Shown here: positions 1 through 64,000 of the stretch, piece by piece
Layout of the letters: each line of letters starts with the position of its first letter
Numbering within the stretch: the stretch's first letter is position 1
Assembly: GCA_013151865.1 (NCBI GenBank)
Contig: JAADHN010000166.1
Location: 2,792-66,791 of the forward strand
Reading direction: 5' to 3'
Length of the DNA stretch: 64,000 nucleotides
Source: Kiritimatiellota bacterium
GTDB taxonomy: Bacteria > Verrucomicrobiota > Lentisphaeria > Oligosphaerales > JAADHN01
Translations under genes and position numbers: made by a program
Notes under the pieces: generated by a model
Databases searched by the model: none
What the model saw: the letters and a program-made list of their open reading frames with translations, nothing else
Told to the model about the DNA's origin: nothing

Positions 1-644
1 AACTGACCGAAAGTGTACCGTTTTGCCGGTAAGGGCAGAACTCGGTTCGAGGCAACCTCGGGCAATCGCTCGTAGGGCAACACTTGGTTCAGTGTTTTCC
101 CAATCAATGGGATTTCTACGACTGCCGGCAGTCGCGGCTTGTCAAGCTCTAGGATGAACAACCAAGGTTTGCATGGACACCAGAGCCCGAGGAGTCGCCT
201 GACCGAGCACCGGGTGTGGCGAGATGTCAACTTGTCTTCAAAGTAAAATCCATTATAAAACTGACGGAACTTGGCGTCGATGGGTATCACCGCAGGCCAT
301 CCTTGATCGTCTTCTTGTTTCTTTTCGGACATTCGTGCCACCAGCGAACCCAACAAGGAAATATGCGCAAATGGCATAGGACTGGCCTTTATAAACTTTT
401 CCAGTTCTTCCCTGTCGGCAACCCCGACGGCCCACCAAGGCGGAACCGCCAAAAGGCTCTCTGTTTCGTACGGCTGGGTGCGCAGCCGTGTTGTTAATTC
501 CTTGAGAGCATCCGCGGCGCGTCCACAAGAACGAATATCCAGATGCTTGCTGTCGGTATTCCAATCTTCCGGGTAGACCGCCACAACTTTATGAAGATCA
601 TGCGCTAACCTACGCGCGGCTTCGAGGACTGGATCTCGCGTCAT
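1..644 (-). CDS. hypothetical protein, C-terminus cut by the window edge (absent from the ORF track because no stop lies inside the window)
   Basis: Hand translation of the minus strand from ATG at 644..642 is open all the way to nt 1 (MTRDPVLEAARRLAHDLHKVVAVYPEDWNTDSKHLDIRSCGRAADALKEL...). GGAGG (revcomp of 651..655) lies 6 nt upstream of the ATG. No family recognised. Confidence 0.45.
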   Translation of the reverse strand, partial: MTRDPVLEAARRLAHDLHKVVAVYPEDWNTDSKHLDIRSCGRAADALKELTTRLRTQPYETESLLAVPPWWAVGVADREELEKFIKASPMPFAHISLLGSLVARMSEKKQEDDQGWPAVIPIDAKFRQFYNGFYFEDKLTSRHTRCSVRRLLGLWCPCKPWLFILELDKPRLPAVVEIPLIGKTLNQVLPYERLPEVASNRVLPLPAKRYTFGQ

Positions 645-902
645 GATAGACCTCCCGAATCATGGGACTACGACCTGATCCGAAACCCAACACTCAGCAA
701 TCCAGGAACTTGGCGCCCCCCTTTGCTGTCGCCGCAAGACGGGGCTGAGTCCCAGAGAATACCCGGGTCATTCTCTCCGAACTCCCGAAGCCCTTGGCCG
801 GGGATGCAGCTGCCGACTGCGAACACTGAACCAACAGACGGGATCGATTCCGGATTGGCGCTCCGTCGAATGCTTCGGGCGCGACTCGTCCCCGTCTCCG
901 GT

Positions 903-2528
903 TTAGGCATATTGGTCGTCCTCACCGTCTTGGCGACATTCCAATGGAGGATCATGGACTTCCGTATCGTCATCGTCTGACCAGTGGTAGAGATCGTCGA
1001 AGAACTCGGGATAGACCTCCCGAATGCGACAGTACAAACTCAACTGCCTGAGCAAGGTGGCACGGTTCACTCTACACGCGAGGCGTTTGTCGACGCCCCA
1101 GTCCGACCCGGTCGTTGTCCTAACGCTTGGGCAAAGGCCGCAAATCGGCAGGGCCCAGCATCTGAGGCATTCCTCCGCATTGCTATCATAGAATCGCCGA
1201 ACAATGTCAACTGAACGTTGAGGCTCGATACCAGTGAGTACATCACCGATGCACAGATCAACACACTGCGAGTTCGCCCGCTCGCAAGGAAAGAGCCGAC
1301 CGTCAACCGTCACAAAGAGTCGCTGTTCGCCGGGTAGGCAGCAACCGGGAGGACTCAGCGTTCCATTCGCCCAAAGGCCGACCTGAGCATTCCGCAGATG
1401 GATCAATCTCATATCCTTGAGCCCAAGGAAGGCCCCGGTAATGCCAAGACGTTTGTGTGCACTCGGATCGCCGTCCCGAAGGTGTGCAACTACCTCAAGC
1501 AGCTCCCGTTCGATGGAATTTCGCTGGCGACGCCAATTTTTCCAAGACTCTGGATCACCGACTTTTCCCTTCAAACCACCCGCTCGAATCCACGCCACGC
1601 TGACGGGGGCGGAGGAATCGGGCAGGAATTTGCAGTCGCGAAAGAAATCCAGTGCCGGCAACCAGGAATCGGGCGAAGCGACAGTGCAAGCAACCCGGAC
1701 ATGCTGGTCATACCATTCCTTGTCCAAAGAGCGTAGGGCCTGGAGCGTCCTGATCACCTTCTGAAACGTTCCGCCTCCATTTCGCGTGACCCGCTGCGCG
1801 TCATGGATATGTTCCGGTCCGTCCAGACTTACAGTGACATGAAATTGGTTTTCAATCAAGAATCTCATAATTCCTTTGCTCAGATTGACACCGTTGGTCG
1901 TGAGAGCGAAAACTACTGCCCGGTTCTGGAACAGATTCTTTGCATAGCCAACCAGTTCCTTTATGAGTTCGAACTCTAAAGTCGGTTCCCCTCCATAAAA
2001 AGAAAGAATCACAGATTCTTCCTCACCGGAATGGTCGGCAAAATAACAGACTGCACGTCGTCCAATGTCCCCGGACATTGATTGGGTGGAATGCGAAGGC
2101 CATTGTGGATATCGGTCGCCAAACACGCAATACGAGCAGCGGAGGTTGCAGCCTTCAGTGACACCCAAAATCAAGTGATTCACCCGGCGGGATAGAGCAC
2201 GCTCCGCATCGGCTACGGACAAGCCGGAATCGATGCTTACACTTTCCCTTGGAACGAACAGACCGTAATCGCGCCTTGTTTCCTCGATCCACAAACCGAG
2301 CGGAGTCGAACACGCTTGTGGATAATGAAGTGACAGTGCGCTTTCCATCGGCGCGTCGACTTGGCGGGATGGAGCCCTTTCGCAGGAGACCGAAGGGGGA
2401 ACTTGAACAATGTGGCCCGACGAGCCGTCAAAAAGATACGTTTGGCTGTCTGTAGAAAACAGCGCTACGGGCGACACGGGTTTTCTGAAGGGGTTCAAAA
2501 GTTTCCTCCGGTTATCATCTGAACTCAC
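903..2528 (-). CDS. radical SAM / SPASM-domain enzyme (anSME-like peptide or protein maturase)
   Basis: CxxxCxxC radical SAM motif in GVTEGCNLRCSYCVFG. C-terminal SPASM-type cysteines: CLPGEQRLFVTVDGRLFPC (C-x12-G-x4-C), CLRCWALPICGLC, then a late Cys in ACRVN. About 110-aa N-terminal extension before the core. The GTG start at 2528 overlaps the TGA stop of the upstream small ORF (GTGA). Confidence 0.85.
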   Translation of the reverse strand: MSSDDNRRKLLNPFRKPVSPVALFSTDSQTYLFDGSSGHIVQVPPSVSCERAPSRQVDAPMESALSLHYPQACSTPLGLWIEETRRDYGLFVPRESVSIDSGLSVADAERALSRRVNHLILGVTEGCNLRCSYCVFGDRYPQWPSHSTQSMSGDIGRRAVCYFADHSGEEESVILSFYGGEPTLEFELIKELVGYAKNLFQNRAVVFALTTNGVNLSKGIMRFLIENQFHVTVSLDGPEHIHDAQRVTRNGGGTFQKVIRTLQALRSLDKEWYDQHVRVACTVASPDSWLPALDFFRDCKFLPDSSAPVSVAWIRAGGLKGKVGDPESWKNWRRQRNSIERELLEVVAHLRDGDPSAHKRLGITGAFLGLKDMRLIHLRNAQVGLWANGTLSPPGCCLPGEQRLFVTVDGRLFPCERANSQCVDLCIGDVLTGIEPQRSVDIVRRFYDSNAEECLRCWALPICGLCPSVRTTTGSDWGVDKRLACRVNRATLLRQLSLYCRIREVYPEFFDDLYHWSDDDDTEVHDPPLECRQDGEDDQYA

Positions 2529-2806
2529 GCGATCAAGCTATCCTTCTGGGAATCCGTGGAGCCCCCAGTTATCATTTGAGTAGCCGCCTTGGCAGTGGCA
2601 AAAACACCGGTCTCCTTTACGCAAATGCAGCTGCACGACAAGCAGATTCCGCACCCACTATCACTGCAAAGTAATCTGCTGCGTGGGGAGGTTGGCACAA
2701 CAAGCGGTTCGTCTTTCTTACGGACGATCCCCTCCAGAACACTCAAAGGGATAAGCAGTGCAGTGGCCGAACTGCCGACAGTTCTCGCGAATTCACGCCT
2801 GGACAT
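2525..2806 (-). CDS. small Tat-signal protein with a six-cysteine cluster (candidate substrate/precursor of the adjacent radical SAM enzyme)
   Basis: The ATG at 2806 is preceded by GGAG (..CCGGAGACGGGCATG). The product starts MSRREFARTVGSSATALLIPLSVLEG, a twin-arginine signal pattern (SRREF plus hydrophobic stretch). The core is LLCSDSGCGICLSCSCICV, six Cys in 16 residues. The track ORF extends upstream to a GTG at 2914 (ATG also at 2872), so the start is uncertain. Its stop overlaps the start of the rSAM gene. Confidence 0.55.
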   Translation of the reverse strand: MSRREFARTVGSSATALLIPLSVLEGIVRKKDEPLVVPTSPRSRLLCSDSGCGICLSCSCICVKETGVFATAKAATQMITGGSTDSQKDSLIA

Positions 2807-2965
2807 GCCCGTCTCCGGCGCGGTATTTCGACCTTGTTCCCTTTGCTGTTGGCGACTTTTCTTGGCACTCATTCTCGGGCTCTCCTTTGTCGTGCTGGTC
2901 TGGGGCTCGGCCACATGTTCTGGAGCAAGTGCGTTTGTTCTGGTGCAGGCGTTTGCCGGTTCTCC

Positions 2966-4936
2966 TTAGTGCGCCTTCTCCACATTCACAATTACAGGCA
3001 ATTCCAAAGTGCGGGGTACGGGGCCATCGACGACAATCCGCACTTTTCCGGTGTGCCGACCAGGCGGCAGCGCGGTCGACAACACCGCCCGGATTTCATA
3101 CCACTCCCCGGAAAACCATCCGGTAGGCGTGGTCTTCAGGTGCTTTACTGAAACATCAAGATATTTGGGTTTTCCACGGAGCTGTAGATGAACAGGCCCG
3201 AAAGCGTGAAGTCTGACTGCCGCCCAAGGACGGCTCTTCTCCTGGGGTCTCCGGGAAGACGAATCAATCACAAGTTGGTCAGCCTCCAAACGCAAGGGAT
3301 GCTTGCGCCAAGCGCGGATTTGCATGAACCAGGCTTCCGGCGACCGCAAGTCGTCACGTCGAACTTTGCCGAAGGCCACGATCGCGGCCTCGGCCTCGTC
3401 AAACCGTCCAAGACTCACCAGCCAATTCGCCTTCTCCACCCACCGAACCAATTGCAGATCCTCCCCCGGGTCGCTGCCCTTGCAGTCGGGTATACTGTCC
3501 AGCGTAGCCAACGCTTTATCGTGTCGCCCCAGTTTCCAGAGCAGGCCCGCTTCACGGTGCAGAAACGTCGCGTACTCCGGCGTGCCCGGTCCAACGACAC
3601 GGGCCGCCTCCCGAGTGAGTTTCAGTGCCCCCGTGAAGTCCCCCCGAGCCCGGAGAACATCGAAGGCGAGGTCGGCTTTGGCAATGGCCGCCAGACGACG
3701 GCAGCCGGAATACTGCGAGATGACCAGCCGATAAACAGTTTCCGCCTTTTTCAGACATCCTTCGTCGACCCACTTTCCCTCGTGAGCCCATGAATAAGCA
3801 ATTTTGAGCCAAGCGGTCGCACAAATCTCGGCATCTCCGGGGAAGTCCTTAATAACTTCTTGGGCGATCTGCCGGGTGCGCTCGTAATCCTGGGTTTCCA
3901 AAGCAAGATGCGCGGCATGCAGTCGCAGGCGTGCGCCCTGCCATGGGGCGAGTTGTGGCGATTTGGCCGCCGACAGAAGAGTGCCGACAGCTTTTCCTTT
4001 TTTCCCGCGCCGCTGCAAGATGTCCGCGTATGTGCGTGCTGCCCGATAAACAGCATTTGCGTCCTCAGCGCTGTCAAGGGCGAGTTTTGCCAAGCGCTGT
4101 GCGCCGTCAAGAATGCCGCGTTCGTTCAGCATCTCCGCGGCCACGCGTGCGACATCCGTCCGCACCGGGCTTTTTCCGTCACATTCGCTGATCTCGGTAC
4201 ACGTCTCGATCGCCTCGACGTATTCGGACTCGTCCCAATTCTCTTGATGCGCATACAGCCTGAGCAGCACCTTCACCCCTTCCTCCCAGGAAGCGGTGCC
4301 GCGGAAGTCGGAACCCAGTCTCTGGAGTGAGGCGATTGCGCGCTTCTTTTGGCCAAGTCGGATCCGGCAATAAGCACTTCGCAATAGCGCCTCAGACGCG
4401 ATCTCAGGGTCATGGTCCAGGCCGCCTGCGCGGTCAAACCAATCCGCGGCTTCCGCGTACTGCTTCCTCTTCAATGCTTCGTATGCGAGTCTTCGGAAAA
4501 TCGGTTGCGCCTGAGGGGAAGTGCCGTAGTCTGCCAAAAGTCGCTCGCGCAGCTTGTTCGCTCGCGCGTCATCCCCTTTTTCCCGCCAATATCGCTCCAA
4601 ACGAGCCAAAGCCATGGGGGCGAAAACGGTTTGTCCATAATCATCGACTACCTGGGTGAACGCCTGGATCGCCGACCCATCTTTGCCTGACCTCAGTCGT
4701 GTTTCTCCCAACCGGTAAAGCGCGCGTGCCGCCTGCTGTTTGTCCCGCCCGCGGAAGGCGTTGTGCGCGTCTGTGAATACCTGCTCCCAAGTGGCGGACT
4801 GGGGTCCGGCCTGCCCGACAGCGCTCTGCTTGGCGGCGACGGCAGTCTGGATCCAGCACGCCGACCAACAAGTCACTACAAGGAAGAAGCGAAGGAATAA
4901 ATGTGTCGGTCGGCCGAACACCGAATGCCTCCCCAC
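2966..4936 (-). CDS. secreted TPR-repeat protein with C-terminal beta-sandwich-like domain
   Basis: N-terminal signal-like segment (LFLRFFLVVTCWSACWIQTAVAA). Repeated TPR-like helical stretches (ARALYRLGETRLRSGKDGSAIQAF.., YAEAADWFDRAGG.., AVYRAARTYADILQRRGKKGKA..). Same strand as, and 51 nt upstream of, the longest form of the small Cys ORF. Confidence 0.7.
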   Translation of the reverse strand: MGRHSVFGRPTHLFLRFFLVVTCWSACWIQTAVAAKQSAVGQAGPQSATWEQVFTDAHNAFRGRDKQQAARALYRLGETRLRSGKDGSAIQAFTQVVDDYGQTVFAPMALARLERYWREKGDDARANKLRERLLADYGTSPQAQPIFRRLAYEALKRKQYAEAADWFDRAGGLDHDPEIASEALLRSAYCRIRLGQKKRAIASLQRLGSDFRGTASWEEGVKVLLRLYAHQENWDESEYVEAIETCTEISECDGKSPVRTDVARVAAEMLNERGILDGAQRLAKLALDSAEDANAVYRAARTYADILQRRGKKGKAVGTLLSAAKSPQLAPWQGARLRLHAAHLALETQDYERTRQIAQEVIKDFPGDAEICATAWLKIAYSWAHEGKWVDEGCLKKAETVYRLVISQYSGCRRLAAIAKADLAFDVLRARGDFTGALKLTREAARVVGPGTPEYATFLHREAGLLWKLGRHDKALATLDSIPDCKGSDPGEDLQLVRWVEKANWLVSLGRFDEAEAAIVAFGKVRRDDLRSPEAWFMQIRAWRKHPLRLEADQLVIDSSSRRPQEKSRPWAAVRLHAFGPVHLQLRGKPKYLDVSVKHLKTTPTGWFSGEWYEIRAVLSTALPPGRHTGKVRIVVDGPVPRTLELPVIVNVEKAH

Positions 4937-5345
4937 CGTACCAGATGCGGCTTCGATGTTCGCGCTTCGTCCGCGTGCCGAACGCGCCGGGAGGCAATCG
5001 CGCTATTGGGCAAACCGAATCCGGTCAGGTGTCGGGAATGAAGAATAACGCGGGAAAGCAGGCTGAAGAATCAGCCTGTACAAGACGTGGGGGGGGAGGC
5101 AGCAAAAGATTGGTCCCACTCCCAGGAAAGTGGAAGAATATCGATGTTCCCCGTACTCCGCACTGTTCATCGAAGGCCCCTCTCGCCGACCTCAACCAAG
5201 GCCCGGACATGCAGGTCATAAGGAGCAGCTTCGGCCGCTGTTTGGGTACATTAAGACTTCAATTACAACTTTGTCAAGTGCTCCAACCGATTCTCTACAG
5301 TGAAGGGCCATTTTCGGGGGGCTCTGAGCACGGATTTTGTCGTTG

Positions 5346-5442
5346 AATGACTGGGGAGAATGACTGGAATGACTGGGGACGGGCTTTTTGTAATGACTGG
5401 AATGACTGGAATGACTGGATGACTGGGGACGGGCTTTTTGTA
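5346..5442. repeat. tandem array of the 9-nt unit AATGACTGG (7 copies), nested in a duplicated higher-order unit
   Basis: Units at 5346-5354, 5359-5367, 5368-5376, 5392-5400, 5401-5409, 5410-5418 and 5419-5426 (the last lacks its first A). The 22-nt string GACTGGGGACGGGCTTTTTGTA is exactly duplicated at 5371-5392 and 5421-5442. Confidence 0.9.
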
Positions 5443-5771
5443 GTTGACTTTCGGCAGGGGGCGGGTATGGTATGAGACTTGCCGACCGAACGAGCCGGCG
5501 CGCCGCTCCCAAGGCAAGGCAAGCTCGCCGGATCGGCGCTCCATCCCGGTGCAAGGCCGGGGGCGGCGGACACGGCTCACGAGGCCGTTTTCCCTCCAGA
5601 ACGACGCGGAATGCGCAAGGGGCGGGGTGCAGACGGACAAGAAGGAACAAAATGCCGAAGTGGCCTTCGGCGGCCCCAGGGAAGACAAATGCCGGACTGG
5701 TCCGCCTTCGTTTGCATAACTTCGGCGAGACAAGCTGACCGGCGGCCCCAGGGGCGGAAAGGAACGGTGCA

Positions 5772-6737
5772 ATGCGGAGTGCCAGAATACGATACGACCG
5801 GGAGTTGTGCTATTATCACCTCCTGAACCGAGTGGCGGGCGAGCGGAGTTTTTTTCCGTTCGGCGATGTAGAAAAAGAACAGTTCTTCCGTTTGGCCTTG
5901 CACCTGACGAAGCTGTACACGGTCGAGCTGCTGTCGCTGGTGGTGATGTCGAATCATTATCATATTGTCTGCGCGGCGCCGACGGCGCCGCCCGGCAAGG
6001 AAGAGATTCAGCGGCGCTGGCGGGCGTACTACGGCGAAAAGAAGATCATCGAACCGAACTGGGACGATCCGGATGTGGTTGCTGCGTGGGGAGCACGGAT
6101 GCGGGACATTGCGTGCTTCCTCAAAGACCTGCAGCAGCGGTATACGTCGTGGTTTAACCGGACGCGCCCGACGCGGCGTCGGGGTACGCTGTGGGCGGAC
6201 CGGTACAAGAACGTGATCCTGGAAGGCGAAACGGCGTTGTGGGACTGCATTCGATATGTGGAAATGAACCCGGTGCGCGCGAGGATTTGCGCGGACCCCG
6301 CGGAATACAGGTTTTCGACTTGGGGCCGATTCGCGGGGAGCGGCCGCCACCCGTTCCGGGCGAACGTGGTCCGGCACTTACGGCGATATCTCGGGGAACG
6401 TGCACGGGGTTGGACGGGGACGCGAGTGCTGGCGGAATTGAACGCGGATATGGCCCGGGTTGCGGCCTCGGAGCGCGGGGAGACGGAAGAAACCTTTGCG
6501 GCGGAAGGGGCGGGGCGCAAGGCCCCGGCGTTCGTGCTGACGGTGCGGCGCCGGGTGCGATACTGGTCGGACGGCGCGATCATCGGATCGAAGCTGTTTG
6601 TTCGGAACCTGGGGGCGGAATTGATCAATCGGGAGCGTGCGCCGAAAAAGCGGTTGGCGCGATCGCGGTCGCCGGGCGGGGGCGGTACTCTCGGGGGGCT
6701 GTACTCGTGGCGGCTCCTGCGGGTGGATGTGCAGTGA
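5772..6737 (+). CDS. IS200/IS605-family Y1 (HUH) transposase-like protein, REP-associated tyrosine transposase (RayT)-like
   Basis: YHLLNRV.., an HUH motif in VVMSNHYHIVCAAP, and a conserved C-terminal Tyr context WDCIRYVEMNPVRARI typical of Y1 transposase-like proteins. No terminal inverted repeats of a classical IS seen. Confidence 0.8.
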   Translation: MRSARIRYDRELCYYHLLNRVAGERSFFPFGDVEKEQFFRLALHLTKLYTVELLSLVVMSNHYHIVCAAPTAPPGKEEIQRRWRAYYGEKKIIEPNWDDPDVVAAWGARMRDIACFLKDLQQRYTSWFNRTRPTRRRGTLWADRYKNVILEGETALWDCIRYVEMNPVRARICADPAEYRFSTWGRFAGSGRHPFRANVVRHLRRYLGERARGWTGTRVLAELNADMARVAASERGETEETFAAEGAGRKAPAFVLTVRRRVRYWSDGAIIGSKLFVRNLGAELINRERAPKKRLARSRSPGGGGTLGGLYSWRLLRVDVQ

Positions 6738-6976
6738 CCCGAAACCCGCCGCAAAGGCCGCATGCGGCAAGAGAGGTCTTGTTGCACTGGAAGGTGGTCG
6801 ATACGGATAGGGATCCGATCTCGACATCAATGGGGCCTGGACGCAATTGATCGCCGGGCGGGAGCGCCTCCCGCATTGGAGGCAGGATCCCATGGGAAAG
6901 GCGCCGGGGGTTTTATCGTTTGACAGACGGTATGTATGATTTCGGCTCTGCGGCGCGTCGCCCTCCAGGAGGCACG

Positions 6977-7004
6977 GCTCTCCCGCTCAGCGGAATCGTC
7001 CGCC
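6977..7004. repeat. REP-like GC-rich hairpin repeat, copy 1 (GCTCTCCCGCTCAGCGGAATCGTCCGCC)
   Basis: Imperfect palindrome CCGCT/C/AGCGG. It shares the core GCTCTCCCGC-N3-4-GCGG(G)A with copies at 12927, 13031 and 24770. The tail CGGAATCGTCCGCCAA recurs as CGGGATCGTCCGCCAA at 7141-7156. Confidence 0.45.
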
Positions 7005-7078
7005 AATACGGCGCGGCGGGCCCGGACGTTCCGCAGTTCTCTTTCTGCGTCCGCTGCGTTTGCCGGGGTTCAGTTTAT

Positions 7079-7107
7079 ATCCGCGTTCATTCGTGTTCAT
7101 CCGCGGT
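7079..7107 (+). repeat. 29-nt intergenic motif built from three phased ~10-mers, copy A (ATCCGCGTTCATTCGTGTTCATCCGCGGT)
   Basis: 25/29 identical to 25305-25333. Related, with a 2-nt insertion, to 15839-15872. Internal decamer periodicity: CCGCGTTCAT / TCGTGTTCAT / CCGCGGTTCG. Confidence 0.6.
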
Positions 7108-7446
7108 TCGACATGCCGACTGGAACGCGGTCCGGCCAAACGGGATCGTCCGCCAAAGCCGAGTTCAGCGCCGAGGGCTGGGGATTGCAGCGCTATCTGC
7201 GAGCGCGTTACGCCGCGGATCCCGTGTCGCCGCGCGCGGCCGGACCAAGCGGCGTGGCCCGCGCGGTAGAGTATCACCGGCACTGACCGCCGAATGCGTG
7301 TGGGAGAATGCTCTGGAGCGGGAATGTCCCGCAACACCGGTTGCACTTGCAGAGAACGTCCCCGCGGTTACCTTTTCCGATCGGGGCGCCGTTGTCGGGA
7401 TCCGCGAAAGATATGGGCAATCGAGTCAAGAGAGGGAAAGCGACTG

Positions 7447-8469
7447 ATGAAGCTTTTCGATCGAGCTGAAGAGATCCGGTGCGGCGTGGTCGGGTACGGG
7501 GCGTCTTTCCACATGGGCCGGCATCACCTCAACGCCATGGCGGCCGCCGGGATGAAGCCGGTGGCCGTGGCGGACATCGATCCCGCTCGCCTGCCCGCGG
7601 CGGAAGCGGAATTCCCGGGAATCAAGACCTACCCGTCGACAACGGCGATGCTCGCCGACTGCGACCTGGATCTGGTCGGCGTGATCACGCCTCACAACGC
7701 GCACGCCTGCGTGGCCCTGGAATGCCTCGAAGCCGGGAAACATGTGGTAACCGAGAAGCCCTTCGCTATCACCACCGAAGAATGTGACGCCATGATCGCC
7801 GCCGCGAAAACCCACGATGCAATGCTCTCGGTGCATCACAACCGCCACTGGGACGGCTGCATCCTGAAGGCCCTCGAGAACATCCGCTCGGGCATGATCG
7901 GAGAGATCGTCCGCATCGAGGCGCACATGGGCAGCTACCGCCCGCCTCGGGACTGGTGGCGAGCCAGCAAAAGCATCTCGGGCGGTATCAATTACGATTG
8001 GGGCGCACACTTTCTCGAGTACGCCCTGCAGTTGATCGACAGCGATACTGTGGAGGTTGCGGGTTTCGCACGCAAGGGGTATTGGGCGCCCCGAAGTCCG
8101 TGGGGCGACGATGCGATCGAGGACGAAGCCTTCACCGTGGTCCGTTTCGCCAACGGCGTCCCCCTCACCTTGCTGGTCACCCAGCTCGAGAGCAATCCTC
8201 GAGACGGCTGGTTCGACATTACGGGCACACAAGGCAGTTACCGGTTTGACCACCAGCGCTGGCAAGCCATGATCCACGAGGACGGCGGCACGGTCTACCG
8301 GGAAGGACCGAGCCCGGCGTCCGAATCCTGGCGCTTCTACCGGAACATCGCGGCACATCTGACCCGGGGCGAACCGCTGATCATCACCGCGGAATGGGCG
8401 CGCCGCACCATTCGCATTCTGGATCTCGCCGACCAAAGCGCGAACAACGGCCGCGCCCTCCCCGCTTGA
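7447..8469 (+). CDS. Gfo/Idh/MocA family oxidoreductase
   Basis: Start chosen at MKLFDRAEEIRCGVVGYGASFHMGRHHLN, a Rossmann GxGxxxxxxH pattern typical of the family. Also VVTEKPFAITTEECDAMIAAA (EKP motif). The longer track ORF from 7294 adds an Arg-rich leader that looks non-coding. Confidence 0.85.
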   Translation: MKLFDRAEEIRCGVVGYGASFHMGRHHLNAMAAAGMKPVAVADIDPARLPAAEAEFPGIKTYPSTTAMLADCDLDLVGVITPHNAHACVALECLEAGKHVVTEKPFAITTEECDAMIAAAKTHDAMLSVHHNRHWDGCILKALENIRSGMIGEIVRIEAHMGSYRPPRDWWRASKSISGGINYDWGAHFLEYALQLIDSDTVEVAGFARKGYWAPRSPWGDDAIEDEAFTVVRFANGVPLTLLVTQLESNPRDGWFDITGTQGSYRFDHQRWQAMIHEDGGTVYREGPSPASESWRFYRNIAAHLTRGEPLIITAEWARRTIRILDLADQSANNGRALPA

Positions 8470-8496
8470 CCGACCGCCCGACGGGGGGAAGGCGGC

Positions 8497-11400
8497 TCAT
8501 GGCTTCCTTCGCAGCCGAATCGTCCGCACGCGAATCCGCGGCCCCGGTTTGTTGCCCGGCGGATCGATTCGCAGTACCGTAATCGTGCGACCGCGCCACT
8601 GGGGATGCGTCCCAACAGGGATGACGACCCGATGAAAGCGGCCGTCGCTCGGACACTCGGCAGCCATCATGCGTTCCGGCGCGAACCCAGCCGCTTCGGC
8701 CGTGCCCCAGTACACGGCCAGGCCACCCGATCCGTGCGGGTCGGTAACCGCCATGTCGATCTCGATCCGATCACCGGCGCGACCGGGAGTGTTTAGCGCA
8801 CTGCTCACCATATACGGATCCCCGCCCGTAACCGCGGTGGTCAAAACGCCTGAAGACGTTCTCAGTGGAGTCAGGTCGTGCGCGGCGAACCAGCCTTGGA
8901 CGCCTTTGCGGAAATCGAAATCGATCGCGCCCCGAATCCGCGCCGCCCACCGCACCGGGGACACTCGCACCCCCTCGACCGCGATGCGCAGGGGGCCGGA
9001 CGCCTCCGGACGTATCTCGAGCATCCGCTCCGGCTCGATCCAGCGCCAGCCGGGCGTGGCGACCTCCGCCTCTTTCAGTTCCGACAGCACTTTGCCGTTT
9101 ATCAAGACCCGCTGGGGCCGCTCCATGCTGTAGACCACCACCGCACCACGCTGCGGCCGCCCAAACACCGTGTCGATGCGAAGCCGGTCGCCGATCCATT
9201 GCGTTTCCGTGACGGCGGCGGTCGTACGCACGACCAGTCGCTGCGTCCCCCGCGTCAGCAGCCAATTCGCGGCGGCACGGCGAATCCCTATCCCCCGCAA
9301 TGTTTGGTCGAGGATGGTCGTGGGCCGGAAACAAGGCGGGGTCTGTCCGTGCGGGCCTCGTCGGTCTGGAATGAAGTTCATGGCGTCCGGCCATTGTCCG
9401 AAACGTTCCCCGTCGGTCGCCTGCTGGTACATGGCGCTGCGCAGGATGTTGTCGGCCACTTTGGCCCACGGAAAACTGCGGTCATACACCGCAAGATCGT
9501 ACAACGCCGAAGAATAGGCCAATCCGTTCCACTGCACGGCCACGGCGAACCAGCTCAGAACATAGGCCGTGGCCCCGAAAACCGGAATGGTCGCGCCCTG
9601 CATGGCGGGGAGTTCCGACGCGTGCCAGACATAGACGAAAGGGAGACCGGTCCGCGCCCAGTATACGGCCCGGTCGAGATAGACTCGATTGCCGGTGAGA
9701 CGATAACCGGCCAAGTACGCCCGGACCGCTTTCGCGCTCGCCAGAATGTCCGGGGTATGCACCGGCACCTCCCAGACCTGGGCGGCTCGAGGGACCCGAA
9801 ACCGGGACATGCCTTCGAGGGCTTTCAGGCCCGCGGCTCGCAAATCGGAATCGCCGCTCAATAGTGCGGCTTCGAGAACAACCCCTGCGTTCGCGGCCGT
9901 CAGGCCGACCTCCCGGGCGCCGGCCGGGCCGAGTTTCGAGTAGTCGACTCCGTTCTCGGGCCATTCGTCCGCGGCTTTTTTTCCGGAGAACACCCAATTC
10001 CCGTCCGGCTTCTGGGCGGCGACAAGACCTTGGGCGGTGCGAACTTGGGCCCGAATATAATCCGGATCTGCCCGGTATTCCGGTGCCGACGGACGGTTGC
10101 CCCCGCCGGCGCCCAACACCTCCGCAGCCAACGCACGCGCCCATTTCGCCACAGGCCCTTTCCCCAGGACTTCCGCCCCCAACAGCAGTTCATAGGCAGG
10201 CTCGACCGTGGGCCGAAAGCCCACGATGATGTCGCTGTACCACTTGCCCCACTTCGGGTTCCAAAGCGCCTTGTCCTTGGCATACGCCCGGAGACTGAAG
10301 GCGATCTCCGCCTTGGCGCCGCCCCGCGGGAACGGCAGCGGGTCCGGCACGCCGTACAAGGCGAACCAGCGATCCAGGACCGTCAGAGCGTCCGTCGCGC
10401 CGGACGCCGCGACCAGGCGGGCTTCGATCACCAGCGCCTGTCCGGCTCTCAACTCGAGGGGCGTCTTCGCCGTCCGCCGATTCTCCCCCAACCCACGGGC
10501 TACGCCGGGCAGCATCAATCCCATCAAGTGTGACGAAAACCCTTCGAATCGGTCCGGACTGGCAAAGACCAGGCTCACTGCCCCGGCGGCTTTTGCCGAC
10601 GCCTGTCGCGGCGGTGGGGCCCACAGAAGCCCAACGGCAATGTCGCCGAAACGTACGCCTGCGGCCGGTACGGTAATCTTCCTGGGATGCGGCACATACC
10701 GCAGCCGGTCCGGGTGGTCCGGCTTGATGTCCAGGGCATTCGAAGACACCTCGCCCCGAACCAGCCACTCCAATCCCGGCAGAATCGCATCGTCGCGCTC
10801 CCCGAGTCCCTCCCCGGCCAGCAACATCGGCCCCTCGAACGCGGAAACAAGCGCGGCACTTCCCGGGACAACCGAGAACCGGCAGAAAAGCACGTCGCTC
10901 TCCGACCCGACGCGGAATTGGCAAGAGGTGCGCCACTCTACGCCGTCCACCCGTGTCGTGCCGGTCAACGTCAGCACGGCCTGCCCCGACGCAGTCCTGT
11001 CCGTCGTCGCCTGCGTCCAAACCAGCGCCGCCTCGGCGTGCGGAGTCCGCAACAAACCCAGGTGAGGAAGCAAAGCGACCGTACGCCACTTCCCGGCACG
11101 GCGCGCCTGAAAGAACCCCGCCCGGACGCCGTCCGCCACGGCGAACACGGCAAGACGGACTTTGGACGACCCGACCAACAACCACCCGTCGGTCTCCCGT
11201 GCAAAGGCGCCGGCCGACCGTATTCCCCCCGGAGGAGTTCCAGGGGCGGCCGCCAGAAGCCGGGTTTCCACGCTCGATGTCCCCGAAATTCCCTCGGACG
11301 TGGCCGTCAAGCGAATCAGGGGCGACGCCTTGGACGCCGTAATCCGCCAGGCGGCAACCGCAGCCGTCCGGCCGGGAAGCAGCGGCACGGCCAAAGGAGC

Positions 11401-12444
11401 CCGCTCGACCAAGACTCCGGTCGGAGCACGCAGCGAACTCGATACCGACCTGATCACCACATGTCCGGTGTTCCGGGCCGTCAGTTCGACCCGTACCGCT
11501 TCACCCGGCAGGACCATCGGAGTCGGGCAGCGCAACGCGGTCAGTTCCAGCGACGGTTCGAGCCGCAGCGCGGCACTTGCGCGCCGGCGACCGGCTTCCA
11601 ACGTGACCCGCAGTTCGTAGGTCGACCCGACACGCGCCCCGAGGATACGCCAATCGAGCGTCACTGTTTCGCCGGGAGAAAGCCGAGGAGTGTCGCGCAC
11701 CGGCCGCCGGCAGTCGAGATCTTTCGGCAACCGGAGCCGGACCGTTCCCCGCGGGAGCGGTTTGCTGCCGAGGTTGGTCACGACGACTTCCAGCTTGCCG
11801 TCCGTCCCTTCTTTCCCGACGGTCTCAGAGAATGTCAATTCGCGAAACTGAGGCACGCCGTCGACTTCGGGGACCCACTCGAACGCATCGAGCCACAACT
11901 CCCCGGGCCCGGTCAGCCGCGCGCCGACGTGCACCCACTTGACTTCCGGCAATGCCGAGAAGTCGTAGGCCAACTCCCCAAGATGCCACCGGCCGTCACC
12001 GACATCATCGGCCGGCACGCGCCAGACCACACGGTGCCCGCCGAACTCGAGAGGCTTGTCCGTCATGGGGATGACCTGAACCGTGAGCGTCCCGGGCACG
12101 GCCTGCCTCACCGCCCGGTACCGAAAACGAATCGCCCCTTTGCGTTCCGCCAGCATTCCGCCCTGCTTCCCGGAAGTGGGCGACCAAGCACGATTCAACC
12201 CGGTTTCACCCGCGGCCGACGCCGAACGAACCAAATGAAGAGCACGTTTGCCCTCGAATGCCCGGGGCCCGGTCTCGACGCGCGCGCCCCCGAGCAACTC
12301 CCAGCCCGGGGCGCCGCCCGCCGGACCGACAACTTCGAAGCCGCCATTGGTGATGGGGCCCGCACCGGCGCCATTCAAGCCCGAGATGGCGCCCAGCCCC
12401 CATGCCCACAACAGCAGACCGGATTGAATGCGTGAAAACCTCAT
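8497..12444 (-). CDS. very large secreted hypothetical protein (CBM-like N- and C-terminal modules, central alpha/alpha-repeat-like region; possibly glycan-active)
   Basis: 1341-codon ORF. Start preferred at M27 (MRFSRIQSGLLLWAWGLGAISGLNGAGA, signal-peptide-like). ITNGGFEVVG..PGWELLGGARVE resembles CBM4/9-type openings. No catalytic family recognised. Confidence 0.7.
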   Translation of the reverse strand: MRFSRIQSGLLLWAWGLGAISGLNGAGAGPITNGGFEVVGPAGGAPGWELLGGARVETGPRAFEGKRALHLVRSASAAGETGLNRAWSPTSGKQGGMLAERKGAIRFRYRAVRQAVPGTLTVQVIPMTDKPLEFGGHRVVWRVPADDVGDGRWHLGELAYDFSALPEVKWVHVGARLTGPGELWLDAFEWVPEVDGVPQFRELTFSETVGKEGTDGKLEVVVTNLGSKPLPRGTVRLRLPKDLDCRRPVRDTPRLSPGETVTLDWRILGARVGSTYELRVTLEAGRRRASAALRLEPSLELTALRCPTPMVLPGEAVRVELTARNTGHVVIRSVSSSLRAPTGVLVERAPLAVPLLPGRTAAVAAWRITASKASPLIRLTATSEGISGTSSVETRLLAAAPGTPPGGIRSAGAFARETDGWLLVGSSKVRLAVFAVADGVRAGFFQARRAGKWRTVALLPHLGLLRTPHAEAALVWTQATTDRTASGQAVLTLTGTTRVDGVEWRTSCQFRVGSESDVLFCRFSVVPGSAALVSAFEGPMLLAGEGLGERDDAILPGLEWLVRGEVSSNALDIKPDHPDRLRYVPHPRKITVPAAGVRFGDIAVGLLWAPPPRQASAKAAGAVSLVFASPDRFEGFSSHLMGLMLPGVARGLGENRRTAKTPLELRAGQALVIEARLVAASGATDALTVLDRWFALYGVPDPLPFPRGGAKAEIAFSLRAYAKDKALWNPKWGKWYSDIIVGFRPTVEPAYELLLGAEVLGKGPVAKWARALAAEVLGAGGGNRPSAPEYRADPDYIRAQVRTAQGLVAAQKPDGNWVFSGKKAADEWPENGVDYSKLGPAGAREVGLTAANAGVVLEAALLSGDSDLRAAGLKALEGMSRFRVPRAAQVWEVPVHTPDILASAKAVRAYLAGYRLTGNRVYLDRAVYWARTGLPFVYVWHASELPAMQGATIPVFGATAYVLSWFAVAVQWNGLAYSSALYDLAVYDRSFPWAKVADNILRSAMYQQATDGERFGQWPDAMNFIPDRRGPHGQTPPCFRPTTILDQTLRGIGIRRAAANWLLTRGTQRLVVRTTAAVTETQWIGDRLRIDTVFGRPQRGAVVVYSMERPQRVLINGKVLSELKEAEVATPGWRWIEPERMLEIRPEASGPLRIAVEGVRVSPVRWAARIRGAIDFDFRKGVQGWFAAHDLTPLRTSSGVLTTAVTGGDPYMVSSALNTPGRAGDRIEIDMAVTDPHGSGGLAVYWGTAEAAGFAPERMMAAECPSDGRFHRVVIPVGTHPQWRGRTITVLRIDPPGNKPGPRIRVRTIRLRRKP

Positions 12445-12718
12445 ATGCAGTCCTTTCTTTTCTGCCCACCCAACGGCCGAGGAAGACATCTGCAGGAACC
12501 GGCCCCAGCGGCCCATCGGCAACAGGGAAACATACCCCGGAAGAACCAGCGGTCGCTCGTCCTTCTTTAGCCTGACCTATTCACCCGTCGCCCGGAGGGT
12601 GAAGCGCATTGCCGTTCGTCCGACGCAAACGCTGGGAATCGAGTTTAGTCGCAGCATCGTCCGCAACCGTTTTCCGTCCGGTGTGGATCGACACAATATG
12701 GTCAACTCCATGAATCGT

Positions 12719-12898
12719 TCAGATTAGTGCGCCGTCGAGCAAACAAATGTACTGCACATTGTCGGGTGTGCAGGCCCCAAGGTCTCGCATGACCTTCCAA
12801 ACCGTGCCTCGAGTGTTGATGACGGCGTCTCCACCGCACGATTCGAGCAGCGCCTTCCCGGTTTCCCGGAGGGCCGCCCCATTCTCGAGCCCGGCCAC
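12719..12898 (-). other. 59-codon ORF just below the track cutoff; possible small protein or C-terminal remnant of a decayed gene
   Basis: Hand translation from GTG (revcomp of 12896-12898) to TGA (12721-12719): VAGLENGAALRETGKALLESCGGDAVINTRGTVWKVMRDLGACTPDNVQYICLLDGALI. Third codon positions are mostly G/C, as in real genes here. The frame stays open upstream but becomes Gly/Arg-rich with no start codon. Confidence 0.25.
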
Positions 12899-12926
12899 AA
12901 AGGGGGCGTGAGCCGCGGGAGTTGTC

Positions 12927-12949
12927 GCTCTCCCGCCAAGCGGGATCGG
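12927..12949. repeat. REP-like GC-rich hairpin repeat, copy 2 (GCTCTCCCGCCAAGCGGGATCGG)
   Basis: Same core as 6977-7004. Stem CCCGC/GCGGG around the CAA loop. Confidence 0.45.
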
Positions 12950-13030
12950 CTGGGAGCGCAGGGCGGCAGAGCGACCCCCCGAGCGGCCCTGTGCAGCGGG
13001 GACTGCGGAATCTGCCCGAGGCGGACGTGC

Positions 13031-13051
13031 CTGTCCCGCTCAGCGGGAACG
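13031..13051. repeat. REP-like GC-rich hairpin repeat, copy 3 (CTGTCCCGCTCAGCGGGAACG)
   Basis: Palindrome TCCCGCT-C-AGCGGGA. Same CCCGCTCAGCGG core as copy 1. Confidence 0.45.
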
Positions 13052-13476
13052 AAATCTCACCCAAAACCGCATTCGCGCACGGCCACGCACCCTTTGCGGC
13101 AGGGCCCATTCTCGTTTCCCGTCCGCGGGGTTGAATTCCAGGTGAAACGGCAACATGGTACCGCATGTGAGGATGCCGAGAAGCCGTAACCGGCACGGAT
13201 CAGATCGAGGGTGTCCGGGGGAACCTGCGAGGAGCGCGAGTCCGCCTGCACTCCGGAACGTTTCGGGAGGATCGGCAAACGGCGCGCCCCCGAACCGCTG
13301 GGGAAGGAAAGTCCGCCGAGATGCGCGGCCGTACGCAGCAAAGGGCGAAAAGTGTACCGGAACCCGGCTCGCCTGTTCGCGAGCGTGCCCGACGATTGCC
13401 GGGACCCGGGCGCGGGTGACATCTGGAACGGCACACCCGAGGGTCGCCCGGGCTGCATGGAAAGGGGCAGAAAAAA

Positions 13477-13815
13477 ATGGCATATCTCGTTTTCTACATC
13501 GGACGCGAGCGCAAGGAACTCAAACTGGAACAGCGGGATACCACAGTCGGCCGCTCACGCAGGTGCAGCGTATCGCTCGAAGACGACATCGAAGTGAGTC
13601 GGCTTCATTGCACGATCCAACGGCAAGAAGACGGCTCGTATCTCCTCATCGATGAAGAGTCCCGCAACGGCACCTACCTGAATACCAAGCGAATCACCAG
13701 TGCCGAAGAACGCACGTTGAAGGACGGGGACGAGATTCTGGTGGGGACAACCCGGTTCCGCTTCTACCAGGATGACGAGAAACCGCCCAAGGTCCTCTCC
13801 AAGAAAAAATTGTAG
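13477..13815 (+). CDS. FHA domain-containing protein
   Basis: VGRSRRCSVSLEDDIEVSRLHCTIQRQEDGSYLLIDEESRNGTYLNTKRI..LKDGDEILVGTTRFRF matches the FHA pattern (G-R ... S-x-x-H ... S-x-N-G-T). Confidence 0.85.
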   Translation: MAYLVFYIGRERKELKLEQRDTTVGRSRRCSVSLEDDIEVSRLHCTIQRQEDGSYLLIDEESRNGTYLNTKRITSAEERTLKDGDEILVGTTRFRFYQDDEKPPKVLSKKKL

Positions 13816-13885
13816 CCACCAACCGGACCGGTGCCGGGACCGGCTGCCACACGACCGAATATGCTTCCGCTCCGTTTGGGCTCGG

Positions 13886-14374
13886 ATGGTCAGGACTTGG
13901 GCCGGAATGTTTTTTTATCTCTTTCTTCTGTTCGTCTTGTTGCCCTGGCTCGAGCTGTATCTGCTGTTCCGTGTCCACGAACTCGTTGGCTGGGGCCAAA
14001 CCTTGGCACTCGTGCTGCTGACCGGAGTTGTGGGGGCGGCGCTGGCCAAGTGGCAGGGCCTGGACGCGCTGCGCCGAATTCAGACGGCAATGCGCGAAGG
14101 ACGCGTCCCGGCCGGCGAATTGCTCGATGGGTTTCTCATATTCGCCGCCGGACTGCTGTTGATCACTCCGGGCCTGTTGACGGACTCGGCGGGCTTCCTG
14201 CTCCTGGTTCCGCCGGCGCGACGCGTCATCCGGCGCTGGATCGTGCAGTGGGCGCGCCGGCACATCCAAGTGTCTACAGAGGCAAATGGCGGCCGCGGTC
14301 CGTTCGGTCCCGGACCGCCGGACCCGGACGTGATCGATGTTTCCGCCACTCCGTTGGATGACGACGGCGAATGA
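13886..14374 (+). CDS. fxsA: FxsA family membrane protein
   Basis: LLPWLELYLLFRVHELVGWGQTLALVLLTGVVGAALAKWQG...LDGFLIFAAGLLLITPGLLTDSAGFLLLVPPARR is the characteristic FxsA/UPF0716 core. Start at ATG 13886 (MVRTWAGMFFYLF); ATG 13907 is an alternative. Confidence 0.8.
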   Translation: MVRTWAGMFFYLFLLFVLLPWLELYLLFRVHELVGWGQTLALVLLTGVVGAALAKWQGLDALRRIQTAMREGRVPAGELLDGFLIFAAGLLLITPGLLTDSAGFLLLVPPARRVIRRWIVQWARRHIQVSTEANGGRGPFGPGPPDPDVIDVSATPLDDDGE

Positions 14375-14476
14375 GGAGACGGGGCCGGGCGAGCCGCGGG
14401 GAATTGCTTCCGGCGTGCCGGCGATGCAACCTGTTCCGGCCCGGGGCCGCCCTCCCCGGGAATCGAGGAATGAACC

Positions 14477-14905
14477 ATGAAATGCCCCACATGTCAGGCG
14501 GAAATGATCGTTGTCGAACACGCGGATATCGAACTCGACTACTGCGTCGAGTGCGAAGGCATCTGGTTCGATTCAAGCGAGCTGGAACTTCTGTTCCAGA
14601 CTTTCGATCTCGATGAGGAAGCCGACCTGGACCGCTTGACGCGCCCGGCCGAAGCCGGCGTTGCGGAGTCCGCGCGCCGTTGTCCACTGTGCCCGCGCAA
14701 GATGGAAAAAGTGCGGATGGGGACCGACCCCGGGATCTTGATCGACCGCTGCCCGAACGGCGACGGCCTCTGGTTCGACGGCGGCGAACTCGGCCGAGTC
14801 ATTCAACTCGTGCTGGATTCTCCCGGTTCGGAGGGTAAAGTGGTCTCGTTTCTCGGGGAGACTTTCCGCGGACCGCCCCCCGAATCCGATGTGGAAACCG
14901 GCTGA
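14477..14905 (+). CDS. zinc-ribbon (zf-TFIIB-type) domain protein, two repeats
   Basis: Two copies of CPxC...C(x)EC/CPNG..GxWFDxxEL: MKCPTCQAEMIVV..DYCVECEGIWFDSSELELL and RRCPLCPRKMEKV..IDRCPNGDGLWFDGGELGRV. Confidence 0.7.
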   Translation: MKCPTCQAEMIVVEHADIELDYCVECEGIWFDSSELELLFQTFDLDEEADLDRLTRPAEAGVAESARRCPLCPRKMEKVRMGTDPGILIDRCPNGDGLWFDGGELGRVIQLVLDSPGSEGKVVSFLGETFRGPPPESDVETG

Positions 14906-15160
14906 GTACCGGTCCAGTCGCCCATGGGAACATCGGCGGCTGTACACGGCAGCTTCAGCGCGTGGCCGGTGAACTCCCCTCCCAAAGGGGTCCCTCGGGA
15001 CCGCGCGGAAGTCAGTACCGACTGGGCGAAGGCGAAGTGCCGTCAGTGGGCGGACGACGTTTCCGCAGCAACGGCGCCCGCAACACCGGACAAAGACAAA
15101 GAGTCTCGCCTGCGACTGCCGCAAGCAGGTGGTTCGATCGACCAACGAGGAGAGCAGCCC

Positions 15161-15727
15161 ATGATTGGCGGAATCGGTTTGCTGGTTGTCGTGGTGGTCC
15201 TGGGCCTGCTGTTCGTGGGCGTGTACAACGGCTTGGTCCGGCTCCGAAACGCCGTCAAGAACGCTTGGTCCCAGATCGACGTGCAACTGAAACGGCGGCA
15301 CGACCTGATCCCGAACTTGGTGGAAACAGCCAAAGGATACATGAAGCACGAGCGGGAAACGCTCGAGGCAGTGACCCAGGCCAGAAACCTGGCTTCCCAA
15401 GCGCGAGAGAAAGGAGATGTCGCCGGAACGGCCGCCGCCGAAGGGCAGCTCGCCGGGGCACTGTCCCGGCTGCTCATGGTGGCCGAGAGTTACCCGGACC
15501 TCAAGGCGAACCAGAACTTTCTGGCACTCCAGGAGGAACTGACTTCCACCGAAAACAAAGTGGCCTATGCCCGGCAATTCTACAATGACAGCGTCATGCT
15601 GTTGAACAACAAGATTCAGATGTTCCCCTCGAACATCGTCGCAGGCATGTTCGGATTCAAGCCGGCGGATTTCTTCGAGATCGAGAAGGCCGAGGAACGA
15701 GAAGCGCCCAAAGTGAGTTTCTCGTGA
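15161..15727 (+). CDS. lemA: LemA family protein
   Basis: ATG 15161 is preceded by GAGGAGAG. A TM helix is followed by YNGLVRLRNAVKNAWSQIDVQLKRRHDLIPNLVETAKGYMKHERETLEAVTQARN...YPDLKANQNF..LQEELTSTENKVAYARQFYND, the canonical LemA sequence. Confidence 0.9.
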   Translation: MIGGIGLLVVVVVLGLLFVGVYNGLVRLRNAVKNAWSQIDVQLKRRHDLIPNLVETAKGYMKHERETLEAVTQARNLASQAREKGDVAGTAAAEGQLAGALSRLLMVAESYPDLKANQNFLALQEELTSTENKVAYARQFYNDSVMLLNNKIQMFPSNIVAGMFGFKPADFFEIEKAEEREAPKVSFS

Positions 15728-15838
15728 ATCGACGCCCCGCTACGGCTCGAAGACTCATGCAAAAGGGCCGACCAACACGGACAGATGCCGAGCCCGAACC
15801 CGGCGCACGGGAACCCGCAGCCATCCGATTCCATCGAT

Positions 15839-15872
15839 TTCTGCGTCCGCCCGCGTCCATCTCCGCGGTTCC
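15839..15872 (+). repeat. phased-decamer intergenic motif, divergent copy C (TTCTGCGTCCGCCCGCGTCCATCTCCGCGGTTCC)
   Basis: Aligns to 7079-7107 at 21/29 positions with a 2-nt insertion before the shared CCGCGGT end. Lies in the convergent gap between lemA and the aldolase/SDR gene. Confidence 0.4.
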
Positions 15873-15916
15873 ATTCCCATCCGGCCCGCCCCCACAAATG
15901 CCGACAGCACTCACCC

Positions 15917-17839
15917 TCACCGCAACATGACCTGGCCCCCTGTCACGGGCAGCGCCTGTCCCGTTTCGTAGTCCTGCTCGATCAGATAGAGAATGGCCCG
16001 AACCACGTCCTGCGGCGTACAACCCCGGTTCATCGGTACCTTGGCTTCGTAAAAGCGACGAACGTCCTCAATGCTGCGCGCGCCCGGCACTTTCCCGGCG
16101 CGCAGATACTGAACAAAAAGTCCGTTGTCTGGATCGCTCCACAGGGGGCCGTCGAAGTAATTGCCCGGACAAATGCCGTTCACTTTAATCCGGTCCGCAA
16201 CCAGTTCTTTGGCGAAGCTCTGCGTCAGCCCGACACCGCCGAACTTGCTGCCGGCGTACGCCGCGTTCTTGTTGCTGCCTTCCAGGCCGCTCTTGGAATT
16301 GATTTGAATAATGTCCGTCCACGGACCGGCGCCGACAGCGGCCTGTGCCGCCATGACTCGCGAGGCGTGCTTGACGCAGAGGAAATAGCCCGTGTAGTTG
16401 ACCGCCGTCACGAAGTCCCAGTCCTCCTTGCTCAATTCCCGCACCGGCGCCGCCCGCAGCACACCTGCATTGGAAACGAACAGGTCGATCCCGCCGCATT
16501 CACGCGTGACTGTCGCGACCATGGCACGGACGGACTCTTCATCGCTCACATTCACCTGCACCGCAAAGACCCGGTCGGCCCCGAACTCCGTTTCGAGCGC
16601 GGCAATGGCTTTTCGCGCTCCTTCGATATTGATGTCCGCAATGGCCGCAACCGCCCCTTCCGCGAGCAGACCGCGGGCGATCCCCAAACCGAAGCCCTGG
16701 GCCCCACCGGTGATAACGCAAACTTTCTGGTGGACCCTGCCCGCACGCCCGTCACCCGCCGTGACTTTGCGTCGGTACGACTCCACCTCCCAGTTCTCGA
16801 TGAAACCGCGCTCGCGGTCGGCCAGGAACCGGGGGCCGCCGAACGCCTCGGTCAGTTGCCGCACCAGGGCGCCGTCCCTGGCCACGAGCCGCACACCCCG
16901 GGCCCGCTTCAGATCCATGTCGGCCCCGAATACGGCGCGCCCCGGAACGGCAATGACCCGCGGCAGGTAGCCGCGAGACGCGACGAATGCGGCGACGCCG
17001 TCGGGATCGAATCGATCCGCAACGAACGGATAGGACTTTCCGTACACGATGTGGTCCGGAGTCAACGGGCCCTCGGCGGGAGCAAAAACCTCTGCCGCGG
17101 CACAGACGGTCGCACGTTGCTCCGGCGTCCCCAGCAAACTGCGCAGGGCCGGCGCCCATTCGAGAACAACGTCCGTGTCCACGTGCCCCGAGGTCTCCAG
17201 CGCAGTCGCCACACCCGCTCGGCTGTAGGCGTCCTCGAGGACGCTTATGACCCGCTCGTACAGAGCCTGAACGCCCTCGAGCGTGTCCGCACCGGCGAAC
17301 ACGCCGTGATTCTGCAGGAAGATCAGGCTCGGTTCCGGCCGACCGGCGGCCCGGAGCGCCTCGATTTCATGGGCCACGGTCTTGGCCAGAGTGTAGCCCG
17401 GATCCGTGTACGACACCCACAGCGCGTCCGGGAAGAGACGGCGGCAGACCTCTGCGCCGTTCCGCGCGCAAGTCATTCCATTGACAAGGGCCGGGTGCAT
17501 GTGGTAGACGTACCGGAAACTGAGCGCCTCGTGCAGCGGGGTCTCGACCGACGGACGCCCGGCCCCGGCGGGACGCACGGCCCGCAGCATCAGGTCCTTC
17601 ACCGCCGCCTCCCGTTCCCACACATCCGCCGGCAGGTCGGCACTGAAAATGTCCCGAATCGCGGTGCGTTCCACAGCGATGAATTGATCCGGGCCAATGC
17701 TCCCCAAGGCAACCCCGCTCGGTTTGATGTAAAGCAACTCCGCAGTCTTGATCGACGTGTTTCCGCCCCCCAACACCACGAAACGCGGGTCCGAGCCGAA
17801 CCGCCGCGACAGCGCGGCATGTGCCTCCAATTCTCGCAT
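15917..17839 (-). CDS. bifunctional class II aldolase (rhamnulose-1-phosphate aldolase-like) / short-chain dehydrogenase
   Basis: N-terminal aldolase/adducin-like half (GGGNTSIK..LYIKPSGV..). C-terminal SDR half (VCVITGGAQGFGLGIARGL, NAAYAGSKFGGVGLTQS with YxxxK). Start set at MRELEAHAALSRRFG (ATG 17839). Confidence 0.85.
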   Translation of the reverse strand: MRELEAHAALSRRFGSDPRFVVLGGGNTSIKTAELLYIKPSGVALGSIGPDQFIAVERTAIRDIFSADLPADVWEREAAVKDLMLRAVRPAGAGRPSVETPLHEALSFRYVYHMHPALVNGMTCARNGAEVCRRLFPDALWVSYTDPGYTLAKTVAHEIEALRAAGRPEPSLIFLQNHGVFAGADTLEGVQALYERVISVLEDAYSRAGVATALETSGHVDTDVVLEWAPALRSLLGTPEQRATVCAAAEVFAPAEGPLTPDHIVYGKSYPFVADRFDPDGVAAFVASRGYLPRVIAVPGRAVFGADMDLKRARGVRLVARDGALVRQLTEAFGGPRFLADRERGFIENWEVESYRRKVTAGDGRAGRVHQKVCVITGGAQGFGLGIARGLLAEGAVAAIADINIEGARKAIAALETEFGADRVFAVQVNVSDEESVRAMVATVTRECGGIDLFVSNAGVLRAAPVRELSKEDWDFVTAVNYTGYFLCVKHASRVMAAQAAVGAGPWTDIIQINSKSGLEGSNKNAAYAGSKFGGVGLTQSFAKELVADRIKVNGICPGNYFDGPLWSDPDNGLFVQYLRAGKVPGARSIEDVRRFYEAKVPMNRGCTPQDVVRAILYLIEQDYETGQALPVTGGQVMLR

Positions 17840-17929
17840 CGCATCCGTTCCTCGTCGTTTGCTTTTCCACCTGGAGCGTTGGTTGCCGGGCAGACGCGCG
17901 AACGGGCGTCGCTCCGGGACCAGCACAAA

Positions 17930-19180
17930 TCAGGCGAGAAAGAACCGCATGAGTTCAGCGGCAAGTTCCGGTTTGGGCATCTTCGGGAAGTGTTTCTCCC
18001 CGCCGGGGAAATAGACCGTGACTTCATTCTCGTCGCTACCGAACCCGATGTCGGGGCGACTGACATCGTTCGCCACGATAAAGTCCAACCGCTTGCGGGC
18101 CAGCTTCTCCTTTGCGGACTCCGCAACCCGTTCGGTCTCAGCGGCAAACCCCACCAAGATTTGGGACGCTTTCCGACGCTCGCCCAGGGATGCCAGGATG
18201 TCTTCGGTGCGTTCCAGCTCGAGTCGAAGCGCGGCCGCATCCTTGTGAATCTTGGCGGAGGCTCGGTCCACCGGCCGATAGTCGGCGACTGCGGCGGCCA
18301 TGACAATCAGATCGGCTGCCTCGAATTCCGCATACACGGCGGCGGCCATGTCCGCGGCGGATTCGACCCGGACCCGTCGACACATGGGCGGCGGCTCAAG
18401 GGCCGCCGGGCCGGAAATCAACACCGTATCGGCCCCGGCGGCGGCGGCGGCGGCGGCCAGCGCGTACCCCATCTTGCCGCTGGACCGGTTCGTGATGAAG
18501 CGGACCGGGTCGATGGCTTCCCGAGTCGGACCGGCGGTCACCAGCACGCGTCGCCCAGCTCCGCAGTTACCGCCGGCCGCAACCAGTTGCACTCGAACCG
18601 CATCCAGGATGGTTTCTACCGCCGCCATGCGACCGACTCCGGCCTCGCCGCACGCCACGCGACCGGTGTCCGGGCCCACAAACAAGATCCCGCGCCGACG
18701 CAAAGCGGCGCAGTTCGCCTGCACGGTCGGGTTGGCCCACATCCGTGGATTCATGGCAGGTGCGACGATCATCGGCCCCGCGTGCGCCACGGCGAACGTG
18801 CTGAGCGCATCGTCCGCAATGCCGTGCGCCAGTTTCGCCAGGAAATTGGCCGTGGCCGGCGCCACGATCAAGAGCTGCACCAAGTCCGCCAGCGCAATGT
18901 GTCCCGGCTGCCAAGCCGGCACCTGCCAAAGGTCCGTCACCACCGGGTTCCGCGACAGGGTCAGGAACGTCCGGGGCCGAACCAACTCGGCGGCGCTGGC
19001 GGTCATCAGCACATGCACGTCAACCCCGGCCCGTACCAAGCGACTGGCCAGGTCGGCAGCCTTGTAGGCCGCAATGGATCCCGTGACTCCCAGCGCCACG
19101 CGACGCCGGGTGTCGTCCGTTCCCCTGTCCTGATCTCGCGGACCGCTCACCCCGACTCTCCCGTTGTCTGCCGGTCCCAT
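17930..19180 (-). CDS. coaBC: bifunctional phosphopantothenoylcysteine decarboxylase / phosphopantothenate-cysteine ligase
   Basis: LGVTGSIAAYKAADLASRLV (flavoprotein N-domain), PAMNPRMW, VLVTAGPTREAIDPVRFITNRSSGKMGYALA (CoaB domain). ATG 19180 overlaps gmk by 34 nt. An in-frame GTG at 19099 (RR-V-ALGVTG) is an alternative start. Confidence 0.9.
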   Translation of the reverse strand: MGPADNGRVGVSGPRDQDRGTDDTRRRVALGVTGSIAAYKAADLASRLVRAGVDVHVLMTASAAELVRPRTFLTLSRNPVVTDLWQVPAWQPGHIALADLVQLLIVAPATANFLAKLAHGIADDALSTFAVAHAGPMIVAPAMNPRMWANPTVQANCAALRRRGILFVGPDTGRVACGEAGVGRMAAVETILDAVRVQLVAAGGNCGAGRRVLVTAGPTREAIDPVRFITNRSSGKMGYALAAAAAAAGADTVLISGPAALEPPPMCRRVRVESAADMAAAVYAEFEAADLIVMAAAVADYRPVDRASAKIHKDAAALRLELERTEDILASLGERRKASQILVGFAAETERVAESAKEKLARKRLDFIVANDVSRPDIGFGSDENEVTVYFPGGEKHFPKMPKPELAAELMRFFLA

Positions 19181-19803
19181 GGGCTGGCAGGAAACCGTGC
19201 CACCGCATAGCGCGCCGCGGCCAGGATCAGTTCGAGGCAGGCCGTGGCACGCTCAACCCGGTCGTTGACGACCACGTAGTCGTAATCGCGCCAGTGTTCC
19301 AACTCTTCACGGGCGTTCCGGAGCCGTTGCTGAATCACGTCCTCGGGGTCCGTGGCCCGATGTCGCAGTCGGCGTTCCAACTCGCCGAAAGAAGGCGGCC
19401 CGAGAAAGACGAAGACCACGCACGCGCCCAGCGGGTCGTCGGCCACTTTGGCTCGCACCAGGCGGGCGCCCTGGACGTCGATATCCAACAGCACATCCTG
19501 TCCGTGTCGCACGCGCTCCACGGCCTCCCGTTTCAGAGTGCCGTACAAATGACCGTGCACCTCGGCGTATTCGAGAAAAGCCCCGGCCGCGATCCGGGCT
19601 TCGAACTCCGCACGACTCAGAAAGCGGTAGTCGCGCCCGTCCTCTTCTCCGGGCCGCGGGAGACGGGTGGTGCAGGAAACCGAAAAGTGCAGGTTCGGTT
19701 CGATTTCGAGAAGACGCCGGCATACAGTGGTCTTGCCCGCGCCGCTCGGCCCCGAAACGACCAGCGCTGTGCCGTAGCGACCGCTGGAAACGTCACATCC
19801 CAT
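19147..19803 (-). CDS. gmk: guanylate kinase
   Basis: LVVSGPSGAGKTTV (P-loop), SCTTRLPRPGEEDGRDYRFLSRAEFE, EYAEVHGHLYGT. Start set at ATG 19803 (MGCDVSSGRYG). Confidence 0.9.
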   Translation of the reverse strand: MGCDVSSGRYGTALVVSGPSGAGKTTVCRRLLEIEPNLHFSVSCTTRLPRPGEEDGRDYRFLSRAEFEARIAAGAFLEYAEVHGHLYGTLKREAVERVRHGQDVLLDIDVQGARLVRAKVADDPLGACVVFVFLGPPSFGELERRLRHRATDPEDVIQQRLRNAREELEHWRDYDYVVVNDRVERATACLELILAAARYAVARFPASPWDRQTTGESG

Positions 19804-20017
19804 GTTGCACTCACCCGGCGTTTGCCGCCGGACGCCTTTTTCGCTGGTTTGCCGGACGTACTTCAAAGCCCGATCCCTGCGCCGTCAAGCCCTTCGATTC
19901 CGGGGACGGACCCGGTTTCACCATACATGAGCTTGCGGAGTTCGCAACCGAAAGCGGAAGGCTCGGCAACCCCGGCGCACCGGGTCGCGCCGGGCGCCGC
20001 CGCCGTCCCGCACACGC

Positions 20018-23000
20018 TCAAGGGAACTGAACGGGTTCGCCGGGCTGCGGAGGAGTGCGGGTGTCGATGTAGGTGCTCGTGCCGTAGGCCGAAGCCCGGC
20101 CGCCCGGCCGTTTTTTCTCCAGGAGAATGTCACGGAGTTCAACACCGCGGCAGGTCATTCCAACCCGCGACCGGCTGTATCCGTACCCTTCGGCACCGGT
20201 GCAGAACTCATAGCTGACACGCTTGCCTGCGGCCCCCGCGGGCACGGCGAAAACGACGCGCAACGGCTGTTTCAGGCGTTCCCCTGTCCCATGCAGTTCG
20301 ACGGTCGGTTTCACGCCGGACGTTTCGGTAACGCGAAACGACAGAGTGTACCATCCGGCGATGAGCGGAATGCGGGACGCACCGCCCGGGCCGCCCGTCC
20401 ACAGGTTGTCGACGCGCACACCGGCACCCACGGCGAACGTCGGTCGCGTCTCCGGACGCTCGAGGCGCAGACTGTCGACGAGCTTTTTTGCCAGGATGTC
20501 TGCGAGAAGCCGGTATCCGTCCGGTGTGGGATGGAGACGAATCTCGGGGCGCCAGTCCGGCAACGCACGGATCGGTTTCTCGTACTCGACCCAGACCACC
20601 CGCCCCCCGGGCAACGCACCCGTCCGCATCATGTCGCGCAACAGCCGGTTCGTGGCTGCATTGGTTTTGTCGCGCAATGGATTGTCCGTGTCGCACGGAA
20701 GGACGCTGCCGAGAAAAACCTTTTCGCATCCGGGCTTTTTCAGAAGTCCGAGCACGATCCGCCGCACACGGTCGGCCGTCGCCGCCGCTCGCGCGGCCAC
20801 GTCTGCAGCCTTCCGGACATTGTTGTCGTTGGTGCCGATGAGCAAGTGATAATACGGGCACGCGGGGATCGCATCGAGCCGGGCCAACACCTGCCGCGTT
20901 CCGTTGCCGCCCTCCCCCGCATGGTTGTAGCCGAACTTGGCGCTGTGCGTGCCCACGAACGCCAAGCGCGGCAGGCGCTCGACCAAGTACTTGCGCCACC
21001 AGTCGCCCTCTCCCCACCAAGTGATGCTGTCGCCGATCATGCACAGAGGGATTTGGGACGGATTGGCGGGCGGCGGCGCGGGCAATTCCGTCAGCCGCGC
21101 CTCGTCGGCGTACAGCACGGCCCCGGTCCGTTTGGTCGACATGTGCAGGCGCACGTTGGTCAAGTCTTCCCCTGCGGGAAGGATGAACTCGCGGGCCGTC
21201 TCGGTCCACTTGTCCGGACTGCCGATCTTCCGCGTCGTCTGGCAGAAGACCCAGTCGCGGCTCGTGACCTGGATCCCGGCCACGGCGTCCGGATCGGTCC
21301 GAACCCGACAGGATAGACGAAACCGACGGTCGTAAGGCGCGGGACGCACACCCGGCCAACGGAGCACGGCGCCGAAATCGCCGCCGGTCGCCGCGGTGCA
21401 GATCACCTTGATGCAACGCCGTCCCGAAGCGCCGCCCGGGGCAATCTCGATACGACATTCCGCGTTGCCGGTGATGGTCGAGGCCCGCCAACCCTCCGGT
21501 GCACCGTCGGCGACCTCTTCGAACGAGGGATTGGACAGCAGGTTCACACCCCGCACCCGCCGAGCGAAAGCCGAAACCACCTCCAGAGTTCCGCCTGCCG
21601 CGGCGCGGGTCACGGTCACCGGCGTCCGAAAATCGAGCGAACAGGCGGGCAGCACAAGTGTGCGTTCCTCGCCGGCGGCAAGGTCCGCCACCGCCGTGGC
21701 CGTACCGGCTCGGAGCAATACCGTGCCGCGCCCCCCGCCCGCCCCGGCGACCCGCACCCCAACTCTCCAGATGCCCGACGTGCCGGGGAACCGCGCCCGG
21801 TACCCGACCTGCTCCACACGTGGATAATCGGTCCTGATGAAAGCGGCCGGTGCGGCGAGCGGCACGTACAACGGCGGGGCGGAGTCCAAGTTGGTGCGCG
21901 CTTTCCCGGATTCAATGCGGACCATGCGGCCTGGCGGCAGATCAAGCCGGACAAATCCGTCGGTCCCGGGCTCGATCCGGACACTCGTACCGTCTTCCTC
22001 CACGGCGCGGGCCGCGGTGAACGGTGCACGGACGGTCGCAGCGACCGGAGCGTTGCCTGCTGCGCATTCCACCCAGAGGCCGTCGCCGGCCCGGACCACG
22101 CTGACATCGGCGCGGCGCGCCAGACGGAGAAAGTCTTTTCCGCCGCCGGCCGCCACGAACGTTCCGCCGAAAATCGCGACCGAACGAACGCGGTCGCCGA
22201 TGAACGTCACGCTGGCTGCCCGTCCGTCGGTGCGGAGTCCGCAGACCTCGACGGTCTCCGCGGTGGGGTCCGTCCGAAACAGCGCAATCACCCGCCGGCC
22301 GCCTCTCGTTCCCGCGGTCCTATTCTTCGATTTCCGTTCTCCGGTTGCCGTATCCATCGCCTCAAGAACGAAGACCGCGGCCACGGCGCCCTTCCCCGTC
22401 TCGACCACGGGCCGGGGCCGGCGCTGCTCGTTCTCGCGGCGGGAGGGCTGAAGGGCGATGAGCGAGTGCGTGTTCTTGCGTTTGCCGCTCGTAACGGCGC
22501 TCAGGTGCCACTGGTTCGGCGCAGGACGCTGCGGCGGCACAGTGAATTTGTCGGTTTGCCGGAAATCGAGCTGAGCGGGTTCCAGGAAATCGACCCGGCA
22601 CGCGGCGGCGCCGTTCCGGATACGCACGGTCCGCGTCTGGGGGGCGACCTCCATGCGGGTCAAGGCGTGAAGCAGAAACGTGATCGTGGCGGGTTTCGCG
22701 GCTTCAATGTCGTCCCGGACCACGACAAGCGGAGCGCCGCCGGTATGCATGGGCCGCAAGAAGAGCACGCGGCGGTCGTAGCGTTCGAGACGCCCGGTGT
22801 AAGCGGCACGGGCGTCTCCGACGATATAGTCGGCCCCAACCGTGCTTGCGAACTCCGCAATCCGTCCTTTGGCGTCCCAGGCGCGCTTCTGGCCTTGCCC
22901 ATCCACCAAGATGGAGTTCGAGGCAATGGTCTGCCAAGTCCACTTCGTGTGATGCGGACAGCCGTAGAGCTGGTAGTAACCGGACGCGATGACGAGCGGC

Positions 23001-24601
23001 TCGCCGTATGCGTCCAGAACGAACGTATTCTGGTCCGCGTAAGAATGACTGCAACCGCCGAACGGACTCGAACGCAAGAGGAAGACCACGTCCATGTCGC
23101 CGTCGGCCAGGTTCGTGTGGGAGCAGGCGAGACCGACGTCGGAAAAACAGCGCCCCTGCGGCAGATCCAGGGGCGGGTTCGCCTTGACGTGTTTAAGGGG
23201 AAAAAGCAGCGCGTCCATCCCGGTGAGTCGCGTCTTCAATCGCTCCCCATACCACTTGGCGTACGGATTGTCGTACAGGGAGGCGAGCATGAGCATCGCG
23301 GCGCCGCCGCGGGCCGGCCCCTCCTGTCCGTCGCCGAACGGAGACATCTTGAACCAGGGCGGATTGCCGTAGAGTTTGTAATAGACCTGATTGCGCAAAT
23401 GAGAACGCTTGTGGACCGGTATGCCGGTCGCGCGCTCAACAAGACGGTACGTCCGCGCGCATACACGGGCGATCCAGCTCCAGTAGGATGGCCCTTCGCT
23501 CCAGCCGCCGTCCGCGTCGCCGAAAGGCGGATAAAAAGGCGACCACAATTGCAGCAGTGTATAATGGAGCATCTCGGTCACATCCAGGTCTCCGCTGACC
23601 GCCAGACACGCCTGGAGCAGGTCGGGCAGATAATACCCCATGACGTGGCTCGAATACGGCTTCTTTTCAAAGGGATACGACAAGAGAGTGTCGAACATTT
23701 CTTGCATGCGTACGCGAAAGACATCGAGGCATTTTCGGCGTTCGTCGGGCGTCAGCAGCGGGTAGATCCAATCAAACACGCGGGGGCAATGCCGGACGAC
23801 CTCCGTACCCACTTCGTCGTTGTGGCGCAATTTCGTGCTGCCGGCAGGGTCCCAGGCTACGATGCTCAAGAGGCGGCGCTTGGCCTCGACACCCGCTTTC
23901 TCGTTGCCGATGAGCAGGTACGCTTCCGCAAGCCGCGTCATTTCCGCAAAGTACGGACGGTAGCGCATGAAGGTCTTCTGGTAAACCTCGACCCGGCGGA
24001 GCCTGCCCTCCCGTTTGGCGTCGGGGAGAGAATCCGGTTCGGGCAACAGATTCTTGCGCGCGGCGGCCTCCGTCATGTGTCGAATCTGCGTCGGCCAGTG
24101 CGGTCCGAAACGCGCGGCGGCCTGCCGGCGAAAAGCGATCAAACCGTCGGCGGTGACGTTGACACGGGGGTGGGACCGCCCCAGCCGGCGCACGAGCGTC
24201 GGAACGTCCGGAAACGGCAGGACAGGCACGTCTTCCGGTACGGTGAAGGCACGCACCGCCGACCACTGGGTGTCGCCGCCGGGACGGAGCGGCCGCCAAC
24301 GCCAGAACCAGCGGCCGGATTCCAGCGGCCCTTCCGGACAGTTCAGCATCCATTTTCCCGTGAGCCTGTGAGTGGCCTCCGGTGCGAACTCCGCACTCCG
24401 GCTGAACTCCACCACATAGGCAGGGAACCGCCGGACGGCCGGGAAAACGAAGCACGGCGGATTGACAGCCACGGTCTCGCCGTTGTACGGACGCGGAACG
24501 GTCTGGGCCGGGGCCGGCGACGCCTCGAAGGGTTCGAGGCCGGCGGCGGCGGAACACAGCAGGCAGGTCAGCAGCGGCAACGAGGCCCGATTGTGAAACA
24601 T
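20018..24601 (-). CDS. giant secreted multidomain protein: DUF4962/heparinase II/III-like polysaccharide lyase region fused to an SGNH/GDSL hydrolase domain and CBM-like modules
   Basis: Signal peptide MFHNRASLPLLTCLLCSAAAG. N-terminal third resembles heparinase II/III family proteins (RWFWRWRP.., ..SYPFEKKPYSSHVMGYY.., HADQNTF-type segment SHSYADQNTFVLDAYGEPL). Near the C-terminus, SGNH blocks CMIGDSITWWG (block I GDS) and HLLIGTNDN (block III GxND). Confidence 0.75.
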   Translation of the reverse strand: MFHNRASLPLLTCLLCSAAAGLEPFEASPAPAQTVPRPYNGETVAVNPPCFVFPAVRRFPAYVVEFSRSAEFAPEATHRLTGKWMLNCPEGPLESGRWFWRWRPLRPGGDTQWSAVRAFTVPEDVPVLPFPDVPTLVRRLGRSHPRVNVTADGLIAFRRQAAARFGPHWPTQIRHMTEAAARKNLLPEPDSLPDAKREGRLRRVEVYQKTFMRYRPYFAEMTRLAEAYLLIGNEKAGVEAKRRLLSIVAWDPAGSTKLRHNDEVGTEVVRHCPRVFDWIYPLLTPDERRKCLDVFRVRMQEMFDTLLSYPFEKKPYSSHVMGYYLPDLLQACLAVSGDLDVTEMLHYTLLQLWSPFYPPFGDADGGWSEGPSYWSWIARVCARTYRLVERATGIPVHKRSHLRNQVYYKLYGNPPWFKMSPFGDGQEGPARGGAAMLMLASLYDNPYAKWYGERLKTRLTGMDALLFPLKHVKANPPLDLPQGRCFSDVGLACSHTNLADGDMDVVFLLRSSPFGGCSHSYADQNTFVLDAYGEPLVIASGYYQLYGCPHHTKWTWQTIASNSILVDGQGQKRAWDAKGRIAEFASTVGADYIVGDARAAYTGRLERYDRRVLFLRPMHTGGAPLVVVRDDIEAAKPATITFLLHALTRMEVAPQTRTVRIRNGAAACRVDFLEPAQLDFRQTDKFTVPPQRPAPNQWHLSAVTSGKRKNTHSLIALQPSRRENEQRRPRPVVETGKGAVAAVFVLEAMDTATGERKSKNRTAGTRGGRRVIALFRTDPTAETVEVCGLRTDGRAASVTFIGDRVRSVAIFGGTFVAAGGGKDFLRLARRADVSVVRAGDGLWVECAAGNAPVAATVRAPFTAARAVEEDGTSVRIEPGTDGFVRLDLPPGRMVRIESGKARTNLDSAPPLYVPLAAPAAFIRTDYPRVEQVGYRARFPGTSGIWRVGVRVAGAGGGRGTVLLRAGTATAVADLAAGEERTLVLPACSLDFRTPVTVTRAAAGGTLEVVSAFARRVRGVNLLSNPSFEEVADGAPEGWRASTITGNAECRIEIAPGGASGRRCIKVICTAATGGDFGAVLRWPGVRPAPYDRRFRLSCRVRTDPDAVAGIQVTSRDWVFCQTTRKIGSPDKWTETAREFILPAGEDLTNVRLHMSTKRTGAVLYADEARLTELPAPPPANPSQIPLCMIGDSITWWGEGDWWRKYLVERLPRLAFVGTHSAKFGYNHAGEGGNGTRQVLARLDAIPACPYYHLLIGTNDNNVRKAADVAARAAATADRVRRIVLGLLKKPGCEKVFLGSVLPCDTDNPLRDKTNAATNRLLRDMMRTGALPGGRVVWVEYEKPIRALPDWRPEIRLHPTPDGYRLLADILAKKLVDSLRLERPETRPTFAVGAGVRVDNLWTGGPGGASRIPLIAGWYTLSFRVTETSGVKPTVELHGTGERLKQPLRVVFAVPAGAAGKRVSYEFCTGAEGYGYSRSRVGMTCRGVELRDILLEKKRPGGRASAYGTSTYIDTRTPPQPGEPVQFP

Positions 24602-24769
24602 GGCAACGACTCTCCCGGTCCTTCTTGCCGGACCCGTGTTCGTACCTTAACCCAACCCCACACGACCACTGCTCATCGGCCGTCGGGAAACCGTCACCGG
24701 ACAAGAAATGCAATTCAACCACAGAGATCGCGGCGGGGATGTGAAAGAAAAGGGTGCGGCGGACGGATT

Positions 24770-24793
24770 GCTCTCCCGCAGAGCGGGAGCGGA
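24770..24793. repeat. REP-like GC-rich hairpin repeat, copy 4 (GCTCTCCCGCAGAGCGGGAGCGG)
   Basis: Stem CTCCCGC/GCGGGAG around an AGA loop. Same GCTCTCCCGC start as copies 1 and 2. Confidence 0.45.
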
Positions 24794-25304
24794 GACACGG
24801 CGACAGTCGGAAGCGAATCTTCGTCTGTACCGATACGCAGGCGTCTATCGGTCATGGAAGGACCTCCGAAATGCCGCACCAGGGGTGAGCAGGACGTACC
24901 ATACCCTTTCCCGGAGGCGGCGTCCAACCGGGCGCCAACACGACTCTCGCGACCTGCAACCATGATAAGCCGGGCCTTGGTTCCCGAACTCGGGCGTGAA
25001 AGGCGAACGTCCCCGTGAGCCGTGTTTTCCCCGGTGTTGGGCAATAAAGCGACAGGCCCTGCAGCCGGGCAATCCACGCGGGGAGCCTTGCCGTCGCCAT
25101 TCGGTTGCTCGCGGAGCCGAGAGTCCGCTACGCCACTCACTACCATGCCCCCTCGGCGACCATCGTCGGCCGTAATGCCGCAAAGCGGCGCAGAACAGGG
25201 GGGGAGCACCCGGTGACGCAGCGGCATCAGGTCGGGGCGGAGGCTGAATCGCCGAGTCACCGGATCACTGAATCGCGGGACGCCGCTTCTGCTATCGCGT
25301 TTCC

Positions 25305-25333
25305 ATCTGCGTCCATCCGTGTTCTTCCGCGGT
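25305..25333 (+). repeat. 29-nt phased-decamer intergenic motif, copy B (ATCTGCGTCCATCCGTGTTCTTCCGCGGT)
   Basis: 25/29 identical to 7079-7107, same orientation. Confidence 0.6.
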
Positions 25334-25466
25334 GTTTCCTCTTTCTCAACCCCAGGTAGACGCCGGCCAGAGTGAACCCGGCGGGCTTGGCTCAGGAGTC
25401 AGAGTCCGGGTCACCGGCCGCAACGGCCATTCGCATTGTGCTTTTCCGGTCCCGGCTTCCGCTATT

Positions 25467-27056
25467 CTACCGCGAGACAGACGGGGAAGCGCTTTGCATC
25501 TGCCAAGCCTCGAGGGAAACCAATTGCGCGTCACGACCGCGGGCCGTGACGGATACGCCCAGGCTGTCTTCGCGACCGGGATAGACGCGCAACGCCACGC
25601 ACTGCTTGTCGTTGACGAACACCTCGACGATGCTTCGGTCGATGAACACGTGCAGGCGCAAGGTTTCTTCCGGTTCGAGGAACACGGGGGCCGTCTCCGG
25701 GGCGCGACAGGCGACGTCGGGAAGAACGGAGGAGTGCGACGAGTCGAGTGTGACCAGGCTGTCGCGTCGGTCCGGTCGCCCTCGGTCCCGGTGCGCATTG
25801 CCGCGGTCCCGGAAGAAGGCGATGCGCGTGTACTCCTCACGTCGGGGGGAACGCAGCACGCTAAGTTCGATCACCGGCGCCCCGCTCGTGTCGATCTCGG
25901 CAACCAGTTCCAGGCTATTGCCCCGAATGGCGTCGAACACAATCTCACGATTGGCTGGGAGCGCGGTCTTGCCGACGCTCCGGTGGTCGCTCCGCAGCGA
26001 CGCGAAGTCTCCGGCGGGGGTGGTGCACAAGAAGCCGCCGGCGCCGAGCGTCAAGCGCCTCGGCAACGACATGATCTGGTCCCAGCCGCTGGTGGGTTTT
26101 CCGGGATTCATGTTGAAGATGACGATCACCCCGCCCTCGCCGTCGGGCGTAGCCGAAGGCGCGTGAACTCCGCACGGAGCGGCCGGACCGAAATTGAAGT
26201 CGCCCCCGTCCGTAACCTTGAACTTGCCACGCGCGGCATCGTATGCGCCCAGCAGGTACTTTCCGCCGCTCATATGACTGAAGTGCAACAGAATATGGAG
26301 ATCGCCGATGGGCCAGAAATATGGACAGGCACCGTCGTCTCCCACCAAGCCGTAGTGGTCGTCTTCGAGGAAGGGATGCAGGTACTCCCAGGAGGTCAAG
26401 TCCGCGGAGCGGTGAAGGAACTCGGCCCGCACAGGTTTGCCGGCCGGCCCATTCGGCAACGTCCCTGCGGTCAACGCGTAATACATGCCCTCGTGCGTCC
26501 AAATGCACGGGTCGAAGATGTTGTAAGGCAGCGGATCGTCCCCCGGCTGCGGCAGGGGAATGACGGCTTTGCCGGTGACCTTCTTCCAATTGAGCAGCAA
26601 CGGGTCGTTCGACACGGCGACCATGGTGCCGGCGTTGATACCGTGATAGACGGCAATCACCCGGTCGCTCTCGACCAGAGTGGCCCCGGAGAAGCATTTC
26701 TCCTCCGGATTGGGGTAGACGGCGTACGGCAGGTCCTGCCAGTGGATGAGGTCCGGGCTGACGGCGTGTCCCCAATGCTGGCGCGGGTCTTCGGGCGGGT
26801 ACGCCTGGTAAAACAAGTGCCAGCGGCCCCGCCAGAGACACAGGCCGTTCGGGTCGTTCATGCTGCTCTCCGGACTGACGAAATGGTACAGAGGCCGATA
26901 CGGGTCGGCGGCCAGGCGCCGGCGTGACTCACGGAAGCGGCGCAGCAGGGGATTGGCGCTCAATTCCGTCTCCTGCGCCGCAAGCGTGTCGGAAAAACGG
27001 TATTGGGGAACGCGGGAAGTGTAATCGGGGCCTCTGTCCATGATTTCGGTCGGCAT
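25467..27056 (-). CDS. glycoside hydrolase family 32-like protein (beta-fructofuranosidase fold) with non-canonical catalytic motifs
   Basis: YRPLYHFVSPESSMNDPNGLCLWRGRWHLFYQAYP matches the GH32 N-terminal block (WMNDPNG nucleophile motif). Start at ATG 27056, preceded by AGGAGG. The positions of the RDP and EC motifs read FDP (NIFDPCIW) and AC (DDGACPYFW). Confidence 0.8.
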   Translation of the reverse strand: MPTEIMDRGPDYTSRVPQYRFSDTLAAQETELSANPLLRRFRESRRRLAADPYRPLYHFVSPESSMNDPNGLCLWRGRWHLFYQAYPPEDPRQHWGHAVSPDLIHWQDLPYAVYPNPEEKCFSGATLVESDRVIAVYHGINAGTMVAVSNDPLLLNWKKVTGKAVIPLPQPGDDPLPYNIFDPCIWTHEGMYYALTAGTLPNGPAGKPVRAEFLHRSADLTSWEYLHPFLEDDHYGLVGDDGACPYFWPIGDLHILLHFSHMSGGKYLLGAYDAARGKFKVTDGGDFNFGPAAPCGVHAPSATPDGEGGVIVIFNMNPGKPTSGWDQIMSLPRRLTLGAGGFLCTTPAGDFASLRSDHRSVGKTALPANREIVFDAIRGNSLELVAEIDTSGAPVIELSVLRSPRREEYTRIAFFRDRGNAHRDRGRPDRRDSLVTLDSSHSSVLPDVACRAPETAPVFLEPEETLRLHVFIDRSIVEVFVNDKQCVALRVYPGREDSLGVSVTARGRDAQLVSLEAWQMQSASPSVSR

Positions 27057-27487
27057 GGTTTCGGTCCTCCTCTTGCCGTCTGCGCTTTTCCTTCCGATGG
27101 GCCACGTTTCGCCGAGGCACACATTGACTCCGTTCACGTCGTTGAAACTCAATGTGCGGCGGTGCAGCACGAGTCTTTGCCGGAGGGTGTCCGCGACCGC
27201 CGCGAAAGCGGTGACAACGCCCGGCAGGCACGTAACATGAGCAATGCATGAGCCATCTGCTGCGATGACGCATCTCCCGTGCTTTCAAAATATTGCCGTT
27301 GCTCACCGGCCGATGCGGCGTTTCAGCACAGCTTTGCCCTGCGCTCGACGCGATGAGCCGAATCCACGCCTGAGTTCTGCCCTCTCGCGACGAAGTCCAT
27401 GAGTGAATTTGGTCGTACCTGCTTGCCGGACCATGATCCGGTCCCGCAGATAGGGGTCCGTCCGAACACGGTGTGCGGTCGAGCGCC

Positions 27488-28717
27488 TCAGCTTGAGGCG
27501 ACAGGCAGGAGTCGGGCCGTTTTGTGTACCGCCGCCGCGATGTCGTCGATGTCGTTCTCGTCGTAGTTTTCGTGAAACGGTATTGTCACCATGCGATCGA
27601 GGGCCTGCTGTGCCTCCGGACACGTTCCGTCGTCGTACTGGACGTCGTGCTCGATGTAACGACTCTCGAACGGGAAATGCGACTCGCCGTAGGTGACCTT
27701 GGATGCACAGCACTCGGCACACCGAAAAATGGGTTTCCCGATGTACCCTGCCCCGGCGGAGACCCCTTCGGCAGAGAGTGCGACGGCAAAGTCGCGGGCT
27801 TTCCATTTCTCAACTCTCATGGGGAACAACCAGAAAGAATGTTCGCTCCCCGGGGTGGTCGGCGCACAGCGGAGTCCTTCCACGTCCGCAAGGGCCGCGG
27901 CCAGGCGGCGGCCCAGGGCCATTCGGCGCTCGACCCGGGCCCGGACCCGCTTCAATTGCGGCAGCCCCACCGCCGCCGTTTGCTCGTTCATCCGGTAACA
28001 CGGCGCCAGGAAGGCGTAGGCCCGCGGTCCGTACCCTTTGCGGCGGTAGCCCTTGTCCGCAAACAGCCCCATGCGGTCGGCAAACACTTCATTGTCGGTG
28101 ATCGCCATCCCGCCGTCGCCGGTCGTCATGTGCTTGGATTGTTGCAGACTGAAGCACCCGATGTCGCCGATGCTTCCCAGGTATTGATCGCGATACCGTG
28201 TGGCGTGCGCCTGACTGCAATCTTCGATGAGCACCAAGTCATGTTTTTTCGCAACGCGGACCAGGGCGTCGAGGTCGCAGGCATTCCCGAAGAGGTGCAC
28301 CGCAATGATCGCCCGGGTCCGGGACGTGATCTTCCGCTCCACGTCCGCCGGGTCCATGTTGAACGTTTCGTCCACGTCCGCGAATACCGGCACGGCGTTC
28401 TGAAGGAGGATCGGAACCACCGACCCCAAGTCCGTGATCGGGGCCGTTATAATCTCGTCTCCCGGCTCAGGATTCACGGCCCCCACCGCCAGGTGAATTG
28501 CGGCCGTGCCGGATGTGGCAGCCACTGCGTGGCCGACACCGTACAATGCGGCGAACCCACGCTCGAAGTCGCTGACGAACCGCCCGGACCAGCGAAACAG
28601 GTTCTGGGAACGAATTGCCTCGGTCACCAACTCGATCTCTTCCTCCCCGAACGGGGTGCGACGCGGAAACGGTCGCGTCCGGGTTTTCTCTCCACCGAAC
28701 AATGCGAGTTTTTCCAT
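27488..28717 (-). CDS. DegT/DnrJ/EryC1/StrS family PLP-dependent aminotransferase
   Basis: Start at MEKLALFGGEKTRTRPFP. ..AVAATSGTAAIHLAV.., EDCSQAHAT.., and the PLP-lysine context CFSLQQSKHMTTGDGGMA are typical of the family. Confidence 0.85.
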   Translation of the reverse strand: MEKLALFGGEKTRTRPFPRRTPFGEEEIELVTEAIRSQNLFRWSGRFVSDFERGFAALYGVGHAVAATSGTAAIHLAVGAVNPEPGDEIITAPITDLGSVVPILLQNAVPVFADVDETFNMDPADVERKITSRTRAIIAVHLFGNACDLDALVRVAKKHDLVLIEDCSQAHATRYRDQYLGSIGDIGCFSLQQSKHMTTGDGGMAITDNEVFADRMGLFADKGYRRKGYGPRAYAFLAPCYRMNEQTAAVGLPQLKRVRARVERRMALGRRLAAALADVEGLRCAPTTPGSEHSFWLFPMRVEKWKARDFAVALSAEGVSAGAGYIGKPIFRCAECCASKVTYGESHFPFESRYIEHDVQYDDGTCPEAQQALDRMVTIPFHENYDENDIDDIAAAVHKTARLLPVASS

Positions 28718-28911
28718 GGTGCTCTTGCTTCCCTGGTTTTGCGGCCGACACGCCGGTGTTTTCCTGACCTCGCTGATTCGGAAAAAGGTCGGAAAAGACC
28801 AATGCGACAAACAGTGGCCTCGGACGCGGCCGCGATCCGCCTGATCCGACCCGTCCGTCCGATCATGCGGAGACCGCCGATTCACCTGCGGTCCAACTTG
28901 CCTCGGGGCGA

Positions 28912-30255
28912 TCAACAAGCCTCATCGAGTCGCCGGACGAGTTCCACGGCCGCATCCCGAATCTGTTCCCCGGCCCCCGGCGCCAGCGGCGACCAGCGCC
29001 CGGGGCTGACCTCGTACCCCCCCACGCGGTGGGCTTCAGCCGGTGCAATGTACCCCAAGTATCCGTTTGCGTAGCCGATCACCCAGACCCGGCGCCGGCT
29101 GGCGGCACGCCGGATGTCCTCGCCCAGACAACAGAACAACTCACCGGGGACGCCGACCACGATCCAGTCACCGATCGTCACGGCCTGAATCTCGGCTTCG
29201 AGGGTTTTCGGCAGAGCAGCAAGTGCAAGTCGTTCGTTGACGGAAAAAAGACGCCGCCCCAATGCGCGGGCTCGGTCGGCATCGCCTGCGGAGTTCGCGG
29301 CGGCGAGCGCCTCGGTCAACTGCCGCCGCTCGTCTTGAAGCAGGTCGAGGTCGGCAATCGGCCGCCGCGGCAGGCGAAGCGTTGTGCGGACTCCGCAAAT
29401 CCGGTGGACCTGGAGGGGCGCACCGCGGCTGCATTCTCCGCTCCGCCCCAGAGCGGAGTCCGCAAGCCGGCGGGCGGTCCACTCCGCATCCGTGTAGCCA
29501 TCTTTCCGAACGGGGTTCAGGTCGCCGCAGGCGCCGTTGAAGAACAAAGCGGGGGCTGCGGCCGTCGTTTCGATTCGCCGCACCAACAGTCCGGGGTAAT
29601 CGGCGGACAGAAACGGCTGCGTTTGCACCGCCACGGGATGACAGGCGAAGTTCAGGAGCATTCCCAGACATTCGTCTCCGATGCCGGGCCGGACGTGCAA
29701 GACCCGCAACCGGTGGTCGACCAAAGTGGCGCGCCGGCGTTGTTCGTCCGTCAGTTCCGACCCGGCCCGACCGGTTTCGAGGTGGCGGGAACGACGGTTC
29801 AGGTTGATTCCGGGAACGGGCGCGTCCTCCAGCAACAGTTCCGCGGGTTGCAGCGCGTCGAATGCGGCCCGGGCGGCCTCGGCGGCGGCTTGGACAACCG
29901 CGTCGAGCCAGGCGGGATTCACCGGGTAACCGGAAAGCGCAATGGTTTCCGGCGTGGTATGCGCATGGGTGCAGGCCACGAGCACCCGATCCTCGTGAAT
30001 GCCGGTGGCCCGGGTTATGGCCTGCCGCGCGCGCCGCGAAAGGCCCACTGCGTCGCCAATGAGGTCCAGCGCTACCAGGCAGGCCGCACGGCCGGCGGCG
30101 GCCATGACCGCGACGCGAACGAAGAGGGGATCCCGCACCTCGGTGTAGGGCTTGGCCCGCTCGTGCCGGAACCCGAGAATTCGCAGACCGGAGCGTTCAC
30201 TGTCCGAAGCGGGTGTGATTTCCCGTGCGGCCATGCCGAACCGCGTCGTTTCCAT
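28912..30255 (-). CDS. hypothetical protein, neutral/alkaline ceramidase-like N-terminal fold (tentative)
   Basis: Start at ATG 30255 (METTRFGMAAREITP), preceded by GAGGAGAG. ..DPLFVRVAVMAAAGRAACLVALDLIG.. and ..LVACTHAHTTPE.. resemble the ceramidase-like hydrolase family common in PVC genomes. Assignment is from memory only. Confidence 0.5.
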   Translation of the reverse strand: METTRFGMAAREITPASDSERSGLRILGFRHERAKPYTEVRDPLFVRVAVMAAAGRAACLVALDLIGDAVGLSRRARQAITRATGIHEDRVLVACTHAHTTPETIALSGYPVNPAWLDAVVQAAAEAARAAFDALQPAELLLEDAPVPGINLNRRSRHLETGRAGSELTDEQRRRATLVDHRLRVLHVRPGIGDECLGMLLNFACHPVAVQTQPFLSADYPGLLVRRIETTAAAPALFFNGACGDLNPVRKDGYTDAEWTARRLADSALGRSGECSRGAPLQVHRICGVRTTLRLPRRPIADLDLLQDERRQLTEALAAANSAGDADRARALGRRLFSVNERLALAALPKTLEAEIQAVTIGDWIVVGVPGELFCCLGEDIRRAASRRRVWVIGYANGYLGYIAPAEAHRVGGYEVSPGRWSPLAPGAGEQIRDAAVELVRRLDEAC

Positions 30256-30970
30256 TGCCGATCTCTCCTCGGTCCCCGCACTGTCCCTGGTTGGCGGTGG
30301 ACCCTGCAGTGCAAATGTGCGCATAGCGGGATTGCCCGGAAGATACTGCCCAGTCCGACGGTTCGCCTGTGCTCCACGTTGAATCGGGGGCTACACGCGT
30401 GGCCCCACCCCGACGAAAACGGAGAACGCGACCGAGAAACACGTGCGGTGGAGCGCCTGCATCTTTGCCGATGCACCCGCAAGGCACGAGTCCTCCGGCC
30501 GCGGGACGCATCCGCCCCGAATTCTCCCTCGATGTCTTCGCGCGGGATCGAATCCCTGGCTTCACCAAGGACCGCGACTTCCCGAACGGGCCTGTTGCTT
30601 CATTCCGAGCCTTCCAGGACGAAAGTCGTTGGAGTCCGCGGTCTCCGGGGCAAACCAAACACGGACCACCGTCGAAGCCCCGTCTTCACCGCGGTTTCCA
30701 CCTTCGCCTGGGCGCGGCGCGATACGACGGTGCGAGCCTGGGCGGTTTCCAGACGGTCAGGAGAGTATTGCGACAGTCCCCTTCAGGCGAAATCACCCGA
30801 GCAATTCGCTCCCGACGGGACAGGCGACGTTCGGTTTGAACCGGTATGATACAGCGGTAACGAGTCAATTGCGGCGGAAACCGCCGACTCCAGGGAACGC
30901 CGCCGGGGCGCAACAACGGGTCTGGAGGCAGTCGGCGCAGTCGCCGGCCAGACAGCGGAGTCCACTCTCC

Positions 30971-31708
30971 ATGCAAACCGATAAATTGCTCGACGGCAAG
31001 GCGGCCTTGGTAACCGGGGCAGGACGGGGCATCGGGCGGGCCGTTGCGACTCTCCTGGCAGCGAACGGCGCGTGCGTCGGTGTGACCGCGCGCACGGCGG
31101 CCCAGGTGGAACTGGTCGCCCGTGAGATCACCGCGGCGGGCGGCAGGGCGGAGGCTTTTGCGGGGGACCTCACATCCGATGCTTTCCGCAACACCCTGTT
31201 CGGCGAATTCCACGCCCGTTTCGGACGTATGGATATCCTGGTGAACAACGCCGGGGTCGCCCCGTTCGGATCGGTTCAGGAACTCTCCGTCGGGGCGTTC
31301 CGGGACTGCCTGGAACTCAATGTAATCGCCGTGTTCTCCTGCATGCAGCGGGCAATCCGCCTCATGGAAGAACAGGACGAGGGCGGGAAGATTGTAAACG
31401 TGGGATCGGTGCGGTCGCATTGGACCGAGCATGGAGACGCCGGGGCGTACAACGCCAGCAAATTCGCTTTGCGCGCCCTGACTGAAACCGTCGCACGCCA
31501 GCTCCATGGCACCGGGTCAAGAGTCGCGGTGAGCCTGGTCTGCCCCGGGGTGGTCGACACCAGCATGACCAACCCCCGGGGCGAACCCCGACCGGGTTGG
31601 CTCCGCCCGGAAGCCGTGGCACGCGCCGTTCTCCATGCGGTGACCGCACCGGCAGACGTCAACGTTTTCGATACCACCCTGTTTCCCCTTTCTCAAAAAC
31701 CGTGGTGA
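30971..31708 (+). CDS. SDR family oxidoreductase
   Basis: Start at MQTDKLLDGKAALVTGAGRGIGRAVA (TGxxxGIG). NNAG, and YNASKFALRAL (YxxxK). The upstream part of the track ORF (from 30443) is Arg/Pro-rich and looks non-coding. Confidence 0.9.
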   Translation: MQTDKLLDGKAALVTGAGRGIGRAVATLLAANGACVGVTARTAAQVELVAREITAAGGRAEAFAGDLTSDAFRNTLFGEFHARFGRMDILVNNAGVAPFGSVQELSVGAFRDCLELNVIAVFSCMQRAIRLMEEQDEGGKIVNVGSVRSHWTEHGDAGAYNASKFALRALTETVARQLHGTGSRVAVSLVCPGVVDTSMTNPRGEPRPGWLRPEAVARAVLHAVTAPADVNVFDTTLFPLSQKPW

Positions 31709-31755
31709 TTCTATCGGCACCCCATTTTCGCGATGCGGCGAGGAGGTCCCTTCAC

Positions 31756-32673
31756 ATGTCGTCACAACACCGCAGGGTCCTGGTCACCGGCGCCTCCGGA
31801 CACCTCGGCTCGCGCGTAGCGAACGAACTGGCCGAAAGGGGCTATGCCGTAACCGCCCTGGATATGGTCCCGCCCCCGGATACCGTCCGTGCGTGCGTGC
31901 GGCGCGCCGTTGTCGGCAGCCTGGCGGACCCGGACATCGCGACCGAGGCCGTCCGGGACATCGAGGCTATTGTGCATTGTGCGGCGCTCCACCCCTGGAA
32001 AGCGTACTCGGACGATCAATACCTGGATGCAAACGTCAAGGGCGCCTGGCATTTGTACAGGGCCGCGGCCGCCGCCGGCGTGCGCCGGGTCGTGCTGACC
32101 AGCAGCATTGCCGCACCGGGCATGCACGGCATCCCTCCCAGCGCGTGGCCCGTCCCGGAAACCGCCGAGTTCCCCATTGTCGACCTGTATGGTTTCACGA
32201 AGCACGCGCAAGAGGATCTGGCAAAATGTTTTGCGAACTCCGCAGGCACCCGCACGATCGCCTTGCGCCCGCCGCCGTTCATGCCCAGACCCGAACTCGA
32301 GACCGGCTTCAGCCTCACGGCCTGTTTCGCCTTGGTCGAAGACATTGCCGGCGCCCACGTTGCCGCGCTGGAAGTCCTGTTGGGCGCCCGCGCCCCCGAA
32401 CCGGACCATGGCCCCGCGGACTTCGAGGCGGTGAACGTGACAAACAGCCTTCCCTACACGCCGGAGGACGCCGCCATGATCGGTCCTGACGGCGATATGC
32501 GCCCCCTGGTGCGCAAGTACTGGCCGGCGGCGGCCGACTGGCTGGAGGCCCGGGGTTACCGAAGGGCCGGGCCGCTGATCGTGTACGATCTGCACAAGGC
32601 GCGTCAACTTCTGAAGTGGACGCCGAAGTACAACTTCGAACAGTGGTTCGCCAAACACGCCGCCGGTGATTGA
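31756..32673 (+). CDS. NAD-dependent epimerase/dehydratase family protein
   Basis: AGGAGG at 31741, then MSSQHRRVLVTGASGHLGSRVANEL (GxxGxxG Rossmann). ..YGFTKHAQEDL (YxxxK). Confidence 0.85.
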   Translation: MSSQHRRVLVTGASGHLGSRVANELAERGYAVTALDMVPPPDTVRACVRRAVVGSLADPDIATEAVRDIEAIVHCAALHPWKAYSDDQYLDANVKGAWHLYRAAAAAGVRRVVLTSSIAAPGMHGIPPSAWPVPETAEFPIVDLYGFTKHAQEDLAKCFANSAGTRTIALRPPPFMPRPELETGFSLTACFALVEDIAGAHVAALEVLLGARAPEPDHGPADFEAVNVTNSLPYTPEDAAMIGPDGDMRPLVRKYWPAAADWLEARGYRRAGPLIVYDLHKARQLLKWTPKYNFEQWFAKHAAGD

Positions 32674-32712
32674 CGACGATACGGTCGGCCTTTCTGCAAG
32701 AACGGGAGAACC

Positions 32713-33765
32713 ATGAATCGCCGGGAGAACATTCTGCGGGCCGTGCGTTTCGAGCAGCCCGAAACGATCCCGATGCAGTTTTCCGTCAACAGCGCCTGCT
32801 GGGAGCGCTACCCACGGTCGGCACTCGAGGATCTGATGGAGTCGCATCGGCTGCTCTTCCCCGGGTTCAAGCCGTCGTCGGCCAAAACGCCCCCGCGCCC
32901 CGCGCCCTGGCGGATCGCCGGCCGGCCGTATACCGACAGTTGGGGGTGCGTGTGGGAAACGTCACAGACCGGCATCACCGGCGCGGTCACGGAGCACCCC
33001 CTCGCAAGCTGGGACGCGTTCGCCGACTTTGCGGCGCCCGACCCGGACGCGACGGACGGCTGGGGCCCCGTCGATTGGGAGCGGATCGCGCAGAATCTGG
33101 GCAGAATCCGGCGCGGGGGCGGGTTGACCATCGGCAGTTTGCGACACGGCCACACATTTCTCACGTTGACCTACCTGCGGGGCTATGAGGGCCTCATTCT
33201 CGATATGGCGGACGGCGAGCCGCGACTCAGACGTCTGATCGACATGGTCGAGGAGTTTAATCTACAGGTCATGCAGCATTACATCGGACTCCGGGTCGAG
33301 GTCATGGCCTTTCCCGAAGACCTGGGCATGCAAAAAGGCCCGATGCTTTCCCCCCGCCACTTCCGCGAATACATCAAACCGGTTTATCGAAACCTGATGG
33401 CCCCCGCACGCGCGAGTGGGTGCATCATCCACATGCATTCGGACGGCGACATCCACGAGCTGGTCGACGACTTGCTCGAGGGCGGCGTCCAAGTACTCAA
33501 TCTCCAAGACTTGGTCAACGGCATCGATTGGATCCGGGACCGTCTCGCGGGCCGTATTTGCATCGATCTCGACATCGACCGACAGGCCGTGACACGTTTC
33601 GGCACCCCGGGTCGGATCGATGCACTGATTCGGGAGGAAGTCGTCAAGCTCGGCAGTCGGAAGGGCGGTTTGATGATGCGATACGGACTCTATCCCGGTG
33701 TGCCCCTGGAGAACGTCCGGGCGCTCATGGACGCCATGGAGCGCTACGCCGGACATTATTCGTAG
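32713..33765 (+). CDS. uroporphyrinogen decarboxylase (URO-D) family protein, non-heme paralog type
   Basis: MNRRENILRAVRFEQPETIPM.. opening and ..IIHMHSDGDIHELVDDLLEGGVQVLNLQD.. resemble URO-D/MtaA-like family members found in sugar or methyl-transfer loci. Function not assignable. Confidence 0.7.
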   Translation: MNRRENILRAVRFEQPETIPMQFSVNSACWERYPRSALEDLMESHRLLFPGFKPSSAKTPPRPAPWRIAGRPYTDSWGCVWETSQTGITGAVTEHPLASWDAFADFAAPDPDATDGWGPVDWERIAQNLGRIRRGGGLTIGSLRHGHTFLTLTYLRGYEGLILDMADGEPRLRRLIDMVEEFNLQVMQHYIGLRVEVMAFPEDLGMQKGPMLSPRHFREYIKPVYRNLMAPARASGCIIHMHSDGDIHELVDDLLEGGVQVLNLQDLVNGIDWIRDRLAGRICIDLDIDRQAVTRFGTPGRIDALIREEVVKLGSRKGGLMMRYGLYPGVPLENVRALMDAMERYAGHYS

Positions 33766-34195
33766 CTGTCCGGGCGCGACGAATCCACGCCCACTTTCTC
33801 TTTCCCTGTCCGCCGCCGACCGGACCGCTTCGACGTTGCTCCTTGTCTTTTGACAAGTAAAACAATATACTTAGATGGAATTTAGCCTGATGAATTCACG
33901 GACTTGGCCGCGAGAGGGCGCATTTTATACGGACCCAGATCATTGCGTCGAGCGCTGGACGAGGCCGTGTTGAAACACCGCTTCGGTCGGTGAGCGGCGG
34001 CAGTGCTTTAAAAGTGTGAGATGCGCCACCGCAGCCGATAGCTCGTGCATGTTTTTCAGGTCAGTGGCGCAAACGGTCCTGTGAGTGAGTCATCCCACCT
34101 CGTGAATGCGCCGGGAGGGGGCGAATGGCAGTCTGGCGTCCCCGTCATACGGGGTTTTTCGCTCACGCCGGGTCCGATCCGTTTTTTTTAATGCA

Positions 34196-35161
34196 ATGAA
34201 GACGACGAACTTCTATTTCAACGCCGTAGTGGCGGTTGTCGTGGCGTTCGCAAGCGTTTGGGGAACGCTTCTGGCGCGCCGCTCGCTTCGCCTGCGGGAG
34301 CCGTATGTCCCGCTGTCGGACCCGCGCCGCCTCTCGGTTCATCTTTCGAGTTTGGACGCAGCGGAACCGCGTCTGCGTTTCGGCGTGGCGACCATGCTCA
34401 CTCCCGAGGCGACCTTCACGACGTATCACAAGTTGATTGTTGAGGTTTGTCGTCGGGCCGGGGTCCCTTTTCGCTTCGTGGTCCGCCCGTCCTATTTCGC
34501 TCTGCGTCAGGCGCTCGAACGGTCCGATGTCGACGTGGCATTCGTCTGTACCGGCACTTACCTGCGCTCGGACAAGGCACAAGTCCGTCTTCTCGTCCGG
34601 CCTGAGTATGCACGCGGCTGGGAGTACCGTGCCGTGGTGCTTGTTCGGCTGGCATCGGACTACCGACGTGTTGAGGACCTGGCGGGGCGGGTAATGGCCT
34701 TTTCGGACCCCGAATCGTTCACCGGCTGTCTTGTTCCCAGCGTATTAATTGCCTCCAGGGGCGCCGCGCCGCGGACGTACTTCCGCAAAGTCGTTTTCAC
34801 GGGCAGTCACGATAGGTCCGTCCTCGCGGTTTCGCGCGGCGTGGCGGACGCTGCCAGTGTGGACGCGCTGGTCTGGACGTCCCTGTCCCGCCAGGAACCG
34901 AACCTCGTCTCCCGGCTGCGCGTTCTGTGGCGGAGTCCCCGATTCGGCGAACCTCCTGTGTTGGCATCGTCCCGCCTGAAGCGTGAAACGGTCGTTCGAT
35001 TGCAGAAGTCACTCTTATCGTTGAACGAGGATTCGACGGGCCGGGAGATCCTACGGTCCATCGGAGTCGCCCGATTTGTTCCCGCCACACCCGATCGTTA
35101 TGAATCTGCCGAAGAGTTGTACCGCAGGTTCCGGGCTGCAAGCATGTTGTCATGGCCTTGA
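34196..35161 (+). CDS. PhnD-like (phosphonate-binding-type) periplasmic solute-binding protein with N-terminal membrane anchor
   Basis: MKTTNFYFNAVVAVVVAFASVWGTLLA (anchor), then LRFGVATMLTPEATFTTYHKLIVEVCRRAGVPFRFVVRPSYFALRQALERSDVDVAFVCTGTYL and VVFTGSHDRSVLAVSRGVADAASVD, typical of the PhnD/Phosphonate-bd fold. Its stop overlaps the kinase start by 10 nt. Confidence 0.75.
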   Translation: MKTTNFYFNAVVAVVVAFASVWGTLLARRSLRLREPYVPLSDPRRLSVHLSSLDAAEPRLRFGVATMLTPEATFTTYHKLIVEVCRRAGVPFRFVVRPSYFALRQALERSDVDVAFVCTGTYLRSDKAQVRLLVRPEYARGWEYRAVVLVRLASDYRRVEDLAGRVMAFSDPESFTGCLVPSVLIASRGAAPRTYFRKVVFTGSHDRSVLAVSRGVADAASVDALVWTSLSRQEPNLVSRLRVLWRSPRFGEPPVLASSRLKRETVVRLQKSLLSLNEDSTGREILRSIGVARFVPATPDRYESAEELYRRFRAASMLSWP

Positions 35162-36609
35162 GAAACAGTACAATTGAGAACCTTGTCCTGAGCTGGGGCG
35201 CTTTGGCGCTGTTCTGCCTTGCTGCACCTTTTGGGGTCGGTCTCACCGAGATGGTAGTGGCTCCCTTGGAACGCAACGTGGTCGGGAGCGGCGAGATTCG
35301 AGCCCGGGAAGCGGCGGCGGCACTGGTCGAACCGCTTCTGCTCGAGGACAGACTGACTATGCAGGACCGGCTGCTCCGCCTCGCCCGGACATGTCCGGAC
35401 TTTCTGTATGTTTTTGTTGTTTCGGGGGCCCCCAGCCCCGGCCGTCGCATCGCGGCTTACGGCAGGTGTCCGACCACGTCGGGTCAACTCATGCTTTCGG
35501 GGCTCGGCAGGATTGCCCGTTTCCGATCTTCTGCGGGTCTGGTGCTGGACATTCGTGCGGACATCCTGGGGGGTCAGCTCGGACAACTGCACCTGGGTCT
35601 GTCCCGGGCGGCCCTCCAGGCTGCGGAGAATCGGGCTGCGACCACTTTGAGTATAGGTCTTGCCATGGCTTTCCTCTGCCTGGTCACCGGGGTGCAAATC
35701 GTGACGCGAAAAGTCTCTCTGCCACTTCGTCGCCTCGGGGAGATGATGTCCCTGTATCCGGGCGCCCCCGTCCCTCGGCCCGGGACCGAGGTATCCGGTT
35801 CGCCGGAAGTCGATTCTCTCGCGACTCAACTGCAGGGAATGATCGACCGGCTCGAAACGTTGGAAGCCGAGCGCACGGCCACGCAGCAACGGATGTTGCA
35901 TACGGAACGACTTGCCGCATTGGGTGAACTCGCGGCGGGTCTGGTCCACGAACTCCGCAATCCGGTGGACGGGATGCTGGAATGTGTCTCGTTTGTGGCG
36001 GAGGCCCCCGACCGTCCGGAGCGGGTGGCCAAGTATCTGCCGTTGGTCGGCGAAGGATTGGAGCGGGTTTCGAGCACGTTGAACGGCATGCTGGGTTTCA
36101 TTCGGTCCAGTGAAGACCTGAGCATTCGTGCCTGTCAGGTCCGCGAAGTCCTGCGGGAGCTGGAGCCGCTGATTCAGGCGCGCCAGGAACACCGCCGGAT
36201 CGATATTTCCATCCAAACCTGCGCCCAGTGCTCCTGCCTGTGCTCTGTGGATGCTCTGCTGCAAGTCTGCCTCAACCTGGTCCTGAATGCGTTCGATGCG
36301 CTCGACGGGGTCCCCGGCCCGCGAATCCGCATCGACGCGAGGTGCGACAACGCCTGGGTGTACCTGTGCGTCGCGGACAATGGCCCCGGCGTCCCGGAGG
36401 ATTTGCGCAGCAAGGTATTTGCGCCTTTTTTTACCACCAAGGTTCAGGGACGGGGGACGGGGCTTGGCCTGTCGGTGTCGCGCGAACTTGTCCGCGCCGG
36501 CGGCGGCGAATTGCTGCTGGTCTCCGATTCGGGGCCGTTGCCCGGAGCGTGTTTTCAGGTGAAGCTCGTGCGAAGCGACCGCGCGGTCCCTGCCGACGGG
36601 AGGTTGTGA
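35152..36609 (+). CDS. sensor histidine kinase (two TM segments, HAMP-like linker, HisKA, HATPase_c)
   Basis: H-box ERLAALGELAAGLVHELRNP. N/G boxes LNLVLNAFDAL, VADNGPGVPEDLRSKVFAPFFTTK, GTGLGLSVS. Confidence 0.85.
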   Translation: MALRNSTIENLVLSWGALALFCLAAPFGVGLTEMVVAPLERNVVGSGEIRAREAAAALVEPLLLEDRLTMQDRLLRLARTCPDFLYVFVVSGAPSPGRRIAAYGRCPTTSGQLMLSGLGRIARFRSSAGLVLDIRADILGGQLGQLHLGLSRAALQAAENRAATTLSIGLAMAFLCLVTGVQIVTRKVSLPLRRLGEMMSLYPGAPVPRPGTEVSGSPEVDSLATQLQGMIDRLETLEAERTATQQRMLHTERLAALGELAAGLVHELRNPVDGMLECVSFVAEAPDRPERVAKYLPLVGEGLERVSSTLNGMLGFIRSSEDLSIRACQVREVLRELEPLIQARQEHRRIDISIQTCAQCSCLCSVDALLQVCLNLVLNAFDALDGVPGPRIRIDARCDNAWVYLCVADNGPGVPEDLRSKVFAPFFTTKVQGRGTGLGLSVSRELVRAGGGELLLVSDSGPLPGACFQVKLVRSDRAVPADGRL

Positions 36610-38069
36610 TGTCGAAGGCGCGCATATTGATTGTGGACGACGAACGGATCAAACGGACCGTGCTCGTCGACCGATTGAACGAGGCCGGCTACGACACTGT
36701 TGCGGCCGAGAATCCCTGCAAAGCGGCACCGATCCTGGCCAAGACGGTTTTCGACGTGGTCATCACCGACCTGCGCATGCCCGGCCAAGACGGTCTTTCG
36801 TTCTTGCGCGAACTGCGAGAACGCCGTCCTGAGCAGGTGGTGATCGTCGTTACCGCGTACGGATCGGTGGAATCCGCGGTGGAAGCCATGAAGCTGGGGG
36901 CATTCGACTACATCCAAAAACCGTTTGCCGCCGAAGAGCTTGCTCTGAAAATCAGCCGTGCGCTCAGGTTGCGCCGGTTGGAACAGGAAAACGAAGCGCT
37001 GCGGAATCGGCTGGCTTCGACATCTCCCACGCCTTCGATGGTGGGAAAGTCCCAGGCGATCCGGGAAGTCCTTCTGGCGATCCATGCGGTAGCCCCTACC
37101 GAGACAACTGTTTTGGTGGAAGGGGAAAGCGGGGTGGGCAAGGAACTGGTGGCACGCACGATCCATGCCTGTTCTCTCCGTTCGGACGGGCCCTTCGTGG
37201 CGGTGTCCTGCGCCGCGCTGCCGGCGACCATCGTCGAGTCCGAATTGTTCGGTCACGAAGCGGGTTCGTTTACCGGCGCGCGTCGTCGTCGCGCCGGCCG
37301 GTTCGAAATGGCTTCCGGGGGGACTTTGTTCCTGGACGATGTGGACGATACGCCTCTGGAGGTGCAGGTCAAGCTCTTGCGCGTGCTCCAGGAAAAACGG
37401 TTCGAGAGAGTGGGGGGTGAACAATCGGTCAAGGCCAACGTCCGGATCGTAGCCGCAACAAAGCACCCGCTTCAGCGTCTGGTGGCGACCGGCCGCTTCC
37501 GGGAGGACCTGTTCTACCGCCTGAATGTGGTTCCGGTGCGGGTCCCTCCTCTGCGGGAACGGGTCGAAGACATTCCCCTGTTGATGGAATACTTCCTCGA
37601 GCAAATCGGCAACCGGATGGGGAGACGCCCCCCGCGACTCACGTCCGAAGCCGTCGGAGTCTTGGTGAACTACTCCTGGCCCGGCAACGTGCGCCAGCTC
37701 GAACACTACCTCGAACGGCTCGTGGTGTTCAACTCGAAGCCCTTGTGCGACGTGCGGGAACTCCCGGATTTACCGCCGGCCAGTCTTCCGACCGACGTGT
37801 TTTCTTTCCGATCCCCCGGGACCGCCAGCATTGATCTTAACGCGACCCTGCGACAGATGGAGTCGCGGCTTCTGGATTGGGCCTTGAACCGTGCCGGCGG
37901 CAATCTCATGCGGGCAGCCAAAATGCTGGGCGTCCCGCGCAGCACGTTGCAGTATCGACTTTCCCGCCTTTCTTCCAAGAGTGGTGAGATCTCAGACAGC
38001 GAGACATCGCCGAATCTTTGGCAATCCGGCCAAGATCTCGTCAATCCGCCGGATCGGCCCGAGAGCTGA
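36609..38069 (+). CDS. sigma54-dependent response regulator (NtrC family: receiver + AAA+ + HTH)
   Basis: The ATG overlaps the kinase stop (GTGATG). Receiver ILIVDDE..VVITDLRMPGQDG. AAA+ Walker A VEGESGVGKELVA. GAFTGA-type loop GHEAGSFTGA. ESELFGHE-like, RFREDLFYRLNVV. C-terminal HTH AAKMLGVPRSTLQYRL. Confidence 0.9.
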   Translation: MSKARILIVDDERIKRTVLVDRLNEAGYDTVAAENPCKAAPILAKTVFDVVITDLRMPGQDGLSFLRELRERRPEQVVIVVTAYGSVESAVEAMKLGAFDYIQKPFAAEELALKISRALRLRRLEQENEALRNRLASTSPTPSMVGKSQAIREVLLAIHAVAPTETTVLVEGESGVGKELVARTIHACSLRSDGPFVAVSCAALPATIVESELFGHEAGSFTGARRRRAGRFEMASGGTLFLDDVDDTPLEVQVKLLRVLQEKRFERVGGEQSVKANVRIVAATKHPLQRLVATGRFREDLFYRLNVVPVRVPPLRERVEDIPLLMEYFLEQIGNRMGRRPPRLTSEAVGVLVNYSWPGNVRQLEHYLERLVVFNSKPLCDVRELPDLPPASLPTDVFSFRSPGTASIDLNATLRQMESRLLDWALNRAGGNLMRAAKMLGVPRSTLQYRLSRLSSKSGEISDSETSPNLWQSGQDLVNPPDRPES

Positions 38070-38183
38070 CGACCAACCACGTTCACCTCGAAAAACGGCG
38101 GTGCTCCCCCGAATCCCGGCAGACGCCGCCGGAGCAATACTTCATCCTCTGCCCCTGTACGTTGCACCTGCCTTCCACTGCAT

Positions 38184-38199
38184 TGGCACCATACCTGCA
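38184..38199 (+). promoter_or_regulatory. candidate sigma54 (-24/-12) promoter TGGCAC-CATAC-CTGCA
   Basis: TGGCAC at 38184-38189 and CTGC at 38195-38198 give the consensus GG-to-GC spacing of TGGCAC-N5-TTGC, with one mismatch (C for T). It lies 107 nt upstream of the FeS-subunit ATG and directly downstream of the sigma54 activator gene. Confidence 0.55.
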
Positions 38200-38305
38200 A
38201 TTCAACTTCGCCGATTCCTCGACACAAGTGAGGGAGTCTGTTCCCGGCAACTCCACCTTCAGGTATCGGCGTATTGGCATTCTCCAGCACGGAGGCTGTT
38301 GTGTG

Positions 38306-39247
38306 ATGCGAATTGACAAAGAGGACCTTCCCGTACCGGACCCGGAAGTCACAGCCGCAAATCGCGCGCAGAATGCCATCGAACGCGGGGATTTCCTCCG
38401 CAAAGCCGCCATGCTGGCGGCGGGGACGTGCAGCCTCGCGGTGGGCGCCGCTGCGACCGTCTCCCGCCGAGAAGCGCCCGCCCGTGTGCCGGCGCAGCCG
38501 GATGGAGCAGACTTGGACAATCCGCTCGAGCGTATGCGGCGCGAGTTGGAACGAGCCTTGCGGAAGCCGATGGAGGAGCGCAAGTGGGTCATGGTGATCG
38601 ACCGCCAGAAGTGCATTGGCTGCAAGGCCTGCACGGTCTCCTGCGCGGTCGAAAACGACCTTCCCCCGGGAGTTGTCTATCGCCCCGTCACCGAGGACGA
38701 GGTCGGGCAATTCCCTCATGTTCGCCGTGTTTTCCTCCCGCGTCCATGTATGCAATGCGAGAAACCGCCGTGCACGCCGGTGTGCCCGGTAACGGCCACG
38801 TACAGACGACCTGACGGCGTCGTGGTTGTCGATTATGACATCTGCATTGGGTGCAGGTACTGCCTTAATGCATGTCCGTACAACGCCCGAACCGCGGACT
38901 TCGGGGAATTCTTCACCGAACCTGCGGGGCGCGAGGCGGCCGGGCTGGTGGGAGAACCGGCCACGGCGTACGAGCATCGTGCGACGTTTGAATACGGAAA
39001 AAGCCGGCGCCGCGAGCATGGGAAGGAGCGTTCGCCCATGGGCAATGCCAGAAAGTGCCATTTCTGCCTTCACCGGGTGGAGAACGGCATGCTGCCGGCG
39101 TGTGTGGCCACGTGTCTCGGCGGGGCGACCCTGTTCGGAGACTACGGGGACCCTGCCAGCCTCGTGCACGAACTCGTGGGCAGCACGCGTGTGACCCGTC
39201 TCAAAGAGGACTTGGGTACCGAGCCTTCAGTGTTCTACCTGGCGTGA
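38306..39247 (+). CDS. 4Fe-4S dicluster (four-cluster) electron-transfer subunit of a molybdoenzyme, TtrB/PsrB/NrfC-like
   Basis: GGAGG at 38291. Four Cys groups: CIGCKACTVSC, CMQCEKPPCTPVCP, CIGCRYCLNACP, CHFCLHRVENGMLPACVATC. First gene of an FeS-anchor-Mo (B-C-A) operon. Confidence 0.85.
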   Translation: MRIDKEDLPVPDPEVTAANRAQNAIERGDFLRKAAMLAAGTCSLAVGAAATVSRREAPARVPAQPDGADLDNPLERMRRELERALRKPMEERKWVMVIDRQKCIGCKACTVSCAVENDLPPGVVYRPVTEDEVGQFPHVRRVFLPRPCMQCEKPPCTPVCPVTATYRRPDGVVVVDYDICIGCRYCLNACPYNARTADFGEFFTEPAGREAAGLVGEPATAYEHRATFEYGKSRRREHGKERSPMGNARKCHFCLHRVENGMLPACVATCLGGATLFGDYGDPASLVHELVGSTRVTRLKEDLGTEPSVFYLA

Positions 39248-39261
39248 GGAGTCGCGGCGTT

Positions 39262-40470
39262 ATGAAACCATTGGGTCGCAAGATCGCTTGGGGTGTTTGG
39301 CTGGCATTGGCTGCCTTTGGCACGTGGGGCGTCTATCTGCGCATGACTACGGGGCATCGGCTTGCCAATTACGGCAGTTATTTCCCTTGGGGATTATGGG
39401 TGGCGGTGTACGTCTATTTCAGCGGCATGTCTGCCGGCATCTTTCTGCTGTCGATGTTCGTTGCCGTATTCCGCATCCGCCCCCTCGCGAGGCTGGTCCG
39501 CCCGGGACTGTTTATCTCCGCAATCGCTCTTCTGGTGGCCCTGTTGTCCATCTCCTTCGATCTCGGGCACATGTTCCGCGCCCCCGAAGTGTTTTTGCGA
39601 CCCAATTTTCACTCCGTAATGACCTTGATGGCTTGGCTGTACGCCGCCTATTTTCCAATCATTCTGGTCGCGCTTTGGTTGGATCTGCGCGGCGATCCGT
39701 CGCTTCATGCCCAACGGGACGACGCGTCGGGCGGCCAGGCCCGCGAGCCGGCCCGACAACGGGGCGAACGCTGTTTGCGTTGCATCGGCTGGCTCGGCAT
39801 TCCCCTCGCCGTGGTGTTCTCGAGTGGGCTTGGCGGTCTTTTCGCCACGCTTCCAGCAAAGCCGTATTGGTACCAGTCTCTGTATCCTGTCCTTTTTCTG
39901 GTCGGCGCACTTTTGTCCGGAAGCGCTCTGATGTTGGCAGTGGTGTCGGCGGGGCAGCGTTTTCAGGACGAGGAAGGCGTGCGCTTGCGGCGGATTCTGG
40001 TTCGAATCGTTCTCGGGCTGTTGGCGTTCGACATCATTATCGAATCGGCCGAGATACTCGTCCCGATGTGGTATGCCGTCGGACCCGAGTACCATCTATA
40101 CAGGACCATCCTGTTCGGGCGGTTCGCCGTTCTGTTCTGGGTGGTTCACGTACTTTTTGGCATTGCAGTACCCCTCGTCCTTCTGATCGCCAAGCCCTGT
40201 TGCCGCTGGGCCGCCGCCGCAGCGGGCATATTGATCGCCGCCACTTTTCTGGCCGTGCGGCTGATTCTGATTCTGCCGGGCGAGATCACGCCCGAAATCA
40301 AAGGACTGCGCGAGGCCTACGCCGACCCGCGACTCTCTTTTTCGTACGTTCCGTCCACGTTTGAATGGGCTGTGGTCGCTTTTCTTATTGCTCTGGGTTG
40401 GGCCGTCTTCGTTTTGGGCAACCGCACCCGGCTCTTTCGGGACGCCGGAACGGTCCCGGACAAGGCTTGA
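39262..40470 (+). CDS. NrfD/PsrC-family integral membrane anchor subunit, TtrC-like
   Basis: Start MKPLGRKIAWGVWLALAAFGTWGVYLRMTTGHRLANYGSYFPWGLWVAVYVYFSGMSAG, the characteristic NrfD-family opening. Multiple hydrophobic helices follow throughout. Confidence 0.85.
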   Translation: MKPLGRKIAWGVWLALAAFGTWGVYLRMTTGHRLANYGSYFPWGLWVAVYVYFSGMSAGIFLLSMFVAVFRIRPLARLVRPGLFISAIALLVALLSISFDLGHMFRAPEVFLRPNFHSVMTLMAWLYAAYFPIILVALWLDLRGDPSLHAQRDDASGGQAREPARQRGERCLRCIGWLGIPLAVVFSSGLGGLFATLPAKPYWYQSLYPVLFLVGALLSGSALMLAVVSAGQRFQDEEGVRLRRILVRIVLGLLAFDIIIESAEILVPMWYAVGPEYHLYRTILFGRFAVLFWVVHVLFGIAVPLVLLIAKPCCRWAAAAAGILIAATFLAVRLILILPGEITPEIKGLREAYADPRLSFSYVPSTFEWAVVAFLIALGWAVFVLGNRTRLFRDAGTVPDKA

Positions 40471-40504
40471 GTCTGGAAGTCCCGAGAAGGAGAACCAACG
40501 GATT

Positions 40505-43500
40505 ATGAATCAGCCACGGCAAGAGAAACAGGCCGATGGCCTGAGCCGTCGTGAGTTCCTGGGCTCTTCGGCCTTTGTCGGCGGCATGGCGGCATTTGCT
40601 TCGCAACTGGTCGGTTGTCGCGCCTTCCGCGAAATGAACAGCGGGGCGATCGGCTCATATGCCCTGGCTGATCCGAAAAACACCCTGTACACCACCTGCC
40701 TCCAGTGTCATTTGGCCTGCCCGATCAAAGTCAGAGTCTGGGAAGGGACGCCCGCCAAATTGACCGGCAGCCCTTACAGCCCACAGAACTATCTGCCGCA
40801 CCTCCCCTACGAGACTTCCCCGGACCAGGCCGCGCCGGCGGACGGCAAACTGGACGTCAAAGGGCAAAGCGGGGTCCAGACCTACGGTGATCCGTACCGA
40901 CTCCGCCGTGTACTGAAGCGCCAGGGCCCTCGGGGATCGAACAAGTGGCGGGTCGTGGAATTCAACCAGTTCATCGAGGAAGTCGTCACCGGCGGCAAGC
41001 TGTTTGCCGAAATCGGAGACGAACGCCATTACCCCGGATTCGACGAGGTCTACGCCTTGCGCGACCGAGATTTGGCCCGGCGGATGGCCGCCGACGCCAA
41101 GAAGGTTGGGGCGGGAACGATGACGCTCGCCGCGTTCAAACAGCAGTACAGTGCGGACCTGGACAAGCTCATCGACCCGGACCACCCGGACCTCGGCCCC
41201 AAGAACAATGGGTTCGTTTTCCAAGCAGGCCGCATCGAGCACGGCCGCAAGGAATTGATGAAATGGTTCACCCATGACAGCTTCGGTTCGAACAACGCCT
41301 ACGAGCATACCACCATCTGCGAACAGTCACACCACATTGCCTTCAAGCAGATGACCGGCAAGACGCACATGAAGCCGGACCTCCTCAATTGCGAATTCGT
41401 CTTGTTCTGGGGGACCGGCGCCTTCAGCGCAAACTTCGGATTGACATGCATGGCGGAGAAAGTCACGACCGGAACAATCAGCGGACGTTTGAAAACGGCG
41501 GTTGTCGACCCGCGTCTTTCCAACGATGCCGGCAAGGCCGACTGGTGGCTGCCCGTCAAGCCCGGGGCGGATGGGGCCCTGGCACAATGGATGATCCGCT
41601 GGATACTTGAGAACAAACGATATGACGCGCGGTATCTCGCCAACGCGAACAAGGCCGCCGCCCAAGCCGACCATGAACCGACTTGGACCAATGCCACACA
41701 TTTGGTCAAAATCGTGGACGGGCATCCGTTGCAACGCATGACGGCTGCCGAAGCGGGGGTCGGTTCGGACAACGAGTTCGTCGTATCGCACCGCGGAAAG
41801 TTGCTCGCGGTGGCGGACGACCCCAAACGCCCCGTGGAAGGGGACCTCCTGGTCGACGCAACCGTCAACGGGACGAAAGTGAAGAGCGCATTCCAACTGT
41901 TGTGGGATGAAGCTTTCGGGCGTACCCCGGACCAGTATGCCCGGATAACCGGACTGCCGCCTCGCCTGGTCGAAGAGGTCGCCCGAGAGTTGACCAGTCA
42001 CGGCAAACGCGCCGCCGTGGACATGTATCGGGGCGCGGTGCAGCATACCGACGGCTTTCACACCGGCTGCGCAATCGTCACACTGAACATGCTGATCGGC
42101 AACTTTGATTGGAAAGGCGGGCTGCAGGTCGGCGGCGGCCACTGGCATGAATCGGGGGGCAAAGCGGCGAGCATTTACAACTTCAAGAAAATGCATCCCG
42201 CCAAGATGCCGAAGTTCGGCCCGCCGATTTCACGGGAAAAAAGCCGCTACGAAGACTCCAGCCTGTTTCGTGACGCCGGATATCCCGCCAAACGGCCCTG
42301 GTATCCCTTTACGGGCAATCTGTACCAGGAAATCATCCCGTCCTTCGCCCAAGGATACCCGTACAAAGGCCGGATTCTCTTCCTGCACAAAGGGACCCCG
42401 GCACTGGCCTCCCCCGCCGGAGACAAAGTGATCGGCATGTTGGAAGACCCCGCAAAAGTGCCGCTGTTCATCTCATCGGACATCGTCATCGGTGAAACCA
42501 CCATGTACGCCGATTACATCGTCCCGGACGTGACTTACTTCGAACGGTGGGCGACCCCTCACGCCACTCCCGACGTGCCCACCAAAACCAGTAAAGTGCG
42601 CCAACCTGTTGCCAAGCCCTTGACCGAAGAGGTGGAAGTCGACGGCGAACGCATGCCCCTCTGTTTGGAAACGTTTCTCATCGCGGTGGCCAAGAAACTG
42701 AACATGCCCGGATTCGGCCGGGGAGCATTTGTCGGTCACGGCGATTTCCATCGCAGCGAGGATTGGTTCCTCAAACTGGTCGCCAACATCGCCGTGGGGG
42801 ACAAGGCCGGCGAACGCGTTCCGGATGCCGACGACGCGGAATTGGCGCTCTTCCGCCAAGCACGGCGGCACTTGCCCCCAAGCGTATTCGACGAAACCAA
42901 ATGGAAGCGCGCCGTTTTGCCTGAATTGTGGCGCAAGGTGGTCTATGTGCTCAACCGGGGCGGACGTTTCGCGAGTTTCGGGACAACCTACGACGGCGAA
43001 TACATGAAGAGCAGGTTCGGGAAGGCGGTCCACCTGTTCATGGACGACGTCGCCGGCCAACGCAACAGTCTGTCCGGGAAATTCTTCATTGGGTATCCGG
43101 CATATCGGGGCCAATACGATTCATCGGGCAAGCCCCTGGACGGCGAGGGCGCTTATTCGTTGGCGCTGATCACGTTCAAGGAGCCGATCGGCGGGCAATC
43201 GAGGACCATCTCCAACTACTGGGGCAACATCGCACTCAAGAACGAAAACGCTTTTGTGCTCAACCCGGTCGACGCACGTCGCCTCGGATTGGCGGACGGA
43301 CAACTCGCCCGGCTGCGGTCCACGGCGAACCCACAGGGCGTCGTGGATTTGGGGAACGGCGGACAAAAGGAGCTGGTCGCCAAAGTCGCCGTGAGCGAAG
43401 GCATCCGGCCCGGCGCCGTCGCGGTCAGCTGGCACTACGGACATTGGGCATACGGCTCCGCCGACGTTATCGTGAACGGCCGGCGGATTGTCGGCGATCG

Positions 43501-43642
43501 GCGGCGTGCCGCCGGCATTTGCCCGAACCACGCAATGGCCGTTGATCCAATCCTGAAGGATGTCTGCCTGACCGATCCCATCGGCGGCAGCGCCAGCTTC
43601 AACGACACATTCGTGACGTTGACTCCGGCGGTTTCATCGTAA
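40505..43642 (+). CDS. Tat-exported molybdopterin (bis-MGD) oxidoreductase catalytic subunit, tetrathionate reductase TtrA-like (~1045 aa)
   Basis: Tat signal LSRREFLGSSAFVGGMAAFA. N-terminal FeS motif CLQCHLACPIKVRV (CxxCxxxC). Strings that I recall as TtrA-like: IRWILENKRYDARYL, WTNATHLV, RPWYPF, GYPYKG, YADYIVPDVTYFERW, FLIAVAKKLNMPGFG. Its size and B-C-A gene order match the ttr operon rather than psr/phs. Confidence 0.85.
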   Translation: MNQPRQEKQADGLSRREFLGSSAFVGGMAAFASQLVGCRAFREMNSGAIGSYALADPKNTLYTTCLQCHLACPIKVRVWEGTPAKLTGSPYSPQNYLPHLPYETSPDQAAPADGKLDVKGQSGVQTYGDPYRLRRVLKRQGPRGSNKWRVVEFNQFIEEVVTGGKLFAEIGDERHYPGFDEVYALRDRDLARRMAADAKKVGAGTMTLAAFKQQYSADLDKLIDPDHPDLGPKNNGFVFQAGRIEHGRKELMKWFTHDSFGSNNAYEHTTICEQSHHIAFKQMTGKTHMKPDLLNCEFVLFWGTGAFSANFGLTCMAEKVTTGTISGRLKTAVVDPRLSNDAGKADWWLPVKPGADGALAQWMIRWILENKRYDARYLANANKAAAQADHEPTWTNATHLVKIVDGHPLQRMTAAEAGVGSDNEFVVSHRGKLLAVADDPKRPVEGDLLVDATVNGTKVKSAFQLLWDEAFGRTPDQYARITGLPPRLVEEVARELTSHGKRAAVDMYRGAVQHTDGFHTGCAIVTLNMLIGNFDWKGGLQVGGGHWHESGGKAASIYNFKKMHPAKMPKFGPPISREKSRYEDSSLFRDAGYPAKRPWYPFTGNLYQEIIPSFAQGYPYKGRILFLHKGTPALASPAGDKVIGMLEDPAKVPLFISSDIVIGETTMYADYIVPDVTYFERWATPHATPDVPTKTSKVRQPVAKPLTEEVEVDGERMPLCLETFLIAVAKKLNMPGFGRGAFVGHGDFHRSEDWFLKLVANIAVGDKAGERVPDADDAELALFRQARRHLPPSVFDETKWKRAVLPELWRKVVYVLNRGGRFASFGTTYDGEYMKSRFGKAVHLFMDDVAGQRNSLSGKFFIGYPAYRGQYDSSGKPLDGEGAYSLALITFKEPIGGQSRTISNYWGNIALKNENAFVLNPVDARRLGLADGQLARLRSTANPQGVVDLGNGGQKELVAKVAVSEGIRPGAVAVSWHYGHWAYGSADVIVNGRRIVGDRRRAAGICPNHAMAVDPILKDVCLTDPIGGSASFNDTFVTLTPAVSS

Positions 43643-43795
43643 GTTCCTGTATTCTCGGTCTCGATGCGCGCCCGATCAAAGGACTGCGACCTTCGCGCCG
43701 GTCCCGTTGACCGAGGCATTACAACGAGGTACTGTAGCGACCGTTGCAGAACGCCCCGGCTGCAAGCAGCTCAGTTCAACCAGGAACGCGACGCC

Positions 43796-44251
43796 ATGGC
43801 TTACATCCTGATAGTGGAAGACGACCAAGATTATGCCGATGCAGTATCAACCGTTTTGAGTGCGGAGAACCATGAGATCAGGATCCTCCGGGAGACCCAT
43901 ACCGTGATCGGCTCGATGCAGGAACGCCGGCCCGATCTGGTCATCCTCGATATCATGTTCCCCGAAGACGTCTCGGCCGGTTTTCGCCTGGCCCGGGCCA
44001 TCCACAACTTTCACTCGGAACTCGAAGATGTCCCGATTCTGCTTTTGACAGCGGTGAATGCCCGCTTTCCCTTGGGGTTCGGCCCGGGCGACATCGACGA
44101 GGTTTGGATGCCCGCGACCGACTTTCTCGAAAAACCCGTCGATTTCGACCTTCTCCGCGACAAAGTGAACGCCCTCCTGAGAGACCGAGCCGGGGCGCGG
44201 CACGCCGACCGGGACCTGACCGTGGAGAGCAGGCGGACAGGGAACCCGTAG
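43796..44251 (+). CDS. stand-alone response-regulator receiver domain protein
   Basis: MAYILIVEDDQDYADAV...RPDLVILDIMFP..(phospho-acceptor Asp context)..PILLLTA..FLEKP. No output domain. Confidence 0.8.
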   Translation: MAYILIVEDDQDYADAVSTVLSAENHEIRILRETHTVIGSMQERRPDLVILDIMFPEDVSAGFRLARAIHNFHSELEDVPILLLTAVNARFPLGFGPGDIDEVWMPATDFLEKPVDFDLLRDKVNALLRDRAGARHADRDLTVESRRTGNP

Positions 44252-44288
44252 AGCCGTTGTTCTCCCCCGCATCGAATGGAATCAGAAC

Positions 44289-45503
44289 ATGGCAATGCAG
44301 CCGCAGCAAGCATGGAAGATCCTGATTGACAGTATCGAACCGCTCACGGCTATCGGCACGCCCCTGGACGAAGCGGTCGGCTGCTATCTAGCGGAAGACC
44401 TCCACGCCGACCGAGACGAGCCCCCGACCGACCGGTCGGCCATGGACGGCTATGCCGTACGCTCGGCGGAGATCGCGTCCCCTCCTGTCGCCCTTCGGAT
44501 AGAGGGAGAGGTCCCCGCGGGTGCAGCTCCCGGAGTGCGCCTCACCCCCGGCGGTTGCATCCGGGTCTTCACTGGGTCGGTCGTCCCCGAGGAAGCCGAC
44601 GCCGTCGTACGGGTCGAGGATTGCGCCGAGGACGACACCGGAATCTCCGTGAAAGCGTCGGTCCATCCCGGAGAAAACATCCGGTACCGCGGGGAAGTTT
44701 GGGCGGCATCATCCAAACTCCTGTCTCGCGGAACGTGCCTTACCCCGATGCGGTTGGCGATCTGCGCGAGCATCGGGCGTTTGCACTTGCCGGTGATCCG
44801 GAAGCCCCGAATCGCACTTCTTGTCACGGGCAACGAGTTACGCCCTCTCGGAGCGCCCGTCGCGCCACATCAGATCCGGGATGCGAATGGTCCCGCCATC
44901 GGGGCCGTGCTGACCCAGGCGGGCTTTGGTCGCATCCGCCCGCGACAAGTCCGGGATCAACCGGAACAGATTCGCGGCGAACTCTGCGAAGCGCTCGAAC
45001 ATCACGACGTGGTCCTTCTTTCCGGCGGAGTGTCGGTGGGCCGGCATGACTTGGTTCCCGGCGCCGTTCGGGCATGCGGCGGGGATATCCGATATCACGG
45101 TCTGGCCATGAAGCCCGGAAAGCCTCAACTCTACGCTCGGTTTCCGGGCAATCGGCATGTCTTCGGCCTGCCCGGGAACCCGCTTAGCGCTCTCACCGGG
45201 CTGACGGAGTTCGTCTTGCCCGCACTTCGCTTGCTGGGCGGCTGTCCGGCAGACCGCTGCCGCTGGCGCTTCCTCTTGCCGCTCGTCGAGACCTGTTCCA
45301 ACCCGCGGAACAGGATCGCGTTTACCCTCGTGCGCCTTCTGAATACGGAATCCGGCCTCTCCTTGAAGCCGGTATCGTCCCACGGGTCCGCCGACATGAA
45401 GGCCGCCGCTGTGGCCGACGGTGTGGCTGCATTGCCCCCTGGACGCAAGCACATTCCCCGCGGGACGGCAGTGGAATTCACCGCATGGAGACCCTTGTGG
45501 TGA
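44289..45503 (+). CDS. moeA: molybdopterin molybdenumtransferase
   Basis: ..PLDEAVGCYLAEDLHAD.., PPTDRSAMDGYAV, ..VLLSGGVSVGRHDLV.., HGLAMKPGKP are MoeA hallmarks. Confidence 0.85.
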   Translation: MAMQPQQAWKILIDSIEPLTAIGTPLDEAVGCYLAEDLHADRDEPPTDRSAMDGYAVRSAEIASPPVALRIEGEVPAGAAPGVRLTPGGCIRVFTGSVVPEEADAVVRVEDCAEDDTGISVKASVHPGENIRYRGEVWAASSKLLSRGTCLTPMRLAICASIGRLHLPVIRKPRIALLVTGNELRPLGAPVAPHQIRDANGPAIGAVLTQAGFGRIRPRQVRDQPEQIRGELCEALEHHDVVLLSGGVSVGRHDLVPGAVRACGGDIRYHGLAMKPGKPQLYARFPGNRHVFGLPGNPLSALTGLTEFVLPALRLLGGCPADRCRWRFLLPLVETCSNPRNRIAFTLVRLLNTESGLSLKPVSSHGSADMKAAAVADGVAALPPGRKHIPRGTAVEFTAWRPLW

Positions 45504-46459
45504 AAAACACGGTAAGCCTCAGAATCTCGCTGACGACGGAATGCCAGTTCCGCTGTCTCTACTGCACTGCCGGCAAAGACCATGTCGGAGACGCCCCGGC
45601 GCAGAGATTGACGGTTGAGGAAATCGTTTCTTTCGTGCGACAGGTCAAGGGTCGGTTCCGGATCGAGAAGATCCACTTGACCGGGGGCGAGCCGCTCCTG
45701 CGGTCCGACATCGTGGAATTGGTTCGGCGCCTCTCCCGTCTGGGGATCGGGGACATTGCCCTTACCACGAATGGGGAACGCCTGGTGGATCGGGCCGAGG
45801 CACTCAGAGACGCCGGGTTGCGGCGCCTCAACATCAGCCTCGACAGCCTTGAAACACGGATGCTGGCCCGTATCACGCGCGGCGGACATCTCGAGCGGAT
45901 TGTGGCTGGCATCGAACGGGCCGGCGCGCTCGGCCTGCGGCCCATCAAAATCAACACGGTCGTCCTCCGCGGGGTGAATGACGGCGAACTGGCGCGCTTG
46001 GCAGAATGGTCTTTGGGGCACGGGTGGGTCCCCCGCTTCCTCGAACTCATGCCCATCGGTCCTGCCAAGCCTCTCCATGGTCGCCTCTTTGTTCCGGTGC
46101 AGGAAATCATGGAACGACTGGCGAGGACCTTCACGCTCAACGGCCCGTTGCCCGAGGCCGGTCTCGGCAGCACACGTTATTATGCAGCCGCTTCGCCCAG
46201 GGCGGTCGGGAGGATCGGCTTCATCACTCCGGTCACACATCCGTTCTGCGCCGGCTGCAACCGACTCAGATTGACGGAAGCCGGCGACCTTGTCTCCTGT
46301 CTCGCCTGCGGTCTGGGGGTCAATGTGCGACAGTGGCTGGCGCCGGAGGGAAAAGGCAGACCGGACCGATTCGCAAACCTTCTTGACCGAGTACTGAAGA
46401 CCAAGAAAGGGCGTGGTCTTTTCCAGACGGAAACACCGATGATGGCGGTCGGAGGCTGA
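45485..46459 (+). CDS. moaA: GTP 3',8-cyclase (molybdenum cofactor biosynthesis protein A)
   Basis: LRISLTTECQFRCLYCTAG (CxxxCxxC), IHLTGGEPLLR, LTTNG, C-terminal FCAGCNRLRLT cluster motif. Overlaps the moeA end by 19 nt. Confidence 0.9.
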   Translation: METLVVKNTVSLRISLTTECQFRCLYCTAGKDHVGDAPAQRLTVEEIVSFVRQVKGRFRIEKIHLTGGEPLLRSDIVELVRRLSRLGIGDIALTTNGERLVDRAEALRDAGLRRLNISLDSLETRMLARITRGGHLERIVAGIERAGALGLRPIKINTVVLRGVNDGELARLAEWSLGHGWVPRFLELMPIGPAKPLHGRLFVPVQEIMERLARTFTLNGPLPEAGLGSTRYYAAASPRAVGRIGFITPVTHPFCAGCNRLRLTEAGDLVSCLACGLGVNVRQWLAPEGKGRPDRFANLLDRVLKTKKGRGLFQTETPMMAVGG

Positions 46460-46515
46460 AAGAACAGACGGCGGCAAAAAGACCCCGAAACACGCCCGGG
46501 CGGAGAAGAAACGTT

Positions 46516-47028
46516 ATGCCTTCCGATGATTCCCAATGCCGACCCTCCGGTACCGGGGCCTCCCTGTCGCACGTGCATGAAGGGCACGCTGTCATGGTCG
46601 ACGTCAGCGAAAAACCCGTCAGCCTGCGCGCCGCCGAGGCGGAAGCCCGCGTGCGCCTCGGTGCCGCGACTGCCGCACGACTCCGGGAAACGGGCGAAGC
46701 CGGCAAAGGCAATGTGCTTGAAACGGCTCGGATGGCGGGCATCGCCGGCGCCAAGAAATGTTCCGAGCTGATTCCGATGTGCCACCCGTTGCCATTGGAT
46801 GTGGTCGAGATCGCCGCGGAACTTGTGGAGCAAACCGTTCTCTTGCGCTCTCGCGTGGTTTGTCACGCTCGAACCGGTGTGGAAATGGAGGCGCTCACCG
46901 CCGTAACTGTCGCAGCTCTGACCGTGTACGATATGGTCAAGGCTGCGGATAAACAGATTGAAATCGGCCCTATTCGGCTGGTCAGCAAAATGGGAGGTAA
47001 GTCCGGTGAGTGGCGCCGCGAGCAATGA
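46516..47028 (+). CDS. moaC: cyclic pyranopterin monophosphate synthase
   Basis: LSHVHEGHAVMVDVSEKPVSLR.., KGNVLETARMAGIAGAKKCSELIPMCHPLPL, TGVEMEALTAVTVAALTVYDMVKA. Confidence 0.9.
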   Translation: MPSDDSQCRPSGTGASLSHVHEGHAVMVDVSEKPVSLRAAEAEARVRLGAATAARLRETGEAGKGNVLETARMAGIAGAKKCSELIPMCHPLPLDVVEIAAELVEQTVLLRSRVVCHARTGVEMEALTAVTVAALTVYDMVKAADKQIEIGPIRLVSKMGGKSGEWRREQ

Positions 47029-48004
47029 ACCCGCCGGTCGTATTGTCGCCGTTTGCATCAGTGAACGGAAAGGGACCCCGAAAACGCCGGTCGCGTCTGC
47101 CCGTTTCGTGGCCGGGGCAGGTCTCGAGGCCGACGCTCACGCCGGTCCGTGGCATCGGCAAGTCAGCATCCTCGACAAGGAAGCCGTGGATCGGGTCCGC
47201 AAGGCCGGTCTTCCCGACTTGACTCCGGGGGCCTTTGCCGAAAACCTCCAGACGGAAGGGCTGAACCTGGAACACTGCGGGCTCGGGACTCGACTCGTCA
47301 TTGCCGACCAGGTGCAATTGGTGGTGACTCAGATCGGAAAAACCTGCCATACCCCTTGCCGGATCGCCCGGATCACCGGCGACTGCATCATGCCCGGCCG
47401 CGGGCTGTTCTGCCGAGTGGAGCGGGGCGGGAAAGTCGCCGCAGGAGATCCGGTCCGTATCGAAGAATGCGTGGGCCGCGATTTGTTCCAGGCCGTCGTG
47501 CTCACGATCAGCGACAGCCGTGCCGCCGGGGTTGCTCGAGACACCGCCGGCCCTGCGGTCGCAGACCTCTTGGAGAGTCGACTCAATGTGCACATTTATC
47601 GCCGGAAGATCATTCCGGACGATCATAACCGGATTCGGGACGCCCTCCTTCACTACGCCGGGGGGCATTCCATCGACTTGGTCGTGACGGTCGGAGGCAC
47701 CGGTTTTTCACCCCGGGATGTGACCCCGGAAGCCACGGCGACCGTCGTCCAACGCCCGACGCCCGGGCTTGACGAAGTCATGCGGGCCGCGTCCGTTGCC
47801 AAGACTCCGTTCGCCGCCCTGTCCCGGGGGCGATCCGGGATTCGCGGCAGAACGCTGATCCTGAATCTCCCGGGGTCGCGAAAGGCCGCCGTCGAAAACT
47901 TGCAGGCAATCGTCTCCTGCCTCGAACATGGGCTTGGAAAGATCCGCGGAGACCCGACGCCGTGCGCCGGCGTACAGGCGAGCAAGAAGGATGAGCAGCC
48001 ATGA
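47006..48004 (+). CDS. MOSC domain / MoaB-MogA-type molybdopterin-binding domain fusion protein
   Basis: GTG 47006 is preceded by GGGAGG; the track ORF starts at a TTG at 46958. N-terminal half is MOSC-like (RIVAVCISERKGTPK..QVSILDKEAV..ENLQTEGL..GDPVRI). C-terminal half is MoaB/Mog-like (VVLTISDSRAAG..DLVVTVGGTGFSPRDVTPEAT..LPGSRKA). Confidence 0.75.
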   Translation: MSGAASNEPAGRIVAVCISERKGTPKTPVASARFVAGAGLEADAHAGPWHRQVSILDKEAVDRVRKAGLPDLTPGAFAENLQTEGLNLEHCGLGTRLVIADQVQLVVTQIGKTCHTPCRIARITGDCIMPGRGLFCRVERGGKVAAGDPVRIEECVGRDLFQAVVLTISDSRAAGVARDTAGPAVADLLESRLNVHIYRRKIIPDDHNRIRDALLHYAGGHSIDLVVTVGGTGFSPRDVTPEATATVVQRPTPGLDEVMRAASVAKTPFAALSRGRSGIRGRTLILNLPGSRKAAVENLQAIVSCLEHGLGKIRGDPTPCAGVQASKKDEQP

Positions 48005-49068
48005 GTGGGAACGAAATCCTGCCCGTAATAGCCCTATGCGGCTGGAGCGGTTCCGGCAAGACCACCCTTCTCGAACAAGTCGTCCCGCGCCTCAGGGAAG
48101 CGGGGTGGACCGTGGCCGTACTCAAGCACGACGTTCACGGCCTCCGGTTCGACAAGGACGGCAAGGACAGTGACCGCCTCTTTCAGCAGGGGGCCGACGT
48201 CCTCATGCAGGGCGGCAACGAATCCTTCTTTCGCCGACACATGACTTCGGGCCCCGAGGCTCTGGCGCAAACTCTCCGGGACTTGGTTACGCGGACCGAT
48301 GTTGTCCTGGTCGAGGGACACAAGGGGACGCCGCTGCCGAAGATATGGCTGTCCGGACCGGATGACGCTCCTCCTCCGAAGATGGCCACAACCCCGCTGG
48401 CGATTCTGCCCCCGGGGCCGGAGCGTTCCCGGGAGTTCCTGAGCATCGTAGTCCCCCACATCACAAAAACTTGGCTGGCTGAACCTCTGGCGGGATGCGT
48501 CCTGGCCGGGGGACAGGGGCGACGCATGAAAAGGCCCAAACATCTCTTGCGGGACAAAGGGCGGAGTTGGGCCGCCTGCCGCGCTCGGCTGCTGGCGGAC
48601 GTCTGCTCCCCCGTTGTTTTTGCCGCAGGCCGCAATTCAATCCCGGATGCAAACGGGTTTCCGGTGATTCCGGATGCACCGGATGCCGCCGGGCCCTTGG
48701 CCGGCATCCTGGCGGCCATGCGCTGGGCCCCGTTTTCCTCCTGGGTCACGGTTGCCTGCGATATGCCGTCGATCACGCAACGTGCCGTCGAATGGCTGCT
48801 CGGTCATCGCCGACCCGGTGTGTGGGGCGTTTTTCCAGTCCTCCCCGGAGAACCCGCTCGACCAGAACCTCTTTTTGCGTACTACAATTTCAGGCTGAGG
48901 TCCGCGATCGAAAGTCTGGTCCGCACCGGAACATTCGCACCGCGTCGTCTCGCCGATCACCCGCATGTTCTGCTCCCCCGCATCCCGGAGGATATCGCGT
49001 CGGCATGGACAAACGCGAATACTCCCGAGGAGGTCGCGAGCACACGGGCCGGAGCGACGGACCTGTAA
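48001..49068 (+). CDS. MobB-MobA fusion: molybdopterin-guanine dinucleotide biosynthesis adapter + molybdenum cofactor guanylyltransferase
   Basis: ATGA start/stop overlap with the preceding gene. N-terminus IALCGWSGSGKTTLLEQVVPRL (MobB P-loop). C-terminal half AGCVLAGGQGRRMKRPKHLL...AGPLAGILAAM (MobA). Confidence 0.8.
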   Translation: MSGNEILPVIALCGWSGSGKTTLLEQVVPRLREAGWTVAVLKHDVHGLRFDKDGKDSDRLFQQGADVLMQGGNESFFRRHMTSGPEALAQTLRDLVTRTDVVLVEGHKGTPLPKIWLSGPDDAPPPKMATTPLAILPPGPERSREFLSIVVPHITKTWLAEPLAGCVLAGGQGRRMKRPKHLLRDKGRSWAACRARLLADVCSPVVFAAGRNSIPDANGFPVIPDAPDAAGPLAGILAAMRWAPFSSWVTVACDMPSITQRAVEWLLGHRRPGVWGVFPVLPGEPARPEPLFAYYNFRLRSAIESLVRTGTFAPRRLADHPHVLLPRIPEDIASAWTNANTPEEVASTRAGATDL

Positions 49069-49264
49069 CCCCGCTCACGCCACGAAAGAGAGGACGGCGG
49101 TCCGCAAGCGTACGCCCCCCGACCGCCACCGCGGTGCGGTTTGGACCGTACGCAAGCTGAAACCGCCTGCAACAACAGGAGAAATGTGTATGAATTGACG
49201 ACGACGCGTACCGACGCCTCGCCGATGGATCTGGAACGAACACACGAAAAAGGGAGCAATAACA

Positions 49265-50605
49265 ATGTCTGCTTGCAACCGTATCACCGCCTTGATCCTC
49301 GGGGTCTCGCTTTGGCTCGTCGTTTCGACGCCCCCGGCCCTCGGCCAAAACACCGATCTAGGCAAAGTGCTTTCACAATTGCGGGAAATGAGAGCGCAAC
49401 TCGCCAAACAAGATGCACAGATACGCCAGTTGAAGGCAAAGTTGCAGGAACTGGAGAACGACCGGCAACAGGTGGTAGAGCAGGTGGTCGAGGATAAACT
49501 GAAGAAGGTCGGGACGTCCCCTCTCCGCCTCGGCAACGGTAACATCGATTCACTTAAGCTCCAGGGCGACCTGCGCGTCCGCTACGAACGTCGTTCCAAA
49601 GACACGGGGGCTGTGGCCAACAAGAAAGAAAACCGGGATCGCATGCGGAGCCGCTTCCGTCTCGGCTTCGTCTGGACCAACAGCACCGAGGATTGGGAGA
49701 TCGGCGCCGGCCTGGCCACCGGCGGCGACGACGGACGCAGCACCAACGATACCTGGAACGAGAAAAAACTCTTCGAAACCGGGGACATCCGCCTCGATTA
49801 CGCCTACGCCAAACACAAATGGGACAACCTCGCCATTACCCTCGGGCAACAGAAGAACCCATTCGTCACGTCCTACATCCTTTGGGACAGCGACCTGCGT
49901 CCGACCGGCCTCACGGCTCAACTCCGCGCGGACAACGTGTTCGCCACGCTGGGGTATTACAACGTGCTCTGGGGGGCCAACCTCAAGGGCAACGCGGACG
50001 ACTACAGTGTGGAAATGTTCGCCGGACAAATCGGGGTGAAGTACGAGACCGAGGACGGGATCGGTTTCCTCGCCGCTGCCGGCACATATCTGTTCACGGA
50101 CTCGTTCCGGGAAGCCACGGCCGGGGGCACGGACCCCTACAAATACTCCTCCGGTCTCTACAACGTGGACAGCAGTTACGACGTCCAGCTCGGCGACGTG
50201 TACGCTCAGGTGACCGGGAAAGTCGGCAGCGCGAACGTCAAGGCCTACGGGCACGCCGTCAAGAACTTCGGCGCCGACGGCGCCAAGAGCCAGCAAGGCG
50301 GCACAATCGACCCGAGCGACAACGACCTCGCCTGGCTCTTGGGCTTCGCCCTCAAGTACGACAGGATCAAGCTCGGCTACAGCTACGCCCGCATCGAAGC
50401 CGATAGTGTGTTCGGACCGATGAAGGACAGCGACTTCGGTGAGACCGCCGGGCTGGTCGACACGAACCTCGAAGGGCACAAACTCGGCCTGAGCTACGCG
50501 GTAACCCCACACTTCTCGCTGGGACTCACCACCATGCTCGTACAGGAAATCGAGGGCGACAAAGACGCCAAATTGTACCAGTTCGACGCCGTGTACAAAT
50601 TCTGA
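49265..50605 (+). CDS. putative outer-membrane porin with N-terminal coiled coil
   Basis: Signal peptide (ALILGVSLWLVVSTPPALGQ). Heptad-like segment LSQLREMRAQLAKQDAQIRQLKAKLQELEND. Alternating beta-strand-like sequence. C-terminal ..YQFDAVYKF ending in Phe, as in beta-barrel OMPs. Confidence 0.6.
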   Translation: MSACNRITALILGVSLWLVVSTPPALGQNTDLGKVLSQLREMRAQLAKQDAQIRQLKAKLQELENDRQQVVEQVVEDKLKKVGTSPLRLGNGNIDSLKLQGDLRVRYERRSKDTGAVANKKENRDRMRSRFRLGFVWTNSTEDWEIGAGLATGGDDGRSTNDTWNEKKLFETGDIRLDYAYAKHKWDNLAITLGQQKNPFVTSYILWDSDLRPTGLTAQLRADNVFATLGYYNVLWGANLKGNADDYSVEMFAGQIGVKYETEDGIGFLAAAGTYLFTDSFREATAGGTDPYKYSSGLYNVDSSYDVQLGDVYAQVTGKVGSANVKAYGHAVKNFGADGAKSQQGGTIDPSDNDLAWLLGFALKYDRIKLGYSYARIEADSVFGPMKDSDFGETAGLVDTNLEGHKLGLSYAVTPHFSLGLTTMLVQEIEGDKDAKLYQFDAVYKF

Positions 50606-50709
50606 TACGACTCTCCTTTCCCCCGCCGCCGCCGCCGGTCGGACTGCCTGGTTCGCCGGTGGCGGCCTCTTCGGGAACAGTGGGGGCAGGTCACCGGGAC
50701 ATACCGGGA

Positions 50710-51717
50710 TCAGGGCCGGAAAAGCATGGTGATGTCCGCACGCGGATTCCAAGGGCGATTCAAGTTTTCGTAAAACGCCGTCAGCCGTTCCGATTCGACG
50801 GTCTCGGAATACTCCCGAACGCGCCCGGGCTTCAAGAACGTGTCGGCAAACCAAGCCCAATCCTTTTCTTCATACCCGACCCGAACCGGCATGAACCGGA
50901 CCGGCACACCGGACGTCTCGGCGGCTTTTTTCCGGGCCCGGTCGTCGCCGGGCGCATCCCCGAACATGATCACCAGGTCGTACGGGCGACTCAACTGTTC
51001 CTCCGCGGCCCGAATGGCGCCCACGAGCTGCACGTCCTTCTTGCCGGACTCCCGGCCGAACACACCCCGAATGGAGTCGGTCAAGCCGTGCTGTTCCCAA
51101 GTTTCCCGCAAATGTTCTTCCGGCGTCCCCGAAACGATCATGCAGTCGACCCCCTCGGCTCGGGCCAGCTTGATCGCCGCGATAGCAGTGTCGAACGGCT
51201 TGATGTAAGGACAGTCGCTGCTCACATTGGCGTTGACCGTTCGGCTCCACTGCGCCACTTGTGAAAGCTCTTCTTTTTCCGCGCCTTCCGGCAAACCTGC
51301 GATGTACGCCTCGAGCACATTGTCTCCATAACCCTTTTCCGCAGCCACGTTCTCCAGGTAGGCCTTCAGAAACGGCAGACGCGGCACGGTCACAACCCCG
51401 TTCTGCTCCGCTTCCTGAACGACCGGCATTTCGAGCGCACGGTCCACGACCTGGGCCAACGCTTTGAACCGAGGGCAACCCCGGTCTTCAATCTCGTTCA
51501 CGTATGCCCAGGCGATACGCCAGGCCTCGGCGATGGGAGCCAGCTGAAAACAGTCGATACCCGCACGAGGAAACGGGCCGCCATGCTTGTAGCGCATGCC
51601 TTTGTCCACGCACCCGTCCGAATCGATCCCGAACAGGATGCGCAACCCCGTGTCACGATAGGTGTTCTCGCCCACACGATACTCGTCGAGACGTTCCGGA
51701 AGCCGTTGGTTCGTCAT
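50710..51717 (-). CDS. HAD-superfamily hydrolase-like protein
   Basis: Motif I FGIDSDGCV (DxDG), motif II-like MIVSGTP, motif IV MFGDAPGDD. Begins 4 nt after the stop of the upstream GHL10-like gene. Confidence 0.6.
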   Translation of the reverse strand: MTNQRLPERLDEYRVGENTYRDTGLRILFGIDSDGCVDKGMRYKHGGPFPRAGIDCFQLAPIAEAWRIAWAYVNEIEDRGCPRFKALAQVVDRALEMPVVQEAEQNGVVTVPRLPFLKAYLENVAAEKGYGDNVLEAYIAGLPEGAEKEELSQVAQWSRTVNANVSSDCPYIKPFDTAIAAIKLARAEGVDCMIVSGTPEEHLRETWEQHGLTDSIRGVFGRESGKKDVQLVGAIRAAEEQLSRPYDLVIMFGDAPGDDRARKKAAETSGVPVRFMPVRVGYEEKDWAWFADTFLKPGRVREYSETVESERLTAFYENLNRPWNPRADITMLFRP

Positions 51718-51720
51718 GGA

Positions 51721-53790
51721 TTATTCCTTTCGTTTCTCCCGTTTCTGCTTGTCCGTCGCAAGCCTCCCCAACCCCGCAGGGACCGCGACAGTTCGATAAA
51801 AGGGGACTGCGGGCAACCGATTCAAGTCCTCCCTCAACACGCTCACGATGGCGTCATCGAGGTATGGACTGGCAAACAGGCAGTAGCCGTGTATGCCCAT
51901 TCGCCGGACCAGGCGAATTTGCTGGCGGACCAGGCCAGACGGCCGCGCCACGGCCCTGCCGCCGGAGCGCCGGTACAGCGAAAGGCCGGTCACAAGCCGA
52001 TCATCGTCGTCCAGGATGTCGAGGAAAGCGGCTTCGGTCGTATATACCAAAAGGGTTTGCATCTTGTAGTCCATGGGTATGACCATATCGAGCCACCCTT
52101 TTCGGAGCCAAGCCGCCGGATCCTGACCCTGCTCCGCGCCGGCCTTCAGGTTCGAGAAAACCGCAGCGGACAAAACGGCGCGCGGGCGGACCTTCCGCAC
52201 ACCCTCGGCCGTGCGCCGGACGATATCCCCGATCGCGGCCCGCTGCCACTCGACCCAGTCCGCCGCGGTCGCGTTTTCGAGCGGCTTCCCGAACTTTTTC
52301 GTGAATTCGGCCCGACACTTGGCGCACCAACAACGGTTCATGGCCCGAATGTAGTCCAAATGAATGCCGTCAATGGGATAATCCCGAGCCGTGCCCACCA
52401 TGAGATCCACGATGAAGTCGCGGTATTCCGGCCGGTGCACATCGGCGCCGACCTTGATGACCTTCCCATTCCGGTCGATCATGTCGACCCCGGGCAGACT
52501 TTTGCGGAACCGGGCGTCCCGATAGGTGACGCAAAACCAGGGATGGACCTCGAGCCCATGAGCATGTGCTGTCCGAGTCAGGAAGCCGAGGGGGTCGAGT
52601 CCGTTCTCCACTGAGGACGACAGTGGAAAAAGAGAACTTTTCAGCAGCAGACTGCTGCGCACGAACACGTCCGGGATCAGGACGTTCAACCTCGCCCGAA
52701 CGGCCCGGTTGACCAGCTTTCGAATGTCGGCTCGCGTCCGGATATCCGACGGCGCCACCCACAGTGCCCGTGTCTCCCGAACACGCCCGTCCGCCGTGCG
52801 CGGCAGAGACGCCGGTTCCGTGCCGGCCAGGACAACCGCTTCCGAGACCGTGCCGGTCCCGGTAGTGACCGTAACATGGATCCGCCGGATTTCCGGCTCG
52901 GAGGGCCCCAGAACACGGACGGTCGCGTCAAGGTCGAATGATTCCGGCAGCGCTCCGTTCGGGAGTCGTCCCACCATCCACCCGGTCGGAGCATCGATCC
53001 AATCGAACTGGGTAACGAGCGGGACGCGCACGTCCCCGGCGACCAGCGCCGCCGGGACGTTGACCACGGGAAATCGCTCACCGGCCGCGTCGGTCACTTC
53101 GATTCTGACGCGCACCGGGCCGCCCGGTTTCCATGTGGACTGCACTCCCCCGAGTCCCAGCGTGTAACGACTGAGGTCGGCGAGAGTGAAAAGGAGCGTC
53201 TTCGTGACGTTCGGCGATTGCAACAAGGCGGGCGGGTCCGTCACGTCCAGCCACTCTCCGCTCGGTTGATCGATCAAGAAATAGTAATGCCCCCGAAAAC
53301 CGGACAATCCTTTGTGCAGCCGAGCGCCGTAACGTTCGGCGACCCGGGCGGAGTTCACATGGGCGACAGCAGGGCCGAGTCGAGAAAGGTCGATCTTCTC
53401 GTCGGTGTAGAGTGCCACCATGCTCTTGTCGCGGTACTGCATGAGCCGCCAATACTCGGTGCCGAAGCGAGAAGTCAGCAAGATGGGGGCCGTCTCGATC
53501 ACCTTGTATTCGAGGTCGAGCCGAATGCGTACTTCGTCGGCACTCGAGAAATGAACCAGTTGGACCGGGACCGAGACCGTCCGAAACTCGAGCTTGCCGC
53601 CCCCTTTGTATCGGGGTTTGTCCCCCACCCCGTTCCCGACCACAGAGAACACCTCGCCCCCCACCCCCGACAGACTGCGAACTCCGCAGACCAATACCAG
53701 AAAGGCCAGGGCCGGACCCGGGAAGTGGAAGCCGGATCGGTGGTCCGAGTGCGGAAGCCATCCCCCCATGCCGGTTTGGATCGTCTTCAT
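51721..53790 (-). CDS. glycoside hydrolase-like family 10 (GHL10/YngK-type) protein, secreted
   Basis: Start set at MKTIQTGMGGWLP (ATG 53790). ..RALWVAPSDI.., ..GLEVHPWFCVTY.., ..IDGIHLDYIRAMNRCWC.. match the TIM-barrel GHL10 family pattern. Confidence 0.7.
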   Translation of the reverse strand: MKTIQTGMGGWLPHSDHRSGFHFPGPALAFLVLVCGVRSLSGVGGEVFSVVGNGVGDKPRYKGGGKLEFRTVSVPVQLVHFSSADEVRIRLDLEYKVIETAPILLTSRFGTEYWRLMQYRDKSMVALYTDEKIDLSRLGPAVAHVNSARVAERYGARLHKGLSGFRGHYYFLIDQPSGEWLDVTDPPALLQSPNVTKTLLFTLADLSRYTLGLGGVQSTWKPGGPVRVRIEVTDAAGERFPVVNVPAALVAGDVRVPLVTQFDWIDAPTGWMVGRLPNGALPESFDLDATVRVLGPSEPEIRRIHVTVTTGTGTVSEAVVLAGTEPASLPRTADGRVRETRALWVAPSDIRTRADIRKLVNRAVRARLNVLIPDVFVRSSLLLKSSLFPLSSSVENGLDPLGFLTRTAHAHGLEVHPWFCVTYRDARFRKSLPGVDMIDRNGKVIKVGADVHRPEYRDFIVDLMVGTARDYPIDGIHLDYIRAMNRCWCAKCRAEFTKKFGKPLENATAADWVEWQRAAIGDIVRRTAEGVRKVRPRAVLSAAVFSNLKAGAEQGQDPAAWLRKGWLDMVIPMDYKMQTLLVYTTEAAFLDILDDDDRLVTGLSLYRRSGGRAVARPSGLVRQQIRLVRRMGIHGYCLFASPYLDDAIVSVLREDLNRLPAVPFYRTVAVPAGLGRLATDKQKREKRKE

Positions 53791-53914
53791 AAGCCGAAAC
53801 CTCTTGTCTGCTCGAGCGACTCCCCGTACAGTTGCGATCCGCACGGCAAACCGAACACGGGCGGCGCCGTCGGAACAGCGACAATCTCGGCAAGAAACCT
53901 TCTGCCGGCCGGGA

Positions 53915-54856
53915 TCACGCCGTCCGCGAAGACCCGTCGGCACGCGGACAGACCTCTCGAAAATTACAGCGATTGCAGGTTCGTTCATCCTCGCTGAACG
54001 GAAAATCTTCCTCTCGAGCCGCGTTCTTCGGCACGTCCGTCAGCTTCTCCCGCATCCGGGCCGCGCTGTCGAGGATGGTTTCTTTGGCCCGGACCAGGAC
54101 TTCGGGCGTGACGCAGTGTTCCCGAACGCGTCCCCCATCACGCAGATACACACCGGCGGTCCGCAGGTTTTCGACAGGCGTGTACCACTTCTCCTGAGCG
54201 AAATACGCGTAACAGGCCAGTTGCAGCTCCAGTTCTTGAGTATTCTCGCCCCCGGTTTTCCAGTCGAGGATCCGGAGCACCCCACCGGGGTCGGTGTAGG
54301 CGAAATCAATGGCGCACCAGACCTTGAGACCCTCGAGCGCAAACGAATCGAGCTGGTCCACCGGACGCCAGCTCATGTAGGGCACGGCCAGGACCGCCCG
54401 CAGGACGTCGGAGTCCGCAAAAGCCGCCAGACACGAATACACCCGCTCCCGAATGCGTTCGGTCCGTTCCCGGGGCAGCGTTTTGCCGTTCCCATAGTAC
54501 AAATCGTAAAGATTGGTTTTTTTCGGCGACTGCCGCCACACGCCGTTTACCGCCTCGACCCAGCCCTGTCGCAGTTTAGCCCGGGCCCGGGCCTGCAGCT
54601 CGCCGGCACGGATGGGCGCCCGGAGCCGGGCGTAACGCCGCAGGACCTCCGCAATGGTGTCGTGGACAATTCCGCCGGCCCACATCTCCAGCGTTTGCAG
54701 GTTCTTCAGAATGTATATCTTGCGCGTCCGTCCCGGGGCGCTCCGGTCCCAGCCGCCCCAGGAACCGTAATAGTTGTAGTAATAGGCGCGCGGACAAGAC
54801 CGAAACAGCCGGTCGCGGGACACGGACCAACTGAATTCATTCTTCAATTCAGCCAT
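53915..54856 (-). CDS. PD-(D/E)XK nuclease family protein with Cas4/AddB-type cysteine set
   Basis: N-terminal Cys (LFRSCPRAYYY) plus a C-terminal CNRCNFREVC cluster, the four-Cys arrangement of iron-sulfur RecB-like nuclease domains. Central ..IDFAY..LDWKTG.. resembles the D...(D/E)xK core. Confidence 0.65.
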   Translation of the reverse strand: MAELKNEFSWSVSRDRLFRSCPRAYYYNYYGSWGGWDRSAPGRTRKIYILKNLQTLEMWAGGIVHDTIAEVLRRYARLRAPIRAGELQARARAKLRQGWVEAVNGVWRQSPKKTNLYDLYYGNGKTLPRERTERIRERVYSCLAAFADSDVLRAVLAVPYMSWRPVDQLDSFALEGLKVWCAIDFAYTDPGGVLRILDWKTGGENTQELELQLACYAYFAQEKWYTPVENLRTAGVYLRDGGRVREHCVTPEVLVRAKETILDSAARMREKLTDVPKNAAREEDFPFSEDERTCNRCNFREVCPRADGSSRTA

Positions 54857-55354
54857 TCATTGCGCTCCTTTTGCCCGGGTTCGACGGTCTTGGAAAAACT
54901 CACGCAGCAATGCGGCGCACGGGTCGGCCAAAACGCCGCCCAGCACCTGAACACGATGCAGCAGCCCGGGAAAATCGGTCAACGTCAACACGCCGCCGGC
55001 CGCTCCGGCGCGCAGGTCGGGACAGCCGAAGACCAGCCGGCTCAAGCGGCAGTTCACCATGGCCCCGGCGCACATGGGGCACGGCTCCTTGGTCACGTAC
55101 AGCGTAACGCCGGCCAAGCGCCAGTCGCCCACGCCCGCCGCAGCCTGCGTCAACGCGATCATCTCGGCGTGGGCTGTGCCGTCTTTAAGTAGCTCGACCT
55201 GGTTGTGGGCCCGGGCCACCACACGTCCCTCGAACACGGCCACGGCCCCCACCGGCACTTCGCCGGCTTCGGCGGCACGGCGGGCTTCGCGGAGCGCCAA
55301 CGCCATCAATTGTTCGTCCGTTCGCGCGTCCACAGTACCGGGCGCCTTTCCCAT
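54857..55354 (-). CDS. tadA: tRNA adenosine(34) deaminase
   Basis: GEVPVGAV.., HAEMIAL (HAE zinc/catalytic motif), PCPMCAGA (PCxxC). Confidence 0.9.
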   Translation of the reverse strand: MGKAPGTVDARTDEQLMALALREARRAAEAGEVPVGAVAVFEGRVVARAHNQVELLKDGTAHAEMIALTQAAAGVGDWRLAGVTLYVTKEPCPMCAGAMVNCRLSRLVFGCPDLRAGAAGGVLTLTDFPGLLHRVQVLGGVLADPCAALLREFFQDRRTRAKGAQ

Positions 55355-55771
55355 GATCGTCGTCCCTAGGGTCCGCCGATGCTCGACCCGGAGGAACGCC
55401 CCCGGGACGCGTGTAGTCTGACGTACCTGCGCCGGTTTTCAACCTCGAGCCGTTCCGAATCGTTTCCTGCGGCCGGGGATCCCTCGCCGCGCCGGCGCGA
55501 AACAATCCGCAGAACAGCGACGGACAGACGGCGGCACGACGGCCGGCCATGATTTCGTGCCGGTCCGGGGTTGAAATCCCGGTCGGAAACACCATCGTTA
55601 TTGATCGCAGCGCGACCCTGTCGAGCACAGATAAACCCGCGGACAGGCCACGTCGATCAGACAACCCCGAAACGAACGACGCACGAGTTCGGCCGACTTG
55701 CCTCCAAGCCGAACTCGACGCCCCACGATGGCGGTCGTGCCGGTCCGGAACCTTTTTCTGGGGAAACCACC

Positions 55772-56548
55772 GTGCGTTTCAGGCCTTGCATCGACCTTCA
55801 CGAAGGACACGTCAAGCAGATCGTGGGCGCCACCCTCACGGAGCGCCCGGGCCCGGGGCCACGAACGAATTTCGTGTCGGACCGCCCCCCGGCCTGGTTC
55901 GCTCGGCAGTATTGCCGGGACGGACTCGACGGAGGCCATGTCATTCTGTTGGGGCCGGGGAACGAAACGGCGGCCGAGGAGGCCTTGGCTGCTTTCCCCG
56001 GCGGCCTGCAACTCGGCGGCGGCGTCACCGCGGAAAATGCCAGCCTCTGGCTGGACAAAGGGGCCGCCAAAGTCATTGTCACATCCTGGGTATTCCAGGA
56101 AGGACGGATTCAGTGGGACCGGCTTTGCGAACTCCGCAAACGCATCGGTCGCGATCGGCTCGTTCTCGATCTGAGTTGCCGACAACGAGACGGGACCTAT
56201 TATGTCGTGACCGACCGCTGGCAACGATTCGTGGACGTGGCGCTCGGCGCTCCCGCCTTCAAATCGCTGGCCGAGTTCTGCAGCGAATTCCTGGTCCATG
56301 CGGTGGACCGCGAAGGTCTCCGGGCCGGACCGGACCCCCAGTTGATGCGACTCCTGGCCGAAGCCTCCCCCCTGCCCACAACCTACGCAGGCGGCATCCG
56401 GTCCTGGGAGGACATCGACCTGCTCGCGAAAATCGGACGAGACCGGCTGGACTTTACAGTGGGAAGCGCCCTCGACATTTTCGGCGGGGACGGGTTACGC
56501 TACGGTGACCTGGTTGCGTTCAACCGAGGCGAAAAAAACGCCGGTTGA
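55772..56548 (+). CDS. hisA: phosphoribosylformimino-5-aminoimidazole carboxamide ribotide isomerase, eukaryotic His6-type
   Basis: From GTG 55772: VRFRPCIDLHEGHVKQIVGATLT..TNFVS..VILLGPGNE..LQLGGGV..KVIVTSWVF..LVLDLSCR..WQ..EFLVHAVDREGL..YAGG..LDFTVGSALDIFGG. This closely parallels yeast His6-type HisA as I recall it. Confidence 0.85.
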   Translation: MRFRPCIDLHEGHVKQIVGATLTERPGPGPRTNFVSDRPPAWFARQYCRDGLDGGHVILLGPGNETAAEEALAAFPGGLQLGGGVTAENASLWLDKGAAKVIVTSWVFQEGRIQWDRLCELRKRIGRDRLVLDLSCRQRDGTYYVVTDRWQRFVDVALGAPAFKSLAEFCSEFLVHAVDREGLRAGPDPQLMRLLAEASPLPTTYAGGIRSWEDIDLLAKIGRDRLDFTVGSALDIFGGDGLRYGDLVAFNRGEKNAG

Positions 56549-56833
56549 TGGACGAGCGGAGCAAAGAACTGATCCCCGAGTGGTGGCGCGGGGGGCACTG
56601 CCGGTGTACGCTTTGCCGGGAACGCGCGCCCGCCCCCCCGTCCGGCGGCATCCGGTATCGGTCGCTTCAGCGACTTGATCCCGCGAGTGTTTCATGCTCG
56701 GGGCTCGCGGTCTCTGTTCGCGCTCAGTCTCGTTGTTCGGGCCGGGCTTGCGCACAGCCACGACCCCGTTGGGACGCCGCCCGTTTTTTGACAGCATGAC
56801 CGATCCGCTGCAATAGACAGGAAACAGGACGCC

Positions 56834-57496
56834 GTGAAGTCCTCAGATCAGACCTCATCCGCTCCCGGCGGACTGTTCGTCACGTTCGAAGGTCCGGAAG
56901 GCGCCGGGAAAAGCACTCAGGTTCGGATGCTGGCCGAGGCGCTCGGGGCCCGCGGCCTCAAGACCTGCGTCACCCGCGAGCCAGGCGGCACCCCGCTCGG
57001 AGAAGCCCTGCGGAATCTCATTCAGCATCCGACGGCGCCGTGCAGTGTGTGTCCGGAAGCGGAATTGCTCCTGTTCGGAGCCAGTCGGGCGCAACTGGTC
57101 CGCTCGGTCATTCGCCCGGCCGTGGGGCGGGGCGAGATTGTCATCTGCGACCGATTCGCCGACTCCACCACCGTGTACCAGGGGGCAGCCCGCGGACTGC
57201 CGGCGGAGTTTGTCCGGCAAATGCACGCGCTTACGGTGGGCGATTGCTGGCCGAACCTTACGTTTCTTTTGGATATTCCGGTGCAGTGCGGCTTCGCCAG
57301 AAAGGCCGCAGGACCGAGAATCAGGAAACTCGACCGAATCGAGCTCGAGTCGGAAGAATTCCACCAGCGGGTACGCCGAGGCTTCCTCGCCCTCGCCCGC
57401 CGGGAAACGAAACGGATCAGGGTCATCGACGGCACGCGTCCCCCGTCGGCGATCCACTTGGAAATCCTGGAGATCGTGCATCGTGCCATTGGCTGA
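56834..57496 (+). CDS. tmk: thymidylate kinase
   Basis: GTG start. GLFVTFEGPEGAGKSTQ (P-loop), TREPGGTPLGE, DRFADSTTVYQG. Confidence 0.9.
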   Translation: MKSSDQTSSAPGGLFVTFEGPEGAGKSTQVRMLAEALGARGLKTCVTREPGGTPLGEALRNLIQHPTAPCSVCPEAELLLFGASRAQLVRSVIRPAVGRGEIVICDRFADSTTVYQGAARGLPAEFVRQMHALTVGDCWPNLTFLLDIPVQCGFARKAAGPRIRKLDRIELESEEFHQRVRRGFLALARRETKRIRVIDGTRPPSAIHLEILEIVHRAIG

Positions 57497-58577
57497 GTTC
57501 AGTGACCGCTTCCCCCATGCCGTCCGCGGTCTGCTCCGGGCGCGGCAGCGGCAGCGCTTGGCGCACGCCTACCTCTTTGCCGGCGACTCCCCCGAAATCC
57601 TCGAACAATTCGCCACGGCTTGGCTGCAGGTCTGTGCCTGCCAGACCCCAACCGACAGCGGGGATGCCTGCGATGCGTGCACTGCCTGCCGGCAGGTCGC
57701 CGACGGGTGCTATCCGGGCTTGGTCTGCGTTCGACCCGTGAGCCGATCGAGAATGATCGTTCTGGCCCAAATTCGCCCGGCGCCGCACGACAAACAGACC
57801 GCCCTTTCTCAACGCCTTTATCCGCCCGACCAGAGCCTCATTTATCGGCTCAACCTGTCCATTTCTCCGGGAACCATGCGGCTGGCCCTGGTCCAGGACG
57901 CCGATCGGATGACGCCCGAGTCGGAGAATTCGTTTCTCAAAACCCTGGAAGAACCGCTTCCTCGTACCGTCATTGTCCTGACCTCCACGCAACCAAAACT
58001 GCTGCTGCCCACCATTCGCTCGCGATGCCAAATCGTTACCTTGCTCTGCAACCGGCGCACATATGATTTCCCGGTCGAATGCGGCCTGTTCCCGCTCCTC
58101 GGACGCCTGCGCCCGGGAACGGGCGCAAGCGTGGCCCTGGACGTTTCGGGACGAATTCGAGAACTGTTCGCGCAACTCCGTGCCCGTGCCGAGGAACGGA
58201 TCGGCGGCCTGGACGATGACCGATGGAATGTCGTTGCAGCGGGGAATGCCGAACTCAAAAAACATTTGGAAGAAGAACGTAAGACTCGCCTCGAAGCCGA
58301 GTACGTCCGGCTGCGCACTGTCTTGCTCGACGCCGTGGAGACGTGGTTTCAGCAACTGTCGGCACTGGTTGCCGGCATCCCGGTAACCGAACTGCCGCAT
58401 CCCGAAATCATCGAAAACGCCGGCGTTACGGCCGACGAACTCACAGCCATCCCCTGGGATCAAGTCGAAAAATGTTGTCGACTGGTCGCCGAGTTGCTGC
58501 GCGACTTGCGGTCCAATGTCCACGAAGGACTGGCGCTGCAGGCGTTCTGTCTGTCGGTATGCGAGAAGGCCCTGTAG
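57483..58577 (+). CDS. holB: DNA polymerase III subunit delta'
   Basis: GTG 57483 overlaps the tmk end, the usual tmk-holB order. ..RLAHAYLFAGDSPEILEQFA.., zinc-module-like CDACTACRQV, ..NSFLKTLEEP.., ..TIRSRCQ.. (SRC motif). Confidence 0.8.
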   Translation: MPLAEFSDRFPHAVRGLLRARQRQRLAHAYLFAGDSPEILEQFATAWLQVCACQTPTDSGDACDACTACRQVADGCYPGLVCVRPVSRSRMIVLAQIRPAPHDKQTALSQRLYPPDQSLIYRLNLSISPGTMRLALVQDADRMTPESENSFLKTLEEPLPRTVIVLTSTQPKLLLPTIRSRCQIVTLLCNRRTYDFPVECGLFPLLGRLRPGTGASVALDVSGRIRELFAQLRARAEERIGGLDDDRWNVVAAGNAELKKHLEEERKTRLEAEYVRLRTVLLDAVETWFQQLSALVAGIPVTELPHPEIIENAGVTADELTAIPWDQVEKCCRLVAELLRDLRSNVHEGLALQAFCLSVCEKAL

Positions 58578-58841
58578 ACGTTCCGGTTCAACGAAAAACG
58601 ACCATCTCAGCCTGATTTATAGGCGGGTGATTGACAGGTTATTGACAAATCGTGACCAAGCGCACGGTTCGCCGGCAAATATCGTATCTTCTTTGTTTAT
58701 AGTACATTATGTGTTTACATCGTGTTAGCATAATATGAGGCGACCGCTTGGGGTGTCGGCGGGGCCGCAGTTATTGACAACAGCGGAAAAACCTGGGAAC
58801 CGATGGGTTCGTCGGACAGCATGGAACTGGGAGAAAAGGTG

Positions 58842-61034
58842 ATGCGTATCTCGAAACTGACCCGACTATTGACAATGGCAGGCGGCATGACGATCCTGGC
58901 CGGACAAGCGGTCCCAGGGCCTGAACGACCCCGGACGGCGGGTCCGGACACGGTGGCGCTCGTGGCGGGGCTCGGGCCCGTTCTTATGGTGACGGCGCCG
59001 GACACGGCCGCCCTGCTCGAGGCCCTGCGGGGATCCGAGCCGGGACGACAGCTCGGCGCCGGAGCGCTTCCGGCTTCGGGCGCCAAGTTTTTTTCGGCCG
59101 CTTTCGATTTCGGGGCGCAGTACCTGGCGGGAGTGACCGGGGCGGAGCTTGCGGCCATGCTGCCGAAGGAATACACCTTTGCGGTGCTTCCGCTGCCGGA
59201 GGATGCGGGAGACCTCGAGGTCCCCGACCGCCTGGTGGTGGGGCGTCTCCCCGACACCCGTCTCCCGAAGTTGTGGCGGAAACGATTGTTCCCCGCACTC
59301 CGTGCCCTGGACAAGAACGGACAGTGGTCGGAGAAAAGCGTGGGAGACACTCCTGTCTACCAGATGCAGAAACCCGGCGAAGCCCCGACGTGGCTGGCCT
59401 TTGCGGATGGCCTGTTGGTGTCCGGCACGCCCGGCGGTGTGCGGCGTATCCTGGCGGAGACCGATGCTCGAGCGTCCGCACCGACGGTCCGCACCGACTT
59501 CGATCGTCTGGGGAAAGACCGGCTGGCGGCGGTGTTCTTCGACGCCGGCAGGGCCATCGGCCGGACGCTCGAGCAACTCCCGGCCGACGCCAAGGAAGTC
59601 CGGGACATGCAAATGTTCGGTTCCGACGGTCTGAAGCAGATCGTGGGGACTCTCCTGAAGTCCGACCGACGCTTCGAGGAACGTCTGCTGCTGGACGCCC
59701 GGAGCGACGAGGGTTTCGAGGGGATTCTCGGCTTGCTCCAGCGCACCCCCCCCGCAGCCTTTCGCAGTGCGGACATCGCGCCGGCCGACTCCTTGGTCTA
59801 TGCCGCCCTGGACCTGGGCAGCGGTGAGAACCTGCTCGATGGCATCCGTGAACTCGCGGCACGCCGGCGAGGTGACCAGGGCGGCGCCGCTGTAGCGACT
59901 TTCCTGCAGATGCTCGGAGCGCAATTCGGGATCGACATGGTTCAGGACGTCTTCGGCAACATCGGCGCCGAACTCTTCGTTGCCCTCCGCCCTCGAGTGC
60001 CGGGAGGTCCGCGATGGAAAGGCAGCAAGCGTGAACTCCGAGCCGAGATGACCGGTGTGGCAGGGATTCAGGTCAAGAACGCGGAGGCCGCCCGGCAAAC
60101 CCTGCAGCGCGTGCTGCAGTCCCCGGTTTTTGTGGCGTTCGGGCTCGGCACGACTGAGGAGACCTACAACGGAACCACGATCCACCTGGTAACCGTGTCG
60201 CAGTTCCCGGGGAACAACAAGCGCGGGCCGGTCACTGTCGCCTATGCTTTTGTCGACGATTTCCTGGTGGTGGCCGAAACGGCCCAGATCAAGATCCTGG
60301 TGGACTGTATTGCGGGCGGCAAGGTATTGGGCAAGAGCACCTCGTTCCGCGGCACGGTCGACGGCGACCTGTCCCCTGCCCTGCTCCGCCTGTACCTGGA
60401 CGTGCGTCCAGTGCTGTCCCAACTCGCGCCGCAGTTAGCCAAGAAAATCCCGCCGCCGGCCGCTCCGCTGGTCCCGAACCTGACGGCGGCCCTGCGTGCG
60501 GTCGGCCCGGCCCGCCTGGATGTGCGTCCGTCGCAAGGAGGTCTGGCCCTGCAAGCGAACGTCCCCGTCCCCGTGCTGAGCATCCTCCTGGCCGGGGCCG
60601 CCGCCGATCACGTCGGCAAGCCGCCGGTGGAACGGCGCGTCAAGCTGGCGCGTGAGAGAATGAAAGTCGTGGCCGGGGCCCTGCGCCGCTATTATCGGCG
60701 GAACGGTGAAGCGCCGCCCGATTCTCTGCTCCAACTGGCGCCCGGCATCCTGGAGGAAGTCCCCGGAGATCCGTTCAACGGAGACGAGATGTTCGGTTAC
60801 GGCGTGGCCCCGGGCGGCGCGGGCTGGGTCCTCACCAGTGTCGGTCCCGACGGACGGGCTGACCTGGACGTGGACGCCTACCAGCCAAGCGAATGGCAGA
60901 AGCTGCAGCGAGCCGAGACCCCGGAGGACCGGGAGACGGCCAAGGCCCTGATCTATCGGTTCCGCCCAAAACAGTTTCCCGATGAACGCGCCTTGGACGA
61001 TGAGGGCGACATCGTCCGGATCGGAAGCTGGTAG
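58842..61034 (+). CDS. secreted hypothetical protein with a C-terminal GspG/pseudopilin-like segment
   Basis: MRISKLTRLLTMAGGMTILAGQAVPG (signal-like; an alternative upstream ATG lies at 58803). The C-terminus ..ALRRYYRRNGEAPPDSLLQLAPGILEEVPGDPFNG..GWVLTSVGPDGRAD resembles type II secretion G-like domains. No catalytic motif. Confidence 0.6.
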   Translation: MRISKLTRLLTMAGGMTILAGQAVPGPERPRTAGPDTVALVAGLGPVLMVTAPDTAALLEALRGSEPGRQLGAGALPASGAKFFSAAFDFGAQYLAGVTGAELAAMLPKEYTFAVLPLPEDAGDLEVPDRLVVGRLPDTRLPKLWRKRLFPALRALDKNGQWSEKSVGDTPVYQMQKPGEAPTWLAFADGLLVSGTPGGVRRILAETDARASAPTVRTDFDRLGKDRLAAVFFDAGRAIGRTLEQLPADAKEVRDMQMFGSDGLKQIVGTLLKSDRRFEERLLLDARSDEGFEGILGLLQRTPPAAFRSADIAPADSLVYAALDLGSGENLLDGIRELAARRRGDQGGAAVATFLQMLGAQFGIDMVQDVFGNIGAELFVALRPRVPGGPRWKGSKRELRAEMTGVAGIQVKNAEAARQTLQRVLQSPVFVAFGLGTTEETYNGTTIHLVTVSQFPGNNKRGPVTVAYAFVDDFLVVAETAQIKILVDCIAGGKVLGKSTSFRGTVDGDLSPALLRLYLDVRPVLSQLAPQLAKKIPPPAAPLVPNLTAALRAVGPARLDVRPSQGGLALQANVPVPVLSILLAGAAADHVGKPPVERRVKLARERMKVVAGALRRYYRRNGEAPPDSLLQLAPGILEEVPGDPFNGDEMFGYGVAPGGAGWVLTSVGPDGRADLDVDAYQPSEWQKLQRAETPEDRETAKALIYRFRPKQFPDERALDDEGDIVRIGSW

Positions 61035-61128
61035 GGAAAGGGGCGCCCGAGTTCGATCTGAGCGACGGCAGGGGAATTCAGACGCGAAACCGCCGTTGCA
61101 GGCATGGACGCTCTCCACACGGTCCGCG

Positions 61129-62154
61129 TCAATCGAGCGGCAACTGCACCGGTCGACCCTCGGCGGCGCTGCGGTCCAGGGCAAAGACGATCTCATGGGT
61201 CTTGGCGGCATCGGCGAGATTCACGTGCGATTCCGCGTCGTTCCGAATGCAATCCACCAGATGGTCGATCTCGCCCTGGAACGGGTGATGACTCACGTCC
61301 CCACTGTCCGGCAGGATAGTCGGGATTTCCGCGAACCCCGTCTGACCGGGAAACATCTTCTTGGAGAAGACCCGATTGTTCCGGACCGCACCCTCTTCGC
61401 CGAGCAGATTGATGTTGAACTGGTACGGCATGGTGCATTCGAGACTGGAGCTGACTTTGCCGATCGTGCCGTCGGTAAAGCGCAGGACACCGGTCATGGT
61501 GGGGTCGTACTCATATTCCTGCCACACCTTGGTCGAGTAGGCAAACACCTCGGCAACGTCTTTTCCGGTGAAATAGCGGATGGCATCCACAGCGTGACAA
61601 CCGGCCGACAGCAACGAACTGACCCCGATTTCTTTTCGAATATTCCAGGCATACTGTTTGTACCAGGGGCCGATGCCGTGCCAATAGTCCACCTCGGCAT
61701 AGAAAATGCCACCGATGGCATTCTGGTCCAGGAGCGCGTGGAGGCAATCGAACAACGGGTTCCAACGCAGTACGAAACTGACAACGGTCTTCACGCCGCT
61801 GCGGTCCACCGCCTCGACCATTCGCCGCAAATCCTCCAGGGAAAGTGCGACGGCTTTTTCGATCAGGATGTGTTTGCCGGCTTCGGCGGCGGCAACAGTC
61901 TGGTCCGCATGGAAGTTGGGCGGCGAGCACACGGAAACGATGTCGACACCCGGGTGCGAGATGACTTCCTGCCAGTCATCGCCCGTTTTGGCCTCGACCT
62001 CGTACCGTTCGGCCAGCGCCCGGGCGGAAGTACCTGAACGACTGGCAATCGCGACGACTTCGCAATAAGGCGACGCCATGTAGGCCTTCAGGTGCTCCTC
62101 GGCCACCCAACCGGCCCCGATGATGCCCACACCGAACTTCTCTTTTCCGCTCAT
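61129..62154 (-). CDS. Gfo/Idh/MocA family oxidoreductase
   Basis: GGAGG precedes ATG 62154. MSGKEKFGVGIIGAGWVAEEHLKAY (Rossmann), ILIEKAVALS (EKP-like). Confidence 0.85.
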   Translation of the reverse strand: MSGKEKFGVGIIGAGWVAEEHLKAYMASPYCEVVAIASRSGTSARALAERYEVEAKTGDDWQEVISHPGVDIVSVCSPPNFHADQTVAAAEAGKHILIEKAVALSLEDLRRMVEAVDRSGVKTVVSFVLRWNPLFDCLHALLDQNAIGGIFYAEVDYWHGIGPWYKQYAWNIRKEIGVSSLLSAGCHAVDAIRYFTGKDVAEVFAYSTKVWQEYEYDPTMTGVLRFTDGTIGKVSSSLECTMPYQFNINLLGEEGAVRNNRVFSKKMFPGQTGFAEIPTILPDSGDVSHHPFQGEIDHLVDCIRNDAESHVNLADAAKTHEIVFALDRSAAEGRPVQLPLD

Positions 62155-62274
62155 TCTCTCTGTCCTCCAATCGGCTGTCATTCGCTGGCTGCGCGTTGCG
62201 CGGCCTTGTCGTGGAAATGTCCAGTAAAAAGCCCCTGCCGCAAAACCCGGCGCCCTCGGGAGCGCAGGGGGCGC

Positions 62275-62781
62275 TCACTGCGCGTTGGACGCGTGCCAAG
62301 CCGCCCAGGCCACCACGGCCAGGACAACCAGTACGGCTGCGGCAAGCGCCACGCGCTTCGCCACCTCCTTCCAGTCAACCCCAAATTGAGGGCGCAGCCC
62401 GATTTCCGTTGCCCCGCCGGGCGGCTCCGAATACTGAACATCCGCGCGGTCGATCTCGATAAACCGGGGTGCTTTGACCGGATTGGAAGGCCCCTCGGTC
62501 CGCGGCGGAGTCTCCCGGACCGCAGGCCGAGGCGGCGGTGGTGGCGGCGGCAGCGGCACGGGCACGGAAACATGAAGCGGCTCGGGCGGCGCGCCCGCGG
62601 CGGTGTCCGCCCCCGGGAAAGCGGCCCCCACCACGTCCTGCGCCCGGTACCAGGCCCGGTATTCGTCGCTCGTCACGGGGTCGGCAGGCAGCAACTTCCC
62701 GGAAGCGGCCATCCGCTCCAGATCCTGCCGGTCGAACGGCCCCGTAACCGTCTCGCCCCGCAAAACATACCAGTTCGCCAT
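62275..62781 (-). CDS. GYF_2 (DUF4339)-domain protein with Pro-rich linker and C-terminal TM helix
   Basis: MANWYVLRGETVTGPFDRQDLERMAASGKLLPADPV is the typical GYF_2 opening. Followed by PVPLPPPPPPPRP, then VALAAAVLVVLAVVAWAAW. Confidence 0.6.
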   Translation of the reverse strand: MANWYVLRGETVTGPFDRQDLERMAASGKLLPADPVTSDEYRAWYRAQDVVGAAFPGADTAAGAPPEPLHVSVPVPLPPPPPPPRPAVRETPPRTEGPSNPVKAPRFIEIDRADVQYSEPPGGATEIGLRPQFGVDWKEVAKRVALAAAVLVVLAVVAWAAWHASNAQ

Positions 62782-62947
62782 ATCGGTGCCTCGCCATCCC
62801 CGATCCCGGCCTGCCACGCCCATCCGCAACGGTCGGGAACAAACCCGTCGCGGACCAATCCGAACATACGACCGCACAGAGAAACCAATACCACCGTTTC
62901 CGGGAAAAAACAAGCATGGGAAAAGGCGGCGACGGGCCGGACGAACT

Positions 62948-63814
62948 TCATTTCGGAACCTGCCCTTCGCCGGTCCCGAACGTCAGTTCGTCCCACGGCA
63001 GTCGGCCGACCGAGGCACGATGCGCAAAAAGAACGACGTAATCGGTGTTCTCCGCCATTCGCCGCACGAGTCGCCCCGTCCAGTGCCGGGCCATAAGAGG
63101 CGCATGCAGGCCCCGGCCCCGCAGGACCCACGGTCGCGTCCGGCCCTGGATGCGAACGCCCGTTTCAACCGGCTTCACGGTCACCCGAATTCCCGGATAG
63201 GCGTTGTGGATAAAAGCCGCGACCCAATCCCAGGGCGCCTCCGGCCGACGCCGCGCCAAATGCAAGGCGTTGATGTGCAGACTGCCGACGGGACAATCGT
63301 AGACGAACTGCTTCATTCCGACGCCGAGAGAACGGTGGCGCAACGGCCACTGCCCCGGGACCGCGAACGCCACGTCGAAAAGCCGGACGGGCCAAAGCCC
63401 CTCTTCTCCCCGACCGGCGACCGAGCCGAGAATGCGGCGCACTTCGGACCGCTCGGATGCGCGGGGAGCGGCCTCACCCAGAAAAAAGCGGACAAACGCG
63501 ACACGCTCGGAATCGGCCGACCAAACCACTGCTTCGACAATCCCCTCCCGGGCCTGCGGAATTCGCAGCAGCCGGTGCTCCGGCACACGCCGGGTCCGGG
63601 GCAACCACGAAACAGGCTGCTCGACGATTTCGACCTTCCGCCCCGGACCGGGCAACAGACGCCGCCCCGCCGGCCGCCGCTCGGCGCCGGCCGCCAGCAC
63701 AATTCGAGCCGGACCCGGTCCTCGTCGGCCAGGAAAAAAAGCCCGGCCTGACGGTCGCCGCGCTCCTCGGTCAAACCCCAATCCGGCGGTGGCCGTAGCG
63801 TCCAGCCCTGCCAA
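62948..63814 (-). CDS. hypothetical protein; its N-terminal part appears to continue in another frame (possible frameshift or pseudogene)
   Basis: The well-behaved sequence begins near ..KVEIVEQPVSWLPRTRRVPEHRLLRIP.. and runs to the stop at 62948. The track start is a TTG with a Gly/Arg-rich leader. The adjacent frame (63313-63927) encodes plausible sequence only upstream of ~63690 (FAWQGWTLRPPPDWGLTEERGDRQAGLFFLADEDRVRLELCW). Confidence 0.4.
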   Translation of the reverse strand: MAGLDATATAGLGFDRGARRPSGRAFFPGRRGPGPARIVLAAGAERRPAGRRLLPGPGRKVEIVEQPVSWLPRTRRVPEHRLLRIPQAREGIVEAVVWSADSERVAFVRFFLGEAAPRASERSEVRRILGSVAGRGEEGLWPVRLFDVAFAVPGQWPLRHRSLGVGMKQFVYDCPVGSLHINALHLARRRPEAPWDWVAAFIHNAYPGIRVTVKPVETGVRIQGRTRPWVLRGRGLHAPLMARHWTGRLVRRMAENTDYVVLFAHRASVGRLPWDELTFGTGEGQVPK

Positions 63815-64000
63815 GCGAAAGTGAATCTATGGTCTCGCCCCGGCTTGGAACGCGACCGAGCCGTCGGCCCCGGCAACCCGTTCCGGGAATCCTGAGACGC
63901 ACCGTGATTGGCGGCGGAAGCGCCCACTGCACACCTCTTCTCCTGGACAAATGCGGAACCCCCGCACGCGCCATGCCGAATCCTCCGACCCCAGCCCCCC

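Follow-up and report, generated by a model that had tools for sequence, protein, structure and literature searches.

Is the short cysteine-rich ORF that adjoins a radical-SAM/SPASM gene in a Kiritimatiellota genome a substrate of that enzyme, and is its product exported? The locus lies in a window of 64,000 nucleotides, the whole stretch of DNA analysed. A preliminary description had seen there three co-oriented genes, for a secreted TPR protein, a small twin-arginine protein and a radical-SAM enzyme, and had not recognised a Tat leader on a presumed SPASM substrate as a described RiPP class. All three ORFs are present on the minus strand in the ORF list. The reading favoured here, with a probability of about 0.5, is a two-gene RiPP system in which a cytoplasmic radical-SAM/SPASM maturase resembling CteB and CcpM would act on a 115-residue precursor exported by the Tat pathway.

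The precursor peptide gene

The small ORF (2525..2872, minus strand; 115 aa plus stop) is apparently unannotated. None of its three possible products is found in the protein collection, where the neighbouring radical-SAM protein is present, and the peptide matches no precursor family, TIGR04065 included. An exhaustive protein search returned one relative, P0046 (50% identity, E 4e-21). The subfamily is known from these two sequences only, and the second lies on a 714-bp contig, where a homologous radical-SAM N-terminus begins 26 nt past P0046. The start codon first preferred, ATG 2806, would give 93 aa and becomes the alternative on comparison with P0046. The alignment with P0046 begins at residue 2 of the longer product, the codon equivalent to ATG 2872 is the start of P0046, and an AGGAG stands upstream of the start in both loci. 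ATG 2872, with a product of 115 aa, is on these comparisons the most likely start; the twin arginines then become residues 25-26, still within the first 35.

Overall dN/dS between the small ORF and P0046 is 0.29. Across residues 23-68 it is 0.23, with 34 of 46 residues identical and 16 synonymous differences. Both orthologs have the SRREFA motif, the hydrophobic stretch, the EPLVVPTSPRS block and the six cysteines. The earlier proposal had depended on conservation of the twin arginines and the cysteines beside a related radical-SAM gene, and the one ortholog known has kept both. Judged from these comparisons, the small ORF is a real gene under selection.

The precursor would comprise an n-region (residues 1-22), the twin arginines with a 16-residue mildly hydrophobic stretch (23-48), a leader block (49-68), a core (69-84) and a tail (85-115). 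Within the gene, constraint is strongest in the leader block IVRKKDEPLVVPTSPRSRLL (2669..2728, minus strand), in which 15 of 20 residues are identical in P0046, with nine synonymous differences and a dN/dS of 0.14. Its conserved part reads EPLVVPTSPRS(R/K)LL. In length and position it matches the complete leaders found in the relatives' peptides, and it is probably the segment recognized by the maturase and its RRE. The core CSDSGCGICLSCSCIC (2621..2668, minus strand) has six cysteines within 16 residues, just as first described. The core of P0046, CKQGGCFCDCICDC, also has six, with a different spacing and a 4-residue indel in the core. The tail (31 residues; 2528..2620, minus strand) is variable, with 5 of 31 residues identical in the ortholog, and is rich in T, S, A, D and Q. 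By analogy with hairpin sactipeptides, its residues may act as acceptors in thioether links.

The radical-SAM/SPASM maturase

The neighbouring enzyme (903..2498, minus strand) is recorded at NCBI as NOY82907.1, from a Kiritimatiellota MAG, with a called length of 531 aa. The preliminary description started it at GTG 2528, which gives 541 aa and overlaps the stop codon of the peptide gene, and proposed translational coupling. The GTGA overlap does exist at 2525-2528, and the P0046 locus likewise has an in-frame ATGA overlap. However, the NCBI call, a GGAGG located 6 nt upstream of TTG 2498 and the radical-SAM ATG of the ortholog, which aligns with that TTG, favour TTG 2498 as the predicted start, with GTG 2528 as the alternative. 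The favoured start leaves a 26-nt gap after the peptide gene, and coupling through the overlap is uncertain because of this start.

Radical_SAM (PF04055) was matched in the Pfam search with 56 bits, and the CX3CX2C cluster motif (C127/C131/C134; 2127..2150, minus strand) is invariant in 26 sequences. The Pfam SPASM and PqqD models gave no match to the enzyme. SPASM and RRE are assigned from the cysteine pattern, the family-level alignment with CteB and an AF2 model. The full SPASM cysteine set claimed earlier is borne out: seven further cysteines (C397, C415, C454, C457, C463, C466 and C485; 1074..1340, minus strand) are invariant across the 26 relatives and align with the SPASM cysteines of CteB. 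The family profile matched CteB (5WGG) over its full length, N-terminal domain included (E 2e-67), and 5wgg was also the top Foldseek match of the AF2 model (pLDDT 80, E 4e-20).

The N-terminal domain (about residues 18-115 in the 541-aa numbering; 2184..2477, minus strand) had been put forward as a candidate RRE. At the family level it corresponds to the N-terminal RRE domain of CteB (profile positions 8-110 to CteB 4-100). The AF2 model places strands at 21-25, 30-34 and 40-43 and a helix at 76-88, with low confidence over 49-72. In this model the domain looks RRE-like and partly degenerate.

Among the NCBIfam models, the enzyme scored 262 bits with CcpM (TIGR04068; cut-off 500), 207 with RumMC (cut-off 720), 165 with PapB, 131 with QhpD (cut-off 453), 125 with the SCIFF maturase model TIGR03974 (cut-off 425) and 101 with anSME (cut-off 349). 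It reaches the cut-off of no characterised family in these models and is neither anSME nor QhpD. The best matches are all peptide maturases, and by sequence the enzyme is itself assigned as a radical-SAM/SPASM peptide maturase.

Partners of the maturase

About 60 of the 85 relatives' loci have a short ORF near the radical-SAM gene, usually directly upstream of it, that is Cys-rich with a core of the CxCxC type; the pairing of enzyme and substrate is therefore well supported. Two of the three Firmicute peptides tested reached the CLI_3235 cut-off of TIGR04065, and another neighbour peptide matched TIGR04067. The family matches and these ORFs agree with the earlier suggestion that the peptide is modified by the adjacent enzyme, and the adjoining ORF is its probable substrate. 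The pairing is of a known kind, that of predicted sacti- and ranthipeptides.

The upstream TPR protein (656 aa; 2966..4936, minus strand) does have TPR repeats by Pfam and a Sec-like N-terminus, judged by eye (..WIQTAVA|AKQ). Its inclusion in the unit found no support. None of the 87 related loci has a homolog of this gene, the gene upstream of P0046 has an unrelated C-terminus, and its G+C is 0.594 vs 0.54 for the peptide and radical-SAM genes. It is probably an upstream neighbour outside the system. No exporter or protease gene adjoins the pair.

The twin-arginine segment

The Tat-signal-like module MSRREFARTVGSSATALLIPLSVLEG (2729..2806, minus strand) follows a basic n-region (2807-2872) with eight K/R. 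It consists of S-R-R-E-F-A-R (residues 24-30; twin-arginine codons at 2795-2800, minus strand) and a run of uncharged residues, 16 here and 19 in the ortholog. Nineteen of its 26 residues are identical in P0046, with a dN/dS of 0.34. The precursor is longer than the relatives' leaders by about 25 residues, which are exactly this module. In six-frame scans of the 87 loci, the combination of Cys cluster, twin arginine and uncharged run was confined to this locus and that of the one ortholog, and the peptides of all other relatives (about 60) are without a Tat-like signal. A TtrA-like molybdoenzyme encoded in the same window has SRREF in its Tat signal, and the genuine Tat signal that an unrelated amidohydrolase carries matches residues 4-41 of the peptide at 45% identity. 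Other features are less regular: the peptide has no AxA signal-peptidase site, an acidic residue follows the h-region, and the L-K of the Tat consensus is replaced by A-R or A-A in these peptides. TIGR01409 and PF10518 did not match the peptide. This silence carries little weight, since the model also misses one clear Tat signal of two controls; the TtrA-like signal scored 16.3 bits on TIGR01409. From the sequence, Tat export of the peptide has about an even chance.

The strongest competitor keeps the same enzyme-substrate pair and takes the twin arginines and hydrophobic segment as part of a long leader, e.g., a second element for maturase binding or membrane association, the product leaving through an unlinked transporter or staying cell-associated. 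The missing AxA site and the silent Tat models agree with it, and the atypical RRE-like domain might require added contacts. Moreover, conservation of the segment alone is no proof of export, because in RiPP precursors it is normally the leader that is conserved most. However, about 60 relatives' peptides do without such a segment, S-R-R-x-F behind a basic n-region and before an uncharged run of 16-19 residues is the standard Tat layout, and true Tat signals, both in this genome and outside it, look similar to the segment. A long leader is a possible but doubtful explanation.

The signal could also be of the Sec type, or the segment could be an uncleaved signal anchor, with the peptide threaded unfolded or tethered to the inner membrane in the manner of bufferin-type precursors; RiPP precursors bearing Sec signals are on record (PMC12452194). 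The Kyte-Doolittle maximum over 15 residues (1.95) exceeds that of the TtrA Tat signal (1.51) and is near that of the Sec-like signal of the TPR protein (1.87). However, the long n-region (about 28 residues) and the invariant SRREF are typical of Tat, and the 16-residue uncharged run, with its Pro, Ser and Gly, is short for a stable membrane helix, which makes this reading unlikely.

Less probable still, the tiny protein would itself carry an Fe-S cluster or a metal after export, and the radical-SAM/SPASM enzyme would mature this cofactor, the reading that the preliminary description had offered in second place. Six clustered cysteines behind a Tat-like signal would suit it, Tat being the route of cofactor-containing proteins, and once exported they might hold a metal or pair as disulfides instead. 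However, the close family matches of the enzyme are all peptide cross-linking maturases, the relatives' substrates are leader-plus-core peptides of which two of three tested reach the bacteriocin-precursor cut-off of TIGR04065, and the Cys spacing varies between the orthologs, which is unusual for a cluster-binding site. Finally, an anSME or QhpD type with a partner elsewhere and an incidental small ORF, suggested by weak sub-threshold matches and, for anSME, by the many sulfatases for which Kiritimatiellota are known, is effectively refuted by scores far under 349 and 453 and below those for CcpM, RumMC and PapB, by an anSME alignment confined to the profile from position 114 onward, anSME being without the N-terminal domain, and by the conservation of the small ORF beside the orthologous enzyme.

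Comparison with known systems

The CLI_3235/CcpM systems (TIGR04065/TIGR04068) share with this locus the order of peptide and radical-SAM gene, a CxCxC-type core and the best-scoring enzyme family. However, the enzyme here is under the cut-off of that family and the peptide is without a TIGR04065 match. The leaders read MKKLGKK..GTL.AF in Firmicutes, as opposed to the twin-arginine signal-like module plus EPLVVPTSPRS here. No ABC transporter, protease or immunity gene is seen beside this pair, and the host is a diderm Kiritimatiellota, unlike the Firmicute systems. SacP23 of Paenibacillus polymyxa is the one expressed and active member of the CLI_3235 family, with dedicated ABC exporter and protease genes reported and cross-links not yet determined (PMC10731318).

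CteB, which matures the SCIFF ranthipeptide CteA, is the best solved structure by profile and by fold, at only about 19% identity; the substrate here is no SCIFF peptide, unlike CteA, and the model is poor over the helical part of the RRE. RumMC of ruminococcin C is the second-best family. Hairpin sactipeptides, with N-terminal Cys donors and an acceptor-supplying tail, would fit the peptide, but an alpha-carbon linkage here would be putative and the precursor is far longer, with its signal-like module.

QhpD is a SPASM enzyme that works in the cytoplasm, making Cys-to-carbon thioethers in QhpC, a polypeptide of about 100 residues that is the gamma subunit of quinohemoprotein amine dehydrogenase; the product then functions in the periplasm. 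The likeness would lie in SPASM thioether formation ahead of a periplasmic role; QhpC lacks a Tat motif, unlike the peptide here, and no qhpA, qhpB, qhpE or qhpF adjoins the pair. Sulfatases modified by anSME are likewise signal-bearing substrates that receive a SPASM modification in the cytoplasm before export, the sequence of events proposed here, but they are large enzymes and anSME has no N-terminal RRE domain. Bufferins and oxazolins are MNIO-modified RiPPs with Sec signal peptides, which their authors call rare among bacterial RiPPs (PMC12452194). As in the present proposal, their precursors have a general-secretion signal in place of a dedicated exporter, a Cys-based core and a periplasmic destination; they differ in having an MNIO enzyme and a Sec signal, against radical SAM and twin arginine here.

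Proposed pathway

In the Tat-exported system favoured here, the maturase would dock on residues 49-68 of the precursor, and 5'-deoxyadenosyl radical chemistry would join cysteines of the core to carbons in other residues as sactionine or ranthionine thioethers. Such thioether chemistry is rather probable, with somewhat better prospects than the export step. The twin-arginine signal would then take the cross-linked peptide across the inner membrane via the Tat pathway, where it might be released or anchored in the periplasm. Cleavage after the conserved LEG is a tentative suggestion for the release.

A new RiPP class is not supported, the architecture of enzyme and Cys core being known from the CLI_3235/CcpM type and the Tat-like signal being new. 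No description of a twin-arginine export-signal-like segment on such peptides was found, and the novelty is confined to this signal. By its sequences, the system is placed among the predicted sactipeptide systems of the CLI_3235/CcpM type, as a divergent branch in which the twin-arginine signal would stand in for dedicated ABC exporter and protease genes of the SacP23 type.

Peptide gene and its ortholog

Three co-oriented open reading frames were found on the minus strand by an ORF scan, as the preliminary description had them: a 656-aa protein with many TPR Pfam matches (4936-2966), a small ORF with its stop at 2525 and possible starts at 2914, 2872 and 2806, and a 541-aa radical SAM (rSAM) ORF (2528-903) matching PF04055 and Fer4_12. 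The enzyme is recorded as NOY82907.1, on the 150,954-bp contig of a Kiritimatiellota MAG. The small ORF does contain the cysteine cluster first noticed in it: the core CSDSGCGICLSCSCIC, six Cys in 16 residues, is preceded by GMSRREFARTVGSSATALLIPLSVLEG. When the whole window was scanned in six frames, no second Cys-cluster peptide was detected.

A word-indexed homolog search with the 93-aa form of the peptide gave no match. Scanning 1.84 billion representatives exhaustively with HMMER returned a sole relative, P0046, of 110 aa (50% identity, E 4e-21), whose gene lies on the 714-bp ENA contig L086. The next gene on L086 starts 26 nt past the peptide stop and encodes MRSVSFNDKTVVLFST..FVFDGSSAHIVQVP..WIEETRR, clearly homologous to the N-terminus of the window enzyme. 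A viral scan with the two-peptide alignment yielded no match. The peptide subfamily thus consists of two sequences only, and the codon-level comparison is between those two. Identity is 8 of 21 residues in the n-region (residues 1-22; dN/dS 0.76), 19 of 26 in the twin-arginine (RR) and h-region (23-48; dN/dS 0.34) and 15 of 20 in the core-proximal leader (49-68; dN/dS 0.14); residues 23-68 combined give 34 of 46, with 16 synonymous differences and a dN/dS of 0.23. In the tail (85-115) only 5 of 31 residues are identical and dN/dS is not computable. All six core cysteines are kept in P0046, their spacing altered by a 4-residue indel. This conservation and the dN/dS of the window gene against P0046 exclude a spurious ORF. 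As judged from the codons, the small ORF is translated and subject to purifying selection, and constraint is strongest in the leader, which is typical of RiPP precursors.

The 93-, 115- and 129-aa products (window 2525-2914) are all absent from a 15-billion-protein collection in which the adjacent rSAM enzyme of the same contig is present, from NCBI and IMG, so the precursor gene has evidently been missed by both annotations. For the 129-aa form, a weak match to the CnrY/NccY anti-sigma family (E 0.075; 13.5 bits, cut-off 35) was rejected as noise, probably caused by the hydrophobic segment.

The start sites differ from those first proposed. The P0046 alignment begins at residue 2 of the ATG 2872 form, and AGGAG lies 5' of the start in both peptide genes. 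These observations favor ATG 2872 over the earlier choice of ATG 2806, and the peptide is most likely 115 aa long, its RR falling at residues 25-26. For the enzyme, the ATG of the ortholog on L086 falls exactly on TTG 2498 in the alignment, the start given by NCBI, and a Shine-Dalgarno-like CGG(A/G)GG stands 6 nt 5' of both codons, the residues encoded there being different. The enzyme probably starts at TTG 2498, 26 nt past the peptide stop. The translational coupling first read from GTGA at 2525-2528 is therefore the less likely arrangement. The overlap itself is present, however, and an in-frame NTGA overlap with the peptide stop, 30 nt further up, is kept at both loci (ATGA 454-457 in L086), which leaves it as the remaining alternative start. 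The two candidate rSAM starts are exactly 30 nt apart at window 2498-2528 and at L086 454-486, and the 10 codons separating them show no protein-level conservation between the two loci.

The twin-arginine signal-like module

A Tat signal is defined here by S/T-R-R-x-F-L-K within the first ~35 residues, then an h-region of at least ~13 uncharged, mildly hydrophobic residues, an A-x-A site and recognition by a trained model. The window peptide has S-R-R-E-F-A-R at residues 24-30 and P0046 has S-R-R-E-F-A-A; the motif is invariant through RREFA, and where the consensus has L-K, they have A-R and A-A, respectively. With the six cysteines kept and an rSAM gene 26 nt on, the conservation expected of a genuine pair has been found. 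The n-region ahead of SRREF is basic (8 K/R), and the uncharged h-region extends over 16 residues in the window peptide and 19 in P0046, with 15-residue Kyte-Doolittle maxima of 1.95 and 1.77. Neither c-region includes an A-x-A signal peptidase I site; a conserved L-E-G|I, a possible place of cleavage, occurs instead. TIGR01409 and PF10518 do not match the peptide, a silence that says little because the clear Tat signal of a control amidohydrolase was likewise missed.

This N-terminal part distinguishes the two peptides from their relatives. The peptides of related loci have 15-36 residues ahead of the first Cys, the window peptide 46 counted from M23, and the surplus coincides with the Tat-like module. 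Six-frame scans of 87 loci found RR, an uncharged run and a Cys cluster together only in the window and L086; an extra match in L040 looks spurious. Residues 4-41 of the peptide share 45% identity with the Tat signal of L087, an unrelated actinobacterial amidohydrolase, which was also the only protein returned by a metagenome scan with the two-peptide alignment, the patterns of that scan being GMSRREF and the N-terminus, not EPLVVPTSPRS. An in-genome positive control is provided by a TtrA-like molybdopterin oxidoreductase (40361-43642, plus strand; 467 bits to tetrathionate reductase TtrA, below cut-off). SRREF opens its Tat signal GLSRREFLGSSAFVGGMAAFASQLVG too, which scores 16.3 bits with TIGR01409 (cut-off 16.7). 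The organism thus uses Tat.

Judged by its sequence, the conserved module 5' of the leader is a new, signal-like element, and the chances that it sends the peptide out by Tat appear about even. The segment might be merely an extended leader, a reading that agrees with the missing A-x-A site and is unlikely given the coincidence of the surplus residues with an RR motif and uncharged run. A Sec signal or signal anchor is improbable beside the invariant RREFA.

The enzyme

Assignment of the enzyme to the Radical SAM superfamily is clear from Pfam (PF04055, 56 bits against a threshold of 29.5; Fer4_12 also matches), and the CX3CX2C motif, C127/C131/C134, is invariant in an alignment of 26 relatives. 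A SPASM domain is described by seven C-terminal cysteines, CX9-15GX4C ... CX2CX5CX2-3C ... C, holding two auxiliary clusters. The enzyme has C397-x12-G-x4-C415, C454-x2-C457-x5-C463-x2-C466 and C485, all invariant in the 26 sequences and aligned to the SPASM cysteines of CteB, the SCIFF ranthipeptide maturase. The SPASM type proposed for it is thereby borne out, although the Pfam SPASM model does not match at E<=0.1.

The top NCBIfam matches are peptide maturases throughout. The best family is CcpM (TIGR04068; residues 108-505), at 262 bits against a cut-off of 500, followed by RumMC (NF035951; 207 against 720), PapB (NF047865; 165 against 340), QhpD (TIGR03906; 131 against 453), SCIFF maturase (TIGR03974; 125 against 425) and anSME (TIGR03942; 101 against 349). 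Since all these curated cut-offs are missed, the enzyme is no equivalog of any named family. The closest proteins among 5.8 billion clusters are just 31-33% identical. The family profile aligns to CteB (PDB 5WGG) over the full length, N-terminal domain included, with E 2e-67, and 5wgg is the top Foldseek match (E 4e-20) of the AF2 model (pLDDT 80, pTM 0.83). All this points to a divergent SPASM maturase of the thioether-forming type. The six clustered cysteines would also suit an exported Fe-S or metal-binding protein matured by this enzyme; next to matches that are all peptide maturases, such a product is very improbable. The checks proposed earlier against anSME and QhpD gave scores below the cut-offs, and both identities can practically be dismissed: anSME structures align to the family profile only from position 114 onward and no sulfatase is adjacent, and qhp neighbors of QhpD were not found.

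The N-terminal extension had been suggested to be a substrate-recognition domain of the RRE (leader-binding) or PqqD-like type, recognizable by an N-terminal three-stranded sheet with three helices (winged helix-turn-helix) or by a PF05402 match. PF05402 does not match the enzyme. The AF2 N-terminus shows three strands (21-43) and a helix (76-88) ahead of the TIM-barrel core, residues 49-72 being of low confidence (pLDDT below 50). Together with the alignment of the family profile to the CteB N-terminal domain, this fold suggests an extension that is RRE-like at the family level and partly degenerate here. An artificial peptide-enzyme fusion modeled from single sequence reached a pLDDT of 40, too low to judge leader docking.

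Pairing with cysteine-core peptides

Loci encoding enzyme relatives were fetched (85 in all) and scanned for short Cys-rich ORFs. Such an ORF was found in about 60, in most cases 160-350 nt upstream and in some immediately downstream. Among the examples are ..KSCTCGCACGNGG.. in L001, ..RACSCSCIDKC.. in L003, ..KRCACGCDGG...CFCGCTGG in L004, ..MACACGCPCSCICEPG.. in L057 from Planctomycetota, and the Firmicute type MKKLGKK..GTL.AFACxCxC. Of three Firmicute peptides compared with the bacteriocin precursor model TIGR04065 (CLI_3235; cut-off 26 bits), two pass, at 28.8 and 30.9 bits, and the third stays below with 21. One further neighbor peptide matches TIGR04067. The window peptide and P0046 do not match TIGR04065 at E<=10. 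This enzyme clade is thus generally paired with CxCxC-core peptides, and the window pair is of a known kind, in agreement with the small ORF having been taken for the substrate; L086 supplies an orthologous pair. By sequence comparison, enzyme and Cys core make up a divergent branch within the predicted sacti-/ranthipeptide systems of CLI_3235/CcpM type. What was described as a possibly new RiPP class is thus familiar in its enzyme and core, the twin-arginine-like module being the novel part.

Some related loci are more elaborate. In an Aminicenantes MAG (L004, 1958-6500; also L005), another rSAM gene, of smaller size, is present; the peptide there, 70 aa long, combines a double-glycine leader (ELSKITGG) with two CxCxC motifs, and a gene for an NHL-repeat protein is inserted between peptide and SPASM maturase. 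The peptide of the Planctomycetota MAG (L057, 2521-2991) has two Cys blocks, CACGCPCSCIC and CACGCLC, and no signal-like segment; its first block and the window core have SCSCIC/CSCIC in common.

SacP23 belongs to the CLI_3235 family; it has been expressed and acts against Gram-positive bacteria, with its links yet to be mapped (PMC10731318). The SacP23 cluster includes transporter, protease and immunity genes (PMC10731318), whereas none is visible adjoining the window pair.

Genomic neighborhood

The TPR protein had been counted as part of the unit, and its N-terminus resembles a Sec signal (..WIQTAVA|AKQ). This membership was not upheld: tblastn of 87 related loci found no homolog, a BLASTP comparison with the protein encoded upstream in L003 reached E 3.3, and the gene upstream of the peptide on L086, ending ..KKNAKDIEELMNLSKKKE, is unrelated. 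The TPR gene was thus rejected as a conserved partner. On the other side, 258 nt 3' of the rSAM gene, an ORF in the same orientation (MTRDPVLEAARRLAHDLHKVV...; 644 to 1, minus strand) continues past the window start and has a length of at least 214 aa; it does not match Pfam, homologs were not detected, and the 87 loci lack a counterpart. Rfam and tRNA scans of window 1-8000 returned nothing.

The G+C content is 0.594 in the TPR gene and 0.54 over peptide, enzyme and downstream ORF (0.53 in the last, low as in the rSAM gene), against 0.636 in the remaining window. By position, it is 0.53-0.59 over 1-5000 and 0.636 over 7000-64000; L086 has 0.49. The low values of window 1-5000 and L086 suggest that the peptide-rSAM pair was acquired horizontally. 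The low-G+C stretch is flanked by an IS200/Y1-type REP-associated tyrosine transposase-like (IS200/RAYT-like) gene (5772-6737, plus strand; Y1_Tnp 29.9 bits, NF047646 53.8 bits with a cut-off of 80), and a 9-nt tandem array of AATGACTGG in about four copies (5358-5426) lies just upstream of this gene.

Proposed route and significance

The most far-reaching reading, with a probability of about 0.4, is that a RiPP-like peptide is cross-linked by the rSAM enzyme in the cytoplasm and then exported by Tat through a twin-arginine signal fused ahead of its leader. The N-terminal domain of the maturase would bind the EPLVVPTSPRS block of the peptide, and Cys-to-carbon thioethers would be formed from the core to, probably, the tail. 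The cross-linked peptide, no longer fully unfoldable, would leave via Tat; the leader-binding domain could hold the signal until the peptide is modified, like a Tat proofreading chaperone. What the sequences show directly is the gene pair, its family placement and the conservation; chemistry, route of export and site of cleavage are inferred.

RiPP precursors normally depend on dedicated exporters. General-secretion (Sec) signals on such precursors have been recognized recently, in the MNIO-modified bufferins, and are called rare (PMC12452194). The Tat route for modified peptides has been raised as speculation in one paper found, with unsuccessful preliminary attempts (PMC5686179). No natural Tat-leader RiPP was found in the literature searched, whose coverage is incomplete.

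With this pair, systems of the CLI_3235/CcpM type are extended from Firmicutes to the PVC group. If the proposed route is true, this would be the first Tat-routed rSAM RiPP and a way to tie cross-linking in the cytoplasm to the export of the completed peptide. The design could be adopted as it stands for delivering cross-linked peptides to the periplasm or displaying them, and genome-mining rules tuned to short leaders and nearby transporters would miss such loci. It would also mean a periplasmic use of such chemistry rather than a secreted bacteriocin.

Follow-up and report, generated by a model that had tools for sequence, protein, structure and literature searches.

What does a respiratory molybdoenzyme reduce when its closest named relative is tetrathionate reductase and its genes lie beside a sensor of their own? 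The question is raised by six genes, all on the + strand, at positions 34196-43642 of the window (the whole stretch of 64,000 nt analysed here). The host is a Kiritimatiellaeota MAG, in agreement with the 'PVC-like' genome of the original prediction, which favoured tetrathionate and had allowed for another substrate. The sensor and the sequence signatures of the locus point to arsenate over tetrathionate.

Gene content of the locus

The genes encode, in order, a binding protein (X), a kinase (S), a sigma54 regulator (R), an FeS subunit (B), an NrfD protein (C) and the Mo subunit (A; Table 1). Open reading frames, translations and domain matches (Pfam and NCBIfam profiles throughout) place the operon genes where they had been predicted, and the description of a Tat-exported, NrfD-anchored respiratory molybdoenzyme of B-C-A order with its own sensor was correct. 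The six blocks quoted for the large subunit (CLQCHLACPIKVRV, RWILENKRYDARYL, WTNATHLV, RPWYPF, YADYIVPDVTYFERW and AVAKKLNMPGFG) are all found in its translation. The R gene starts with an ATG that overlaps the kinase stop codon. The B translation has 16 Cys in four cluster motifs; its best NCBIfam match is TtrB (189 bits, cutoff 416), followed by DsrO (177 bits).

Table 1. Features of the locus and its downstream flank, in window positions
Feature	Position	Strand	Basis
X, ArrX/AioX-type periplasmic oxyanion-binding sensor	34196..35161	+	PF12974, 197.7 bits; N-terminal signal anchor
S, sensor histidine kinase	35152..36609	+	Pfam HisKA + HATPase_c
R, sigma54-dependent response regulator	36609..38069	+	Pfam Response_reg, Sigma54_activat, AAA_lid_14, HTH_8
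Candidate sigma54 -24/-12 promoter, TGGCACcatacCTGC	38184..38198	+	Consensus match
B, four-[4Fe-4S] electron-transfer subunit	38306..39247	+	Fer4_11 + related Pfam families
C, NrfD/PsrC-type integral membrane quinol-interacting anchor	39262..40470	+	PF03916 NrfD, 128 bits
A, catalytic Mo/W-bisPGD subunit, 1045 aa	40505..43642	+	NCBIfam TtrA, 467 bits (cutoff 1750)
GAC codon (Asp117) in A gene, fourth FS0 cysteine position	40853..40855	+	
Stand-alone receiver-domain protein, directly 3' of A	43796..44251	+	PF00072 only
Moco genes as block	44289..49068	+	Pfam + NCBIfam matches
MoeA	44289-45503	+	
MoaA	45485-46459	+	
MoaC	46516-47028	+	
MOSC-MoaB/Mog	within ORF 46958-48004	+	True start uncertain
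MobB-MobA	48001-49068	+	
Porin_5 outer-membrane porin	49265-50605	+	PF16930, 86 bits

The dedicated cofactor genes and the porin said to accompany the module are real by Pfam and NCBIfam, and both lie downstream of the A gene. Homologous operons in other phyla are likewise trailed by Moco genes. The porin is a possible entry route for the oxyanion, a tie to the operon that its position suggests. It has no homology to the beta-barrel gene (cluster c9) that related loci have between R and B. Lone receivers (cluster c16) occupy that interval in five related loci; in the window such a protein is encoded directly 3' of the A gene. No ars genes were found within the 64-kb window with the queries used, and a search of the window for rhodanese found none.

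The candidate promoter lies 108 nt 5' of the ATG of the FeS subunit gene, agrees with the consensus at nine of ten positions and has no second site of this kind beside it in the intergenic region (236 nt). About 7% of random 2.3-kb stretches contain a score of at least 9, so roughly 0.7% would be expected per 236 nt. Across related loci the site showed no clear enrichment.

The catalytic subunit

The A subunit carries a Tat motif (SRREFL), an FS0 motif C65-x2-C68-x3-C72...D117, a G242-R243 pair and, by alignment to ArrA (6cz7), the Mo-ligand Cys272 within EHTTICEQSHH. The original prediction took TtrA as the best match, which holds among named NCBIfam families (467 bits, as against 162 for PhsA and 100 for ArrA) and fails for true family membership. 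The score is a quarter of the equivalog cutoff, while even Azospirillum Ttr-like proteins reach 1218 bits; identity to annotated ttrA is 31%; the subunit falls in a separate NJ clade; and GR with EHTTICEQSHH stands in place of the HGAYCG..YR of true TtrA. Phylogeny and active-site signature, both proposed beforehand as checks, thus put it outside the bona fide Ttr clade. The subunit belongs to the broad TtrA/SrdA/alternative-ArrA lineage and is not a true TtrA, and to that extent only was the tetrathionate reading right.

Could it nevertheless be a bona fide tetrathionate reductase served by a split TtrS-type sensor? TtrA and TtrB are its best named HMM matches, and several close relatives are auto-annotated by JGI as 'tetrathionate reductase subunit A'. 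Like the TtrBCA-TtrSR systems of Salmonella, Citrobacter and Shewanella, the locus combines B-C-A order, Tat export, an NrfD anchor and Cys-ligated Mo-bisPGD with a large subunit of similar length (about 1020 aa in TtrA) and an adjacent sensor with a PF12974-type periplasmic domain. The B-C-A order is present as predicted, but it is not special to Salmonella ttr and holds in every relative examined. Against this reading stand the score, identity, clade and signature just given, and the lack of tetrathionate reduction by Ttr-like arsenate reductases (PMC12949373). With the sensor evidence below, it becomes highly improbable.

ArrA is the closest solved structure both by sequence (6cz7, 96 bits) and by fold (AF2 model, pLDDT 83.8; Foldseek E 3.6e-40). 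As in ArrAB(C) of Shewanella ANA-3, the Mo ligand is Cys (C272 = C193), a His stands at position -4 from it, and the Arg that binds arsenate is present (R243 = R165). ArrA differs in being about 200 aa shorter, in its HMM (100 bits for the window protein, cutoff 1600) and in its A-B gene order with other partners. Two of its six arsenate contacts are identical in the A subunit (R165, H189); Y166, K198 and Y210 are replaced by Ile, His and His, respectively.

The GR pair is present in 344/344 clade members and absent from true TtrA, and has been described as the feature that separates arsenic enzymes from bona fide Ttr (PMC12949373). It also occurs in 157 of 183 sampled sequences of the lineage, and being so widespread it is no proof of arsenate specificity. 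The partial conservation of the ArrA contacts leaves room for a reductase of some other oxyanion or sulfur species, such as selenate (SrdA-like), antimonate, sulfite, thiosulfate/polysulfide or thioarsenate, with X sensing that compound or a phosphate-like analogue. One member of the TtrA/SrdA/alternative-ArrA family is a selenate reductase, and the family has been called versatile in its catalysis (PMC7331816, PMC10100899). Ttr homologues of Dissulfuribacter were more abundant under sulfite-reducing conditions (PMC13490349).

The window's only deviation among 92 columns of at least 97% conservation is Asp117. Of the 343 clade sequences with a residue in the fourth FS0 column, 340 have Cys; Asp is limited to the window protein, P0001 (an identical copy) and P0061, where it arose independently and whose identity to the window protein is 63%. 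The substitution could alter the cluster; that of arsenite oxidase AioA is a [3Fe-4S] cluster with three Cys. These points would fit a third reading, in which the enzyme is an Arx-like anaerobic arsenite oxidase that feeds arsenite electrons to the quinone pool, X senses arsenite and the regulator acts as AioR/ArxR. The characterised members of the Ttr lineage are all reductases, and no oxidant-reducing partner is visible within the window. Cultured Kiritimatiellota, moreover, are as far as is known fermentative anaerobes.

The sensor system

The adjacent sensor noted earlier is present, but it has three components, not two, and is not TtrSR-like; it is of the AioXSR/ArrXSR type, with a separate binding protein. 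The best solved matches of X are AioX (8ed5, 121.5 bits) and ArrX (6x6b, 119.8 bits), at E of about 1e-34; PhnD, PtxB and HtxB give at most 69 bits, and true TtrS gives 22.7 bits. The AioX pocket Y88/C106/Y131/S161/S163/H192/D210 reads Y/C/Y/S/T/H/D in X, that is, six of seven residues are kept and one is changed conservatively. The loop is of ArrX type, gapless against ArrX, with Phe at position 162 as in ArrX. The protein is otherwise divergent (26% identity to ArrX, 29% to AioX).

In true TtrS a PhnD domain (PF12974) is fused to the kinase, and the partner is the LuxR-type TtrR. The periplasmic domain of TtrS makes a split sensor conceivable, yet it contains none of the arsenic pocket residues, and the sigma54 regulator of the window is not of the TtrR type. 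The S kinase has two TM helices around a periplasmic domain of ~130 aa, followed by HisKA and HATPase; AtoS is its best NCBIfam match (143 bits), and TtrS reaches just 68 bits. Its orthologues adjoin X and R in related loci (105-138 bits). R consists of receiver, AAA+ and Fis-HTH domains (AtoC 440 bits, NtrC 435 bits), the class of AioR and ArxR.

The family has been characterised in three members: ArrX binds arsenate, and AioX and ArxX bind arsenite (PMC5908839). None binds tetrathionate, thiosulfate, selenate, sulfate or antimonite; ArrX binds phosphate weakly (PMC5908839). This restriction to arsenic oxyanions argues against another substrate, although ligand specificity in the AioX family is not set by the pocket residues alone (PMC5908839). 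As in the AioXSR, ArxXSR and ArrXSR systems (Rhizobium NT-26, Alkalilimnicola ehrlichii and Chrysiogenes arsenatis, respectively), the X gene adjoins the genes of the kinase, the regulator and the controlled molybdoenzyme (PMC5908839). A candidate RpoN promoter precedes the enzyme genes here. The enzyme itself is of the Ttr lineage, neither Aio, Arx nor Arr, and an ArrX-like loop is combined with an AioR/ArxR-like regulator.

Two features of X agree with arsenite oxidation: it retains the Cys through which AioX bonds arsenite, and overall it is marginally nearer AioX than ArrX. But ArrX retains the same Cys and binds arsenate (PMC5908839), and the loop length and Phe162 are those of ArrX. The regulator class would also favour oxidation, as Chrysiogenes ArrR is LuxR/FixJ-like and AioR and ArxR are of the AtoC/sigma54 class (PMC5908839). 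Since relatives pair X with either class, however, regulator type is no guide to direction. We regard arsenite oxidation as quite unlikely.

Related loci

Among 49 informative loci (related genome loci with 6.5 kb or more of sequence upstream), 28, from many phyla, have an X gene. It is absent from several close relatives. The neighbouring X is always accompanied by a sigma54 or LuxR-type regulator, and the usual order is X-S-R-B-C-A. Of the 31 X proteins encoded nearby, 29 have the pocket Y-C-Y-S-x-S/T-H-D, and none of these is closer to AioX (25-37% identity) than to ArrX (31-42%).

ACR3, ArsP or ArsA is encoded at 12 of 80 related loci (ACR3 match 443 bits, cutoff 283). The cultured Deferrisoma camini, whose A subunit is 56% identical to that of the window, has, all on a single strand, acr3-arsD-arsA-methyltransferases-X-S-R(sigma54)-B-A. 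Of the related operons, 15-17 have a gene for a periplasmic rhodanese next to them and 16-17 an FmdE gene, hints of sulfur or selenium chemistry in some close relatives. The window is without rhodanese, and the enriched, specific neighbours are ACR3, ArsA, ArsD and ArsP, not selenium or sulfur genes. On balance another substrate seems rather unlikely.

The enterobacterial plasmid operons (Citrobacter arsenatis LY-1; Salmonella, Enterobacter and E. coli plasmids) also have B-C-A order and GR, with the signature EHTNICELSHH, and sit among arsRDABC, arsH and arsC. They differ from the window in their enzyme (35% identical to the A subunit, in a separate NJ clade) and in having ArsR-type regulators and no X-S-R nearby.

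A probable arsenate-respiring operon

The Ttr-like arsenate reductases (Melioribacter roseus, PSR-1, Pyrobaculum aerophilum PAE1265 and Limisphaera) and SrdA were compared with the window through their descriptions in the literature. As in the window, the reductases have a Mo subunit of about 1000-1070 aa, FeS and NrfD partners and the GR motif; Asp for the fourth FS0 Cys sets the window protein apart. In M. roseus, 'ArrTSR' lies directly 5' of a ttr-like locus (MROS_1076) whose ttrA is transcribed only with arsenate (PMC5492636). There too a phosphonate-binding-like periplasmic protein, a kinase and a regulator are encoded directly upstream (PMC5492636), but arsRPCB is next to arrT, whereas no ars operon adjoins the genes in the window. 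[quoted passage not shown]

We think it probable that the locus encodes a menaquinol-dependent periplasmic 'Ttr-like'/alternative-Arr arsenate reductase, induced via a three-component arsenic-oxyanion sensor. Arsenate would enter the periplasm, possibly via the nearby porin, and be bound by the membrane-tethered, ArrX-like X protein. Loaded X would activate the kinase through its periplasmic domain, and the kinase would phosphorylate the sigma54 enhancer-binding regulator, which would open the candidate promoter for transcription of B-C-A. The NrfD subunit would take up quinol electrons and pass them through the four [4Fe-4S] clusters of B and FS0 of A to the Cys272-ligated Mo-bisPGD. There arsenate, held partly by Arg243, would be reduced to arsenite. 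The downstream Moco genes would supply the cofactor.

In the literature searched we found no report of such a system in Kiritimatiellota. The original view that respiration of tetrathionate or related sulfur oxyanions is essentially uncharacterised in such organisms is weakened by an arsenate-respiring Limisphaera (Verrucomicrobiota), whose Ttr-like complex, proposed as the arsenate reductase, is a precedent from within the PVC superphylum (PMC13608581). On this reading the operon is one more member of the already described Ttr-like arsenate reductases.

Gene content of the locus

We regard the six-gene locus at 34196–43642, in DNA from a Kiritimatiellaeota metagenome-assembled genome, as probably encoding a Ttr-like periplasmic arsenate reductase that depends on quinol and is induced by arsenate. 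The genes lie where the original prediction had placed them, all in one direction with short gaps or overlaps, and each assignment is backed by both Pfam and NCBIfam (see the table); the peptide blocks cited in that prediction were all found in the translation. A binding protein (X), histidine kinase (S), and regulator (R) precede the FeS (B), NrfD (C), and molybdenum (A) subunits. Downstream of A follow, in order, a lone receiver protein, the cofactor proteins MoeA, MoaA, MoaC, MOSC-MoaB/Mog, and MobB-MobA, and a Porin_5 protein.

Features of the respiratory locus and its surroundings (window positions)
Feature	Position	Description	Basis
X	34196–35161	PF12974 periplasmic binding protein, signal anchor	Pfam and NCBIfam
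S	35152–36609	histidine kinase, two TM	Pfam and NCBIfam
R	36609–38069	sigma54-dependent response regulator	Pfam and NCBIfam
B	38306–39247	four-[4Fe-4S] subunit	Pfam and NCBIfam
B N-terminus	38306–38470	hydrophobic segment after ERGDFLRK	
C	39262–40470	NrfD membrane subunit	Pfam and NCBIfam
A	40505–43642	molybdopterin subunit, 1045 aa, Tat motif SRREFL	Pfam and NCBIfam
Asp117 codon of A	40853–40855	GAC	
Lone receiver	43796–44251	stand-alone receiver-domain protein, immediately 3′ of A	
Porin	49265–50605	Porin_5 protein	
Surrounding genes	5772–6737; 20018–27170; 51721–53988	IS200-like (Y1 transposase) ORF and polysaccharide-degradation genes	

Several features of the region deserve mention in their own right. 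The lone receiver might be a phosphate sink or a connector; unrelated lone receivers (ORF cluster c16) are found between the regulator and FeS genes in five Desulfobacterales-type loci (L019, L023, L025, L027, and L074). The hydrophobic N-terminal segment of B has Arg-Gly at the expected twin-arginine position, and homologues of B carry either an RRxFL-type signal or no N-terminal extension at all. In 11–13 related loci, a gene for an outer-membrane beta-barrel of about 340 aa and no Pfam match (cluster c9) separates the regulator from the FeS gene; these loci (L031, L041, L043, L046, L050, L076, and L077 among them) belong mostly to the Bacteroidota-Ignavibacteriota-Calditrichota group. In Dissulfuribacter, this position is occupied by an OprO/P-like porin (PMC13490349). 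The Porin_5 protein of the window is not homologous to the c9 barrel. The polysaccharide-degradation genes around the respiratory island encode GH32, GHL10, and a DUF4962/heparinase II-III-like protein with a GDSL esterase domain, and the island is slightly poorer in G+C (0.60–0.62) than its flanks (0.63–0.67).

Affinities of the molybdenum subunit

Of the named NCBIfam families, TtrA is the best match to A (467 bits, against 162 for PhsA, 100 for ArrA, and 86 for DmsA/YnfE), in keeping with the earlier judgment that A is closer to TtrA than to PhsA or ArrA. The score is far below the TtrA equivalog cutoff of 1750 bits (NF011567); with the same model, a Ttr-like protein of Azospirillum reaches 1218. 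The ArrA score is also below its equivalog cutoff (NF041714; 1600 bits), and the (R/K)GRY motif reads AGRI, with Ile in place of Tyr166. In a tblastn search against plasmids, annotated ttrA genes showed only 31% identity to A (374 bits). Stronger hits, with 35% identity, came from plasmids of Citrobacter, Salmonella, Enterobacter, and E. coli, where the genes are unnamed "molybdopterin-dependent oxidoreductases."

The relationships were examined in a neighbor-joining tree of 174 sequences, comprising the window, its close homologues, representatives of 50%-identity clusters, 80 genome loci, and plasmid references. In this distance tree, which carries no bootstrap values, the window falls in a large clade whose hallmarks are GRIEHGRK and EHTTICEQSHHI, apart from the haloarchaeal clade, that of Citrobacter arsenatis LY-1, and that of true TtrA, which has HGAYCG..YR and no Gly-Arg pair (GR). 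The annotated ttrA of locus L002 clusters with Pseudomonas and Azospirillum proteins, well away from the window clade. The window reads AGRIEHGRK and EHTTICEQSHH where true TtrA reads NT-SDEGRD and AHGAYCGLAYR. The position of A outside the Ttr clade of this unbootstrapped tree, its different active-site signature, and its score below the cutoff all speak against the tetrathionate reductase originally proposed, and we consider a true enzyme of this kind very improbable. The ttrB-ttrC-ttrA order that had favored the proposal is indeed present in the window, but the five further lineage members that were inspected (true ttr, haloarchaea, Azospirillum, Pseudomonas, and LY-1) all share it, as do most of the 80 related loci. 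The order therefore marks the lineage as a whole and does not discriminate Ttr within it.

The lineage has been described as "TtrA/SrdA/archaeal or alternative arsenate reductase," and its catalytic versatility has been stressed (PMC7331816, PMC10100899). The window clade is very widespread: at least 576 GTDB species have a relative bearing the peptide HT[TA]ICEQS, and 274 cluster representatives were matched at E ≤ 1e-30 in the 50%-identity library.

Two observations on operon form were made along the way. A distinct GR-bearing B-C-A operon is found within ars islands on IncF-type plasmids of Citrobacter, Salmonella, Enterobacter, and E. coli; on the LY-1 plasmid NZ_CP037863.1 (L001, 10013–15408) it lies amid arsRDABC, arsH, and arsC. 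Its genes bear no annotation beyond "DsrO," "hypothetical," and "molybdopterin-dependent oxidoreductase," and enterobacteria could thus possess a Ttr-like arsenate reductase that is mobile. Elsewhere, ORF clustering placed the FeS and molybdenum genes together with no NrfD gene between them (order B-A in L040, L042, L044, L046, L062, L073, L075, and L090; in L090 the order is backed by database gene calls and Pfam annotation). Some clade members may thus use another membrane partner or be soluble.

The sensor protein and regulation

Within the locus, the sensor tells the most about function. Against solved proteins, X scores 121.5 bits with AioX and 119.8 with ArrX, and no more than 68.7 with the transport-type proteins PhnD, PtxB, and HtxB. 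The pocket of AioX, formed by Y88, C106, Y131, S161, S163, H192, and D210, is kept in ArxX and ArrX, and its Cys is missing in PhnD (PMC5908839). The ligand is arsenite for AioX and ArxX but arsenate for ArrX, and no binding of tetrathionate, thiosulfate, selenate, or sulfate was seen with any of the three (Badilla et al., PMC5908839). At the pocket positions X has Y, C, Y, S, T, H, and D, position 106 being Gly in PhnD. X has Phe at position 162, as does ArrX, and its alignment to ArrX is gapless across the signaling-loop region, whereas the loop of AioX is of another length. We hold an Arx-like arsenite oxidase to be quite improbable.

Since true TtrS is a kinase fused to a PhnD domain that also matches PF12974, we asked if X and S could be a split TtrS. 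This possibility was rejected: TtrS has none of the AioX pocket residues, and its score with X is 22.7 bits. In the window X is a separate protein, the TtrS HMM (68 bits) matches the kinase core only, and R is of the sigma54 type, whereas TtrR is LuxR-type. R belongs to the AtoC/NtrC class, like AioR and ArxR.

The genes of X, S, and R overlap or adjoin one another upstream of B-C-A. A candidate sigma54 −24/−12 site, matching the consensus at 9 of 10 positions, lies 108 nt 5′ of B, and the intergenic region contains no second match of this kind. A promoter scan of the related loci gave no clear enrichment of sigma54 sites over background, so the site is best described as a well-placed consensus match. 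No upstream inverted repeat that might serve as an activator-binding site was found.

Active site and the N-terminal FeS cluster

Alignment of A to the ArrA of Shewanella ANA-3 (6cz7; phmmer) points to Cys272 as the predicted molybdenum ligand, the counterpart of ArrA Cys193, as had been called for with the original prediction. His268 corresponds to His189, and Gly242-Arg243 to Gly164-Arg165. According to a 2026 study of Shewanella Ttr, this Gly-Arg pair is shared by Arr, Arx, and the Ttr-like arsenate reductases, whereas bona fide Ttr lacks it (PMC12949373). Our alignment reproduces the pattern: the pair is present in LY-1 and in every one of the 344 clade members, and is missing from annotated TtrA and from the Azospirillum and Pseudomonas relatives. 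We had considered the pair as proof of arsenate specificity, but 157 of the 183 sequences sampled across the lineage carry it, and other arsenate contacts of ArrA are changed in A (Y166 to Ile, K198 to His, and Y210 to His). It therefore fits arsenate without deciding for it. In an AF2 model of A (pLDDT 83.8), the predicted fold is nearest to ArrA among solved structures (E 3.6e-40, target-normalised TM-score 0.66); for TtrA, no structure exists with which to compare it.

The N-terminal [4Fe-4S] cluster, FS0, shows a peculiarity in the window. Its motif, C-x2-C-x3-C...C, retains three of the four Cys residues, the fourth being Asp117. The context is GKLDVKGQ where the family has GKLCxKGQ, and of 343 clade sequences with a residue in this column, 340 have Cys. 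Gene decay was rejected as the cause, because Asp117 is the sole deviation of the window at 92 highly conserved columns and the same Asp-Val recurs independently in a metagenomic relative, P0061 (L091:2260–5442), which is 63% identical. With this change, FS0 could be either a [3Fe-4S] cluster or one with an Asp ligand.

Sensors and neighbors in related loci

ORFs of the 80 genome loci were clustered, and the 49 loci with at least 6.5 kb upstream were counted for sensor-enzyme pairing. A homologue of X is present in 28 of these 49, usually in the order X-S-R-B-C-A. Each locus with X also encodes a regulator, of the sigma54 type in 15 cases, of the LuxR type in 8, and of both types in 6. The hosts are diverse and include Desulfobacterales, Chloroflexota, Nitrospirota, Deferribacteres, Bacillota, Gemmatimonadota, Bacteroidota, and Calditrichota. 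The pocket Y-C-Y-S-x-S/T-H-D is present in 29 of 31 neighboring X proteins. These 29 are 31–42% identical to ArrX and 25–37% to AioX, none being closer to AioX than to ArrX. The two exceptions, in L041 and L076, belong to a second class of binding protein, with a PhnD-like pocket (Gly at AioX position 106 and Lys at 210), that lies beside some operons (L041:1678–2628, L076:263–1504, and L090:4190–5071), that of Deferrisoma camini included. One enzyme clade thus appears to be served by two sensor types, ArrX-like and PhnD-like, and most clade members adjoin one or the other. Three close relatives of the window lack X.

Genes for ACR3 (443 bits; cutoff, 283), ArsP, or ArsA occur in 12 of the 80 loci, the rough expectation for a random 20-kb stretch being 1–2%. 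In the cultured D. camini, the order on one strand is acr3-arsD-arsA-methyltransferases-X-S-R(sigma54)-B-A. With the queries used, a search of the 64-kb window found no ars genes.

Other neighbors recur as well. Genes for periplasmic rhodanese (15–17 loci) and for FmdE/zinc-finger proteins (16–17 loci) directly adjoin homologous B-C-A operons, whether or not X is there (e.g., L083, with the order X-S-R-rhodanese-B-C-A; L009:13268–13873; L027; L059); the window has neither. Such partners may reflect a chemistry of sulfur, selenium, or thio-arsenic, or else the handling of a cofactor. Together with the inclusion of SrdA in the same lineage, they would fit another oxyanion or a sulfur species as the substrate, which we think unlikely. 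They might also suggest for the clade a substrate not yet assigned to any DMSO-reductase family member (for example thioarsenate, antimonate, or an oxyanion of phosphorus or sulfur); alternatively, the rare Cys-to-Asp FS0 variants, the window among them, might work oxidatively, as a new type of quinone-reducing arsenite oxidase. We give this pair of possibilities little credence.

Published precedents

The arsenate reductase reading has precedents. In Melioribacter roseus, "ArrTSR" (a phosphonate-binding-like protein, a kinase, and a regulator) is encoded directly upstream of a ttr-like locus, beside arsRPCB, and ttrA transcripts were found only with arsenate (Gavrilov et al., PMC5492636). By the published description, X-S-R immediately 5′ of B-C-A in the window is the same architecture. 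Published accounts class the Ttr homologues of Anaeromyxobacter PSR-1 and Pyrobaculum as arsenate reductases that leave tetrathionate unreduced (PMC12949373, PMC11462812, PMC13490349). The Pyrobaculum enzyme has been expressed in P. furiosus. For an arsenate-respiring Limisphaera (Verrucomicrobiota), a Ttr-like complex was proposed in 2026 as the arsenate reductase (PMC13608581). Both the architecture and the idea are thus already published, a PVC bacterium included; our literature search found no report of such a system for Kiritimatiellota.

Implications

The window extends the system to Kiritimatiellota. These are polysaccharide-degrading anaerobes in which, to our knowledge, arsenate respiration is not known. 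No new kind of biology is opened by the finding; what is gained is a discriminating rule, the ArrX-type pocket in a neighboring binding protein combined with GR and HTxICE in the catalytic subunit, and a list of cultured carriers for direct testing. Among these, Desulfuromusa kysingii DSM 7343, Deferrisoma camini, Desulfosporosinus fructosivorans, and Neomoorella carbonis have the order X-S-R-B-C-A or X-S-R-B-A. In paddy soils, such ttrA-like transcripts have been reported to exceed those of arrA (PMC11462812). If the assignment is true, automatic labels of "tetrathionate reductase subunit A" on members of the clade mislead metabolic reconstructions. The genes would then signal arsenic respiration and arsenic mobilization rather than sulfur cycling.
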